A stretch of 14,664 bases of DNA from a virus (taxonomy: Duplodnaviria > Heunggongvirae > Uroviricota > Caudoviricetes). The number at the start of each line of letters is the position of its first letter. Position 1 is the stretch's first letter. Positions 1 to 14,664 of this stretch are shown piece by piece. The translations under genes were made by a program, and so were the position numbers. Below the pieces are notes generated by a model. The model had not been told where the DNA came from. It saw nothing but the letters and a program-made list of their open reading frames with translations, and did no database searches. The stretch is taken from positions 1 through 14,664 of the IMG/VR virus record IMGVR_UViG_2703718798_000012, one strand, 5' to 3'.

Positions 1-180
1 GTAACAACCGAACTGATAGTCTGCCAGCCCCGCCATAACAAGCTGGGTCAGTATTAACTGGCAGCGTTCACGTGAAAGGTACGTATTCTGCGCAATCTCC
101 CCGACTGTCGCCGGTTCGGTGACGCTTAATTCATTAAACACCACTCTGGCGGTTTCTGTCATATCCTGCTGTTTCAGCAT
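1..180 (-). CDS. Hypothetical protein, partial (N-terminal 60 codons; continues beyond window start)
   Basis: Reverse complement of 1..180 is open for 60 codons from ATG at 180..178 (MLKQQDMTETARVVFNELSVTEPATVGEIAQNTYLSRERCQLILTQLVMAGLADYQFGCY). Purine-rich GGGAA stretch just upstream. Not in the ORF track because it is unterminated. Confidence 0.4.
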   Translation of the reverse strand, partial: MLKQQDMTETARVVFNELSVTEPATVGEIAQNTYLSRERCQLILTQLVMAGLADYQFGCY

Positions 181-302
181 GTCTTTTTCCCTTTTCCGGT
201 TAACGTGACACACCAATAACTCTTGTCGAAAAAGCCAGCAAGCTGAAAGACCGGTATTCACCGCCACCAGCGCGTTTACTGTACTGGCGTGATTTCAGTC
301 AT

Positions 303-324
303 AAAAAAACCCGCTCGCGGCGGG
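303..324 (-). terminator. Rho-independent terminator downstream of Q gene (tR'-like candidate)
   Basis: Hairpin 310..324 (CCCGC / GCGGG, 5-nt loop) flanked on plus strand by a 7-A run 303..309, which is a 7-U tract after the hairpin on the minus-strand transcript. Lies about 70 nt after the Q stop. Confidence 0.5.
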
Positions 325-395
325 TTTAAGCTGTGTGGCGAAGTAACCACTCTTAACATACTGACATACTTTTTGCGGACCGCACTAATCATTTT

Positions 396-776
396 TTACT
401 TTTTTAGCAGCCAGTCGTCCATCTCCAGTCTTACCCCCAGCACAGACAAACATCCGTCAATAAACCCTTCGGCTATCTGCATCTCAATTCGTATTGCTTT
501 TTCGCTTTTCTTTCTCGTCCTGGCTATCTGTCTTTTTGATATTCGCAACAAATAATGAGCAATGAGAAGCGAATACTCCTCAGGTTTTTTCTGCTTCAGA
601 CGAGCAAGACAGTTTTCAATGATAAGTCCGTCATCATCGCAGCAGGCCGGACGTGGTTTAGTGGCAGATGGTAAAAGTCCTTTGAATCCGGCAGCGATCG
701 GAGAATAGTCCACCCCGGTGTTACCACTTGCCGCCCATGCCCCCCAGCGTTCAAGAACCATCTGAATATCACGCAT
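396..776 (-). CDS. quuD: Late-gene antitermination protein Q (QuuD/YbcQ-type)
   Basis: 126 aa from ATG 776..774 with GGAG 7 nt upstream (ORF track starts 5 codons earlier at a TTG). N-terminus MRDIQMVLERWGAWAA, CCDDD and IRLEMD motifs match my recollection of the E. coli DLP12 Q homolog family; recall, not a search. Confidence 0.75.
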   Translation of the reverse strand: MRDIQMVLERWGAWAASGNTGVDYSPIAAGFKGLLPSATKPRPACCDDDGLIIENCLARLKQKKPEEYSLLIAHYLLRISKRQIARTRKKSEKAIRIEMQIAEGFIDGCLSVLGVRLEMDDWLLKK

Positions 777-793
777 CAACTTTCTCCACAAAA

Positions 794-1789
794 TCAGGAC
801 AGCACACCAATCGCCAGTGCGCGATCGATAAAACGAAATATCAGCTCCAGTTGGGAACCATACTTCTCTTCAAATGCCACAGTATCCGCATGCAGTTCGT
901 CGTGGTGTTTTCTGCACAAAGGCAGCACAAAAAGGTCATGCGCTTTTGTCCCCATACCACCCTGACCGTGACCAATCAGATGATGCGGATCATCGGCTGG
1001 CTTTCCACAACACGCGCACGGCTGCGTCTTAACCCAGCGAGTGTACTTTTCATTAACCCAGCGACGACGTTTCGGGCGTAACATAAAAGACTCCGGCGAC
1101 TCCGGATCCACTTTCAGCGCCAGCACCTTTTTCGCTTTATCCCGGATGATGCTGGTGGCGGGAACCGAAGGCACAAGGTCACTTTCCCGGGTGACAGACG
1201 GCACAACAGGCTTCGGTAATCTCAGTGCCTTACGGGCTGCACTTTCCGGTAAGGCATCCGCCAGGTCATTACGAACCAGCCACCAGCACAGTTCCGGCAT
1301 TGTCACAACGTGACTGTCATCAAAACCAAGATCACGGCGCACAACAGACAACACCCAGCGGGCACAGTTATCCGTTGCCATTGCTTCCAGCCGTTCCGTG
1401 AACTGGTCACGGAGAAGATTGTCACAGTGCCAGCACAGACGGATTGCACCCGGCGCGAGCCGCATTGTGGTCATGTTCTCGCTGTGCCATCCGGAATGAG
1501 GCCACTGACAGCCCTTTTCACGAAGTAACCAGCTTTCAAGACATTCCACCCCACCAGCACGACGAATAACTGCCTCATTGCGGAACACGGCCCGCACAGC
1601 AGGATCATCCGCTAACGGTTGTGATGCCGCCGGAACGGCACCACTGGCAAAAGATGAATAACGTTCCGGCTCAGGCTCCAGCAGGACACGCCCCTGCATA
1701 AACAGGGGCATCAGCTCTGAGCCTGGTCTGAACAGTACGATCCCCATTCGCGGGGCAATTTCAGGAGTCAACAGTGCTCTCACGGTCAC
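794..1789 (-). CDS. Phage nin-region protein with C-terminal CxxC...HH...CxxHH motif (HNH/zinc-finger-like; recalled as DUF968/YdfU-like)
   Basis: 331-codon ORF. C-terminal segment WVKTQPCACCGKPADDPHHLIGHGQGG...LPLCRKHHDELHAD has paired Cys and His typical of HNH-type zinc motifs. Start uncertain: GTG at 1789 or GTG at 1783 with GAGG upstream; the first ATG (1747) lacks an SD. Family assignment is from memory. Confidence 0.6.
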   Translation of the reverse strand: MTVRALLTPEIAPRMGIVLFRPGSELMPLFMQGRVLLEPEPERYSSFASGAVPAASQPLADDPAVRAVFRNEAVIRRAGGVECLESWLLREKGCQWPHSGWHSENMTTMRLAPGAIRLCWHCDNLLRDQFTERLEAMATDNCARWVLSVVRRDLGFDDSHVVTMPELCWWLVRNDLADALPESAARKALRLPKPVVPSVTRESDLVPSVPATSIIRDKAKKVLALKVDPESPESFMLRPKRRRWVNEKYTRWVKTQPCACCGKPADDPHHLIGHGQGGMGTKAHDLFVLPLCRKHHDELHADTVAFEEKYGSQLELIFRFIDRALAIGVLS

Positions 1790-1834
1790 CTCAGCGAACG
1801 ATATTGCATGAACACAGGAGAAAAAATTCAGCCA

Positions 1835-2005
1835 TCACGCAGTAAACTCCTTCACCAGCGTTTCAAACTGGCTTACCTTGCCTTCCAGTTCCGCCACGCA
1901 ATCCACCAGCTCATCCACTGCCTTTTGTGTGCGGTGTTTTGCCTGCAGCAGATCACGAAGCGCCGGAGTAAGCTGCTTGCGGAGCGTATCCTTTGCCACG
2001 CTCAT
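1835..2005 (-). CDS. Small hypothetical protein (56 aa from ATG; 63 aa if GTG at 2026)
   Basis: ORF track 1835..2026. ATG at 2005 has a weak RBS; the upstream GTG at 2026 has AGGAG 10 nt upstream. Charged, helix-prone sequence; no recognisable domain. Confidence 0.4.
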   Translation of the reverse strand: MSVAKDTLRKQLTPALRDLLQAKHRTQKAVDELVDCVAELEGKVSQFETLVKEFTA

Positions 2006-2089
2006 TTTTTTCCATCTGTTCAGCACAACGAAGCATCTCCTGCGCCTGGCGACGAAGTTGTTCCGGTGAAACAGTGGCTGTTCTGTTAT

Positions 2090-3490
2090 TCAAAATAAAC
2101 GCTCCGCTTTACTGCCCGACATGCGGTTATTGCTGTATCTGCGCGGATTGCCCGGCGTCATGGGTGTGGAAAGAACCCGGGCACTCTCCTGGTCCACAGG
2201 CAGAAAATGCCCGTTATGAAAACGCCGGTAAATGGTACCCTGCGTGCCATTACGCTGTTTCGTGATGTTGATTTCTGCTATGCCTCTCGCCTGTGTCTCC
2301 GGGTTGTACACCTCATCCCTGTAAAGCATCAGAATGATGTCTGCATCCGCCTCTATTTCCCCGGAGTTTTTCAGGTCCGAGTTCATGGGGCGTTTATTGG
2401 GTCTGGATTCCACACCGCGGGAGAGCTGGCTCAGCGCTATCAGCGGGAAACCGCCGGATTTTGCCAGGCTTTTAAGTCCCTTTGAGATTTCCCCCACAGC
2501 AAGGTCGTGACGCCCCGTACTACGGGTTTTAATCAGGCCGAGGTAATCGACCACCACCAGCGCCGTTTCCGGGTGTTTCATCCGGTGGTGCCTCGTGGTT
2601 GCACATATCTCATCAATGGTCAGGTTTGCCTGGTCCACCATCCAGATATGACGCCCCGTCATTCGTCCCACGCCCTGTGAGAAACGCGCCCAGTCTTCAT
2701 CTTCAAAACGGGCAACAGACTTAAGACGGGATACCGGCATTCCCCCGGCAGCAGACACCATACGTTCACCAATCTGGATGTTCGCCATCTCCATGGTGAA
2801 CAGAAGCACGCCATGCCCCTGCTCAGTCACCTTGTCGATGATATCCAGCGCAAGTTCGGTTTTCCCCATCGAAGGACGAGCCGCAATGAATACCAGGTCG
2901 CCTGGCTCCATACCGCCCGTTTTTGCGTCCAGTTCATCAATACCGGTCATCAGTGCCCTGGATTTCTCCAGTCCCTGATTGCGGCATTCAACACGGTCGA
3001 CCACTTCCGGAAGGACATCATCAATGTGAACCGGCTGAATGACGCCCTTTCCGGTCGACAGTGAGGTCATCATGTTCTGCGCATCCTTCAGGGCATCCTC
3101 AGCTGCTTCACAGGTATGCGCATCACGTAAATTCTGTAATGCTTCGGTCAGTGTTTTTTCTGCATCGCGCAGTGCGGCATTGCGCCGCAGCGCTGCAACA
3201 TAGTGCTCCAGTGAAGACTTCGCCCAGGTTTTGCGTCCGGTGTCGGTAATCACCGGGGCAAGTTCCGGCATCTCATTGCACAGCAGTACGGGGTCAATGA
3301 CGCCGGATACACGGGCCTGTCTGCAAATTCCCGCGTAAATATCCCTGTACTGACGCACGAAAAAGACATCCGCCGGAAGTGTGGCCAGAATATCCATCAC
3401 TTCCGGATCAGCCCCACGCAGAAAAAACGCGCCAATGACAGCTCCTTCCAGGTCATCATTACGCCACGCCGGATTTGTCGGGTTTGTCAT
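2090..3490 (-). CDS. Replicative DNA helicase, DnaB family
   Basis: 466 aa from ATG 3490..3488, overlapping the upstream stop as ATGA. Walker A-like ARPSMGKTELALDI, and overall length and layout typical of DnaB-type helicases (e.g. phage P22 gene 12 class). Confidence 0.85.
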   Translation of the reverse strand: MTNPTNPAWRNDDLEGAVIGAFFLRGADPEVMDILATLPADVFFVRQYRDIYAGICRQARVSGVIDPVLLCNEMPELAPVITDTGRKTWAKSSLEHYVAALRRNAALRDAEKTLTEALQNLRDAHTCEAAEDALKDAQNMMTSLSTGKGVIQPVHIDDVLPEVVDRVECRNQGLEKSRALMTGIDELDAKTGGMEPGDLVFIAARPSMGKTELALDIIDKVTEQGHGVLLFTMEMANIQIGERMVSAAGGMPVSRLKSVARFEDEDWARFSQGVGRMTGRHIWMVDQANLTIDEICATTRHHRMKHPETALVVVDYLGLIKTRSTGRHDLAVGEISKGLKSLAKSGGFPLIALSQLSRGVESRPNKRPMNSDLKNSGEIEADADIILMLYRDEVYNPETQARGIAEINITKQRNGTQGTIYRRFHNGHFLPVDQESARVLSTPMTPGNPRRYSNNRMSGSKAERLF

Positions 3491-4377
3491 GCTGCCACAC
3501 CTCTGATATGCGCACGGTAGCTTTCCCAACCAAACACCAGGCAGTTACGCCCACCATCAGTAACGCGATCCACAATCCGTTCACCAATGGATTCCTTAAG
3601 CTGTTCAAACGTCAGGTTGCTGATCAAAATTGTCGGTAAAACGCTTTCGTAACGCGCATTTATGATTTCCTGCAGGATGGTTATCTCTGTAGGCGTGCCG
3701 AACTGCACACCAACCTCATCGATGATAAGCAGATCCAGCGATGCAAAATGATTAATCACTTCATCGTCAGTGCGCTCAGAGTTGTGGCGCCAGGTATTTT
3801 TCACCGCACGGGTAAGCCGCATCACATCCGTGATTTCTATGGTTGCCTGGTGGTGGCGAATAATATTTTTTGCCATTGATACAGCCAGGTGATTTTTCCC
3901 GGTACCACAATTGCCAATCATGACCATGCTGGTGCCTGCAGCGAGACATTTCTTCCAGGAAGCGGCATAGCGCTGACAGGCTTCAAGGTTTTTCTGTGCG
4001 TCAGTATTCACCGCCTGATAATTCTCAAACTCACAGTCCTGGAACCGGCGGGCAATACCGGCCTGATCGAGTAATTCACGAACCTTCAGGGCGCGTAATT
4101 CGTCATACACGCGGTCCAGCTCCTCACTGAGGCAGGACAGGCAACCGGACACCCGTTTGACAGCTTTCCCCCTTACATCCGGGCCCGTCAGCACATAGCG
4201 CGTGTATTTTCCGTGTTTCCCGCAGGACACCGTCTCAGTGCTTTGCACCCAATGCTCACAGCGCCACGGACGCTTTCCGCCACGGACAAATGCCAGCTCC
4301 TCTTCCAGGTCTGCCTTGCGGTTAAGTAACTGCGCTTTGTCGTGTTGCATGTGTTGTTTGTTCAGGAAATTAGTCAT
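3487..4377 (-). CDS. DnaC-like helicase loader (IstB-like AAA+ ATPase)
   Basis: 296 aa from the first ATG after the O stop (4377), with GGGAGG 6 nt upstream. Walker A GNCGTGKNHLA and Walker B LLIIDEVG. Confidence 0.8.
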   Translation of the reverse strand: MTNFLNKQHMQHDKAQLLNRKADLEEELAFVRGGKRPWRCEHWVQSTETVSCGKHGKYTRYVLTGPDVRGKAVKRVSGCLSCLSEELDRVYDELRALKVRELLDQAGIARRFQDCEFENYQAVNTDAQKNLEACQRYAASWKKCLAAGTSMVMIGNCGTGKNHLAVSMAKNIIRHHQATIEITDVMRLTRAVKNTWRHNSERTDDEVINHFASLDLLIIDEVGVQFGTPTEITILQEIINARYESVLPTILISNLTFEQLKESIGERIVDRVTDGGRNCLVFGWESYRAHIRGVAA

Positions 4378-4396
4378 TTTCACCCTCCCCACAAAA

Positions 4397-5308
4397 TCAC
4401 CAGTTGAAGTTCGTTGAGCCGTAGTCCTGTTCACTGAATCCCGAGATCGGGAGGCTTTTGCCCCGCCCACCTCCGGGGGCTGCTGGCTGTTGCCAGGATT
4501 CCTCGAAATGACGATCGGGTCCAAAGAACGTCGACGCCTGCTTCACGAACTGGGTACCGGTATTTCCAGAGACACGCACCCAGGCGGCATAGCGTTTCAC
4601 ACCGTTGAGCATGGTTTCGGGTGTCACACCTTCCCTGATTCGGGCTTTCCAGGCTTTGAAGGCTGCTGACTTGGAATTACCACCAGCACGTTTGGGATAT
4701 TCCTGCCAGGCCTGTTCAAATTCCGGTGAATATTCCTGTCTGGCAGAACGCGCTGGTGCAGACGCGTCAGCGGATGCGCCAATATCTTGCGGTTCATGTT
4801 TTGAATTTACTGGTGGTTCATGTTTTAAACCTTGTGGATCTGGGGTCAGATTCTGAAGGGTCAAACGCGTATTTTTGCCAGAATCTGAAGGGTCAAACAC
4901 ACCTGAACATACAGATTCTGACGGTTCAGATTTTGAAGGTTCAGAATCTGAAGGGTCACGTAATCCTGAAAGTCTGCGCTGCTGTTTCAGTTCTGCAACC
5001 TTATCCCGCTCAGTTCTGGCAAGCAGCTCAAGCCGATCAGCATTCAGATGATAAAGATTGGACGTATTACGGTTACCTTTGCGGCGTGACTGACGCGTCA
5101 GCCAGCCATCAGCCTCCAGTTCGGAGATTGCCGTTCTGACTGTACTTTCTCCCAACCCAAGCTGTCGGCATATGGTTTCAACACCTGGGTAGCACACCCC
5201 GTCATCATTCGAATAATCCGCCAAGCGCGCCATAATCATCAGTTTTGCACCTTTGATGCCATATGCTGCACATGCATCCCAGACATTACCTAGGATTTTG
5301 CTACTCAT
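4397..5308 (-). CDS. Replication initiator, O-like (N-terminal winged-helix-like domain, repeat-rich linker carrying origin iterons)
   Basis: 303 aa, GGGAGG 6 nt upstream of ATG 5308. Central DPSDSEPSKSEPSE-type peptide repeats are encoded by DNA direct repeats, the arrangement seen in lambda O/ori. Specific family not resolved. Confidence 0.65.
   Translation of the reverse strand: MSSKILGNVWDACAAYGIKGAKLMIMARLADYSNDDGVCYPGVETICRQLGLGESTVRTAISELEADGWLTRQSRRKGNRNTSNLYHLNADRLELLARTERDKVAELKQQRRLSGLRDPSDSEPSKSEPSESVCSGVFDPSDSGKNTRLTLQNLTPDPQGLKHEPPVNSKHEPQDIGASADASAPARSARQEYSPEFEQAWQEYPKRAGGNSKSAAFKAWKARIREGVTPETMLNGVKRYAAWVRVSGNTGTQFVKQASTFFGPDRHFEESWQQPAAPGGGRGKSLPISGFSEQDYGSTNFNW
4846..4960. 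repeat. Origin-like iteron array inside the O-like gene, with adjacent AT-rich segment and a second 12-bp direct repeat (4791..4826)
   Basis: About five copies of TCAGAWTCTGAAGGGTCA-like 18-20-mers (4846..4866, 4878..4898, 4912..4930, 4925..4945, 4941..4960). GGTTCATGTTTT repeated at 4791..4802 and 4815..4826 in an AT-rich stretch 4781..4830. Confidence 0.7.
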
Positions 5309-5529
5309 ACGGCACCTCCCAGACGCTTAAACATTTTTCCGGACTGAAACGCCACCAGCGGATAACTCAGGGTATGAGTACGTCCCTGAACCTGGCAGAC
5401 AACCTTCTGGCTTTCTATATTGACCAGGCAAACCCGCAGAACGTGTCCGTTGCTGGTGGTGAACCACTGCCCCACACGGGGGCAATGGTTGTATCGGTGA
5501 TACAGGAAATTAACGATGTGGCGGATCAT
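5305..5529 (-). CDS. Hypothetical small protein (74 aa), translationally coupled between rha3 and the O-like gene
   Basis: ATG overlaps the upstream stop as ATGA, and its own stop overlaps the O-like ATG as ATGA. No recognisable domain; occupies roughly the cII position. Confidence 0.4.
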   Translation of the reverse strand: MIRHIVNFLYHRYNHCPRVGQWFTTSNGHVLRVCLVNIESQKVVCQVQGRTHTLSYPLVAFQSGKMFKRLGGAV

Positions 5530-6089
5530 GGACGCACCTCCTTGTCAGAACCATTCAGCCTGGAATCAACAAGTGCAGCACCAAAAACAGCATCACCTAC
5601 ACGGTCGTACAGTTTGCTGGCCAGCGGAGATTCAACAGCCTTAAGCATTGGATAAAGCTGGCTTGTCCAGATTTGATGGATTTCACGCAAATGCAGGTAT
5701 ACGCCTCTGGCGTTTCGTGCGACAGCTGACATATCAGACGCATCGGCACCTGATAAACTCTTCTCCATCTGGTTAAAGGCATTGATGTATGCCTCTTTGA
5801 ACCGGGCAGCACGTTTACCAGTGAAGCCCATAGCAAGAAACGCAAAGCCGTCGCGGGTTATTTGATAGCAAGGAAGTTTGCGAGTACCGCCGTTGGGCTG
5901 GCGTACCAAAATTGATGTCTCCGCAAAATTGCGGGCACAAAACTCTGGAGAACAATCCAAAATGCGGATCTTTTTCAGAACATCGTCATGACGTTTAGAG
6001 AAGAAGTCAGCAACAGCCAAAGAAGATGTAACAGCCTGACCATCAACGATGGCAATTTCAGGTTGAGAGAGGGTTGGGAGAGTAGTCAT
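5526..6089 (-). CDS. Phage regulatory protein, Rha family (third tandem paralog)
   Basis: Conservative start ATG 6089..6087 gives 187 aa beginning MTTLPTLSQPEIAIVDGQAV, with the Rha-type motif FSKRHDDVLKKI and ITRDGFAFLAMGFTG. The frame stays open upstream to ATG 6389 (ORF track 5526..6389) and to a conserved ATG at 6230; true start uncertain. Confidence 0.6.
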   Translation of the reverse strand: MTTLPTLSQPEIAIVDGQAVTSSLAVADFFSKRHDDVLKKIRILDCSPEFCARNFAETSILVRQPNGGTRKLPCYQITRDGFAFLAMGFTGKRAARFKEAYINAFNQMEKSLSGADASDMSAVARNARGVYLHLREIHQIWTSQLYPMLKAVESPLASKLYDRVGDAVFGAALVDSRLNGSDKEVRP

Positions 6090-6162
6090 AGTGACAGCCC
6101 CGGTAGTCAGTTTTTTAGAAAACTCACCACATGGGACGCCAATCACAGAGGTGGTGAGACGT

Positions 6163-6243
6163 ACAGGGTTGGCGTTACCGGAGACTACCGAACCCGGCCC
6201 GACCGAAGTCGGCCCTGTACGCCCCACCATAATTTGGGCGTAG
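6163..6243 (-). promoter_or_regulatory. Conserved structured leader element, copy B, upstream of rha3
   Basis: Shares with copy A the 20-mer ACGCC-N2-AATTATGGTGGG and a 3' AACCCTGT block, and has a perfect hairpin CCGAC-UUCG-GUCGG (6199..6212) at the same offset (10 nt after the 12-mer). Confidence 0.5.
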
Positions 6244-6259
6244 TAATGCTCATGACACG

Positions 6260-6281
6260 AAAAAACCGCATGAGCGCGGTT
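6260..6281 (-). terminator. Terminator-like hairpin plus T-tract inside the rha2-rha3 spacer
   Basis: Minus-strand AACCGC-gctcat-GCGGTT followed by TTTT (6-T run in total), about 25 nt upstream of leader copy B. Confidence 0.4.
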
Positions 6282-6385
6282 ATGCTCAGTAATCAATTTC
6301 AGGACGCCAATCCCGGCACCCGTTTTATAAGGTGCCGGAACAGTGTAACGTCCCGGACTTGCAGAATCAATATGCTGGTGGCGCG

Positions 6386-6748
6386 TCATTGATGCACCTC
6401 CCGTTGATTACGACGGAACACGGAGTGACCCTGGACGGCTTCAGCCTCATGGAATGCTTCAATGCAGCTCTCGTAGTACCGCATGGTGCGCAGACTTAAC
6501 CCAAGCTGTAGCATCATCAGACCATCACGGGTGATGTAATAACCACGCACTGAATCGCCATAGGCGCGATAAGTGCCGGGAATAAAGTTGCGGGTGAGAA
6601 ATTCGCGTGAGCAGTTGAGATATTCGATTCGATCGATGATATTCTTATGCATGCGCTTAAAGTGACAGGCGACATACAGGGAGAATATAACGGCTCTGCC
6701 GTTGACGACCTCGATTTTGAGGTATGGATGTGCGGGGATCGTAGCCAT
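6386..6748 (-). CDS. Phage regulatory protein, Rha family (second tandem paralog)
   Basis: Conservative start ATG 6748..6746 with AGGAGG 9 nt upstream gives 120 aa (MATIPAHPYLKIEVVNGRAV...FKRMHKNIIDRI...ITRDGLMML). The frame stays open upstream to ATG 7240 (ORF track 6386..7240) and to a conserved ATG at 6886. Confidence 0.6.
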   Translation of the reverse strand: MATIPAHPYLKIEVVNGRAVIFSLYVACHFKRMHKNIIDRIEYLNCSREFLTRNFIPGTYRAYGDSVRGYYITRDGLMMLQLGLSLRTMRYYESCIEAFHEAEAVQGHSVFRRNQREVHQ

Positions 6749-6818
6749 TAAGGCAGCCTCCTGTAACAGTGGAACAGTTCCACCACCGGAGGTCTCAATC
6801 TCGCTGGTGGCGGACTGG

Positions 6819-6900
6819 ACAGGGTTGAGACTACCGGCGTTACAGGAAACCGGCGAACCTTTCGGTTCCCCTGCCCAGCCCACCATAATTCTGGCGTGCA
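6819..6900 (-). promoter_or_regulatory. Conserved structured leader element, copy A, upstream of rha2
   Basis: Same 20-mer and 3' block as copy B; perfect hairpin GAACC-GAAA-GGUUC (6855..6868) at the identical offset. Different stem and loop sequence from copy B with pairing preserved. Confidence 0.5.
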
Positions 6901-6910
6901 AGGACGCTGA

Positions 6911-6934
6911 CAACAAAAAAGACGCTGGCGCGTC
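6911..6934 (-). terminator. Terminator-like hairpin plus T-tract inside the rha1-rha2 spacer
   Basis: Minus-strand GACGC-gcca-GCGTC followed by TTTTTTGTTG, about 20 nt upstream of leader copy A. Confidence 0.4.
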
Positions 6935-7242
6935 ATTTGTCGCCTGTAACAATTCCGGGGTCTCACTCCCGATAGTGGATTTTGCCACTATATGTAAAGT
7001 GTGCCGCCGGAATTTAATTTTGTCAACGAGGTTAAATATAGAGTCGCTATGTTGGTGGCGCTTCGCACTCAACAAAATCACGACGAAACAACCACAGCGG
7101 GATGAAGCATTCATGCGGATAACCATCACGCAGGTAAATAACCCGCTGTGTTTCAGACTCCCAGCGTATAACGTGGACGCGACGCCCCCTTCCATCACGG
7201 AACCAGCGATTGAGTACTTGCATGTGTTACCTGTGAGCATAA

Positions 7243-7950
7243 TTACACCTGCCAGCCCAGCGCCTGGAACAACCCCATTTTCGGGTGATACCAGCGAGTA
7301 CCTCGTGGTTCTGCTTCACTCGTCATGCGATGAAAAGCAGACATGAAGGGTTCCACAGCAACAATAGCGCGACGCGATAACAATCCATCCGGCGTCATGA
7401 ACTCATGGGTGTCGGTAGGGATCTGATATGCGTTCACCAGATTGCGGCATTTCGCATCTGACATACCCGTTTTCGCCGCCAGCTGACGATAGCCTGCATA
7501 ACCATCGCGTATGGCGCCTCTTTTGATTTGTTCGACAGTTTCGGTAACGTGACTGACTTTTTCTTCTACCCGCTCAAGGCGTTTCTGCTGACGAACAGCT
7601 TCAAGAGCCATCGCGGCAACCATTTCGATTTCGCTCATTGGCTTGCGGATCTGTTCTTCCAGTTCGCGCCAGCGGTCTACCAGACGGGCTGTGAATTCAG
7701 GGCAAAGCTGTGCGACAACAATGATGCTGTCGCGTTTGCCTTGTTCGCCTTCAAACAGATAATGCTCGTGTTGAACTTTAAACCCTAAGTTATTGATTCT
7801 TTCGGAAACCTCAATTTGAGGAGATCGGACAACACCACCTTTAGCTAATGTTTCAATAGTGCGTTTCACATTGTCATGACGCTTACCCACCAGCTCTGCG
7901 ATCTCAACGCTGGTCATGGATGCTTTATCGGTAAAAATTGTTGTATTCAC
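7243..7950 (-). CDS. Phage regulatory protein, Rha family (first tandem paralog, with C-terminal extension)
   Basis: 235 aa. GTG start at 7950 with AGGAG 7 nt upstream, overlapping the cro-like stop (GTGA). N-terminal SVEIAELVGKRHDNVKRTIETL is the characteristic Rha motif (recalled Pfam Phage_pRha pattern). Confidence 0.7.
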   Translation of the reverse strand: MNTTIFTDKASMTSVEIAELVGKRHDNVKRTIETLAKGGVVRSPQIEVSERINNLGFKVQHEHYLFEGEQGKRDSIIVVAQLCPEFTARLVDRWRELEEQIRKPMSEIEMVAAMALEAVRQQKRLERVEEKVSHVTETVEQIKRGAIRDGYAGYRQLAAKTGMSDAKCRNLVNAYQIPTDTHEFMTPDGLLSRRAIVAVEPFMSAFHRMTSEAEPRGTRWYHPKMGLFQALGWQV

Positions 7951-8210
7951 TGTTTATCTCCTTCGCACACTCCATCTTCTGTGTGCGCTAAACTTGGGTG
8001 TGGGAAAAGCTCCGGTAGATCAGGACGAAATTCATACGCCTGGACTTTCCCATCGACCGCCTTAACCAGAGACGGAACAAATTCAGGAGAAATTTTTTTC
8101 TTCCCATTCAGCCAGTCGCAAATTGTTGACTGCGCGCGACCACAACGCCTAGCCAGAGCAATCTGGCTTCCCGCAATATCTACAGCCTTGGCTATACCTT
8201 CATTTTTCAT
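7947..8210 (-). CDS. Cro-like HTH transcriptional regulator
   Basis: 87 aa from ATG 8210..8208 with GGAGG 5 nt upstream (ORF track starts 9 codons earlier at a GTG). HTH segment GSQIALARRCGRAQSTICDWLNGKK; divergent from the CI-like gene across an operator-rich spacer. Confidence 0.7.
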   Translation of the reverse strand: MKNEGIAKAVDIAGSQIALARRCGRAQSTICDWLNGKKKISPEFVPSLVKAVDGKVQAYEFRPDLPELFPHPSLAHTEDGVCEGDKQ

Positions 8211-8235
8211 ATCGACCTCCAACCTGATTCCATTC

Positions 8236-8264
8236 ACTATAGCGATTGATTAAAGCGATTGCAA
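8236..8264 (-). promoter_or_regulatory. PR-like sigma70 promoter for the cro-like operon, with two direct CAATCGCT repeats in the spacer
   Basis: Minus-strand -35 TTGCAA (8264..8259), 17-nt spacer, -10 TATAGT (8241..8236). Spacer contains CAATCGCT twice; the 13-mer CTATAGCGATTGA (8237..8249) recurs at 9152..9164. Confidence 0.5.
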
Positions 8265-8282
8265 TGTACGGGAAAGCGGTTT

Positions 8283-8308
8283 GTGTATATATCGCTAAGG
8301 CGATACAC
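8283..8308. promoter_or_regulatory. Inverted-repeat operator candidate upstream of the CI-like gene (PRM region)
   Basis: Core TATCGC-taag-GCGATA (8290..8305), extended by flanking GTGTAT / ATACAC arms. Lies about 30-50 nt upstream of the CI start; promoter hexamers not confidently placed. Confidence 0.4.
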
Positions 8309-8333
8309 TAAAAGGGCAGAAAAAGGAGGACTT

Positions 8334-9038
8334 ATGAGCTTTTCAGACAGGCTACAGTTAGCTATGACTATCCGCGGATACTCGCAGGGAAAACTGGCCA
8401 GAGAGGTTGGCATGGCTCAATCGAGCGTAAATAAACTGGTTAATGGTGCCACAGGCTCCAGGAAAGTTGTGGAGATAGCCAATACCCTGAACGTGCGCCC
8501 CGAGTGGCTATCGTACGGTGTTGGTCCTATGACCCCAGAAGAAAGCACATCCTGCAATCCGACACCACAGGTATCATATTCCCCGCTGGAAAATGATAAG
8601 GATATTTTTCGTGTGGAAGTCCTGGATATCGCTGCCAGCGCGGGACCAGGAACATTCCTTGTTTCAGATTTTGCAGAAACGGTCCATGCTATAGAATTTT
8701 CACATGACGCCGCAAGACGTCTGTTCTGTAGCAGGCCAGCAAATATCATAAAGATGATAACAGTTGATGGCGACAGCATGGCTCCTACTCTGTGTGCAGG
8801 AGATCAGGTGTTTGTCGACGTATCCGTCAGAAATTTTGAAACTGACGGTATCTATATTTTTATTTTTGGGCACACTTTCCATATCAAACGCCTGCAAATG
8901 CAAGGGATGCAACTTGCTGTTATATCAGACAATCCGGCCTACAAGGAATGGTTTATAAGTGAATCAGCTGAAGAACATCTATTCATAATGGGGAAAGTTC
9001 TCATTCATCAGTCAATCCAGTATAACAGGGTCGGATAA
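8334..9038 (+). CDS. CI-like prophage repressor (N-terminal HTH, C-terminal S24/LexA-type autopeptidase)
   Basis: 234 aa from ATG 8334 with AAAAGGAGGA upstream. HTH LAREVGMAQSSVNKLVNG; Ala-Gly cleavage-type site in AASAGPG; peptidase Ser in VDGDSMAPT and Lys in FHIKRL. Implies RecA/SOS-inducible repressor. Confidence 0.85.
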   Translation: MSFSDRLQLAMTIRGYSQGKLAREVGMAQSSVNKLVNGATGSRKVVEIANTLNVRPEWLSYGVGPMTPEESTSCNPTPQVSYSPLENDKDIFRVEVLDIAASAGPGTFLVSDFAETVHAIEFSHDAARRLFCSRPANIIKMITVDGDSMAPTLCAGDQVFVDVSVRNFETDGIYIFIFGHTFHIKRLQMQGMQLAVISDNPAYKEWFISESAEEHLFIMGKVLIHQSIQYNRVG

Positions 9039-9051
9039 GTCAACATCACCG

Positions 9052-9090
9052 GCAGCTGTATTGCGCAGCTGCTCTACTTTCCTGTATCTC
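9052..9090 (+). terminator. Possible terminator after the CI-like gene
   Basis: 7-bp stem GCAGCUG / CAGCUGC (9052..9058, 9066..9072) with 7-nt loop, followed by a pyrimidine-rich tail UCUACUUUCCUGUAUCUC rather than a clean U-tract. Confidence 0.3.
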
Positions 9091-9151
9091 AACTCCCTAC
9101 GTATCGTCTCATTTCTCTCATAATCTGTTCTTTGCTGCCCAAAATGCATAG

Positions 9152-9189
9152 CTATAGCGATTGACATAACCAAACGCTTTGGCTATTGT
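9152..9189 (+). promoter_or_regulatory. PL-like promoter with operator for the plus-strand accessory/early-left operon
   Basis: -35 TTGACA (9161..9166), 17-nt spacer, -10 TATTGT (9184..9189). Operator 13-mer CTATAGCGATTGA (9152..9164) identical to the PR copy and overlapping the -35; includes the palindrome GCTATAGC. Confidence 0.45.
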
Positions 9190-9214
9190 AAAATTAAAAC
9201 AACAGGAGGCTCAT

Positions 9215-9286
9215 ATGAAGCATGCAGTTAAGGTGATGGATGAAATTCAGCACAAATACAAGAAAGCGGCTCGCTGCTTGGAATGA
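9215..9286 (+). CDS. Leader micro-ORF (23 aa) coupled to the tandem-HTH gene
   Basis: AGGAGG 9204..9209, 5-nt spacer, ATG 9215; encodes MKHAVKVMDEIQHKYKKAARCLE. Its TGA overlaps the ATG of the next gene (ATGA), which has no SD of its own. Confidence 0.3.
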   Translation: MKHAVKVMDEIQHKYKKAARCLE

Positions 9287-9885
9287 TCTATTCCTACATG
9301 TCAGAAAACGGAGCAGAAAGTGAGAGGGTTTATAATGCAATCAGATGCCTGATGCGTTCCCTGCAAAAAACAGAAGAAACTGCATCAATTTTTGCAGAAA
9401 AACTATGTGAGGCAAAAGCTATGGTTTCGCATGGTCACTTTTTTGGAAAAATCCGTGCCCAACGTGAAGCCTGCGGCTTGACGACCACCGAACTTGCCAA
9501 ACTGCTTGATCTCGATGAAGAGATCATCCTGCAATGGGAGAGCGGAGAGTTCGAACCGACCATCAGCATGCTTATCCCCCTGGCAAACGTCATTGGGTGC
9601 GATCCGCTTTCTTTGCTGGATGAAAAAGATAGCGCGTCTGTTATTCGCGTAAATGCGCCTGAAGTCTACGTGGAAAGTATTGGCGCACGCATCAAAAGCG
9701 CACGTAAAAAACTGGGCTTAACGGAAGCTGATCTTGCCCGCATGATTAATACCTATAGCGACCCCATAAACGACTGGGAATGCGGCATCTGTGAAGTTCC
9801 TGCTGATCAGATAGTGCCACTGGCCAGTGCGCTTAATTGTGACCTGATGTGGTTGTTAACGGGAAAATCAGAAGCAAAGGAGTAG
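9283..9885 (+). CDS. Tandem HTH (two XRE-type domains) DNA-binding protein
   Basis: 200 aa. Two canonical HTH_XRE-like segments (GKIRAQREACGLTTTELAKLLDLDEEIILQWESGEFEP and GARIKSARKKLGLTEADLARMINTYSDPINDWECG). First gene of the PL-like operon. Confidence 0.7.
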   Translation: MIYSYMSENGAESERVYNAIRCLMRSLQKTEETASIFAEKLCEAKAMVSHGHFFGKIRAQREACGLTTTELAKLLDLDEEIILQWESGEFEPTISMLIPLANVIGCDPLSLLDEKDSASVIRVNAPEVYVESIGARIKSARKKLGLTEADLARMINTYSDPINDWECGICEVPADQIVPLASALNCDLMWLLTGKSEAKE

Positions 9886-9890
9886 CAACA

Positions 9891-10091
9891 ATGACTGGTA
9901 ATATCCATGATAAGTATGAAGGCTTATGCCTAGCACCAGATTCCTTCGCAAACAATATCCATGATTTATTATGCGCAGTTGTCGTATTACAAATGTCAGA
10001 CAACGACGCAATAAAAAGAACAGGTGATGAAGTTCTTGAATTTGCACGTTGCTATGCTGAAGCAGCAGCTGAAAAAGAACTATCCAGTTAA
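9891..10091 (+). CDS. Hypothetical protein (66 aa)
   Basis: ATG 9891 with AAAGGAG 8 nt upstream (ORF track starts 14 codons earlier at a GTG inside the preceding gene). No recognisable domain. Confidence 0.5.
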   Translation: MTGNIHDKYEGLCLAPDSFANNIHDLLCAVVVLQMSDNDAIKRTGDEVLEFARCYAEAAAEKELSS

Positions 10092-10173
10092 ATAGAACAA
10101 GTCATCTCCAGATACTATATTACGGCTTAATCGCCGGGGATTATCACACACTTAATCCACAGGAGGTTTTATT

Positions 10174-10287
10174 ATGACTTTTATAAAACATAAGGCATCA
10201 CACAAAACAGCCTGCCTTATTGCACAACACGGGAAAAATTACATGCATATTGCCTGCTTGTTTCTGCGTAAAGCATACGGGAGATAA
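10174..10287 (+). CDS. Small ORF (37 aa) with strong SD
   Basis: AGGAGG 10161..10166, 7-nt spacer, ATG 10174; ends TAATAATG abutting the next start. Encodes MTFIKHKASHKTACLIAQHGKNYMHIACLFLRKAYGR. Below the ORF-track size cutoff. Confidence 0.3.
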   Translation: MTFIKHKASHKTACLIAQHGKNYMHIACLFLRKAYGR

Positions 10288-10289
10288 TA

Positions 10290-10472
10290 ATGCATCAGAA
10301 AACAGCAGAACACGAACAAACCAGAGTATTGCTGACCATCAAAAACGGGAAAGTAATATTAATTCGTCATGTTCATGACGATGAATTTGTAGGAAATCTT
10401 TCAACATTCCTGTTTATTGCAGAAAAGGCAGGATATGACGTTATTGCACCAGCAGATGAAGATGAGGAATAA
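10290..10472 (+). CDS. Hypothetical protein (60 aa, acidic C-terminus)
   Basis: GGGAG 6 nt upstream of ATG 10290. No recognisable domain. Confidence 0.5.
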   Translation: MHQKTAEHEQTRVLLTIKNGKVILIRHVHDDEFVGNLSTFLFIAEKAGYDVIAPADEDEE

Positions 10473-10477
10473 ATTTC

Positions 10478-11050
10478 ATGCAATACGCTGAATTCCAGGC
10501 TGAAGCAACAGCCAATGGTATACAAACAGGCAGTATGACTATTGATTATCACGACGCCATACGCCGTCTGGATGCTGGAGAATTCGATACTCCTAATGTG
10601 CGAGGTTTACGTATCCTTCAGTGTCTCGCGCAAGCTGACGAAGCAGGATTACTGGGAAAACTTCCGGTTGAGATGAAGGTTGCCCAGTGGCGATGGTTGT
10701 ATGTGACGACATTCATCAACGAAGAAGAAGACAAGAACGGCACAATTGATGTCCCGAATGAACACGGAACAACAGATCGCGCCGTAATATATAACGGGAA
10801 GCATGGAGTTATGACTATATACCCTAGTCCCATTCGGTTTGCCTTACAGCAGTATATTGAATGGAATTTAATTCAAACATATGGCGAAGCTGAGGGAATG
10901 GGAAGAGCGCTGTTTCTTTATCAGAAAATGCTCACCACTTCCCCTGATAAAGGTTTCATCCTTTCAGATATAGGTCGAGAAGGGCTTGAACTCCTTCTGG
11001 ATGAAATGATTAACGACCTGAATACTCATGGTATGCCAGAAGGCCAGTGA
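10478..11050 (+). CDS. Hypothetical protein (190 aa), orphan
   Basis: GAGGAA 7 nt upstream of ATG 10478. No motif I recognise. Confidence 0.6.
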   Translation: MQYAEFQAEATANGIQTGSMTIDYHDAIRRLDAGEFDTPNVRGLRILQCLAQADEAGLLGKLPVEMKVAQWRWLYVTTFINEEEDKNGTIDVPNEHGTTDRAVIYNGKHGVMTIYPSPIRFALQQYIEWNLIQTYGEAEGMGRALFLYQKMLTTSPDKGFILSDIGREGLELLLDEMINDLNTHGMPEGQ

Positions 11051-11065
11051 CACATTAAATATTAA

Positions 11066-11090
11066 GAAGAATATAACTCTTCCGTTTTTT
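11066..11090 (+). terminator. Weak terminator-like hairpin with T-tract after the 190-aa gene
   Basis: 5-bp AU-rich stem GAAGA / UCUUC with 7-nt loop, then CG and a 6-T run (11085..11090). Confidence 0.3.
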
Positions 11091-11103
11091 ACTAACCGTT
11101 TAT

Positions 11104-11211
11104 ATGAAAAGCGACCGTGAATTAAGCAGAGTAAAACTGCTTTTAATCCTTGCCACAGTACTGACACTAACAGAAATCATTATTCTCTTTATTGCGCTGT
11201 CTGTCAGTTAA
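11104..11211 (+). CDS. Small hydrophobic peptide (35 aa, single predicted TM helix)
   Basis: ATG 11104 to TAA 11209..11211 encodes MKSDRELSRVKLLLILATVLTLTEIIILFIALSVS. No clear SD. Confidence 0.3.
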   Translation: MKSDRELSRVKLLLILATVLTLTEIIILFIALSVS

Positions 11212-11234
11212 AAATATCGGGATACCACATACCA

Positions 11235-11423
11235 ATGAGACTGTATTTCACAATAGTAATTTTACTGGCAATTATCGCATGCATTTACGGATTACTCGTT
11301 CCGTTCCTTATATCCATGAAGGATACGAGAGCAGTTATTTCTGGCTTTGCACTGGCGTTTCTGACCCCGCCCTGCATTTATGCCATTTACAAGGGTCTTT
11401 CTTTCACTAAGGATAAAAAATGA
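11235..11423 (+). CDS. Small membrane protein (62 aa, two predicted TM helices)
   Basis: Hydrophobic stretches LYFTIVILLAIIACIYGLLVPFLI and AVISGFALAFLTPPCIYAIY. Stop overlaps the next ATG (ATGA). Confidence 0.5.
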   Translation: MRLYFTIVILLAIIACIYGLLVPFLISMKDTRAVISGFALAFLTPPCIYAIYKGLSFTKDKK

Positions 11424-12247
11424 AAAAAATTATTTTTGCTTTAGCCATTGTTCTGCCGACCATTGGTCTTGTCGGTTGCGATCGCGTTGAGCCCGGTAAT
11501 GTTGGCATCAAAGTAAATAAACTGGGCGACGATAAAGGCGTCGGTGAGGTGGTCGGTGTTGGTCGCTACTGGACTGGCTGGAATACTGAAGTTTACATCT
11601 TCCCCACCTTCAAGCAAATGAAGACCTACGATGAACCGTTCAGCTTTCAGATGAGTGACGGCACAACCATCGGCTATCACATCGGTGTGGCCTACAAGGT
11701 TGATCCATCCAAAGTTACTACAGTGTTTCAAACCTACCGCAAAGGCGTGGATGACATTACCGACACTGACCTGCGCCAGAAGATAGCCGACGCACTCAAC
11801 CGACTGGCCAGCAAAATGACCACCGATAAATTTATCGACGGTGGCAAGTCTGAACTGCTGGATTCAGCACTTAAAGATATTCAGGCAGAAATGACACCCA
11901 TCGGCATTCAGGTAATGAGCCTCTCTTATGTCGGTAAACCGGAATACCCGCCAACCGTGATCGACAGCATTAATGCCAAAGTCACAGCGAACCAGAAAAC
12001 CCTGCAACGCGAACAGGAAGTAAAACAGCGCGAAGCGGAAGCCAACATGTTGCGCGCGGAAGCAGCCGGACAGGCTGACGCCATTCGCACAAAAGCCCAG
12101 GCCGAAGCCGATGCTATTCGTTTACGCGGTGAAGCTCTGCGCCAGAACCCCGGTGTTATGGAGCTGGAAGCCATCAATAAATGGAACGGCACACTGCCGC
12201 AATACATGACCAGCGATGCCAATACACCATTTATCCAGGTTAAATAA
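11420..12247 (+). CDS. SPFH/band-7 (prohibitin/HflK-C-like) domain lipoprotein
   Basis: 275 aa, AAGGA 8 nt upstream. N-terminal signal peptide with lipobox LVGC (Cys20). Central domain followed by Ala/Glu-rich coiled-coil tail (EAEANMLRAEAAGQADAIRTKAQAEADAIRLRGEA), the pattern I associate with SPFH proteins; from memory. Confidence 0.75.
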   Translation: MKKIIFALAIVLPTIGLVGCDRVEPGNVGIKVNKLGDDKGVGEVVGVGRYWTGWNTEVYIFPTFKQMKTYDEPFSFQMSDGTTIGYHIGVAYKVDPSKVTTVFQTYRKGVDDITDTDLRQKIADALNRLASKMTTDKFIDGGKSELLDSALKDIQAEMTPIGIQVMSLSYVGKPEYPPTVIDSINAKVTANQKTLQREQEVKQREAEANMLRAEAAGQADAIRTKAQAEADAIRLRGEALRQNPGVMELEAINKWNGTLPQYMTSDANTPFIQVK

Positions 12248-12287
12248 CTTATATGCCCGGCAGGCCGCCGGGCTAAGGGAAAAGCAG

Positions 12288-12659
12288 ATGAACACCCATA
12301 ATGCCCAACCGCAAATAATGAACTATGACCCGAATCTGACGTCATGCGGACGCATGGCAAAACAAACCGTTCGATTAACTTTCGGGTTATGGGAATACCG
12401 CGAAACATTCGAAGTTACTGTCGGCGGCAATCTGACCGGACTGGATGTTATCAGTTGCGCTATTGAAAGCCTGTACGCAACACTGCCTTATGAAGAAGTC
12501 GAGGATGAGCGCACAGGGGGAACAGATATCATGGCCACCATTAATATTGGCGAACTGATATGTCAGGATGAAGACCTGTCCGGAGAGAGCTGGCTTGCTG
12601 GAATGCTTGTAGCTGCAGAAATTATCAGTATTGAACCCGCTACAAATATACGGCTCTGA
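12288..12659 (+). CDS. Hypothetical protein (123 aa), acidic
   Basis: First ATG after the upstream hairpin, with AAGGGA 7 nt upstream (ORF track starts at 12216, overlapping the preceding gene). No recognisable domain. Confidence 0.5.
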   Translation: MNTHNAQPQIMNYDPNLTSCGRMAKQTVRLTFGLWEYRETFEVTVGGNLTGLDVISCAIESLYATLPYEEVEDERTGGTDIMATINIGELICQDEDLSGESWLAGMLVAAEIISIEPATNIRL

Positions 12660-12690
12660 AGTTCTCGCTATTCAGAGAACAGGAGAAAAA

Positions 12691-12933
12691 ATGTTCGATT
12701 TGATTAATCAAGGACAACTGTATACCGACAGCGCCGGTTACCCGGTAAAAATTATTCACTGCATAAATAACATCGTGTTGTACAGAAGAATGGATGGACG
12801 AACACAGTCGGTAAAAATAAACGATTTTAATGAACTGTTTGAACGAATCGATCACCAGGAATACCGACAAATTCTGGCAGAAACAGAACAAGAAGCTCAT
12901 CTGAAAAAATTACGTGCCATGAAAAGGAAGTAA
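12691..12933 (+). CDS. Hypothetical protein (80 aa)
   Basis: AGGAG 5 nt upstream of ATG 12691 (ORF track starts at 12631, overlapping the preceding gene). No recognisable domain. Confidence 0.5.
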   Translation: MFDLINQGQLYTDSAGYPVKIIHCINNIVLYRRMDGRTQSVKINDFNELFERIDHQEYRQILAETEQEAHLKKLRAMKRK

Positions 12934-12936
12934 AGA

Positions 12937-13071
12937 ATGAATAAAGCGTTTGAGCTATGGGTACGCCAGTGTTACGGCAATCGCTATGACCTGACGCGAG
13001 ATGTTGACGGTTTCTACTGCCGTGAAGTTGTGAAACGAATGTTTGACGTGTGGTGCCACTGCCGTGGATGA
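12937..13071 (+). CDS. Small Cys-rich ORF (44 aa)
   Basis: AAAGGAAG upstream of ATG 12937; encodes MNKAFELWVRQCYGNRYDLTRDVDGFYCREVVKRMFDVWCHCRG with a C...C...CHC pattern. Below the ORF-track size cutoff. Confidence 0.35.
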   Translation: MNKAFELWVRQCYGNRYDLTRDVDGFYCREVVKRMFDVWCHCRG

Positions 13072-13089
13072 AAATTTTATGAGGTTGGC

Positions 13090-13344
13090 ATGCAGACAAT
13101 CATCTATCAGATAACCCCCAGCAAATGGTGTACGGAGAGAGTCCTCATTGCATCAACAGGGCTAAAGCCTGGCACCATTGAGCGGGCAAGAAGAAAGTCA
13201 TGGATGCAGGGAAAAGAATACCGCCATTACGCTGTAGAAGGTGATCCAGGGCATTACAGTGAATGCCTGTACAACATCGAAGAAATTATGCGATGGATCG
13301 AAAACCAGAAACAACCAGGTGTCAAAAATGCAAGTTCCGGTTAA
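13090..13344 (+). CDS. Excisionase-like protein (Xis candidate)
   Basis: 84 aa immediately upstream of the integrase on the same strand. Loose resemblance to lambda Xis spacing (W...R...GKEY vs GREY); assignment rests mainly on position. Confidence 0.5.
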   Translation: MQTIIYQITPSKWCTERVLIASTGLKPGTIERARRKSWMQGKEYRHYAVEGDPGHYSECLYNIEEIMRWIENQKQPGVKNASSG

Positions 13345-13377
13345 CCTGTTAATGCTCCTGGACGTCTGGGAGGTTCA

Positions 13378-14664
13378 ATGAGTAACACATCATACCCGAC
13401 AGGCGTTGAAAACCATGGCGGATCACTCCGCATATGGTTTCACTATAACGGCAAACGTGTCAGAGAAAACCTCGGTGTTCCTGACACAGCCAAAAACCGG
13501 AAGATTGCAGGCGAACTCAGGACTTCAGTTTGTTTTGCAATCAGAATGGGGAATTTCGACTACGCTGCGCAGTTTCCTGAGTCCCCAAATCTGAAACACT
13601 TTGGTCTGGGAAAAAAGGAGATAACCATTAAGGCGCTTTCAGAAAAATGGCTGGATCTGAAAAAAATCGAAATAGGAGGTAACGCATTCAATCGGTATCA
13701 ATCTGTGGTGAGAAACATGTTGCCTCGTATAGGGGAAAGCCGACTGGCTTCATCTGTAACAAAAGAAGATTTACTCTTCATCAGGAAAGATTTATTGACC
13801 GGGTATCACAATCTCTCAAACGGCAAAACAACACCTGTTAAGGGGAGATCTGTAGTTACAGTTAATTACTACATGACGACAATTGCAGGTATGTTTCAAT
13901 TTGCAGCTGACAACGGCTACACGGAATCAAACCCGTTTAACGGCCTGACACCATTAAAAAGGTCCAGAACCGAGCCAGATCCGCTCACGCATGACGAATT
14001 CATTCGTTTTATTGATGCTTGCCACCATCAACAAACGAAAAACCTGTGGTCTTTAGCAGTATACACAGGCATCCGTCACGGTGAGCTAATATCTCTCGCC
14101 TGGGAGGATATTGATTTAAAAGCTAAAACAATGACTATCCGTCGTAATTATACAAAACTCGGGGAGTTTACTCTACCAAAAACCGAAGCGGGAACAGATC
14201 GTGTTATTCATCTTGTTCAACCAGCCATTGAAACCCTGAAAAGTCAGGCTGAAATGACAAGATTTGGCACTCAATACCAGATTGACGTCAAACTGCGGGA
14301 GTTCGGACGTACCGTAAGCCATGAATGCACGTTTGTCTTTAATCCGCAACTGGTGAAAAAGTGCCAGCAAGCCGGTTACCACTACAAAGCGGACTCCATC
14401 AGGGATTCATGGGCATCAGCCCTGAGACGGGCCGGACTACGGCACAGGAAAGCCTATCAGTCAAGGCATACTTATGCCTGCTGGGCACTGGCCGCAGGAG
14501 CGAATCCAAGCTTTATCGCAAACCAGATGGGGCACGCAAACGCTCAGATGGTATTCAATGTTTACGGAGCATGGATGAAAGATAACAATATCGGGCAGAT
14601 AGAACTGCTCAATAAGGAGTTAGCTGAAAGTGTCCCATACATGCCCCACAGAGCAAGACGCTGA
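13378..14664 (+). CDS. Tyrosine recombinase / phage integrase
   Basis: 428 aa, GGGAGG upstream of ATG 13378; stop is the last codon of the window. C-terminal catalytic-type region (HDEFIRF..., RHGELISL, HTYACWALAAGANP...MGHANAQMVFNVYGAW) typical of the R-H-R-Y tyrosine recombinase fold. Confidence 0.9.
   Translation: MSNTSYPTGVENHGGSLRIWFHYNGKRVRENLGVPDTAKNRKIAGELRTSVCFAIRMGNFDYAAQFPESPNLKHFGLGKKEITIKALSEKWLDLKKIEIGGNAFNRYQSVVRNMLPRIGESRLASSVTKEDLLFIRKDLLTGYHNLSNGKTTPVKGRSVVTVNYYMTTIAGMFQFAADNGYTESNPFNGLTPLKRSRTEPDPLTHDEFIRFIDACHHQQTKNLWSLAVYTGIRHGELISLAWEDIDLKAKTMTIRRNYTKLGEFTLPKTEAGTDRVIHLVQPAIETLKSQAEMTRFGTQYQIDVKLREFGRTVSHECTFVFNPQLVKKCQQAGYHYKADSIRDSWASALRRAGLRHRKAYQSRHTYACWALAAGANPSFIANQMGHANAQMVFNVYGAWMKDNNIGQIELLNKELAESVPYMPHRARR

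What the first reader, a model, noticed from the sequence alone, without database searches (positions are those of the whole stretch)
5526..7240. Conflicting signal: both rha leaders are also open in-frame with the downstream gene, and the long ORFs start exactly at the upstream stops
The frame of rha2 is open for 164 codons upstream of its SD-supported ATG, back to an ATG at 7240 two bases after the rha1 stop. The frame of rha3 is open for 100 codons upstream, back to an ATG at 6389 overlapping the rha2 stop (ATGA). The conserved AATTATGGTGGG block contains an in-frame ATG (6886 and 6230) in both copies, and the two leaders differ in length by exactly 3 nt. So either the Rha paralogs have unusual low-complexity N-terminal extensions translated through terminator-like hairpins, or the leaders are non-coding and kept free of stops for another reason. 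The Rha domain is normally N-terminal, which favours the short gene models, but the coincidence is too tidy to ignore.
Basis: seen in the sequence. Interest (0 to 1): 0.6.

Follow-up and report, generated by a model that had tools for sequence, protein, structure and literature searches.

The report
RNA immunity genes nested inside ORFs
Each "rha leader" is a copy of a known phage P4-type RNA immunity cassette (isrK/seqA element plus C4/CI antisense RNA) lying inside a long reading frame that evolution keeps open, so the tidy coincidence is real but matches an architecture already described in phage P4 and Salmonella Gifsy-1.

Summary
On the minus strand, ORFs 7240..6386 and 6389..5526 are open 164 and 100 codons upstream of the Rha starts. 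Both have an in-frame ATG (6886, 6230) in the conserved block, and the leaders differ by 3 nt.

Each leader holds an isrK (RF01394) match and a C4 antisense RNA (RF01695) match, all above Rfam's gathering scores. Translated, the same DNA matches Pfam Phage_ASH. Phage P4 has the same layout. Its isrK/seqA and C4/CI elements lie inside the 199-codon eta ORF, which starts ATGA on the upstream stop. The kil gene is nested in frame.

In 104 related cassettes, stops are about tenfold depleted in this frame. Lengths vary only in multiples of three. In 19 of 51 distinct start contexts the long ORF starts ATGA on an upstream stop. The leader shows no third-codon-position excess, while the Rha domain does.

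So the frame is conserved but the peptide apparently is not. The ATG in the conserved block corresponds to Gifsy-1 orf45, which is known to be translated; here it is fused in frame to Rha.

Most likely, ribosomes coming from the upstream operon read through the cassette and override RNA-mediated termination and repression, as reported for P4 eta. Translation itself is inferred, not shown. This is a new member of a known kind; interest is modest.

The parts
8236..8264 (-). Sigma-70-like promoter (TTGCAA-17-TATAGT) ahead of the cro-like gene. It is the candidate early (PR-like) promoter whose transcripts would carry ribosomes into the long ORFs.
   Evidence: Consensus scan. Operon order comes from the PGAP annotation of the 94%-identical E. 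coli locus L001. Its role is inferred.
7243..7950 (-). rha1, a Rha-family gene with no cassette. Its stop (7245..7243) lies 2 nt before the long-ORF-1 ATG.
   Evidence: Pfam Phage_pRha E = 1.4e-09.
7047..7223 (-). 58-aa DUF4222 gene, nested out of frame inside the first part of long ORF 1.
   Evidence: Pfam PF13973 E = 7.7e-16. The same nesting occurs in L011.
6386..7240 (-). Long ORF 1 (284 codons), eta-like. It spans the DUF4222 overlap, the internal promoter, isrK-1, C4-1, the target boxes and rha2, all in one frame.
   Evidence: Pfam Phage_ASH covers aa 85-172 (54.6 bits) and Phage_pRha covers aa 187-267.
6998..7026 (-). Candidate internal promoter 1 (PLE-like): TTGACA (7026..7021), 17-nt spacer, CACACT (7003..6998), 6 nt before the 5' end of the isrK match at 6991.
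   Evidence: Read from the sequence. The geometry matches module 2 and P4 PLE. The consensus scan did not call it.
6915..6991 (-). isrK/seqA-like element 1. It carries decoy boxes a1 (GTGAGAC, 6966..6960) and b1 (TGTTACAGG, 6951..6943) and an intrinsic terminator (6934..6915).
   Evidence: Rfam RF01394, 63.7 bits against a gathering score of 50. Terminator. Boxes.
6803..6890 (-). C4/CI-like antisense RNA 1. Its specificity loop b' is TTTCCTGTAACG (6849..6838) and its a' segment is AGTCTCAA (6832..6825). The in-frame orf45-like AUG is at 6886..6884.
   Evidence: Rfam RF01695, 82.4 bits against a gathering score of 45. Coordinates.
6757..6798 (-). Downstream target boxes of module 1: a2 (TTGAGAC, 6798..6792) and b2 (TGTTACAGGAGG, 6768..6757). 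Box b2 overlaps the rha2 Shine-Dalgarno sequence.
   Evidence: 15-nt stretch of pairing (G-U allowed) with the C4-1 loop. Coordinates.
6386..6748 (-). rha2 short form, in the position of P4 kil and Gifsy-1 anrP. Its start context GGAGGCTGCCTTAATGGCTAC is homologous to the P4 kil start.
   Evidence: Alignment with P4.
5526..6389 (-). Long ORF 2 (287 codons), eta-like. Its ATG overlaps the rha2 stop (ATGA) and is preceded by the SD GGGAGGTG (6402..6395).
   Evidence: Pfam Phage_ASH covers aa 15-110 (39.3 bits) and Phage_pRha covers aa 121-210 (94.3 bits). PGAP annotates this long model in L001.
6342..6370 (-). Candidate internal promoter 2: TTGATT (6370..6365), 17-nt spacer, TACACT (6347..6342), 6 nt before the 5' end of the isrK match at 6335.
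   Evidence: Read from the sequence. The TACACT box is conserved in the alignment. It falls below the scan threshold.
6259..6335 (-). isrK/seqA-like element 2. It carries a1 (TTGGCGT, 6310..6304), b1 (GATTACTGAGC, 6294..6284) and a terminator (6281..6260).
   Evidence: Rfam RF01394, 60.1 bits. Supporting results.
6147..6234 (-). C4/CI-like antisense RNA 2. Its loop b' is GTTCGGTAGTCT (6193..6182) and its a' segment is AACGCCAA (6176..6169). The in-frame AUG is at 6230..6228.
   Evidence: Rfam RF01695, 82.3 bits. Stems differ from copy 1 by compensatory changes, visible in the alignments.
6098..6142 (-). Downstream target boxes of module 2: a2 (TTGGCGT, 6142..6136) and b2 (GACTACCGGGG, 6108..6098). 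Box b2 lies just upstream of the rha3 ATG.
5526..6089 (-). rha3 short form (187 codons), holding the Rha domain.
5305..5529 (-). Next gene (74 aa). It is joined to rha3 by the same kind of junction, SD plus ATGA (AAGGAGGTGCGTCCATGA), as the junction that starts long ORF 2.

Best explanation
The region holds two tandem P4-type RNA immunity cassettes inside the early rightward operon of a lambdoid E. coli prophage. The gene order is cI / cro-like / rha1 / DUF4222 / cassette 1 / cassette 2 / replication genes.

Each cassette has, in order:
- an internal promoter;
- an isrK/seqA-like RNA ending in an intrinsic terminator;
- a C4/CI-like antisense RNA;
- two short boxes complementary to that C4 RNA, the second overlapping the Shine-Dalgarno sequence of a Rha-family (Bro-network, antirepressor-like) gene.

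The isrK element carries decoy copies of both boxes.

All of this lies inside one long reading frame. That frame starts at the stop codon of the upstream gene and runs in frame into the Rha gene, so each cassette has three nested in-frame starts. The first is the eta-like start (7240, 6389). The second is the orf45-like AUG at nucleotide 106 of the isrK transcript (6886, 6230). The third is the kil/anrP-like start (6748, 6089).

Proposed mechanism, by homology. In the lysogen only the internal promoters fire. They make short isrK RNA and processed C4 RNA. C4 pairs with its boxes, blocks the Rha ribosome-binding site and favours termination. On transcripts from the upstream early promoter, ribosomes coupled from the preceding gene translate straight through the promoter, terminator and C4 sequences. 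This prevents those RNA structures and pairings from forming. The operon then reads through, and a long Rha form is made.

The frame is kept for ribosome transit, not for the peptide.

Shown here: RNA family membership, cognate complementarity, conservation of the frame, ATGA coupling, and homology to P4 eta/kil.

Inferred: promoter activity, RNA processing, actual translation, and its anti-termination effect.
For: RNA genes:
- Rfam gathering-level matches in both leaders: isrK at 63.7 and 60.1 bits, C4 at 82.4 and 82.3 bits. The two copies differ by compensatory stem changes.
- Intrinsic terminators lie at 6934..6915 and 6281..6260.
- The C4 loops pair with their own downstream boxes. Module 1 has a 15-nt stretch of pairing (G-U allowed) that covers the AGGAGG SD. 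Module 2 has 10 nt.
- Across 112 cassettes, the longest Watson-Crick match of the loop to its own downstream box has median 9 nt, against 4 nt for non-cognate boxes. For isrK it is 8 against 4. There are 46 distinct loops.

Homology to P4:
- In NC_001609 the isrK match (8692..8615) and the C4 match (8507..8420) lie inside ORF 8767..8168 (199 codons).
- That ORF starts ATGATGATG on the vis/ORF88 stop. A 65-codon in-frame nested ORF begins MATTLTPSHPEF.
- Pfam Phage_ASH covers P4 Eta aa 22-146 (E = 3.8e-23) and both window leaders.
- The three leaders align. P4 is 84 nt, or 28 codons, longer.

Frame under selection:
- In 104 unique cassettes the long-ORF frame has 0.11, 0.12 and 0.15 stops per segment, against 0.9 to 1.8 in the other frames.
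- The distance from isrK hairpin 1 to the C4 AUG takes eight values from 86 to 134 nt. All equal 2 mod 3, although the sub-intervals vary by non-multiples of 3.
- In hypervariable boxes, stop triplets by frame 0/1/2 are 1/27/7, 8/32/43 and 8/17/31 (P = 1e-5, 5e-7, 1e-3).
- 19 of 51 distinct long-ORF start contexts are ATGA overlaps with the stop of an upstream ORF. A further 10 lie within 22 nt of such a stop.
- Negative control: C4-like elements found with a pattern that lacks the ATG span a frame-0 ORF in 8 of the 9 best-scoring hits. Those nine are mostly Enterobacterales, plus Aeromonas, Salinisphaera and a contig labelled Chryseobacterium. Only 3 of the remaining 47, mostly Pseudomonas, do so, which equals the background of the other frames.

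Peptide not conserved:
- Column entropy by codon position is 0.66/0.72/0.74 in the leader and 0.63/0.55/1.03 in the Rha domain.

Literature:
- Gifsy-1 orf45 is translated from its first AUG (nt 107), and that translation is needed for AnrP. [quoted passage not shown]
- P4 eta contains a constitutive internal promoter, CI and seqA. [quoted passage not shown] 1999).
Against: - No direct evidence of translation, transcription starts or RNA processing exists for this locus.
- The internal promoters fall just below the consensus-scan threshold.
- The primary P4 paper (Forti et al. 1999, J Bacteriol 181:5225) could not be read. The mechanism rests on a secondary summary and on my recollection of that paper.
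- The comparative sample is dominated by related enterobacterial prophages. Counts are therefore not phylogenetically independent, and the first scan pattern required the ATG.
- For module 1 the eta-like start is ambiguous. The stretch 7240..7047 overlaps a real DUF4222 gene in another frame, and no ATG lies between 7047 and 6886.
- Lambdoid phages may already have N/Q-type antitermination, which would make translation-dependent read-through less necessary.
- RNA constraints could mask amino-acid-level selection, so a function for the peptide is not excluded.
Confidence: 0.78

Rival explanations
1. Only the 3' part of each leader is translated, as in the Gifsy-1 IsrK-orf45-AnrP model. Ribosomes start at the orf45-like AUG (6886, 6230) and, because no stop intervenes here, make a Rha protein with a 46- or 47-residue extension. 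The open frame upstream of that AUG, through isrK and back to the upstream stop, has no function.
For: orf45 translation and its requirement for AnrP are shown experimentally in Gifsy-1, and an orf45-anrP fusion of 287 aa is noted there (PMC4825925). The AUG sits at nt 106 of both isrK transcripts, against 107 in Gifsy-1. For module 1 the upstream stretch overlaps a DUF4222 gene out of frame.
Against: Frame-specific stop depletion extends through isrK and the 60 nt upstream of it. The distance from isrK hairpin 1 to the C4 AUG is always 2 mod 3 across eight length classes, plus P4. Long-ORF starts are ATGA-coupled to upstream stops in 19 of 51 distinct contexts, usually with an SD. P4 eta is reported to be translated from upstream of the internal promoter (PMC10111431).
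Confidence: 0.15
2. The leaders are purely non-coding RNA. The open frame is a by-product of strong nucleotide conservation of G+C-rich structured RNAs descended from an ancestor that happened to lack stops in one frame.
For: The RNA families are real and well conserved. The leader shows no third-codon-position excess. Random sequence of this composition is open over 300 nt about 4% of the time. The Gifsy-1 authors found nucleotide conservation but not amino-acid conservation of orf45.
Against: Stops are excluded from frame 0 even in hypervariable specificity boxes that have been replaced many times (1/27/7, 8/32/43 and 8/17/31 by frame). Indels between isrK and C4 compensate to multiples of 3. 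ATGA coupling recurs with unrelated upstream genes. The Pseudomonas-type C4 elements lack the frame, so the RNA itself does not impose it.
Confidence: 0.06
3. The long ORFs encode genuine two-domain proteins, an Ash domain plus a Rha domain, as Pfam and PGAP annotate them. In this reading the N-terminal ~100 residues have a function of their own as a peptide, and the RNA elements merely overlap them.
For: Pfam Phage_ASH matches lie above the gathering score (54.6 and 39.3 bits against 26). PGAP annotates 'ash family protein' and long Rha models in E. coli genomes. The frame is conserved.
Against: Codon-position variability in the leader is flat, unlike the adjacent Rha domain. The Phage_ASH profile coincides exactly with the isrK-plus-C4 span in both the window and P4. 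The Gifsy-1 study found that the ORF45 amino-acid sequence varies. In P4-like satellites the same frame continues about 100 codons out of frame across an epsilon-like gene, giving a non-protein-like sequence.
Confidence: 0.1

Closest known systems
Phage P4 immunity region: nested genes eta and kil containing promoter PLE, seqA, the cI (CI RNA) gene and seqC (Forti et al. 1999, J Bacteriol 181:5225, as summarised in PMC10111431)
   Same: The order of elements and the reading frame are the same. The long ORF starts on the stop of the upstream gene (ATGA). It contains the internal promoter, the isrK/seqA match, the C4/CI match and the a2/b2 target boxes, and it runs in frame into a nested gene whose start context GGAGGCTGCC(A/T)T(C/A)ATGGCTAC is nearly identical. 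Phage_ASH covers the same span.
   Different: The host element is a lambdoid prophage early operon, not a satellite. The nested gene is a 121- or 187-codon Rha-family gene rather than the 65-codon kil. P4 has 84 extra nt between terminator and CI. There are two tandem cassettes with different specificity boxes. Cassette 1 has a DUF4222 gene nested out of frame in the upstream part of the long ORF.
Salmonella Gifsy-1 IsrK-orf45-AnrP locus (Hershko-Shalev et al. 2016, PMC4825925)
   Same: An isrK RNA with its own terminator. A leader ORF starting at an AUG about 106-107 nt into the transcript, inside the C4/STnc1160-like segment. A downstream antirepressor-like gene. Complementarity between isrK and the 3' part of the leader ORF.
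   Different: In Gifsy-1, orf45 ends with a stop overlapping the anrP start (AUGA, a different frame). Here there is no stop, and the AUG is in frame with Rha; the paper notes such a fusion in passing for S. dysenteriae. Here the frame is also open upstream through isrK to the preceding gene. No antQ gene lies upstream.
P1/P7 immI operon: c4 antisense RNA, icd, ant (from my knowledge of Citron and Schuster 1990; family RF01695)
   Same: A C4-family RNA is processed from the leader of the operon it controls. Two single-stranded segments (a', b') pair with boxes upstream (a1, b1) and downstream (a2, b2). Box b2 occludes the ribosome-binding site of the gene ahead of an antirepressor. Specificity varies between heteroimmune phages.
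   Different: I did not examine the P1 locus here. No eta-like ORF through c4 is known to me in P1. The downstream genes icd and ant are not homologous to Rha2 or Rha3.
Pfam PF10554 Phage_ASH ('Ash protein family') and PGAP 'ash family protein'
   Same: Both window leaders and P4 Eta match above the gathering score.
   Different: The profile corresponds to the conceptual translation of two Rfam RNA families. The leader does not evolve like a protein domain.

Membership tests
P4-type RNA immunity cassette (eta/kil, PLE, seqA, CI, seqC) | C4/CI-family RNA gene | tested here: met
   RF01695 at 82.4 and 82.3 bits against a gathering score of 45. P4 CI scores 74.9 bits with the same model.
P4-type RNA immunity cassette (eta/kil, PLE, seqA, CI, seqC) | seqA/isrK-like element upstream of CI, carrying a target for CI | tested here: met
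   RF01394 at 63.7 and 60.1 bits against a gathering score of 50. Boxes a1 and b1 are complementary to the cognate C4.
P4-type RNA immunity cassette (eta/kil, PLE, seqA, CI, seqC) | Target sequence downstream of CI (seqC-like), ahead of the first translated gene | tested here: met
   Box b2 overlaps the rha2 SD and lies just upstream of the rha3 ATG. Own-versus-other complementarity is 9 nt against 4 nt.
P4-type RNA immunity cassette (eta/kil, PLE, seqA, CI, seqC) | Long ORF (eta) enclosing promoter, seqA and CI, in frame with a nested downstream gene (kil) | tested here: met
   ORFs 7240..6386 and 6389..5526, compared with P4 ORF 8767..8168 and its nested MATTL... ORF.
P4-type RNA immunity cassette (eta/kil, PLE, seqA, CI, seqC) | Long ORF translationally coupled to the upstream gene | tested here: met
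   Module 2 has an ATGA overlap plus the SD GGGAGGTG. Module 1 has its ATG 2 nt after the rha1 stop. 19 of 51 distinct contexts in homologues are ATGA overlaps. This shows the sequence arrangement only; coupling itself was not measured.
P4-type RNA immunity cassette (eta/kil, PLE, seqA, CI, seqC) | Constitutive promoter internal to the long ORF | tested here: inconclusive
   TTGACA-17-CACACT and TTGATT-17-TACACT end 6 nt before the 5' ends of the isrK matches, with the same geometry as P4. Both fall below the scan threshold.
P4-type RNA immunity cassette (eta/kil, PLE, seqA, CI, seqC) | CI released by processing; CI-dependent premature termination; translation of eta suppresses it | not testable with these tools
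   This needs Northern blots or term-seq, Ribo-seq and genetics. It is known for P4 only through PMC10111431.
Gifsy-1 IsrK-orf45-AnrP system | isrK RNA with a Rho-independent terminator, followed by a leader ORF starting about 107 nt into the transcript | tested here: met
   The AUGs at 6886 and 6230 are at nt 106 of the isrK matches. The paper places the first AUG at A107.
Gifsy-1 IsrK-orf45-AnrP system | orf45 is a separate 45-codon ORF whose stop overlaps the anrP start (AUGA) | tested here: not met
   There is no stop here. The AUG is in frame with Rha, 46 and 47 codons upstream. The paper notes such a fused variant for S. dysenteriae.
Gifsy-1 IsrK-orf45-AnrP system | Downstream antirepressor-like gene; antQ upstream | tested here: inconclusive
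   The downstream genes are Rha-family, which belongs to the Bro network. Homology to AnrP was not tested. The upstream genes are rha1 and DUF4222, not a Q-like antiterminator.
Pfam Phage_ASH (PF10554) | HMM score above the gathering threshold | tested here: met
   54.6 and 39.3 bits against a threshold of 26.
Pfam Phage_ASH (PF10554) | Evolves as a protein domain (amino-acid-level purifying selection) | tested here: not met
   Entropy by codon position is 0.66/0.72/0.74 in the leader and 0.63/0.55/1.03 in the Rha domain of the same ORFs. Overlapping RNA constraints could mask weak selection.
P1/P7 c4-icd-ant (immI) | C4 RNA with a'/b' segments complementary to a1/b1 upstream and a2/b2 downstream, with b2 at a ribosome-binding site | tested here: met
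P1/P7 c4-icd-ant (immI) | Downstream icd and ant genes | not tested
   The P1 locus was not retrieved. The downstream genes here are Rha-family.

The most novel reading that the evidence does not exclude
In enterobacterial prophages and satellites, the ~100-codon 'Ash' reading frame is not a protein domain. It is a conserved track for ribosomes laid over two RNA genes, a promoter and a terminator. Selection would act only on keeping the frame open and on coupling it to the upstream gene. Translation from early-operon transcripts would then physically erase the RNA immunity switch. On this reading, Pfam Phage_ASH is the translation of Rfam isrK plus C4. The same track can run for 60 to 100 codons out of frame across real genes, such as DUF4222 here and the epsilon-like gene in P4-like satellites. 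Tandem cassettes with different boxes would give a lambdoid phage two independently addressable RNA locks on its antirepressor-like genes and on read-through to the replication genes.
Probability: 0.45. Interest if true: 0.5.

Novelty: new member of a known kind. Interest (0 to 1): 0.35.

Why it matters
It resolves an apparent conflict in annotation. In well over a thousand E. coli genomes this DNA is annotated as 'ash family' or long Rha proteins, while Rfam models call the same DNA isrK and C4 RNAs. Both calls describe one dual-use element.

The comparative signature found here is an open frame with mod-3 indels and ATGA coupling, but without codon-position bias. It is a clean example of selection for the act of translation rather than for its product. 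It extends the P4 eta/kil logic to lambdoid prophages that carry Rha-family genes.

In practice, gene models for these Rha and 'Ash' proteins should list nested starts. The Phage_ASH family should be read with caution. Neither point overturns current understanding.

Tried and rejected
- Whole-molecule RNA duplex energies between each C4 and each target did not separate cognate from non-cognate pairs. I used contiguous complementarity and an own-versus-other test instead.
- The consensus promoter scan did not call the internal promoters. They are proposed from geometry and from homology to P4 only.
- NCBIfam has no 'ash' model matching the leaders; only TIGR02681 matched. The PGAP name therefore probably derives from Pfam.
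- The genome contigs pattern without the ATG was too loose. Most of the 120 loci were chance matches in G+C-rich genomes. I filtered them with an nhmmer profile, which left 56 C4-like hits.
- The primary P4 paper (PMC94026, PMID 10464191) is not held in the library.
- I considered the frame across DUF4222 as independent evidence for a long ORF. The two DUF4222 variants seen (window and L011) are roughly 80% identical by eye and share the arrangement by descent, so they do not count as independent.
- I considered structure prediction of the Ash region. I did not run it, because a low-confidence single-sequence model would not discriminate between the explanations.
- The codon-position test cannot fully exclude a peptide function, because RNA constraints overlap every codon.

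Full report
**Observation.** On the minus strand the window has three consecutive ORFs:
- 7950..7243, rha1;
- 7240..6386, 284 codons;
- 6389..5526, 287 codons.

The second starts two bases after the rha1 stop. The third starts with an ATG that overlaps the rha2 stop (ATGA). The Shine-Dalgarno-backed Rha starts at 6748 and 6089 lie 164 and 100 codons inside these frames. The ATGs at 6886 and 6230, in the repeated AATTATGGTGGG block, are in frame. The two leaders differ by 3 nt.

Each frame contains a terminator-like hairpin with a T-run. The long-ORF frame has no stops, while the other two frames have 6 to 10. Random sequences of the same composition are open with P = 0.0014 and P = 0.043.

**What the leaders are.** Rfam finds four matches above gathering score:
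- isrK (RF01394) at 6991..6915 and 6335..6259;
- C4 antisense RNA (RF01695) at 6890..6803 and 6234..6147.

The two C4 copies score about 82 bits and differ by compensatory stem changes.

Translated, the same DNA matches Pfam Phage_ASH, at aa 85-172 and aa 15-110 of the long ORFs. That span is exactly the isrK-plus-C4 region. PGAP annotates the long models in E. coli genomes as 'ash family protein' or long Rha-family proteins. The region has matches in 1,490 of 5,426 complete E. coli genomes.

**RNA logic.** The second hairpin loop of each C4 copy, and the single-stranded segment after it, are complementary to two boxes downstream in the same leader. The second box overlaps the rha2 SD (TGTTACAGGAGG) or lies just upstream of the rha3 ATG (GACTACCGGGG). 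Both are also complementary to decoy copies inside the cognate isrK element. The two cassettes carry different boxes.

Across 112 related cassettes there are 46 different loops. Each matches its own downstream box over a median of 9 nt, against 4 nt for non-cognate boxes. This is the a'/b' versus a1/b1 and a2/b2 layout of the P1/P7 c4 system and the seqA-CI-seqC layout of P4. The first comparison rests on my own knowledge; the second is described in PMC3632133 and PMC4825925.

**The open frame is conserved and frame-specific.** A pattern scan of viral contigs gave 133 cassettes, of which 104 unique ones had enough flanking sequence to analyse.
- In 86 of the 104 the downstream gene is in frame with the C4 AUG and no stop intervenes.
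- Frame 0 averages 0.11, 0.12 and 0.15 stops in the C4 segment, the isrK segment and the 60 nt upstream. The other frames average 0.9 to 1.8.
- The distance from isrK hairpin 1 to the C4 AUG takes eight values (86, 89, 92, 95, 98, 104, 125, 134 nt). All equal 2 mod 3, although the sub-intervals vary by non-multiples of three.
- P4 adds another class, 84 nt longer.
- In the hypervariable specificity boxes, stop triplets fall in frames 0/1/2 as 1/27/7 (C4 loop), 8/32/43 (b2) and 8/17/31 (b1). The binomial P values are 1e-5, 5e-7 and 1e-3.
- The first ATG of the long ORF is an ATGA overlap with the stop of an upstream ORF in 19 of 51 distinct sequence contexts, usually with a good SD. It lies within 22 nt of such a stop in 10 more.

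As a control I scanned species-representative genomes with a pattern that lacks the ATG, then filtered with an nhmmer profile. This gave 56 C4-like elements. The AUG is present in 49 of them. A frame-0 ORF spanning the element occurs in 8 of the 9 best-scoring hits. Those nine are mostly Enterobacterales, plus Aeromonas, Salinisphaera and a contig labelled Chryseobacterium. It occurs in only 3 of the other 47, mostly Pseudomonas, which equals the background of the other frames. So the RNA family does not itself impose the frame.

**The peptide is not conserved as a protein.** In 39 rha3-type long ORFs, column entropy by codon position is 0.66/0.72/0.74 over the 100 leader codons. It is 0.63/0.55/1.03 over the Rha domain. 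This agrees with the Gifsy-1 authors' remark that the orf45 nucleotide sequence is conserved while its amino-acid sequence varies. RNA constraints overlap every codon, so weak peptide selection cannot be excluded.

**Known homologues.**
- *P4.* In phage P4 (NC_001609) the isrK and C4 matches lie inside ORF 8767..8168 (199 codons). That ORF starts ATGATGATG on the stop of vis/ORF88. It contains an in-frame 65-codon ORF whose start context (GGAGGCTGCCATCATGGCTAC) is almost identical to the rha2 start. Phage_ASH covers Eta aa 22-146.
- *P4 mechanism.* PMC10111431, summarising Forti et al. 1999, gives the following account. A constitutive promoter lies inside eta. Its transcript is terminated through the CI and seqA interactions and is processed to CI. 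Kil is translated on read-through. Full-length Eta is translated only from an upstream promoter and is coupled to the upstream gene. Eta translation prevents termination.
- *Gifsy-1.* IsrK is followed by orf45, which is translated from an AUG at nt 107 and is needed for AnrP translation. A processed ~80-nt RNA (STnc1160) is compared there to CI. A supplementary legend notes an orf45-anrP fusion of 287 aa in S. dysenteriae (PMC4825925).

**Interpretation.** The window carries two tandem P4-type cassettes in the early operon of a lambdoid prophage (context from L001). Each has three nested in-frame starts: eta-like, orf45-like and kil/anrP-like.

I infer the following:
- In the lysogen, the internal promoters (TTGACA-17-CACACT and TTGATT-17-TACACT, each ending 6 nt before the 5' end of its isrK match) make isrK and C4 RNAs.
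- These RNAs close the Rha ribosome-binding sites and limit read-through.
- On early-operon transcripts, coupled ribosomes translate through the cassettes and override them.

Translation, promoter activity and RNA processing are not shown for this locus. The start of long ORF 1 is uncertain, because 7240..7047 overlaps a DUF4222 gene in another frame.

**Verdict.** The coincidence is real and selected. It is explained by an architecture already described in P4 and partly in Gifsy-1, so this is a new member of a known kind.

The modest new points are:
- the quantitative signature of a conserved frame without a conserved peptide;
- the exact coincidence of a Pfam family with two Rfam families;
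- the tandem cassettes with different specificity boxes in a lambdoid phage.

Noticed in passing
window 7047-7223 (-) inside 6386-7240 (-): A 58-aa DUF4222 gene (Pfam E = 7.7e-16) lies wholly within the upstream part of long ORF 1, in a different frame. The same nesting occurs in L011, where DUF4222 (4841..5020) lies inside long ORF 4692..5528, which itself starts ATGA on the upstream gene's stop. This may be true dual coding or a fortuitously open frame.
   Followed up: partly
window 6829-6837 (-) versus 6100-6108 (-): The C4-1 segment CCGGTAGTC is perfectly complementary to the module-2 b2 box GACTACCGG. GGTAGTCTC occurs in both C4 copies, but in different structural positions. Cassette 1 might therefore regulate cassette 2.
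   Followed up: no
L014, L015, L020, L026, L039 (coordinates): In cassettes from presumably P4-like satellite elements, the eta-like frame stays open about 100 codons out of frame across a 75-77-aa epsilon-like gene (Pfam PF25738, Derepression). It ends about 70 nt beyond that gene. The frame-0 translation does not look protein-like.
   Followed up: partly
Pfam PF10554 versus Rfam RF01394 + RF01695 (window 6803-6991 and 6147-6335; P4 L124 8420-8692): The Phage_ASH protein family corresponds to the conceptual translation of the isrK and C4 RNA genes. PGAP propagates the name 'ash family protein' in many E. coli genomes.
   Followed up: partly
L033 (three cassettes, at 1545, 2201 and 2857 on the minus-strand copy); L017, L018, L079, L097 (two each): Tandem arrays of two or three cassettes with different specificity loops are common in related prophages. 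The arrangement in this window is not unique.
   Followed up: partly
L082 (C4 AUG at 9833 on the minus-strand copy): An rha1-like ORF (MTSVEIAELVG...) is fused in frame to the cassette, giving 316 open codons upstream of the C4 AUG. In that locus the rha1 stop seems to be missing.
   Followed up: no
L125-L244 (genome-contig hits): C4-like elements are frequent in Pseudomonas genomes and keep the AUG at the 5' end of the RNA (49 of all 56 hits). They lack the long spanning frame. The AUG may therefore serve the RNA (unpaired A, then paired U and G in the Rfam consensus) or a short leader ORF.
   Followed up: partly
window 5305-5529 (-): The 74-aa ORF after rha3 (…GQWFTTSNGHVLRV…) resembles the ORF in the same position of L011 (5521..5757). 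It has no Pfam hit, though by eye it looks DUF4222-like. It is joined to rha3 by an SD plus ATGA.
   Followed up: no

Follow-up and report, generated by a model that had tools for sequence, protein, structure and literature searches.

The two structured leaders that precede the genes rha2 and rha3 in a virus-derived stretch of 14,664 nucleotides (positions 1 to 14,664 of IMG/VR record IMGVR_UViG_2703718798_000012, hereafter the window) are, judged from sequence and predicted folding, both examples of an RNA switch already described in phages, in which an IsrK/seqA small RNA is followed by a C4/CI antisense RNA. Very probably, both leaders are full antisense immunity cassettes (IsrK–C4) built like P4 seqA–CI–seqC, with the same logic as the a1b1–c4–a2b2 arrangement of P1/P7, and each is placed so that it would silence the Rha-type regulator gene 3' of it. 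The two cassettes appear to stand in tandem in the early-right operon of a lambdoid E. coli prophage, and they carry different recognition words. Because the IsrK–C4 type is already known from P4, P1/P7, and Gifsy-1, the elements are real but not new, and the locus opens no new element class. The switch itself has been published, including copies in lambdoid prophages; the part that is specific to this locus is the tandem pair with different words.

Identification of the cassettes

Rfam searches of the minus strand, on which all of the features described here lie, place isrK (RF01394) at 6991..6915 (copy A, 63.7 bits) and 6335..6259 (copy B, 60.1 bits), and the C4 antisense RNA (RF01695) at 6890..6803 (copy A, 82.4 bits) and 6234..6147 (copy B, 82.3 bits), with model positions 1-87 of 87 covered in both C4 matches. 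The curated gathering thresholds are 50 bits for isrK and 45 bits for C4. A third family, c4-a1b1 (RF03163, threshold 46.7 bits), matches the 5' part of both isrK copies below threshold, at 34.5 bits in module A (7004..6952) and 24.7 bits in module B. No family besides these three matches at E ≤ 0.1. A C4 pattern with 24 specified bases is found twice in the window, compared with 0.00 expected from 200 shuffles. A purpose-built isrK covariance model, seeded with copy A and P4 and excluding copy B (MAFFT shifted the copy B terminator by two columns), missed copy B at E < 0.01, which the Rfam model recovers.

The sequence-only reading had divided each leader into a terminator hairpin, a conserved block, and a tetraloop hairpin, and had not recognized a described element. 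All of these motifs are present on the minus strand: the terminators (6934..6915 and 6281..6260), the block ACGCC-N2-AATTATGGTGGG (6897..6879 and 6241..6223, starting 22-23 nt after the terminator hairpin), and the perfect 5-bp hairpins (6868..6855 and 6212..6199), which start exactly 10 nt after the block. The division into three separate parts does not survive, as the 20-mer and the tetraloop hairpin belong to one 88-nt RNA, and the apparent novelty is lost with the assignment to RF01394 and RF01695, known in P4, P1/P7, and Gifsy-1. In terms of these families, the terminator is that of isrK, the 20-mer comprises the leader and the 5' side of the C4 outer stem, and the tetraloop hairpin is hairpin 1 of C4. 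The label of leader, or spacer, is incomplete, in that each unit has its own predicted sigma-70-type promoter and lies inside a long ORF that is annotated as coding. The suggestion that a riboregulator acts on each rha paralog and on the replication genes beyond it appears to have been essentially right.

Some components had escaped that reading, namely the 3' strand of the outer stem, the second inner hairpin, two more isrK hairpins, the promoters, and the antisense targets. It had also passed over the location of both “spacers” within long ORFs (284 aa and 287 aa).

Organization of the two modules

Module A begins with a predicted promoter (7026..6998) comprising a -35 element TTGACA (7026..7021), a 17-nt spacer, and a weak -10 element CACACT (7003..6998) that ends 6 nt before the 5' end of isrK-A, the equivalent of P4 seqA. 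The parts of isrK-A are a 5' hairpin, a hairpin 2 that contains an A·C mismatch and bears a1 (TGAGAC, 6965..6960) in its loop, a linker with b1 (GTTACAGG, 6950..6943), and the terminator GACGC-GCCA-GCGTC plus T6 (6934..6915, hairpin 6934..6921), which a terminator scan also found. In both modules, 24 nt separate isrK from C4.

Each C4 RNA is 88 nt long, with a 17-bp outer stem around a tetraloop hairpin and a second hairpin (the 12-nt loop of which is the word b'), followed by an 8-nt junction that holds the word a'. In C4-A, the outer stem pairs 6885..6869 with 6824..6808 and encloses hairpin 1 (GAACC-GAAA-GGUUC, 6868..6855), hairpin 2 (6854..6833, with b' UUUCCUGUAACG at 6849..6838), and the junction a' (AGUCUCAA, 6832..6825); the 3' tail is CCAGC. 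The region immediately downstream (6798..6758) is complementary to both words: a2 (TTGAGAC, 6798..6792) is a 7-nt exact complement of a', and b2 (GTTACAGGA, 6767..6759) is a 9-nt exact complement of b' that overlaps the Shine-Dalgarno sequence (AGGAGG) of rha2. This gene (6748..6386, ATG at 6748..6746) encodes a 120-aa protein with a Phage_pRha domain (Pfam PF09669, E = 1.4e-8) and would be the one under module A control.

Module B repeats this layout. Its predicted promoter (6370..6342; -35 TTGATT at 6370..6365, 17-nt spacer, -10 TACACT at 6347..6342) directly follows the rha2 stop codon, and an identical promoter occurs in many relatives (e.g., loci L010, L035, and L049). In isrK-B, a1 (TTGGCGT, 6310..6304) again lies in the hairpin 2 loop, b1 (GAUUACUG, 6294..6287) pairs with b' through a duplex that includes two G-U wobbles, and the terminator AACCGC-GCTCAT-GCGGTT with its T-run TTTT (6281..6260, hairpin 6281..6264) was likewise found by the terminator scan. 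The outer stem of C4-B (6229..6213 paired with 6168..6152) encloses hairpin 1 (CCGAC-UUCG-GUCGG, 6212..6199), hairpin 2 (6198..6177, with b' GUUCGGUAGUCU at 6193..6182), and the junction a' (AACGCCAA, 6176..6169), and the 3' tail is CCUCU instead of CCA. The complementary region downstream (6142..6098) contains a2 (TTGGCGT, 6142..6136), a 7-nt exact complement of a', and b2 (GACTACCG, 6108..6101), an 8-nt exact complement of b' that abuts a Shine-Dalgarno-like GGGG run. The gene predicted to be controlled by module B is rha3 (6089..5526, ATG at 6089..6087; 187 aa, PF09669, E = 3e-27), after which come genes for replication (an HTH_36 initiator, a DnaC-like loader, and a DnaB-like helicase).

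Recognition words and their targets

The words that C4 exposes, b' in the hairpin 2 loop and a' in the junction, are complementary both to a2/b2 downstream and to a1/b1 in the upstream isrK. In module A, the matches extend over 9 nt (b'/b2), 8 nt (b'/b1), 7 nt (a'/a2), and 6 nt (a'/a1). In module B, they extend over 8 nt (b'/b2) and 7 nt (both a'/a2 and a'/a1), with b1 reached via the two wobbles.

The same relationship holds across the family. For 67 distinct loop/junction combinations, a match of at least 7 nt was found in the locus's own flanks in 76-96% of cases, compared with 3-7% in the flanks of other loci. For the downstream targets a2/b2 the own-flank figure is 85-88% (vs. 3-7% for other loci), and the upstream copies a1/b1 are present in 76-96%. 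The targets hold fixed positions in relatives: +22..24 (a2) and +53..55 (b2) after the C4 core, and approximately -80 (a1) and -64 (b1); b2 ends 9-11 nt 5' of the start codon and mostly includes GGA or GGAG. The words themselves are diverse, with 69 combinations among 120 loci. In one tandem pair that is orthologous to that of the window (L047), all of the words have changed in concert, an indication that the tandem layout is still under selection.

There is also complementarity between the modules. The C4-A segment CCGGUAGUC matches the b2 of rha3 (GACUACCGG) over 9 nt, and b' of C4-B is able to pair with the Shine-Dalgarno region of rha2 (GGAGGCUGCC) if G-U pairs are included. Unconstrained duplex energies for b' of C4-A are -19.9 kcal/mol on the cognate site vs. 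-9.4 kcal/mol on the noncognate one, and for b' of C4-B they are -18.7 kcal/mol on its own site vs. -18.2 kcal/mol on the module A Shine-Dalgarno region, values that for such GC-rich segments are not decisive. It is tempting to view the tandem cassettes as serial, separately addressable gates, with the cross-complementarity forming a cascade that times expression of the Rha paralogs and the replication genes, and with translated RNA read-through as the corollary for the Ash domain discussed below. We offer this as a speculation and consider it rather doubtful. If it were true, the Ash portion that is widely annotated in Rha/Ant/Bro-type proteins would be no folded domain but the translation product of two RNA genes, and would be kept open for ribosomes that override RNA immunity.

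Conservation of the folds

For both copies of C4, the minimum-free-energy fold is the family structure (z = -5.07 for A and -6.02 for B). Relatives were gathered using a pattern that fixes the hairpin 2 stem and several outer-stem bases, so those positions cannot show covariation, and the sample is phylogenetically nonindependent. With this in mind, 99.6% of cells are paired among 80 distinct C4 relatives and double changes occur in 16 of 27 pairs, values that none of 500 shuffles reached. For isrK, 96% of cells are paired, with double changes in 12 of 17 pairs.

Selection on pairing in paralogous structured RNAs, as proposed from the two copies alone, is supported by the relatives: all five pairs of hairpin 1 show compensatory changes (99.8% of cells paired), as do four of the five pairs of the isrK terminator (100% paired). 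The assignment of the hairpin 1 loops to extra-stable classes proved sound as well, since 68 of the 80 distinct relatives have a UNCG or GNRA tetraloop at this position. The predicted promoter upstream of isrK is conserved in 62 distinct relatives, with the same -35/17/-10 layout and the consensus cTTGac-17-TAtAgT.

Reading frames through the RNAs

Both cassettes are traversed by long ORFs. ORF A (7240..6386, 284 aa) crosses isrK-A and C4-A in a single frame that continues into rha2, and its residues 85-172 match Phage_ASH (Pfam PF10554). Because its 5' third overlaps, in another frame, a DUF4222 gene (7223..7047), its true start is uncertain. The eta-like ORF B (6389..5526, 287 aa) spans promoter B, isrK-B, C4-B, a2, and b2 without a change of frame and continues into rha3, in frame with the rha3 ATG at 6089, and its residues 15-110 match Phage_ASH. 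The ATG of ORF B (6389) overlaps the rha2 stop codon as ATGA, with a Shine-Dalgarno sequence (GGGAGG) 7 nt upstream. The Phage_ASH scores for the two ORFs are 54.6 and 39.3 bits. In PGAP annotation, the homolog of ORF B is a 286-aa Rha family regulator and that of ORF A is a pseudogene “missing N-terminus.”

Among distinct relatives, the frame of the AUG within C4 has no stop for 100 or more codons downstream in 61% (vs. 7% for other frames) and for 60 or more codons upstream in 48% (vs. 5-11%). This AUG is in frame with the downstream start in 20 of 32 relatives of the 18-nt loop-plus-junction class and in 8 of 20 of the 15-17-nt classes; given this difference between length classes, selection for an exact in-frame fusion has mixed support. 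The absence of stop codons in the C4-AUG frame is a stronger signal than the exact in-frame relation. The peptide encoded across hairpin 1 differs between the two copies (EPKGS vs. PTSVG), and the Ash profile also matches the obsolete “cI ORF137” of P4 precisely where the CI RNA lies. By analogy with P4 eta, translation through the region is likely, and it would be part of the RNA switch and no alternative to it.

Alternative explanations

The view that the region is merely protein-coding, forming the N-terminal “Ash” domain (PF10554) of two Rha-family regulators with the RNA-like features incidental, draws on the Phage_ASH matches of both long ORFs (54.6 and 39.3 bits), on the open C4-AUG frame in relatives, far more often open than the other two, and on the annotation of homologs as coding, without RNA features, by PGAP and phage depositors. 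Against it, compensatory changes in the stems alter the encoded peptide (the EPKGS/PTSVG difference being an example), the variable words covary with four flanking sites and not with any protein feature, and the Ash profile extends to the P4 “cI ORF137” at the position of the CI RNA; in addition, the Gifsy-1 study found the nucleotide sequence of orf45 to be conserved and its amino-acid sequence not. We reject a purely coding explanation, which is highly improbable in the face of the compensatory stem changes, the covariation of words and targets, and the P4 precedent. We give close to no credence to the other role suggested in the sequence-only reading, that of a nut/put-like antitermination site (or, in a related form, a cis attenuator or riboswitch) that, by modifying RNA polymerase or sensing a ligand, would allow read-through into rha and the replication genes. 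An intrinsic terminator inside the operon followed by a stable structure would fit such a role, and alternative cis structures of the read-through transcript matter in Gifsy-1. However, a boxA search of the minus strand from 5900 to 7300 gave no boxA-like match in either leader, and matches in the window as a whole were no commoner than chance; together with the lack of any further Rfam match at E ≤ 0.1, this led us to reject a nut/put-like element. Moreover, the variable loops match flanking RNA sites and form no conserved ligand pocket, and the homologous RNAs of P4 and P1/P7 act in trans as immunity factors.

Two further possibilities accept the cassettes as IsrK–C4 elements and differ on what they do. 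That they are inherited relics with no regulatory role in the prophage could be argued at minimum for module A, with its weak -10, its mismatch in isrK hairpin 2, an rha2 product of only 120 aa, and the PGAP pseudogene flag on a homolog. Yet complementarity is retained among all five interacting sites of each module, both copies of C4 fold perfectly and score as high as any relative, and the tandem pair L047 has changed all of its words in concert; we regard decay as quite unlikely. A main role in conflict between elements (immunity against satellites of the P4 type or against heteroimmune phages with shared words, or cross-talk with either) is unlikely too. Barquist et al. suggested that lambdoid IsrK–C4 may protect against predatory satellites, and the extreme diversity of the words (the 69 combinations at 120 loci) resembles that of the heteroimmunity determinants of P1/P7. 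But a matching satellite is absent from the window, and the words of every cassette match sites in its own flanks, at the ribosome-binding site of the gene that it precedes, so self-regulation is certainly encoded and defense would come in addition to it.

Proposed mechanism

We infer promoter activity, termination, processing, Rho polarity, and translation of the long ORFs in this prophage from the homologous systems. On the model of P4, P1/P7, and Gifsy-1, the internal promoters would fire constitutively in the lysogen, and most transcripts would end at the isrK terminator, yielding the IsrK small RNA. Read-through RNA would be processed to stable C4, the 5' end of which would be made by RNase P. 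Pairing of C4 with a2 and b2 would block translation of rha, and the untranslated RNA would be exposed to Rho, so that the coupled replication genes downstream would be kept off despite the internal promoters. IsrK, which bears a1 and b1, may form base pairs with C4 (or with the C4 region) and so tip the system toward expression, as has been shown for Gifsy-1. Upon induction, transcripts from the repressor-controlled upstream promoter would be translated through the long in-frame eta-like ORF (the “Ash” region), and ribosomes traversing isrK and C4 would make expression insensitive to the RNA immunity.

Processing of this kind is documented for the homologs: C4 and CI RNA are RNase P substrates, and in P1/P7 and P4 a longer transcript is cut at the 5' end by RNase P to give a stable trans-acting immunity RNA of ~70-80 nt (PMC5499578). 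In the window, both C4 copies have the hairpin-like shape of such a substrate, with a CCA tail in copy A and CCU in copy B. PMC10111431 summarizes how, in P4, translation of the transcript from the upstream promoter suppresses immunity-dependent termination. It should be noted that emphasis differs among the published systems, with Rho termination stressed in P4, translational repression in P1, and activation by IsrK in Gifsy-1.

Distribution and annotation

By BLAST alone, matches to the 1.8-kb region occur in 1,434 of 5,426 complete E. coli genomes, and matches to the 291-nt module A in 191 phage records, mostly of Stx phages. Depositors and PGAP annotate these cassettes as protein only (“Rha/Ant/Ash/hypothetical”), and one homolog has been flagged as a pseudogene because of its RNA-derived “N-terminus.” The main value of the present identification is in annotation and interpretation. 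It explains the “Ash domain of unknown function” found beside cI in Stx phages, and it predicts an RNA layer over the antirepressor-like Rha and the replication genes, which bears on induction and hence on Shiga-toxin release. With its two distinct sets of words, the tandem pair also offers a handy natural system for studying the specificity and cross-talk of the switch.

Comparison with known systems

In E. coli lambdoid/Stx “Eru” phages, a gene for Rha with an “Ash” domain neighbors the repressor and replication genes (PMC8951638); in that paper, Ash is treated as a protein domain of unknown function and the embedded RNAs go unmentioned. The “IsrK-C4 immunity system” is already named in PMC3632133, with lambdoid prophages among its carriers.

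The immI region of P1/P7 (a1 b1 – c4 – a2 b2 – icd – ant, as given in the cited papers) encodes the C4-family RNA on which the Rfam model was built. As in the window, words a' and b' have their pairing targets around the following gene's ribosome-binding site, copies a1/b1 lie upstream, and differences in the words determine heteroimmunity; c4 of P1/P7 blocks the ribosome-binding site of ant (PMC12197685). However, the genes controlled in P1 are icd and ant, not rha, and the separate c4-a1b1 family of Rfam stays below threshold in the window.

For Gifsy-1, Hershko-Shalev et al. (2016; PMC4825925) reported Hfq binding by IsrK, partial read-through of its terminator, trans-activation of the downstream gene, and the processed RNA STnc1160; IsrK and STnc1160 are highly transcribed in lysogens (10.1101/787010). 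The published description of isrK–orf45/STnc1160–anrP shares with the window a lambdoid context and a leaky IsrK terminator followed by a structured region that gives rise to processed STnc1160. In addition, orf45 begins at AUGs just after isrK and is followed by an antirepressor-like gene, and IsrK is complementary to the downstream region. There is one copy in Gifsy-1 and there are two in the window, and the Gifsy-1 paper stresses trans-activation by IsrK and never names the downstream RNA C4. Furthermore, orf45 is a separate 45-codon ORF coupled to anrP, whereas its equivalents in the window (46 and 47 codons) are fused in-frame to rha2 and rha3.

The resemblance to P4 extends to the reading frame. 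PMC10111431 sets out the eta/kil/CI/seqA logic of P4 and its detection by the Rfam C4 and isrK models. In our own search, Rfam finds isrK at 8692..8615 and C4 at 8507..8420 of P4, plus c4-a1b1, and one reading frame, opening upstream of the internal promoter with the eta ATGs (8767-8761), passes through both RNAs and reaches the kil ATG (8365). The P4 nested-gene paper is reportedly that of Forti, from 1999. In P4 and in the window, a promoter, isrK/seqA with its terminator, the C4/CI RNA, and targets on the next ribosome-binding site follow in the same order and with the same spacing logic. From b2 up to the start codon, P4 and module A have nearly the same sequence, the kil ATG being preceded by TTCACAGGAggctgccatcATGGCT, compared with GTTACAGGAggctgccttaATGGCT in module A, and Phage_ASH matches both P4 and the window. 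The eta frame, which passes through seqA and CI into kil, has the arrangement of the module B ORF. The differences are that P4 is a satellite with the PLE promoter, whereas the window has tandem cassettes in a lambdoid early-right operon; that the isrK-to-C4 spacer is 107 nt, not 24 nt, and the recognition words differ; and that the gene downstream encodes a 65-aa Kil in P4 and a Rha-domain protein of 120 or 187 aa in the window.

Two isrK–C4 cassettes in an early operon

The sequence-only reading had described a terminator hairpin, a conserved 20-mer, and a tetraloop hairpin before both rha2 and rha3, and we confirmed every motif on the minus strand: the hairpin plus T-run at 6934..6915 and 6281..6260 (both also flagged by a simple terminator scan), the ACGCC-N2-AATTATGGTGGG block at 6897..6879 and 6241..6223, and, after a gap of exactly 10 nt in both copies, the perfect 5-bp tetraloop hairpins at 6868..6855 (GAAA loop) and 6212..6199 (UUCG loop). 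The observation is fragmentary, and the pieces are parts of larger units. When the window was searched with Rfam at curated thresholds (50 bits for isrK, 45 bits for C4 antisense RNA), there were four matches, all on the minus strand: isrK (RF01394) at 6991..6915 (63.7 bits) and 6335..6259 (60.1 bits), and C4 antisense RNA (RF01695) at 6890..6803 (82.4 bits) and 6234..6147 (82.3 bits). C4 follows isrK by 24 nt in both cassettes (A before rha2, B before rha3). Relaxing the threshold adds only sub-threshold matches to RF03163 (the Rfam family “a1, b1 targets of C4 antisense RNA”), which lie in the 5′ portion of both isrK copies. In thermodynamic folding, each C4 taken alone returns the family structure (z = −5.1 and −6.0). 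The “terminator” is that of isrK, the “20-mer” combines a short leader with one strand (5′) of the 17-bp outer stem of C4, and the “tetraloop hairpin” is C4 inner hairpin 1. We are highly confident in the identification as isrK plus C4 cassettes.

The region is a lambdoid prophage early-right operon, and its best complete-genome match is an E. coli chromosome (94.2% identity). On the minus strand lie a YdaS/Cro-like HTH protein (8237..7947), rha1 (7950..7243), a DUF4222 gene of 58 aa (7223..7047; Pfam E = 8e-16) between rha1 and cassette A, rha2 (120 aa, 6748..6386) after cassette A, and rha3 (187 aa, 6089..5526) after cassette B. Beyond rha3 come a small ORF, an HTH_36 replication initiator, a DnaC-like loader, a DnaB-like helicase, and a DUF968 protein. 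A CI-type repressor (200 aa) is divergent, at 9283..9885 on the plus strand. It has two separate HTH_3/HTH_19 matches (residues 57-108 and 134-197), which is unusual, as a single HTH accompanied by a peptidase or dimerisation domain is the norm for such repressors.

Antisense words and their targets

When each C4 copy is divided according to the Rfam structure, two segments are exposed: b′, the 12-nt loop of hairpin 2 (UUUCCUGUAACG in A, GUUCGGUAGUCU in B), and a′, the 8-nt junction after hairpin 2 (AGUCUCAA in A, AACGCCAA in B). Both segments of both modules have exact complements downstream on the minus strand. In module A, these are a2 (TTGAGAC, 6798..6792) and b2 (GTTACAGGA, 6767..6759), the latter overlapping the Shine-Dalgarno sequence (AGGAGG) 10 nt ahead of the rha2 ATG; in module B, they are a2 (TTGGCGT, 6142..6136) and b2 (GACTACCG, 6108..6101), the latter abutting GGGG 11 nt ahead of the rha3 ATG. 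Complements also occur upstream, within isrK of both modules and again on the minus strand: a1 (TGAGAC, 6965..6960) and b1 (GTTACAGG, 6950..6943) in A, and a1 (TTGGCGT, 6310..6304) and b1 (GAUUACUG, 6294..6287) in B, where b1 pairs fully with b′ only if two G-U wobbles are allowed.

It should be noted that the 9-mer GGUAGUCUC is present in both C4s at different sites, running from the 3′ strand of hairpin 2 into a′ in C4-A (6827..6835) and falling at the b′ loop in C4-B (6181..6189). Because this 9-mer is shared, CCGGUAGUC of C4-A is perfectly complementary to the rha3 b2 site (GACUACCGG, 6100..6108). In addition, b′ of C4-B can pair with the rha2 Shine-Dalgarno region GGAGGCUGCC (6752..6763) using G-U pairs (−18.2 kcal/mol). 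With such partial cross-complementarity, cross-talk between the cassettes is possible.

Conservation among relatives

A degenerate C4 pattern, matched by both window copies but by none of the shuffles, recovered 120 viral-contig loci carrying 69 distinct loop/junction combinations. For the 67 combinations with full flanks, we counted matches of at least 7 nt: b′ matched its own downstream flank in 85% of cases vs. 6.6% for flanks of other loci, and a′ in 88% vs. 3.2%; upstream, own flanks matched in 76% and 96% of cases vs. 6% and 3% for those of other loci. Target positions are fixed (a2 at +22..24, b2 at +53..55, b1 near −64, a1 near −80), b2 ends 9–11 nt before the start codon, and GGA/GGAG usually lies within it.

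A covariance model seeded with the two window copies and phage P4 found 108 C4 copies in 100 sources. The 80 distinct sequences compared are not phylogenetically independent, and the pattern used to collect them held the hairpin-2 stem and a few bases of the outer stem constant. Among them, 99.6% of cells are paired, and both partners have changed in 16 of 27 pairs, including all five of the tetraloop hairpin; none of the shuffled and slid controls came near the observed pairing or covariation. The earlier remark on extra-stable tetraloops describes a property of the family, hairpin-1 loops being UNCG in 37 and GNRA in 31 of the 80. An isrK model located 78 copies upstream of C4, with the terminator helix 100% paired and compensatory changes in four of its five pairs, again among loci that are not independent. 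In 62 distinct relatives, a sigma-70-type promoter (cTTGac, 17 nt, TAtAgT) precedes the isrK 5′ end at a constant spacing; its window counterparts are TTGACA-17-CACACT (module A) and TTGATT-17-TACACT (module B).

Tandem or multiple C4 copies recur (L047, L049, L007, L077, L092, and L083 among the comparison sequences). In L047 (12730..13700, minus), an orthologous tandem pair has the 656-nt C4-to-C4 spacing and backbone of the window, and all recognition words differ, with a1, b1, a2, and b2 changed in concert in both cassettes. It offers a clean case of specificity switching in nature. L007 has three C4-like copies at 1324..1745, two of which (1324-1412 and 1413-1501) abut with no isrK between them and precede one complete isrK–C4 cassette. 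In the second of these, the hairpin-2 stem is broken and a′ (AGUCUCAA) is identical to that of C4-A. The array may represent decoys or duplication debris.

Long open reading frames and the “Ash domain”

Cassette A is contained in an ORF of 284 aa and cassette B in one of 287 aa, and both ORFs stay in frame as they enter rha2 and rha3, respectively. Pfam Phage_ASH (PF10554) matches these ORFs exactly across isrK, C4, a2, and b2 (window 6060..6347 and 6725..6988, minus; the corresponding stretches elsewhere are 3331..4775 in L121, another comparison sequence, and 8168..8584 in P4), aligning to the translation of these elements rather than to a distinct part of the protein. For the most part, the “Ash domain” may be RNA gene sequence translated as if it were protein. 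In PGAP annotation of the homologous region, the homolog of long ORF B is a 286-aa Rha regulator, that of ORF A (the rha2 homolog) is a pseudogene “missing N-terminus,” and there are no RNA features.

Among relatives, the frame from the AUG within C4 is open for at least 100 codons downstream in 61% of cases (vs. 7% for the other two frames) and for at least 60 codons upstream in 48% (vs. 5%–11%). The ATG of the module B long ORF overlaps the rha2 stop (ATGA), with GGGAGG 7 nt upstream; this is, in sequence terms, a textbook coupled start. In module A the frame is open, but the DUF4222 gene overlaps it on the 5′ side in another frame, which leaves its start ambiguous. The overlap occupies the 5′ third of the 284-aa ORF (region 7047..7240, minus). 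A peptide common to both long ORFs, RHQH-DS, is encoded just upstream of the promoter, in A overlapping the end of DUF4222. In L013, a P4-like satellite relative (3882..4913, minus), the 343-aa ORF running through isrK and C4 and the 75-aa ORF that begins at the start codon following b2 are in different frames; thus, the way genes nest or overlap behind the cassette differs from lineage to lineage. Out-of-frame starts of this kind were seen in about 10 cases.

Proposed operation and significance

With the parts, their order, pairing potentials, and covariation established, we infer the operating steps from P4, P1/P7, and Gifsy-1. The internal promoters would be active in the lysogen, and most transcripts would end at the isrK terminator. 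RNase P would process read-through RNA to C4, which would occlude the rha ribosome-binding site, and ensuing Rho termination would keep the downstream replication genes silent. IsrK, carrying the same target words, could counteract C4 or remodel the read-through RNA. Once the upstream promoter is derepressed, ribosomes on the long frame would override RNA control. By analogy with these systems, the full scheme probably applies to this prophage in detail.

Rfam already lists the element, and publications describe it: as the “IsrK-C4 immunity system,” lambdoid prophage copies included (PMC3632133), at the Gifsy-1 IsrK locus (PMC4825925), through C4 and isrK profiles that detect CI and seqA inside Bro-network genes (PMC10111431), and in an APSE-phage study that detected the two RNAs and matched a′ and b′ to sequence preceding an adjacent BRO gene. 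Such cassettes are very widespread; 1434 of 5426 complete E. coli genomes have a match to the 1.8-kb region, and 191 phage records have one to module A. Locus-specific features are modest (two tandem cassettes with different words, each before a Rha paralog). The feature is real, correctly observed, and of a known kind, and its practical value lies in correcting annotation and explaining the “Ash domain.”

Comparison with P1/P7 and P4

The window layout, a1 b1 – c4 – a2 b2, is that of P1/P7 and is equivalent to seqA – CI – seqC of P4, in which Rfam places isrK at 8692..8615 and C4 at 8507..8420. The P4 spacer between isrK/seqA and CI RNA is 107 nt and contains CGCCAGATTATGGTGTGG (8573..8590, minus), which closely resembles the conserved block ACGCCAGAATTATGGTGGG but sits 66 nt upstream of the true 5′ end of CI; it looks like what an insertion or duplication left of a C4 5′ half. 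The obsolete “cI ORF137” annotation of P4 matches Phage_ASH exactly over CI RNA, and P4 epsilon belongs to a different family.

It is P4 that explains the open frame through the window RNAs. There, one frame runs from ATGs at 8767-8761 via both RNAs to the ATG at 8365, giving ORFs of 197–199 and 65 codons, the sizes reported for eta and kil (Forti et al. 1999). The sequence before the kil ATG is almost the same as that before rha2. Kil is translated on read-through only, whereas full-length Eta is made only from a regulated promoter located upstream, its translation being coupled to the preceding gene and preventing termination (PMC10111431). Judged by its sequence, the window fits this eta/kil pattern.

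What the first reader, a model, noticed from the sequence alone, without database searches (positions are those of the whole stretch)
8211..9166. Immunity switch: shared 13-bp operator at divergent PR-like and PL-like promoters, plus a separate palindrome before the repressor gene
CTATAGCGATTGA occurs at 8237..8249 (overlapping the cro-promoter -10) and at 9152..9164 (overlapping the TTGACA -35 of the plus-strand promoter). The PR spacer has two direct CAATCGCT repeats, and a distinct TATCGC-N4-GCGATA palindrome sits upstream of the CI-like gene. This predicts one repressor binding both operators around a core AGCGAT half-site, with a different site used for autoregulation. The repressor has a LexA-type cleavage module, so the prophage should be SOS-inducible.
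Basis: seen in the sequence. Interest (0 to 1): 0.45.

Follow-up and report, generated by a model that had tools for sequence, protein, structure and literature searches.

The report
Prophage CI/Cro switch with 14-bp operators
This is the on/off switch of a lambda-like E. coli prophage, an ordinary kind of element, but all its repressor sites, including the supposedly "separate" palindrome, belong to one 14-bp family (ATCGC-N4-GCGAT), and this lineage seems to have lost the usual middle site.

Summary
The sequence facts are correct. CTATAGCGATTGA occurs exactly at 8237-8249 and 9152-9164, and the palindrome lies at 8290-8305. A divergent Cro-like gene and a 234-aa HTH+S24 CI gene flank the first region.

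Relatives carrying the same CI DNA-binding domain all have dyad operators ATCGC-N4-GCGAT in fixed registers with PR, PRM and PL. A matrix built only from those relatives ranks four window sites as the top four of 14,645 positions:
- OR1, 8233-8246.
- OL2, 9148-9161.

The shared 13-mer is the last base of the left half-site, the centre, the right half-site and the flank of OR1 and OL2. The second CAATCGCT copy is an orphan half-site.

The OR2 expected from the closest relatives (8264-8277) is absent. cI is nevertheless under purifying selection (dN/dS 0.11).

SOS inducibility is plausible: Ala103-Gly104, Ser148 and Lys185 are present. It is untested.

This is a routine lambdoid immunity region: a new member of a known kind, with an uncharacterised operator family and an unusual two-site OR.

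The parts
7947..8210 (-). cro-like gene (87 aa, YdaS-type HTH), first gene of the PR operon
   Evidence: PF15943 hit at E=1e-15, 57.7 bits against a 30-bit cutoff. PHROG 35, transcriptional repressor. The helix QSTICDWLNGKK is conserved in all relatives that carry ATCGC operators, and differs in L017 and HK639, which have other operators.
8233..8246 (.). OR1: TTCAC TATA GCGAT. It covers the PR -10; its centre TATA forms the first four bases of TATAGT.
   Evidence: 19.3 bits, rank 2 of 14,645 with a matrix built from relatives only. It sits at the same position and register as OR1 of the type-B relatives L013, L015, L016, L006 and L009. It is invariant in six copies of this prophage lineage.
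8236..8264 (-). PR: -35 TTGCAA (8264-8259), 17-bp spacer, -10 TATAGT (8241-8236)
   Evidence: Consensus scan, 9 of 12 matches. The same register relative to OR1 holds in five type-B relatives, with TATAGT or TAAAAT at the -10. No transcription start has been mapped.
8253..8262 (+). Orphan half-site AAGCGATTGC.
   Evidence: Half-site score 12.0 bits, fourth best of about 29,000. No partner half: 2.8 bits as a full site at 8246 and -6.5 bits at 8252. The core is invariant in six lineage copies, with variable bases at 8250, 8251 and 8261. It is absent from type-B relatives. Function unknown.
8264..8280 (.). Degenerate remnant of OR2: CA-ATGTA-CGGGAAA-GCGGT, with the right half displaced by 3 bp
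   Evidence: Type-B relatives have OR2 at 30-31 bp from OR1 and 27 bp from OR3. The same 58-bp OR1-OR3 distance holds in the window, yet 8264-8277 scores -36.8 bits. Four of the 13 variable OR positions in the lineage (8267, 8268, 8271, 8272) fall here.
8281..8309 (+). Proposed PRM: -35 TTGTGT (8281-8286), 17-bp spacer holding OR3, -10 TACACT (8304-8309)
   Evidence: At fixed offsets from OR3, all 14 loci examined show TTGnnn-17-TAnnnT. The window version is weak (7 of 12 matches) and was not found by the stricter scan. Inferred, not mapped.
8291..8304 (.). OR3: ATCGC TAAG GCGAT, a perfect core.
   Evidence: 20.5 bits, rank 1 of 14,645. A zero- or one-mismatch site lies at the same distance from the cI start in every relative. 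Invariant in six lineage copies.
8334..9038 (+). cI repressor, 234 aa: 434-like HTH N-terminal domain plus S24 autocleavage domain
   Evidence: Pfam HTH_3 and Peptidase_S24. The N-terminal domain matches the 434 repressor in the PDB at E=3e-5. The motifs ASA/G at 101-104, GDSM (Ser148) and IKRL (Lys185) are present. dN/dS is 0.11 against the O178 copy.
9051..9073 (+). Hairpin after cI, a possible terminator separating cI from PL
   Evidence: 9-bp stem, -15 kcal/mol, z=-2.9. The T-tract is poor, so the terminator scan missed it. Relatives also carry a hairpin after cI (sequences).
9148..9161 (.). OL2: ATAGC TATA GCGAT. Its last T is the first base of the PL -35.
   Evidence: 18.2 bits, rank 3. 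The same register, GCGAT|TGAnn, holds in 12 other loci: 11 relatives and the O178 lineage copy.
9161..9189 (+). PL: TTGACA-17-TATTGT
   Evidence: 10 of 12 matches, the best hit of the scan. Hexamers are conserved at fixed offsets from OL2 in all 13 loci tabulated: the window, the O178 copy and 11 relatives.
9173..9186 (.). OL1: AACGC TTTG GCTAT. It covers the PL spacer and the first three bases of the -10.
   Evidence: 13.5 bits, rank 4; the next best site in the window scores 9.2. It lies 25 bp from OL2, as in all 11 relatives with an OL tabulated. The only lineage polymorphisms inside it (9178 T/C, 9181 G/A) lie in the 4-bp centre and are alternatives the family matrix tolerates.
9215..9885 (+). 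First gene of the PL operon (double HTH_3, PHROG 'CII-like regulator'), frameshifted in this window
   Evidence: It is 224 codons in E. coli 89-3156. The window lacks one G near 9247 that is present in four other copies. PHROG 4836 hit at E=1e-52.

Best explanation
The region is the immunity switch of a lambdoid E. coli prophage integrated next to yecE/yecN.

One 14-bp dyad-symmetric operator family, ATCGC-N4-GCGAT (extended consensus aATCGC-TwwA-GCGATt), is read by the 434-like HTH domain of the CI repressor. By the lambdoid paradigm it is also read by the YdaS-type Cro. The window has four such sites:
- OR1 (8233-8246) sits on the -10 of PR. CI bound there blocks cro and the downstream anti-repressor and replication genes.
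- OR3 (8291-8304, the perfect palindrome) sits in the spacer of a weak cI promoter, PRM. Occupancy by excess CI or by Cro shuts off cI.
- OL2 (9148-9161) covers the -35 of PL.
- OL1 (9173-9186) covers the spacer and -10 of PL, so CI silences the leftward operon that runs to xis and int.

The shared 13-mer is the last base of the left half-site, the centre, the right half-site and the flank of OR1 and OL2. The OR2 present in all relatives is missing here; only a degenerate remnant and an orphan half-site remain. CI carries an intact Ala-Gly / Ser / Lys self-cleavage module, so RecA-stimulated cleavage after DNA damage is the likely induction route.

Shown: the sites, their ranking, their conserved registers and their covariation with the DNA-binding domains. 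Inferred: binding itself, the promoter starts, the direction of regulation and SOS induction.
For: - Context. The region is 99.4% identical to a prophage in E. coli 89-3156 that runs from a Q antiterminator through a DnaB-type helicase, cro and cI to xis and int, next to yecN and cmoA.
- Domains. They are as stated.
- Relatives. Twelve loci with the CI helix GMAQSSVNKL, plus Klebsiella phage Mulock, all carry ATCGC-N4-GCGAT sites. OR spacings are 19/27 (type A) or 30-31/27 (type B). OL spacings are (21)/25.
- Matrix. A matrix from 51 distinct sites of relatives only puts 8291, 8233, 9148 and 9173 at ranks 1-4 of 14,645 (20.5, 19.3, 18.2 and 13.5 bits; the next is 9.2). Shuffled windows reach those scores 0-0.08 times.
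- Promoter registers. The hexamers of PRM, PL and PR sit at fixed offsets from OR3, OL2 and OR1 across 14, 13 and 7 loci respectively.
- Natural domain swaps. L009 has the same N-terminal domain with a different C-terminal domain and keeps ATCGC sites. L018 and HK639 share a C-terminal domain but differ in the HTH, and have ATCGC versus ATAAC-N5-GTTAT sites. L017 has another HTH and ATAG..CTAT sites.
- Lineage polymorphism. Variable positions avoid the operator half-sites.
- Selection. cI dN/dS is 0.11, and 0.05 in the N-terminal domain.
Against: - There are no binding, footprint or transcript data for this or any member of this operator family. No paper in the searchable library contains these operator sequences.
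- The training sites are themselves predictions.
- CI and Cro always covary together, so comparison cannot say which protein reads the sites.
- PRM is weak (7 of 12 matches) and was not found by the consensus scan.
- Absence of OR2 departs from the paradigm and leaves PRM activation and cooperative PR repression unexplained.
- The prophage shows signs of decay: a frameshift at about 9247 in the window, and a frameshifted xis in 89-3156.
- No sequenced phage isolate carries this immunity region.
Confidence: 0.8

Rival explanations
1. The operator is the 13-mer, or an AGCGAT half-site used in direct-repeat fashion at PR and PL. The TATCGC-N4-GCGATA palindrome is a different site, used only for autoregulation.
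For: The 13-mer is exact at both promoters. TAWAGCGATTG occurs three times in the same orientation, at 8238, 8251 and 9153. The palindrome is indeed placed where it could autoregulate cI.
Against: The palindrome has the same half-sites and the same 4-bp spacing as OR1 and OL2, and is the top hit of one common matrix. In 13 relatives every promoter-associated site is an inverted repeat of ATCGC/GCGAT. OR1 and OL2 have recognisable left halves, TTCAC and ATAGC, variants that recur in relatives.
Confidence: 0.08
2. The orphan half-site is functional. Together with OR1 and/or the conserved AAAGCGGTT at 8273-8281, 21 bp away, the direct repeat substitutes for the lost OR2. This could work through an extra CI subunit or dimer recruited cooperatively, or through another regulator such as Cro or the double-HTH protein. 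The lineage would then run a non-canonical OR.
For: The half-site score of 12.0 bits is the fourth best of about 29,000. About three comparable chance hits occur elsewhere in the window, so a hit inside the 123-bp OR has a probability of roughly 0.03. AAAGCGATT is invariant in six lineage copies, while 8250, 8251 and 8261 vary. It overlaps the PR -35. cI is under purifying selection despite the lack of OR2.
Against: The full-site scores are 2.8 and -6.5 bits. A dimer placed there would be centred 13 bp from OR1 and would share a base with its core. Difference-free runs of 16-18 bp are not significant at the local 9.5% divergence. A similar orphan half-site in type-A relatives is lost in three of six lineages: L010, L018 and Mulock.
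Confidence: 0.2
3. The switch belongs to a decaying cryptic prophage. Loss of OR2 and the weak PRM are degenerative, and the element only retains enough repression to silence toxic early genes. This overlaps with the best explanation and concerns function only.
For: The window has a frameshift in the first PL gene. In 89-3156, xis is frameshifted and a DUF4222 gene is truncated. No record in the phage collection covers more than 8% of the 1.4-kb region. The variable bases cluster in the OR2 remnant.
Against: cI and cro are intact and under purifying selection (dN/dS 0.11 and 0.15). The four operators and three promoters are conserved. The region is present in 20 of 5,426 complete E. coli genomes as two diverged haplotype groups that share the OR2-less layout.
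Confidence: 0.3
4. The 13-mer repeat is a chance coincidence with no regulatory meaning.
For: Exact 13-mer repeats arise 2.2 times per shuffled window, and several unrelated ones exist in the real window.
Against: Both copies lie in the two intergenic regions flanking cI (2e-4 of position pairs). They lie on promoter hexamers. They match an operator matrix derived from other genomes.
Confidence: 0.01

Closest known systems
Phage 434 immunity region (434 cI/cro, 14-bp operators ACAA-N6-TTGT)
   Same: The CI N-terminal domain aligns with the 434 repressor DNA-binding domain (PDB 2r63 and 1per, E=3e-5 to 1e-4). The operators are 14-bp dyads with specific outer bases and a variable, mostly A/T centre. 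The layout is divergent cI/cro with OR and OL. Central A-tracts raise 434 and P22 repressor affinity by indirect readout (PMC3317979), which may explain the TATA/TTTA centres of OR1 and OL2.
   Different: The half-site sequence differs (ATCGC rather than ACAA), and the centre is 4 bp rather than 6. The recognition helix is AQSSVNKL rather than QQSIEQLE. Cro is of the YdaS type. The window has two, not three, full sites in OR and two in OL.
Phage lambda CI/Cro switch (OR1-3, OL1-3, PR/PRM/PL, RecA-stimulated CI cleavage)
   Same: The gene order matches: cro, OR, cI, terminator, OL/PL, and on to xis and int. One operator lies in the PRM spacer at about -18.5, as lambda OR3 does. The S24 domain has Ala-Gly, Ser and Lys.
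   Different: The operator length and sequence differ. cI has a Shine-Dalgarno leader (AAGGAGG at 8323-8329) and is not leaderless. No N-like gene is evident after PL. No OR2 is placed to activate PRM. The PR operon begins with cro followed by Ant/Rha anti-repressor-like genes.
Shiga-toxin phage 933W switch (Koudelka laboratory)
   Same: It is a lambdoid switch that departs from the lambda paradigm. 933W lacks OL3 and its repressor shows no cooperative binding to adjacent sites (PMC3317979). It is a precedent for reduced operator sets in STEC-associated prophages. The window also has only OL1 and OL2.
   Different: 933W keeps three OR sites and has unrelated operator sequences. In the window it is OR2 that is missing.
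CP-933P / Rac YdaS-YdaT modules (PaaR2 or RacR with YdaS as the Cro analogue)
   Same: The window's Cro belongs to the same Pfam family, YdaS. In CP-933P, YdaS binds the intergenic operators and represses PRM and PR like Cro (PMC8630535).
   Different: The repressor there is PaaR2 or RacR, which the paper describes as lacking sequence similarity to lambda CI. The repeats have the consensus GTTTAGTAA. The window has no YdaT.
Klebsiella phage Mulock and related Klebsiella prophage-derived phages (ST11-VIM1phi8.1 and others)
   Same: These are the closest sequenced phages. CI is 54% identical overall and 71% in the N-terminal domain, with the same helix GMAQSSVNKL. The operators are the same ATCGC-N4-GCGAT, with OR spacings of 19 and 27 bp and OL spacings of 21 and 25 bp.
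   Different: They have three full sites at each of OR and OL (type-A layout). PR sits between OR1 and OR2. The records annotate no operators.

Membership tests
Lambdoid CI/Cro immunity switch | Divergently transcribed repressor and cro genes separated by a short operator/promoter region, with a second operator/promoter (OL/PL) beyond cI | tested here: met
   cro is at 8210-7947 (minus strand) and cI at 8334-9038 (plus strand). OR is 123 bp. A 176-bp region carrying PL follows cI. The prophage context runs Q, DnaB-type helicase, cro, cI, xis, int.
Lambdoid CI/Cro immunity switch | One family of dyad-symmetric operators repeated at OR and OL and overlapping PR, PRM and PL | tested here: met
   Four ATCGC-N4-GCGAT sites rank 1-4 in the window with a matrix from relatives. 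Their registers with the promoter hexamers are conserved in 7-14 loci.
Lambdoid CI/Cro immunity switch | Three operators in OR, with OR2 adjacent to the PRM -35 | tested here: not met
   The window has only OR1 and OR3. The expected OR2 position scores -36.8 bits, and nothing else in OR exceeds 2.8 bits. Five type-B relatives each have three sites of at least 17 bits.
Lambdoid CI/Cro immunity switch | Repressor and Cro bind the same operators with opposite preference, giving bistability | not testable with these tools
   Only covariation of both HTH proteins with the operator motif is available.
LexA/CI-type S24 self-cleaving repressor | Peptidase_S24 domain with a catalytic Ser-Lys dyad and an Ala-Gly (or Cys-Gly) scissile bond in the linker | tested here: met
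   PF00717 scores 63.4 bits against a 23.3-bit cutoff. The GDSM motif gives Ser148, IKRL gives Lys185, and ASAG gives Ala103-Gly104. All three are conserved in the relatives listed, except that L009 (different C-terminal domain) has GQSM and VKTL. A BLASTP alignment places KRL opposite LexA VKRL.
LexA/CI-type S24 self-cleaving repressor | RecA*-stimulated autocleavage leading to SOS induction | not testable with these tools
   Inferred from the motifs only.
434-type (HTH_3/XRE) repressor DNA-binding domain | Sequence similarity to the 434 repressor N-terminal domain across helices 1-5 | tested here: met
   phmmer against the PDB aligns residues 2-62 with 434 repressor residues 1-62, E=3.3e-5. 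HTH_3 scores 32.8 bits against a 23-bit cutoff.
YdaS-type Cro | Match to PF15943 above the gathering score, with the gene placed as first gene of the rightward operon | tested here: met
   57.7 bits against a 30-bit cutoff. The position is shown.

The most novel reading that the evidence does not exclude
This E. coli prophage lineage stably runs a lambdoid switch with only two full operators in OR (OR1 and OR3) and two in OL. It has lost the OR2 that relatives use next to PRM. Cooperative PR repression and cI maintenance would then rely on something else. Candidates are the conserved orphan half-sites at 8253-8262 and 8273-8281, OL-OR looping over about 0.9 kb, or unactivated PRM expression. 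That would make it a naturally occurring minimal CI/Cro switch.
Probability: 0.2. Interest if true: 0.5.

Novelty: new member of a known kind. Interest (0 to 1): 0.3.

Why it matters
The analysis assigns a concrete, testable operator consensus (ATCGC-N4-GCGAT) and a promoter/operator map to an immunity group. That group is widespread in Enterobacteriaceae prophages and in Klebsiella phages such as Mulock, and I found no published operator description for it.

It also supplies natural domain-swap pairs that tie specificity to the 434-like N-terminal domain.

The OR2-less layout in a lineage found in STEC O103, O145 and O178 genomes is a small natural experiment. It asks how much of the lambda three-operator logic is dispensable. 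Otherwise this is a textbook type of element.

Tried and rejected
- **8252-8265 as OR2.** I considered AAAGC GATT GCAAT, which lies 19 bp from OR1 as in type-A relatives. I rejected it: the matrix score is -6.5 bits, and the closest relatives are type B with OR2 at 30-31 bp.
- **CCAAACGCTTTGG in the PL spacer as a separate operator.** Rejected. The better register is OL1, AACGC TTTG GCTAT, homologous to OL1 of all relatives. Two bases of that palindrome vary among near-identical copies.
- **A 13-bp tandem duplication as the source of extra OR length.** Rejected. The OR1-OR3 distance of 58 bp equals that of type-B relatives (31+27), so no net insertion is needed.
- **An OL3 at 21 bp upstream of OL2 (9127).** None is present, -44 bits. 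Type-B relatives also have only two OL sites.
- **Phage collection search.** It found no record with this immunity region; best coverage was 8%.
- **Literature search for the operator strings.** It found nothing.
- It gave only a weak alignment. The S24 assignment therefore rests on Pfam and on the motifs.
- **Conservation of the orphan half-site across lineage copies.** It is not statistically decisive at the local divergence.
Full report
**Observation**

- CTATAGCGATTGA is exact at 8237-8249 and 9152-9164.
- CAATCGCT (minus strand) occurs at 8241-8248 and 8254-8261.
- TATCGC-TAAG-GCGATA lies at 8290-8305.
- A consensus scan finds TTGCAA-17-TATAGT on the minus strand (8264-8236) and TTGACA-17-TATTGT on the plus strand (9161-9189).

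An exact 13-mer repeat is not in itself beyond chance. Shuffled windows carry 2.2 on average, and the real window has unrelated ones. What is improbable is that the two copies sit one in each intergenic region flanking cI; only 2e-4 of position pairs do so.

**Context**

The region is 99.4% identical to a prophage of E. coli 89-3156. It is present in 20 of 5,426 complete E. coli genomes, including O103:H2, O145 and O178 strains. In 89-3156 the element runs from a Q antiterminator through a DnaB-type helicase, Rha/Ash/BRO genes, cro and cI to xis and int, next to a DUF72 gene, yecN and cmoA. It is a lambdoid prophage.

The genes are:
- cro, 8210-7947: 87 aa, of the YdaS type (PF15943, 57.7 bits).
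- cI, 8334-9038: 234 aa, HTH_3 plus Peptidase_S24 (63.4 bits).
- The gene after cro, which is Ant-like (PHROG 63).
- The first gene after PL, a double-HTH 'CII-like regulator'.

No record in the phage collection covers more than 8% of the 1.4-kb region.

**What the operators are**

A genome scan and exact-protein look-ups recovered relatives of CI from Apirhabdus, Escherichia, Enterobacter, Citrobacter, Erwinia, Leclercia, Scandinavium and Salmonella, and from metagenomes. Klebsiella phage Mulock was added. Overall identity is 37-71%, but the recognition helix region GMAQSSVNKL is the same.

In every one of these loci the cro-cI spacer, and wherever an OL region was identified the region after cI, carry inverted repeats ATCGC-N4-GCGAT. 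Two OR layouts occur:
- Type A: spacings of 19 and 27 bp.
- Type B: spacings of 30-31 and 27 bp.

OL has spacings of (21 and) 25 bp.

I built a matrix from 51 distinct 20-mers taken only from these relatives. It ranks four window positions as the top four of 14,645:

| Site | Core coordinates | Score (bits) |
|---|---|---|
| OR3 | 8291-8304 | 20.5 |
| OR1 | 8233-8246 | 19.3 |
| OL2 | 9148-9161 | 18.2 |
| OL1 | 9173-9186 | 13.5 |

The next best site scores 9.2 bits. Shuffled windows reach these four scores 0 to 0.08 times.

Three conclusions follow.
OR1 (TTCAC TATA GCGAT) and OL2 (ATAGC TATA GCGAT) are also members.
- The shared 13-mer is the last base of the left half-site, the TATA centre, the right half-site and the TGA flank of those two sites.

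**Registers with promoters**

Hexamers sit at fixed offsets from the operators.
- From OR3, all 14 loci show TTGnnn, a 17-bp spacer holding OR3, then TAnnnT. In the window this is TTGTGT at 8281-8286 and TACACT at 8304-8309. I take this to be PRM. It places OR3 at about -18.5, the position of lambda OR3 (my knowledge of lambda).
- From OL2, all 13 loci show TTGAnn sharing its first T with the operator. They also show a -10, TATnnT, that shares TAT with OL1.
- In type-B loci the centre of OR1 supplies the first four bases of the PR -10.

None of the starts is mapped.

**Who binds**

The CI N-terminal domain aligns with the 434 repressor DNA-binding domain (E=3e-5). That fits a 14-bp operator with a less specific centre.

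Natural domain swaps tie the motif to the immunity cassette rather than to the C-terminal domain.
- L009 combines the same N-terminal domain with a different C-terminal domain and keeps ATCGC sites.
- L018 and HK639 share a near-identical C-terminal domain but differ in the HTH. L018 has ATCGC sites and HK639 has ATAAC-N5-GTTAT sites.
- L017 has yet another HTH and ATAG..CTAT sites.

The Cro helix QSTICDWLNGKK covaries in the same way. Comparison therefore cannot separate CI from Cro. By the lambdoid paradigm, and by the YdaS work on CP-933P (PMC8630535), both are expected to bind.

**The missing OR2 and the second CAATCGCT copy**

The closest relatives (L013, L015 and L016, 66-71% identity) are type B, with an OR1-OR3 distance of 58 bp. 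The window has the same distance. Each type-B relative has three sites of at least 17 bits. The window has only two, and the expected OR2 position at 8264-8277 scores -36.8 bits. What remains there is CA-ATGTA-CGGGAAA-GCGGT, with the right half displaced by 3 bp.

I compared six copies of this prophage lineage, comprising four haplotypes. Four of the 13 variable OR positions fall in this remnant. None falls in the OR1 or OR3 cores.

The second CAATCGCT copy (AAGCGATTGC, 8253-8262) is a good half-site: 12.0 bits, fourth best of about 29,000. It has no partner half, scoring 2.8 or -6.5 bits as a full site. A dimer bound there would be centred only 13 bp from OR1. Its core is invariant in the lineage while 8250, 8251 and 8261 vary. 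However, difference-free runs of this length are not significant at the local 9.5% divergence. A comparable orphan half-site in type-A relatives has been lost in three of six lineages. I therefore treat it as of unknown function, possibly vestigial.

cI remains under purifying selection: dN/dS is 0.11 overall and 0.05 in the N-terminal domain, where dS is 0.38. The two-site OR has evidently been maintained.

**Induction**

CI has ASA/G (Ala103-Gly104), GDSM (Ser148) and IKRL (Lys185). These are conserved in the relatives, apart from L009, whose different C-terminal domain carries GQSM and VKTL. SOS-dependent self-cleavage is therefore plausible but untested.

A 9-bp hairpin at 9051-9073 (-15 kcal/mol, z=-2.9) may terminate the cI transcript before PL.

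**Comparison and novelty**

- The switch works like the 434 and lambda switches and meets most membership features. It fails the three-operator OR feature.
- 933W is a precedent for reduced operator sets: it lacks OL3 and shows no adjacent-site cooperativity (PMC3317979).
- No paper in the searchable library contains these operator sequences. The records of the closest phages annotate no operators.

It is a new member of a known kind. The operator consensus and the OR2-less layout are the only new elements.

**Verdict**

Interest is modest.

Noticed in passing
window 6147-6234 and 6803-6890 (C4); 6259-6335 and 6915-6991 (isrK); all minus strand: Rfam finds two tandem copies of a C4 antisense RNA plus isrK sRNA pair, all above gathering scores. 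They lie inside the 5' parts of the two Ash+Rha ORFs, 5526-6389 and 6386-7240. This resembles a duplicated P1 immI / Gifsy isrK anti-repressor control module: a second layer of immunity control in the PR operon.
   Followed up: partly
window 7243-7950 (minus strand): The gene immediately after cro is Ant-like (PHROG 63 'anti-repressor Ant', E=2e-47; Pfam Rha). The PR operon therefore carries anti-repressor-like genes, which could act on other prophages' repressors after derepression.
   Followed up: no
window about 9247, in gene 9215-9885: The window lacks one G (GAAATTCAGC versus GAAATTGCAGC in four other copies). This frameshifts the double-HTH first gene of the PL operon at codon 11. It is either a pseudogene in this strain or a sequencing error.
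   Followed up: yes
window 4852-4958, inside gene 4397-5308 (minus strand, HTH_36): Exact and near-exact repeats of (C)AGAATCTGAAGGGTCAAAC occur at 4852, 4879-4886 and 4942, together with a 15-bp tandem array at 4912-4958. They lie inside the replication-initiator-like gene and are probably origin iterons, as in lambda O.
   Followed up: partly
window 8222-8588, compared with L012 (E. coli O178:H19): Divergence between the two haplotype groups is concentrated in OR and the cI N-terminal domain: 35 differences in 367 bp, dS 0.38. The cI C-terminal domain is nearly identical, dS 0.035. This is a mosaic boundary inside cI.
   Followed up: partly
L002-L007, L010, L018, L019 (type A); L006, L009, L013, L015, L016 (type B): The operator family comes in two OR layouts. 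In type A, PR sits between OR1 and OR2 (spacings 19 and 27 bp) and OL has three sites. In type B, OR1 lies on the PR -10 (spacings 30-31 and 27 bp) and OL has two sites.
   Followed up: partly
L001 13951-14204 and 13791-13895 (E. coli 89-3156 copy): RefSeq marks the excisionase as frameshifted and a DUF4222 gene as truncated in the near-identical prophage. This hints that the lineage is decaying.
   Followed up: no
L011 (phage HK639) 2385-2494; L017 1894-2000: CI proteins with similar C-terminal domains but different HTH helices have different repeated dyads in OR: ATAAC-N5-GTTAT in HK639 and AATAGTTAA..CTAT in L017. These serve as useful negative controls for the ATCGC assignment.
   Followed up: partly

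What the first reader, a model, noticed from the sequence alone, without database searches (positions are those of the whole stretch)
9891..11050. AT-rich block of orphan genes (66, 37, 60 and 190 aa) between the tandem-HTH regulator and the membrane module
This stretch is visibly more AT-rich than the replication region, has strong SDs and tight spacing, and encodes products I cannot match to any family. Early-left regions of lambdoid prophages are hot spots for host-takeover, anti-defence and exclusion genes, so the 190-aa protein and its small partners are reasonable candidates for an uncharacterised function of that kind.
Basis: inference. Interest (0 to 1): 0.5.

Follow-up and report, generated by a model that had tools for sequence, protein, structure and literature searches.

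The report
Early prophage genes; one resembles Cnr
Four small genes next to the repressor of a Shiga-toxin-type E. coli prophage are real and conserved, and the largest is a distant relative of Cnr, the protein that limits DNA copy number in the satellite phage P4, so it probably regulates replication rather than blocking host defences.

Summary
Four co-oriented ORFs sit at the stated coordinates, at 41% GC against 49% for the window. All four are under purifying selection (dN/dS 0.05-0.23), including the 37-aa ORF that RefSeq does not annotate.

They are not orphans. They correspond to phage P27 genes L08, an unannotated gene, L07 and L06. They keep a fixed order in the early-left operons of enterobacterial and Aeromonas temperate phages.

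Pfam, NCBIfam, PADLOC, PDB sequence searches and fold searches gave nothing. Profile comparison, however, links the 190-aa family (phrog_1515) to P4 Cnr (DUF5375): probability 92.6%, E 4.6e-7. In satellite-like islands the same family lies immediately upstream of, or one to three genes from, an alpha-type primase-helicase gene, as cnr does in P4.

The 66-aa protein is a free-standing copy of the variable N-terminal domain found on the early-left HTH regulators of related phages. In relatives the 60-aa gene overlaps a ParE-like toxin gene, which is absent here.

Most likely the 190-aa protein is an acidic protein-binding regulator of a replication initiator. This function is inferred, not shown. 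An anti-defence role is neither supported nor excluded. Interest is moderate.

The parts
9152..9189 (+). Candidate early-left promoter (TTGACA-17-TATTGT, 9161-9189) overlapped by an operator-like 13-mer, CTATAGCGATTGA (9152-9164). The same 13-mer occurs in the cro/cI intergenic region at 8237-8249.
   Evidence: Promoter scan, 10 of 12 matches; exact 13-nt repeat D3 and related D2 copies. Function is inferred.
9283..9885 (+). Tandem-HTH (2 x HTH_3) regulator, the first gene of the operon. Relative to E. coli UC4224, the window copy has a 1-nt deletion at 9247 that removes the first 26 codons.
   Evidence: Pfam HTH_3 E 2.5e-16, two stretches; phrog_4836/4739; alignment to L001.
9891..10091 (+). 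66-aa acidic protein (pI 4.4), equivalent to P27 L08 and phrog_4587. It is a free-standing homologue of the variable N-terminal helical domain of early-left HTH regulators in related phages.
   Evidence: phrog_4587 E 1.1e-35, and phrog_4836 N-terminal part E 7.9e-5; BLASTP 41% identity, E 6e-8, to residues 18-61 of the phi467 DicA-like regulator; alignment with the regulator N-domains of L002, L005 and L016; dN/dS 0.16-0.20.
10092..10173 (+). 82-nt spacer holding a recombination junction (about 10118). Its predicted RNA fold pairs the AGGAGG of the 37-aa gene.
   Evidence: Megablast module boundary at query position 228; fold -18.8 kcal/mol, z -3.4. Covariation not tested; significance unknown.
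10174..10287 (+). 37-aa basic protein (pI 10.2), unannotated in RefSeq. It is the most conserved gene of the block, with consensus ..AYKTAxLxAxxGxYxxIAxLxLRKAYG[KR]-end.
   Evidence: tblastn hits in 36 phage records, including Fels-1, Cronobacter ENT39118, Aeromonas AsXd-1 and Klebsiella phages; present in 10 of 10 lambdoid loci examined; dN/dS 0.05-0.23 with four synonymous codons at Thr12.
10290..10472 (+). 60-aa acidic protein (pI 5.0), equivalent to P27 L07 and phrog_340. Predicted as three beta strands plus one helix with an acidic tail. In relatives its gene overlaps a ParE-like toxin gene that is absent here.
10478..11050 (+). 190-aa acidic protein (pI 4.6), equivalent to P27 L06 and phrog_1515. 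Residues 63-179 form a Cnr-like core with a beta-sheet insertion (about 89-114), preceded by an N-terminal domain (1-62). A 1-nt deletion near 11043 removes the family's conserved C-terminal ..APVTH.
   Evidence: phrog_1515 E 2.1e-91 and phrog_5991 (= P4 Cnr) E 0.063; profile-profile match to the Cnr family, probability 92.6%, E 4.6e-7, with controls; AlphaFold pLDDT 86.8, pTM 0.84; 3' end alignment; dN/dS 0.15-0.19.

Best explanation
The block is the compact, P27-type version of a conserved set of early genes. They are transcribed from the repressor-controlled leftward promoter of a yecE-integrating, Stx-phage-like lambdoid prophage. All four are real genes.

190-aa protein. It belongs to a family that is distantly homologous to Cnr of satellite phage P4. 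It carries an extra N-terminal domain and a beta-sheet insert. Cnr is a small protein that does not bind DNA itself. It binds the P4 alpha primase/initiator and holds replication down. By analogy, the 190-aa protein is most likely an acidic protein-binding regulator. It would dock on a replication initiator or a similar DNA-binding protein and modulate, probably restrain, replication during early development or the establishment of lysogeny.

66-aa protein. It is a free-standing copy of the variable N-terminal domain found on the first-gene HTH regulators of related phages. It probably modulates such regulators by pairing with that domain.

37-aa and 60-aa proteins. The 37-aa basic protein is a widely conserved core gene with no assignable mechanism. 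The 60-aa protein also has none; in relatives it is gene-overlapped with a ParE-like toxin, which is absent here.

Shown: coding status, conservation, synteny, and remote homology to Cnr and to the regulator N-domain.

Inferred: expression from the leftward promoter, the binding targets, and the direction of any effect on replication.
For: Coding and conservation:
- dN/dS is 0.05-0.23 for all four genes.
- The block is present in 292 of 5426 complete E. coli genomes and 23 phage records at the DNA level.
- The order HTH-66-37-[120]-60-[ParE-like]-[140]-190-[TM-SPFH]-DUF5406-DUF4222 holds across 10 lambdoid loci.

Link to Cnr:
- P4 Cnr against the 190-aa family profile: probability 87.8%, E 3.3e-6, score 36.7. 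The best of 100 shuffled Cnr sequences scored 17.4.
- Profile against profile: probability 91.8-92.6%, E 4.6e-7 to 7.4e-7, over 94-95 columns that cover Cnr residues 6-101.
- Seventeen other window proteins scored at most 1.5% against the same family profile, and the P4 proteins ORF151, epsilon and ORF88 scored below 1%.
- Independent HMMER hints: the window protein hits phrog_5991 (= Cnr) at E 0.063, satellite member P0038 hits it at E 0.0012, and P0121 carries a precomputed weak DUF5375 hit.
- Both families end in ..P-V-x-H.
- Position: in islands L078, L080 and L081 the family gene directly precedes a Zn-ribbon/Toprim/DUF927 primase-helicase gene. In L006, L012, L013 and L082 it lies 1-3 genes upstream. 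P4 has cnr directly upstream of alpha.
- cnr controls P4 plasmid copy number, and its family is present in 90% of P4-like elements between epsilon and alpha (PMC8628076).

Protein character:
- The family is acidic, mostly pI 4.4-5.3. A confident fold has no DNA-binding or enzyme neighbour.

66-aa protein.

Promoter and operator.
Against: - The Cnr relationship is remote, at 18% identity. Pfam's DUF5375 model does not detect it: 1 of 48 members, at E 0.16. The window protein as a single sequence against the shallow Cnr profile is not significant (E 0.21).
- The window has no alpha-type primase. Its replication genes are an HTH_36 initiator, an IstB-like loader and a DnaB helicase. The initiator shows no similarity to P4 alpha. 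The target, if any, is therefore unknown.
- Lambdoid relatives carry different replication modules yet keep the family. This argues against a fixed initiator partner.
- The window allele has lost the conserved C-terminal PVTH through a frameshift and may be impaired.
- The Cnr mechanism (alpha binding) is recalled from the literature (Terzano et al. 1994; Ziegelin et al. 1997). Those papers could not be read here.
- No expression or phenotype data were found.
Confidence: 0.45

Rival explanations
1. One reading: the block encodes uncharacterised host-takeover, anti-defence or superinfection-exclusion proteins. For example, the acidic 190-aa protein could bind and inhibit a host defence or repair protein.
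For: - The block is in an early-left operon and is AT-rich.
- Three of the four proteins are small and acidic, with pI 4.4-5.0.
- The region is mosaic. The 60+190 pair is replaced by other genes in E. coli 2000-3039, and the downstream module is swapped in an ST131 strain.
- No known function was found in any library.
Against: - The families keep a fixed order across phages of Escherichia, Klebsiella, Salmonella, Cronobacter and Aeromonas, and also occur in satellites. This is more typical of element-intrinsic functions than of host-specific counter-defence cargo.
- The best homology lead points to replication control.
- No anti-defence library was available, so this is untested rather than refuted.
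Confidence: 0.2
2. Anti-satellite weapon. The prophage-borne Cnr homologue acts on the alpha-type primase-helicase of parasitic islands (P4-like or PICI-like) in the same cell. It would shut down their replication, as excess Cnr does for P4, and so protect the helper phage.
For: - The same family is used next to primase genes in satellite-like islands.
- The prophage itself has no alpha-type primase.
- Prophage operons and islands share several families (the Cnr-like family, DUF4222, Ash/Rha/AntA), which suggests gene exchange between them.
- From recalled literature, not read here: Cnr overproduction blocks P4 replication.
Against: This is purely inferential. There is no evidence that these islands use P27-like phages as helpers. 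The window allele lacks the conserved C-terminus. A related 120-aa family (phrog_1737) also sits in these operons with no obvious satellite link.
Confidence: 0.1
3. The 60-aa and 190-aa genes form a two-gene toxin-antitoxin-like or abortive-infection/exclusion pair.
For: - The two genes are adjacent, with a 5-nt gap, and move together as one module (window 10118-11050).
- In relatives the 60-aa family gene overlaps a ParE-like toxin gene.
Against: - There are no PADLOC hits.
- The ParE-like gene is absent from the window.
- The 190-aa family occurs without the 60-aa family in L011, L017 and every island examined.
- The 60-aa family occurs without the 190-aa family in L005.
- There is no toxin-like fold or motif.
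Confidence: 0.07
4. Some of the ORFs, especially the 37-aa one, are chance ORFs in a regulatory spacer.
For: RefSeq does not annotate the 37-aa ORF. The upstream spacer has a predicted RNA structure.
Against: dN/dS is 0.05-0.23, with a third-position excess. The peptide is conserved at 47-63% identity in distant phages. A strong AGGAGG precedes it.
Confidence: 0.01

Closest known systems
P4 Cnr (ORF106; Pfam DUF5375 / PF17345; phrog_5991), the copy-number regulator of satellite phage P4
   Same: - Profile-level homology covers almost the whole of Cnr (residues 6-101 against residues 63-179 of the 190-aa protein).
- Both families share a ..P-V-x-H terminus.
- In satellite-like islands the family occupies the cnr position upstream of the primase-helicase gene.
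- The 190-aa family is acidic, and the model of the 190-aa protein has no DNA-binding structural neighbour.
   Different: - 190 aa against 106 aa: there is an extra 62-residue N-terminal domain and a beta-sheet insertion of about 26 residues.
- It falls below every Pfam threshold.
- Here it sits in a lambdoid prophage with an O-like/DnaC-like/DnaB replication module and no alpha primase.
- The window allele lacks the conserved C-terminus.
- Function is untested.
phrog_1737, a 120-aa family of unknown function in the same operons of related phages
   Same: It shares the C-terminal module (two helices, a beta hairpin and a helix; residues 123-184): probability 91.5%, E 8.6e-7. Satellite member P0074 hits phrog_1737 at E 0.008.
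   Different: It is absent from the window, lacks the N-terminal half, and is itself uncharacterised.
Phage P27 early-left genes L08, L07 and L06 (Stx2e phage, integrates in yecE)
   Same: These are orthologues in the same order, at 55%, 53% and 69% amino-acid identity. The same neighbours are present: the L05 SPFH lipoprotein, xis and int.
   Different: P27 annotates L08 as 121 aa, using an upstream start, and does not annotate the 37-aa gene. All are listed as 'unknown'.
N-terminal domain of early-left DicA/'CII-like' HTH regulators (phrog_4836)
   Same: The 66-aa protein aligns with this domain in phi467 and in the L002 and L005 regulators.
   Different: It stands alone and has no HTH. The window's own regulator carries a different N-domain type, with no detectable similarity.
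Lambda early-left accessory genes (cIII, kil, gam, ral, sieB, ea genes)
   Same: Same operon position, and the products are small.
   Different: No sequence or profile similarity to any of them. There are no Exo/Bet/Gam-type domains in the block.

Membership tests
P4 Cnr / DUF5375 (PF17345) | Scores above the Pfam DUF5375 gathering threshold | tested here: not met
   No DUF5375 hit for the window protein at E<=1. Only 1 of 48 family members hits, at E 0.16. P4 Cnr itself scores 210.9 bits.
P4 Cnr / DUF5375 (PF17345) | Homology to Cnr over most of its length by profile comparison | tested here: met
   hhalign A8 against A3: probability 92.6%, E 4.6e-7, 94 columns. The best of 100 shuffles scored 17.4 against 36.7 for the real sequence. 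Decoy proteins scored at most 1.5%. Marginal HMMER hits to phrog_5991.
P4 Cnr / DUF5375 (PF17345) | Single-domain protein of about 106 aa | tested here: not met
   The protein is 190 aa. Residues 1-62 and the strands at 89-114 have no counterpart in Cnr.
P4 Cnr / DUF5375 (PF17345) | Conserved C-terminal ..P-V-x-H end | tested here: not met
   The motif is present in more than 90% of the 190-aa family and in every Cnr sequence aligned. It is lost in the window allele through a 1-nt deletion, so the protein ends ..PEGQ.
P4 Cnr / DUF5375 (PF17345) | Gene lies just upstream of an alpha-type primase-helicase gene | tested here: not met
   Met for family members in islands. Not met in the window, whose replication genes are HTH_36, IstB-like and DnaB types on the other arm.
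P4 Cnr / DUF5375 (PF17345) | Binds the replication initiator and lowers copy number | not testable with these tools
   Needs binding and copy-number experiments. The Cnr mechanism is recalled from the literature; only 'cnr controls copy number' was read here (PMC8628076).
PHROG families 4587, 340 and 1515 (unknown function) | Significant full-length match to the family profile | tested here: met
   E 1.1e-35 (66 aa), 1.8e-21 (60 aa) and 2.1e-91 (190 aa). The 37-aa protein matches no PHROG.
Type II toxin-antitoxin pair (ParE-like toxin with an upstream partner) | A toxin gene adjacent to the small upstream gene | tested here: not met
   A ParE_like (PF24732) gene overlaps the 60-aa family gene in L005, L015 and L016, but no such gene exists in the window.
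Known anti-phage defence systems (PADLOC) | Match to any defence protein model | tested here: not met
   No hit for any of the four proteins at E<=1.
Known anti-defence proteins (Ocr, ArdA, Gam and others) | Sequence or fold similarity to a characterised anti-defence protein | tested here: inconclusive
Lambda-type recombination functions (Exo, Bet/RecT/Erf, Gam) | Pfam domain of a recombinase, exonuclease or Gam | tested here: not met
   No such domain in the block or its neighbours.

The most novel reading that the evidence does not exclude
A temperate helper-type phage carries an enlarged Cnr homologue in order to act on the alpha-type primase-helicases of parasitic satellites in the same cell. 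It would throttle satellite replication as a phage-encoded anti-satellite factor. The free-standing regulator N-domain (66 aa) would similarly act as a decoy against foreign early regulators.
Probability: 0.1. Interest if true: 0.75.

Novelty: new variant of a known kind. Interest (0 to 1): 0.4.

Why it matters
These genes have been listed as 'hypothetical' since phage P27 was sequenced, and they are carried by many Stx-converting prophages. The link between the 190-aa family and Cnr gives it a first testable function: binding a replication initiator and controlling copy number. It also defines a wider Cnr-like superfamily (DUF5375, phrog_1515, phrog_1737) shared by satellites and the lambdoid phages they may exploit.

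If the protein restrains replication, it could affect prophage induction, and through that Shiga toxin gene dosage. If it targets satellite primases, it would be a new kind of phage counter-measure.

The 37-aa gene is a widely conserved small protein that current annotation pipelines miss.

Tried and rejected
Searches that found nothing for the four proteins:
- Pfam, NCBIfam and PADLOC, nothing at or above threshold.
- PDB sequence searches, both single sequences (66-, 60- and 190-aa proteins) and the family profile.
- Foldseek against BFVD: nothing below E 0.07.
- The afdb50 library was unavailable.

Homologue searches:
- Word-indexed searches with the 60-aa and 66-aa proteins returned only near-identical E. 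coli proteins.
- The search for related loci with the family alignments failed because no conserved stretch was found.

Hypotheses tested and rejected or left open:
- Internal duplication within the 190-aa protein: rejected (hhalign E 0.27).
- Homology of the 116-aa and 123-aa island proteins to the family: only a weak shared motif (E 0.006 and 0.095). Left open.
- Similarity of the 66-aa family to the 77-aa protein next to cnr in P4-like elements: rejected (E 0.17).
- Similarity of the 66-aa protein to the window's own regulator N-terminus: not detected.
- A zinc-binding CHHC motif in the 37-aa protein: rejected, because the Cys and His residues are not conserved.
- Similarity of the window's O-like initiator to P4 alpha: none.

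Annotation: the label '2-polyprenylphenol hydrolase/flavodoxin oxidoreductase' on Klebsiella phage homologues has no support in Pfam.

Other:
- Rfam found no RNA family in the block.
- Literature searches found no functional work on these genes or on DUF5375.
- The original Cnr papers were not available to read.
Full report
**Setting**

The window is the left arm and immunity/replication region of a lambdoid prophage integrated at yecE. It is 99.1% identical over the finding to E. coli UC4224 and 97% identical to Stx2a/Stx2d-converting phages. On the + strand the order is:
- a LexA-like CI repressor (8334-9038);
- a tandem-HTH protein (9283-9885);
- the four ORFs of the finding;
- a 62-aa membrane protein and an SPFH lipoprotein (11235-12247);
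- DUF5406, DUF4222, excisionase and integrase.

The other arm, on the - strand, carries:
- a YdaS/Cro-like gene;
- three Rha/Ash antirepressor-like genes;
- an HTH_36 initiator, an IstB-like loader and a DnaB helicase;
- DUF968 and the Q antiterminator.

A good sigma-70 match (TTGACA-17-TATTGT, 9161-9189) lies between cI and the HTH gene. It is overlapped by a 13-mer, CTATAGCGATTGA, that recurs in the cro/cI spacer. The block is therefore most likely part of a repressor-controlled early-left operon. This is an inference.

**Observation**

There are two qualifications. First, an 82-nt gap separates the 66-aa and 37-aa genes. Second, the 190-aa gene is only mildly AT-rich, at 45%.

Comparison with orthologues at 50-90% amino-acid identity gives dN/dS of 0.05-0.23 for every ORF, with a clear third-position excess. 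In the 37-aa ORF all four synonymous Thr codons occur at one site. All four are genes. The 37-aa gene is unannotated in RefSeq. It is nevertheless the best conserved, and it occurs in 36 phage records from five or more genera.

**Not orphans**

The block equals P27 genes L08, an unannotated gene, L07 and L06. Three products match PHROG families of unknown function very strongly.

Across ten lambdoid loci the order is fixed: HTH regulator, 66-aa type, 37 aa, [120 aa], 60 aa, [ParE-like], [140 aa], 190 aa, [membrane + SPFH], DUF5406, DUF4222. The bracketed genes are missing from the compact P27-type version seen in the window.

Megablast shows two modules that travel separately, 9891-10287 and 10118-11050. 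In E. coli 2000-3039 the 60+190 pair is replaced, exactly after the 37-aa stop codon, by the set 120 aa / 60-like / ParE-like / 140 aa.

**The 190-aa protein: negative searches**

**The 190-aa protein: the Cnr link**

Genomic context gave the lead. Outside lambdoid prophages the family sits in int-AlpA-Ash/AntA-...-primase islands. There it lies directly upstream of, or 1-3 genes from, a Zn-ribbon/Toprim/DUF927 or D5_N primase-helicase gene. That is the position of cnr relative to alpha in P4. Testing P4 proteins against the family profile gave these results:
- Cnr scored probability 87.8%, E 3.3e-6. ORF151, epsilon and ORF88 scored below 1%.
- One hundred shuffled Cnr sequences reached a score of at most 17.4, against 36.7 for the real sequence.
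- A profile of 14-49 Cnr homologues raised the match to probability 92-93%, E 5e-7, over 94-95 columns.
- Seventeen other window proteins scored at most 1.5% against the family profile.

Independent HMMER results agree. P4 Cnr is phrog_5991. That family was already the window protein's second PHROG hit (E 0.063) and is hit by the island member P0038 at E 0.0012. P0121 carries a precomputed weak DUF5375 hit.

The alignment maps:
- the first Cnr helix (..LYRRAVA..) onto the family's invariant WRW helix;
- YPHLTLE onto IYPxxER;
- ELEGFYLRQHGEEKG onto IExxxIxxYGExEG;
- LSFLG onto LSxxGRE.

Both families also end in P-V-x-H. Pfam's own model does not see the relationship. The protein should therefore be called Cnr-like, not a DUF5375 member. 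Its last 62 residues are also homologous to the 120-aa family phrog_1737 (probability 91.5%). Together these results define a small Cnr-like superfamily.

The window allele has a 1-nt deletion that replaces ..EAPVTH with ..EGQ. This allele is common in STEC.

**What Cnr does**

cnr controls the copy number of P4 in its plasmid state, and its family is present in 90% of P4-like elements between epsilon and alpha (PMC8628076). From my own recollection of Terzano et al. 1994 and Ziegelin et al. 1997, which were not readable here:
- Cnr does not bind DNA;
- it binds alpha and increases alpha's affinity for ori/crr;
- its overproduction blocks replication;
- resistant alpha mutants map to the C-terminal DNA-binding domain.

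By analogy, the 190-aa protein is most likely a protein-binding regulator of a replication initiator. The weak point is that this prophage has no alpha-type primase and its initiator shows no similarity to alpha. Either the partner differs, or the target lies on another element. The second possibility is the anti-satellite reading.

**The small proteins**

66 aa. It aligns at 41% identity (E 6e-8) with residues 18-61 of the phi467 early-left regulator, and with the N-domains of the L002 and L005 regulators. These regulators share a nearly invariant HTH core but carry at least four unrelated-looking N-domain types. Free-standing genes that resemble types A, B and D sit next to the regulator genes; BLASTP or an alignment supports this for types A and B. 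The window's regulator has a different type, partly lost through a 1-nt deletion at 9247. A modulatory or decoy role through domain pairing is plausible but untested.

37 aa. The protein is basic. Its conserved pattern suggests two short helices ending in LRKAYG[KR]. The Cys and His residues are not conserved.

60 aa. The model shows three strands and a helix at low confidence, with no fold neighbour. In L005, L015 and L016 its gene overlaps a ParE_like (PF24732) gene. That is suggestive of a toxin partner, but the window has no such gene.

**Verdict**

The block is ordinary in being a conserved early-operon gene set. It is of moderate interest because a long-standing 'hypothetical' family now has a testable relationship to a replication regulator. 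An anti-defence role remains possible but has no positive evidence.

Noticed in passing
window 6147-6234, 6259-6335, 6803-6890, 6915-6991 (- strand): There are two tandem copies of a C4 antisense RNA (82 bits each). Each is paired with an isrK-like RNA and a c4 target site. They lie in the leaders or 5' parts of the two Ash/Rha antirepressor-like genes. This looks like a duplicated P1-type c4/ant immunity module.
   Followed up: no
window 9214-9286: Relative to E. coli UC4224, the tandem-HTH regulator gene has a 1-nt deletion at 9247. This cuts off its first 26 codons, leaving a 35-aa upstream ORF and a start at 9283. Its stop codon also differs (TAG at 9883 against CAG).
   Followed up: partly
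window 10088-10176: The spacer before the 37-aa gene folds at -18.8 kcal/mol (z -3.4), with the AGGAGG paired to an upstream UCUCC. This could be translational control. Only four sequences were available, so covariation was not assessed.
   Followed up: partly
window 11066-11090: A weak hairpin (GAAGA/TCTTC) followed by CGTTTTTT lies right after the 190-aa stop codon, at the module boundary. It is too weak for the terminator scan to report.
   Followed up: no
window 11104-11211 and 11235-12247: A 35-aa hydrophobic ORF and a 62-aa membrane protein (phrog_1130, 'moron/host takeover' category) precede an SPFH lipoprotein (phrog_200). The TM62+SPFH pair moves as a unit and sits at different positions in relatives, for example upstream of the 190-aa family in Klebsiella phage L015.
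   Followed up: no
L005 5947-6165; L017 3861-4082; L015 2786-3001; L016 4196-4396: Related phages carry a 72-aa ParE_like (PF24732) toxin-domain gene whose start overlaps the end of the preceding gene. That gene is of the 60-aa family, or of the 120-aa family in AsXd-1, and the overlap gives these proteins a shared ..DTNS/..NTNS tail.
   Followed up: partly
L002, L003, L004, L005, L011, L016, L018, L019 regulators: The early-left HTH regulators have a nearly invariant HTH core but at least four different N-terminal domain types. Free-standing small genes that resemble several of these types sit next to them, which suggests domain shuffling.
   Followed up: partly
P0047 (336 aa); L006 4870-5584: One metagenomic protein looks by eye like a natural fusion of the 190-aa family with the 116-aa family (phrog_37628), which follows it in island L006; hhalign did not confirm the resemblance of its C-terminal part (E 0.12). 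The 116-aa and 123-aa proteins share a weak ..LTxYGxxxW.. C-terminal motif with the family.
   Followed up: partly
L082 (NZ_CP033626.1, Klebsiella pneumoniae 'plasmid', 22.9 kb): This record is a satellite-like element, not a plasmid. Its order is int, AlpA-like, AntA, DUF4222, Icd-like, Cnr-like family, primase-helicase, SSB, PerC. It was deposited as a circular, non-mobilizable plasmid and has a duplicated segment.
   Followed up: no
Klebsiella phage records MN166823, MK422455, MK416019 and others: Homologues of the 190-aa protein are annotated as '2-polyprenylphenol hydrolase related flavodoxin oxidoreductase'. No domain search supports this name.
   Followed up: yes

What the first reader, a model, noticed from the sequence alone, without database searches (positions are those of the whole stretch)
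11104..12273. Membrane module in the early-left accessory region: 35-aa TM peptide + 62-aa 2-TM protein + SPFH/band-7 lipoprotein
Three consecutive membrane-targeted products sit where lambdoid phages usually keep lysogeny modulators and superinfection-exclusion genes, and the last two are translationally coupled (ATGA). SPFH proteins (HflK/HflC family) are established modulators of the FtsH protease, which in lambda controls CII and CIII stability. A prophage-encoded, lipid-anchored SPFH protein could therefore act as an FtsH/HflKC mimic influencing the lysis-lysogeny decision, or as a membrane-based exclusion or abortive-infection device. The functional assignment is hypothesis only.
Basis: partly seen in the sequence, partly recalled or inferred. 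Interest (0 to 1): 0.75.

Follow-up and report, generated by a model that had tools for sequence, protein, structure and literature searches.

The report
Phage two-gene membrane cage module
This prophage carries a conserved pair of genes, a tiny two-helix membrane protein and a lipid-anchored SPFH "cage" protein, that recurs in hundreds of temperate and strictly lytic phages, so it is a real, widespread, still uncharacterised phage membrane module and not a lysogeny-specific device.

Summary
Two of the three claimed genes are real. orf62 (11235-11423) is a 2-TM hairpin. The 275-aa ORF (11420-12247) is an SPFH/Band_7 protein (Pfam E 7.6e-31; Foldseek HflK/C, prohibitin, erlin, stomatin E about 1e-13) with a lipobox (LVGC, Asp+2). 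They overlap by ATGA. The 35-aa ORF shows no coding signal (dN/dS about 1.3, start lost in one relative, no SD, absent from other carriers).

The pair sits downstream of a promoter-like site that carries a putative operator copy, between cI and xis-int of a phiP27-like Stx prophage.

New here:
- The hairpin plus SPFH pair is a self-contained cassette found in lambdoid, P2-like, P1-like, SSU5-like, N4-like, rV5-like and jumbo phages (382 phage records).
- In 19 of the top 150 family representatives the two proteins are fused.
- The hairpin's periplasmic turn (LISMKDT) is its most conserved part.

Closest solved relatives are prohibitin and HflK/C, but HflK/C and NfeD membership tests fail and PADLOC finds nothing.

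Most likely it builds a periplasm-facing SPFH cage on the inner membrane early in infection. FtsH is the leading candidate for its target, but this is untested. A role specific to the lysis-lysogeny decision is unlikely to be the general function.

The parts
9152..9189 (+). Context: pL-like early-left promoter-like site (TTGACA-17-TATTGT, 9161-9189), overlapped by a putative 13-nt operator CTATAGCGATTGA (9152-9164) that also occurs at 8237-8249 between cro and cI
   Evidence: Promoter scan, 10 of 12 matches, best in the region. Exact 13-nt repeat D5. Sequences read. Gene order from cI to int is all on the + strand. The scan found fewer promoter-like sites than expected by chance (7 against 11), and control by CI is inferred.
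11051..11234 (+). AT-rich spacer upstream of the module. It contains the 35-aa ORF (11104-11211), which is probably not a gene
   Evidence: dN/dS 1.27, ATG to ATA in L008, no SD, never annotated. GC 0.355. No + strand sigma-70-like site upstream of orf62.
11235..11423 (+). orf62: 62-aa two-helix inner-membrane hairpin (predicted N-in/C-in). Invariant periplasmic turn P23-x-L-I-S-M-K-D-T31 and a basic C-terminal tail
   Evidence: PHROG 1130 at E 1e-22. 35 homologues. Invariant columns. dN/dS 0.26. AF2 helices 2-26 and 31-60. Found upstream of SPFH in many phage lineages. Homologous to the N-terminal domain of the fusion proteins, hhalign 98.5%, E 3.7e-15.
11409..11423 (+). Translational coupling: SD AAGGA (11409-11413) inside orf62, and the ATGA start/stop overlap (11420-11423)
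   Evidence: Sequence. The same 4-nt overlap occurs in P88, Fraca, P. putida, Nevskia, Alcaligenes and jumbo-phage loci; the overlap is 8 nt in Tribble and L120.
11420..11479 (+). Lipoprotein signal peptide (aa 1-19) with lipobox L-V-G-C20. Asp21 at +2 predicts inner-membrane retention
   Evidence: Sequence. GC|DRVEPG is conserved in 27 of 29 aligned relatives and most family representatives carry a lipobox. The +2 Asp rule is established knowledge and was not tested here.
11483..12043 (+). SPFH/Band_7 domain (aa 22-208)
   Evidence: Pfam PF01145 at E 7.6e-31. AF2 pLDDT 80-94 over most of the domain. Foldseek against PDB. dN/dS 0.04 for the whole gene.
11951..12247 (+). Long coiled-coil-type helix (aa 178-242) and conserved C-terminal tail (aa 246-275, K-W-N-G-x-L-P ... 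P-F), the parts that build the wall and cap of SPFH cages
   Evidence: AF2 secondary structure. Invariant W255, N256, G257, P260, P270, F271. Aligned with the HflK and prohibitin coiled-coil regions. The role in oligomerisation is inferred from solved SPFH cages.
12255..12273 (+). GC-rich hairpin (GCCCGGC-AGGCC-GCCGGGC) 8 nt after the stop codon, with no U-tract; marks the 3' edge of the cassette
   Evidence: Sequence. RNAfold -17.1 kcal/mol. Non-homologous GC-rich hairpins follow the SPFH stop in P88, Fraca, Tribble, P. putida and CcrKarma. Function not tested.

Best explanation
orf62 and the 275-aa gene form a self-contained phage cassette that makes a two-protein complex in the inner membrane.

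Shown:
- The two genes are translationally coupled.
- They co-occur across very different phages.
- In many lineages they are fused into one polypeptide.
- The large protein has the full architecture of cage-forming SPFH proteins and a lipoprotein signal.
- The small protein is a helical hairpin whose short inter-helix turn is its most conserved part.

Inferred:
- The hairpin sits N-in/C-in.
- The SPFH protein is exported, lipidated and retained on the periplasmic face of the inner membrane.
- The hairpin's periplasmic turn docks the membrane-proximal SPFH1 region, giving the lipid-anchored protein the transmembrane anchor that HflK/C and prohibitins have built in.
- The long helix and C-terminal tail drive assembly into a closed HflK/C- or prohibitin-like dome that fences off a patch of inner membrane.
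- In this prophage the module is transcribed from the putatively CI-controlled leftward promoter, that is, after infection or induction.

The same cassette is kept under strong purifying selection in virulent as well as temperate phages of many hosts. Its role is therefore a general one during infection, and it is probably aimed at a conserved host inner-membrane component rather than at lysogeny as such.

The leading candidate target (about 25-30%) is the FtsH protease. The closest solved relatives, prohibitin and HflK/C, both cage FtsH-type proteases on the same membrane face. In a temperate phage this would secondarily touch CII/CIII-type control.
For: - SPFH identity and fold.
- Lipobox with Asp+2, conserved.
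- Hairpin.
- Coupling and co-occurrence: the pair is present in phiP27-like, Hendrixvirinae (Fraca), P2-like (P88), P1-like, N4-like (Tribble), BcepF1-like (Maja) and 145-kb myovirus loci. It is present in 15 of 15 loci from species-representative genomes; in L109 and L110 the partner was identified by eye, and in L098 and L099 an IS1 sits between the two genes. It is present in 6 of 6 further contexts at roughly 40-47% SPFH identity, all phage or prophage.
- Rosetta-stone fusions: 19 of the top 150 50%-identity representatives carry the hairpin fused in frame before the signal peptide. One fusion was confirmed on 3 contigs from 3 sequencing runs. hhalign of free hairpins against fusion N-termini gives 98.5% probability, E 3.7e-15. 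The cytoplasmic, basic linker in the fusions fits N-in/C-in topology and a periplasmic SPFH.
- Selection: dN/dS 0.04 for SPFH and 0.26 for the hairpin. SPFH keeps 75-95% identity across unrelated enterobacterial phages.
- Breadth: 382 phage records including many obligately lytic groups; 564 of 5426 complete E. coli genomes.
- Early-operon position.
- Closest solved relatives are prohibitin 1 (E 3.6e-11), prohibitin 2 and HflK (E 1.3e-7).
Against: - No experiment bears on localisation, oligomeric state, partner binding or target.
- The AF2 model is a monomer with a disordered C-terminus, and no complex could be modelled.
- Asp+2 is not universal. Some enterobacterial-phage relatives have Glu, Tyr or Asn at +2, and one large phage-plasmid clade has Tyr in place of the lipobox Cys. 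Retention at the inner membrane therefore rests mainly on the integral-membrane partner and the fusions.
- Some carriers (Bruynoghevirus, Ounavirinae) show no recognisable hairpin gene upstream.
- Foldseek does not single out HflK/C. Prohibitin, erlin and stomatin score alike, so the FtsH link is by analogy only.
- The hhalign score between hydrophobic helices may be inflated by composition.
- No promoter of its own was found, and expression timing is inferred from position only.
Confidence: 0.6

Rival explanations
1. Superinfection exclusion. The periplasm-facing cage and its hairpin occupy or sequester the inner-membrane site that other phages need for genome entry. This would protect an infected or induced cell from competitors, as T4 Imm/Sp, HK97 gp15 or the Ltp lipoprotein do.
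For: Small membrane proteins and lipoproteins made early are the typical form of exclusion systems (established knowledge). The module is an accessory gene with patchy distribution within phage genera (PMC8540360). It lies in early regions of both virulent and temperate phages, which suits phage-phage competition.
Against: No match in PADLOC and no report in the literature. Very strong purifying selection and 75-95% identity across unrelated phages are unusual for arms-race genes and point to a conserved host target. The same family serves hosts from Enterobacterales to Caulobacter and Prevotella, whereas exclusion systems are usually narrow.
Confidence: 0.2
2. Membrane stabiliser or lysis-timing device. 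The cage organises lipids or corrals holins and other phage membrane proteins. This would keep the inner membrane energised and prevent premature lysis or membrane-directed abortive infection until progeny are complete.
For: SPFH proteins are general membrane-microdomain scaffolds, and HflK/C loss affects respiration and stress tolerance (PMC12005517 and PMC10434171, listed). A lipid or physical target would explain the very wide host range. The hairpin resembles class II holins in size and topology.
Against: The module is never next to lysis genes in the loci inspected. It sits among early and DNA-metabolism genes. orf62 matches no holin family in Pfam or PHROGs.
Confidence: 0.15
3. One reading: a prophage HflK/C mimic whose purpose is to set the lysis-lysogeny decision through FtsH control of CII/CIII-like regulators.
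For: Early-left operon position next to cI in this prophage, and the same cI ... hairpin-SPFH ... int layout in a P. putida prophage. Periplasmic orientation and weak HflK/HflC similarity.
Against: The same cassette is in phages with no lysogeny (PMC8540360). It fails the HflK/HflC models. There is one SPFH gene, not a K/C pair, and no transmembrane anchor.
Confidence: 0.08
4. Lysogenic-conversion or virulence lipoprotein, expressed from the prophage and acting on the animal host. A prophage 'HflK/C-like' protein, PM0222 of Pasteurella multocida, is found in outer-membrane vesicles and signals through TLR1/2.
For: PMC9872710. TLR1/2 recognises triacylated lipoproteins. The window prophage belongs to Shiga-toxin-converting phages.
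Against: Homology of PM0222 to this family could not be checked. Presence in soil, water and plant-pathogen virulent phages rules this out as the general function. No promoter of its own was found.
Confidence: 0.04

Closest known systems
HflK/HflC-FtsH complex of E. coli (PDB 7VHP, 7WI3, 9CZ2)
   Same: SPFH domain, long helix and C-terminal cap architecture. Anchored in the inner membrane with the bulk in the periplasm. Best Foldseek hits (E 3e-14) and a weak sequence match to HflK residues 180-306.
   Different: A single SPFH gene instead of a K/C pair. A lipid anchor instead of an N-terminal transmembrane helix. 23-25 bits against equivalog cut-offs of 134-159. A dedicated 2-TM hairpin partner. 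Phage-borne. Association with FtsH is unknown.
Prohibitin 1/2 cage of mitochondria (PDB 8RRH, 9O9Z)
   Same: Best profile match among solved structures (E 3.6e-11 over almost the full length). The cage lies on the side topologically equivalent to the periplasm and partners an FtsH-type (m-AAA) protease (established knowledge).
   Different: About 15% identity in structural alignment. Prohibitins are hetero-oligomers with transmembrane anchors and have no hairpin partner.
SPFH-NfeD operons (QmcA-YbbJ, PDB 8Z5G; stomatin-NfeD in archaea)
   Same: An SPFH gene paired and co-translated with a small membrane-protein gene whose product is expected to sit with the cage. QmcA is a Foldseek and profile hit.
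   Different: The partner here is only 62 aa, has no NfeD/OB-fold domain and no Pfam hit. The complex faces the periplasm, whereas QmcA faces the cytoplasm.
Phage membrane exclusion proteins (T4 Imm + Sp, T5 Llp, TP-J34 Ltp)
   Same: Early-expressed small membrane protein plus exported or lipid-anchored protein in phage accessory regions (established knowledge; resemblance only).
   Different: No sequence or fold relationship. Those proteins are narrow in range and fast-evolving, whereas this family is broad and highly conserved.
phiP27 L05 / PHROG 200 'lipoprotein' and PHROG 1130 'membrane protein'
   Same: The window genes are direct members. phiP27 matches at 99.3% protein and 95% DNA identity.
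   Different: These entries are annotation only ('putative serine protease', 'lipoprotein'). phiP27 does not annotate the hairpin gene. No function or partner relationship was found on record in the papers searched.

Membership tests
SPFH / Band 7 superfamily (Pfam PF01145) | Band_7 domain above the Pfam gathering score | tested here: met
   108 bits against a cut-off of 23.6, E 7.6e-31, covering profile positions 2-176 of 176
SPFH / Band 7 superfamily (Pfam PF01145) | SPFH alpha/beta fold followed by a long coiled-coil helix | tested here: met
   AF2 model. Foldseek probability 1.00 to HflK/C, prohibitin, erlin, stomatin and flotillin
SPFH / Band 7 superfamily (Pfam PF01145) | Assembly into a ring or dome oligomer on a membrane | not testable with these tools
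   Only monomer prediction was available. The C-terminal 30 residues are disordered in the monomer
HflK / HflC (NCBIfam TIGR01933 / TIGR01932) | Score above the equivalog cut-off | tested here: not met
   22.7 and 25.0 bits against cut-offs of 159.4 and 134.4
HflK / HflC (NCBIfam TIGR01933 / TIGR01932) | Two paralogous SPFH subunits encoded together, each with an N-terminal transmembrane anchor | tested here: not met
   One SPFH gene only. It has a lipoprotein signal instead of a transmembrane anchor, and the neighbour is a 62-aa hairpin
HflK / HflC (NCBIfam TIGR01933 / TIGR01932) | Periplasmic orientation on the inner membrane | tested here: inconclusive
   Predicted from the signal peptide, Asp+2, the integral-membrane partner and the topology of the fusion proteins. 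No experiment
HflK / HflC (NCBIfam TIGR01933 / TIGR01932) | Physical association with FtsH | not testable with these tools
   The reported HflK Arg191 contact with FtsH residues 62-64 (PMC12048511) cannot be mapped reliably at this level of identity
SPFH-NfeD operon | Partner carries an NfeD (OB-fold) domain | tested here: not met
   orf62 has no Pfam or NCBIfam hit and is 62 aa, almost all of it two helices
Bacterial lipoprotein (Lgt/LspA substrate) | Signal peptide with lipobox [LVI][ASTVI][GAS]C | tested here: met
   MKKIIFALAIVLPTIGLVGC|D. The Cys is conserved in 27 of 29 relatives
Bacterial lipoprotein (Lgt/LspA substrate) | Acylation, and inner-membrane retention through Asp at +2 | not testable with these tools
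   Asp21 is present. Relatives also show E, Y, N, S or T at +2
Known anti-phage defence systems (PADLOC-DB 2.0) | Match to any defence-protein model | tested here: not met
   0 families for all six proteins of the region at E up to 0.1
Class II holin | Small 2-TM N-in/C-in protein with a charged C-terminus, encoded with an endolysin | tested here: not met
   Size and topology resemble a class II holin, but there is no holin family hit and the gene lies in the early region next to SPFH, not next to lysis genes
Moron (autonomous promoter-gene-terminator unit) | Own promoter upstream and terminator downstream | tested here: inconclusive
   No + strand sigma-70-like site in 11051-11234. A GC-rich hairpin without a U-tract lies downstream. 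GC content steps from 0.355 to 0.50-0.585

The most novel reading that the evidence does not exclude
Phages of many families carry their own 'viral prohibitin'. This would be a lipid-anchored SPFH cage, with a minimal transmembrane hairpin adaptor, that assembles on the periplasmic face of the inner membrane. There it would capture the host FtsH protease, or displace HflK/C from it, and so reprogram membrane proteolysis and stress signalling during every infection. Effects on lysogeny would be only a by-product in temperate phages.
Probability: 0.25. Interest if true: 0.8.

Novelty: new variant of a known kind. Interest (0 to 1): 0.5.

Why it matters
SPFH cages (HflK/C, prohibitin, stomatin, flotillin) are a topic of active structural work, but their clients and purposes are still poorly understood.

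This family is a compact, two-gene, virus-borne version. It is present in about 10% of complete E. coli genomes and in 382 sequenced phages, from Stx-converting prophages to therapeutic lytic phages, where it has been read as a possible marker of temperate lifestyle (PMC8540360). Nothing is known about what it does.

Three points turn a vague annotation ('lipoprotein', 'serine protease', 'HflC-like') into a defined system that can be tested:
- It is a conserved hairpin-plus-cage unit, fused in many lineages.
- It is predicted to face the periplasm.
- It is not tied to lysogeny.

If the target is FtsH, it would be a new way for viruses to control the one essential membrane protease of bacteria. 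If it is an exclusion or membrane-protection device, it matters for phage competition and phage-therapy design. The result also warns against using phage SPFH genes as evidence of a temperate lifestyle.

Tried and rejected
1. The 35-aa ORF as a third component is rejected on dN/dS, start-codon loss, lack of SD and absence from other carriers.
2. An NfeD identity for orf62 is rejected.
3. Known defence systems: PADLOC found nothing.
4. RNA elements in 11051-12273: Rfam gave no hit there. Its only hits were C4/isrK elsewhere in the window.
5. An own promoter for the module: none on the + strand.
6. Using a 30-62% identity family alignment (A2) to fetch diverse loci failed because no segment was conserved enough. 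The closer alignment returned only near-identical IMG/VR loci. Diversity was instead sampled from INPHARED hits, species-representative genomes and encoding contigs.
7. Modelling hairpin-SPFH docking on a natural fusion with a block alignment failed. MAFFT scattered the hairpin sequences over the SPFH columns. The homologue search seeded with fusion P0160 found only unfused close relatives, so fusions are scattered lineage events.
8. Mapping the reported HflK-FtsH contact residue onto the phage protein was abandoned as unreliable.
9. Literature searches for functional work on phage SPFH proteins found only annotation-level remarks and untested lysogeny or adsorption speculation. The link to Pasteurella PM0222 could not be verified because no sequence was available.
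Full report
WHAT IS IN THE WINDOW

The window is the early region of a phiP27-like Shiga-toxin prophage integrated at yecE. It is 99.9% identical to E. coli 88-3493 and 95% identical to phage phiP27.

Gene order on the + strand is: a cI-type repressor, an HTH protein, small ORFs, a 190-aa PHROG 1515 protein, the finding, DUF5406, DUF4222, xis, int. A cro-like gene diverges from cI.

A putative 13-nt operator, CTATAGCGATTGA, lies at 8237-8249 between cro and cI. It recurs exactly at 9152-9164, over the -35 of the best promoter-like site downstream of cI (TTGACA-17-TATTGT, 9161-9189). The promoter scan found fewer sites than expected by chance (7 against 11), so the site itself is only a consensus match. 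Control by CI is inferred, not shown.

CHECK OF THE OBSERVATION

All three ORFs exist at the stated coordinates, and the last two overlap by ATGA.

The 275-aa protein is an SPFH protein:
- Pfam Band_7 at E 7.6e-31 over the whole domain model and PHROG 200 at E 1e-113.
- An AF2 model (mean pLDDT 77) shows an alpha/beta domain, a helix spanning residues 178-242 and a disordered tail.
- Foldseek against the PDB gives HflC, HflK, prohibitin, erlin and stomatin at E 1e-14 to 1e-11, probability 1.00.
- Its N-terminus is a lipoprotein signal with lipobox LVGC and Asp at +2. The junction GC|DRVEPG is almost invariant among relatives while the signal peptide varies freely.

The 62-aa protein is hydrophobic at residues 7-25 and 34-52. 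AF2 predicts a helix-turn-helix. It belongs to PHROG 1130.

Across eight phiP27-like loci, pairwise dN/dS is 0.04 for SPFH, 0.26 for orf62 and 1.27 for the 35-aa ORF. The 35-aa ORF also has ATA in place of ATG in one locus, lacks a Shine-Dalgarno sequence, is never annotated by PGAP and is absent from other carriers of the module. I therefore treat 11051-11234 as an AT-rich spacer and the module as two genes. The sample is small and its pairs are not independent, so a translated micro-ORF is not strictly excluded.

THE PAIR IS A CONSERVED CASSETTE

A homologous 2-TM gene lies immediately upstream of the SPFH gene in many places. It usually overlaps the SPFH gene by 4 nt, or by 8 nt in Tribble and L120, and by about 20 nt in Maja. 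Carriers:
- Hendrixvirinae phage Fraca, P2-like phage P88 and a P1-like phage.
- N4-like Klebsiella phage Tribble and Burkholderia phage Maja.
- A 142-kb Salmonella myovirus, with one ORF in between.
- 15 of 15 loci from species-representative genomes, reaching down to Luteibacter, Dyella and Sutterella at 45-49% SPFH identity. In the two Sutterella loci the partner was recognised by eye rather than by the motif search. In the Shigella/E. coli lineage an IS1 has inserted between the two genes.
- Six further contexts at roughly 40-47% identity: prophages of Nevskia, P. putida and Alcaligenes, two large virulent-type phage contigs and a 327-kb jumbo phage.

The neighbours differ everywhere, so the unit is the pair alone. 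A Bruynoghevirus and an Ounavirinae phage lack a recognisable hairpin gene. A phiCbK-like phage has a larger multi-TM protein in its place.

ROSETTA-STONE FUSIONS

An exhaustive HMMER search of 1.84 billion representatives found 2881 relatives at E up to 1e-3 and 218 at E up to 1e-30.

Nineteen of the top 150 are 320-390 aa long. Each consists of an N-terminal 2-TM domain, a short basic linker, the signal-peptide-like hydrophobic segment with its lipobox, and then SPFH. A profile of free-standing hairpins aligns to the fusion N-termini with 98.5% probability, E 3.7e-15, sharing the motif P-x-L-(I/V)-S-x-x-(D/S)-T. Hydrophobic composition may inflate this score.

One fusion, P0160, was recovered on three contigs from three sequencing runs, next to a phage-type PD-(D/E)XK exonuclease gene. 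Its nearest relatives are unfused, so fusions arose repeatedly.

The fusions support three points: that the two proteins interact physically, that the hairpin is N-in/C-in, and that the SPFH domain lies outside the cytoplasmic membrane. Within the enterobacterial hairpins the invariant block is P23, L25, I26, S27, M28, K29, D30, T31, that is, the periplasmic turn. This fits a contact on the periplasmic side.

DISTRIBUTION AND WHAT IT IMPLIES

tblastn finds the SPFH protein in 382 of 50,697 phage records. They include temperate phages (phiP27-like, P88, P1-like RCS47, SSU5-type phage-plasmids). They also include many virulent groups: N4-like, PVP-SE1/rV5-like, Erwinia Ounavirinae, Bruynoghevirus, phiCbK-like, jumbo, Lak and crAss-like phages. 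Identity reaches about 72% in N4-like Klebsiella phages and 80% in Erwinia phage Pastis.

In the virulent phages the gene sits among early and DNA-metabolism genes, not lysis genes. The module is present in 564 of 5426 complete E. coli genomes, with 226 places on plasmids.

Strong purifying selection, together with spread across unrelated phages and distant hosts, suggests a conserved host target and a role in infection in general. It argues against a role limited to the lysis-lysogeny decision. It also weighs somewhat against a classical arms-race exclusion protein.

COMPARISON WITH KNOWN FAMILIES

By sequence, the best solved relatives of a 40-member family profile are prohibitin 1 (E 3.6e-11), prohibitin 2, HflK (1.3e-7), QmcA (2e-7) and HflC (3e-6). 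The single sequence hits HflK at E 7e-4.

It is not HflK or HflC. It scores 23-25 bits against cut-offs of 134-159, there is one gene rather than a pair, and it has a lipid anchor rather than a transmembrane helix. The partner is not NfeD. PADLOC finds nothing.

Prohibitin and HflK/C both cage FtsH-type proteases on the periplasm-equivalent side (established knowledge; PMC12048511). This is why FtsH is my leading candidate target. The argument is by analogy, and Foldseek scores stomatin and erlin about as well.

MECHANISM

Shown: a coupled, co-inherited, sometimes fused pair; the SPFH cage-type architecture; a lipoprotein signal; a hairpin with a conserved turn; a position in early regions.

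Inferred:
- The SPFH protein is exported, lipidated and retained on the outer leaflet of the inner membrane.
- The hairpin turn docks the SPFH1 region and supplies a transmembrane anchor.
- The helix and tail build a closed dome.
- The dome fences off a membrane patch holding a host machine, which may be FtsH (about 25-30%), a DNA-entry route (exclusion, about 20%), or lipids or holins (stabilisation or lysis timing, about 15%).

The lysogeny-specific reading (about 8%) and a virulence-lipoprotein reading based on Pasteurella PM0222 (PMC9872710; about 4%) are minor.

LITERATURE

No functional study of a phage SPFH protein was found. Genome papers call it a lipoprotein, serine protease or HflC-like moron. 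They speculate on lysogeny (PMC10269572, PMC8540360) or adsorption (PMC13239085), and one notes its presence in obligately lytic phages. I found no mention of the hairpin partner or of the fusions.

VERDICT

This is a real, ordinary-looking but uncharacterised phage module. The gene itself has been known since phiP27 L05. The two-component organisation, the predicted topology and the breadth across lytic phages are the new points. I rate it a new variant of a known kind, with interest 0.5.

Noticed in passing
window 6147-6335 and 6803-6991 (- strand): Two tandem copies of a C4 antisense RNA (82 bits each) followed by an isrK Hfq-binding sRNA (60-64 bits). They lie inside the 5' parts of the ORFs annotated as Rha-family and BRO-N proteins. 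This looks like a duplicated P1/P7-type (immI-like) antirepressor control unit, and the annotated ORF starts may be over-extended.
   Followed up: no
window 8237-8305 and 9148-9164: Putative operator repeats: AGCGATTG twice, 13 nt apart, at 8241-8261; a palindrome ATCGCTAAGGCGAT near 8292-8305; and an exact 13-mer copy at 9152-9164 over the -35 of the leftward promoter-like site.
   Followed up: partly
window 12255-12273; L003, L005, L012, L016, L117 just after the SPFH stop codon: GC-rich hairpins follow the SPFH stop codon in unrelated phages, each with a different sequence and mostly without a U-tract. They could be a convergent 3' boundary (RNA stabiliser, weak terminator or recombination joint) of the cassette.
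   Followed up: partly
L098 and L099 (Shigella flexneri and E. coli), about 5210-6000: In the very common Shigella/E. coli variant (cluster P0001, 1366 member sequences) an IS1 copy, recognised by eye from its terminal repeat, sits between the hairpin gene and the SPFH gene and uncouples them.
   Followed up: partly
proteins P0107, P0109 and relatives (contigs of about 110 kb, 175 contigs for P0109): A clade on contigs of about 110 kb (contig size suggests phage-plasmids) has Tyr instead of the lipobox Cys (IIGY|DRVEPG). It may carry an alternative Cys five residues upstream (AAIC). The lipid anchor may have been lost or moved there.
   Followed up: no
window 11179-11207 (- strand): A promoter-like site (CTGACA-17-AATAAT, 10 of 12 matches) inside the spacer points leftward, antisense to the 190-aa gene. 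Its significance is unknown.
   Followed up: no
L105 (Yersinia pestis NCTC5923, 108-kb contig) and the Kluyvera, Buttiauxella and Lelliottia contigs L102-L104, L106: The module, with its hairpin, is present on contigs of 58-109 kb in several Enterobacterales including Y. pestis. The size suggests SSU5/pMT1-type phage-plasmids.
   Followed up: no
L117 (Pseudomonas putida prophage): The layout matches the window at about 40% protein identity: a cro-like gene diverging from an S24 repressor, then a GerE-like gene, hairpin, SPFH, and finally integrase. The early-left placement is therefore conserved across bacterial orders.
   Followed up: partly
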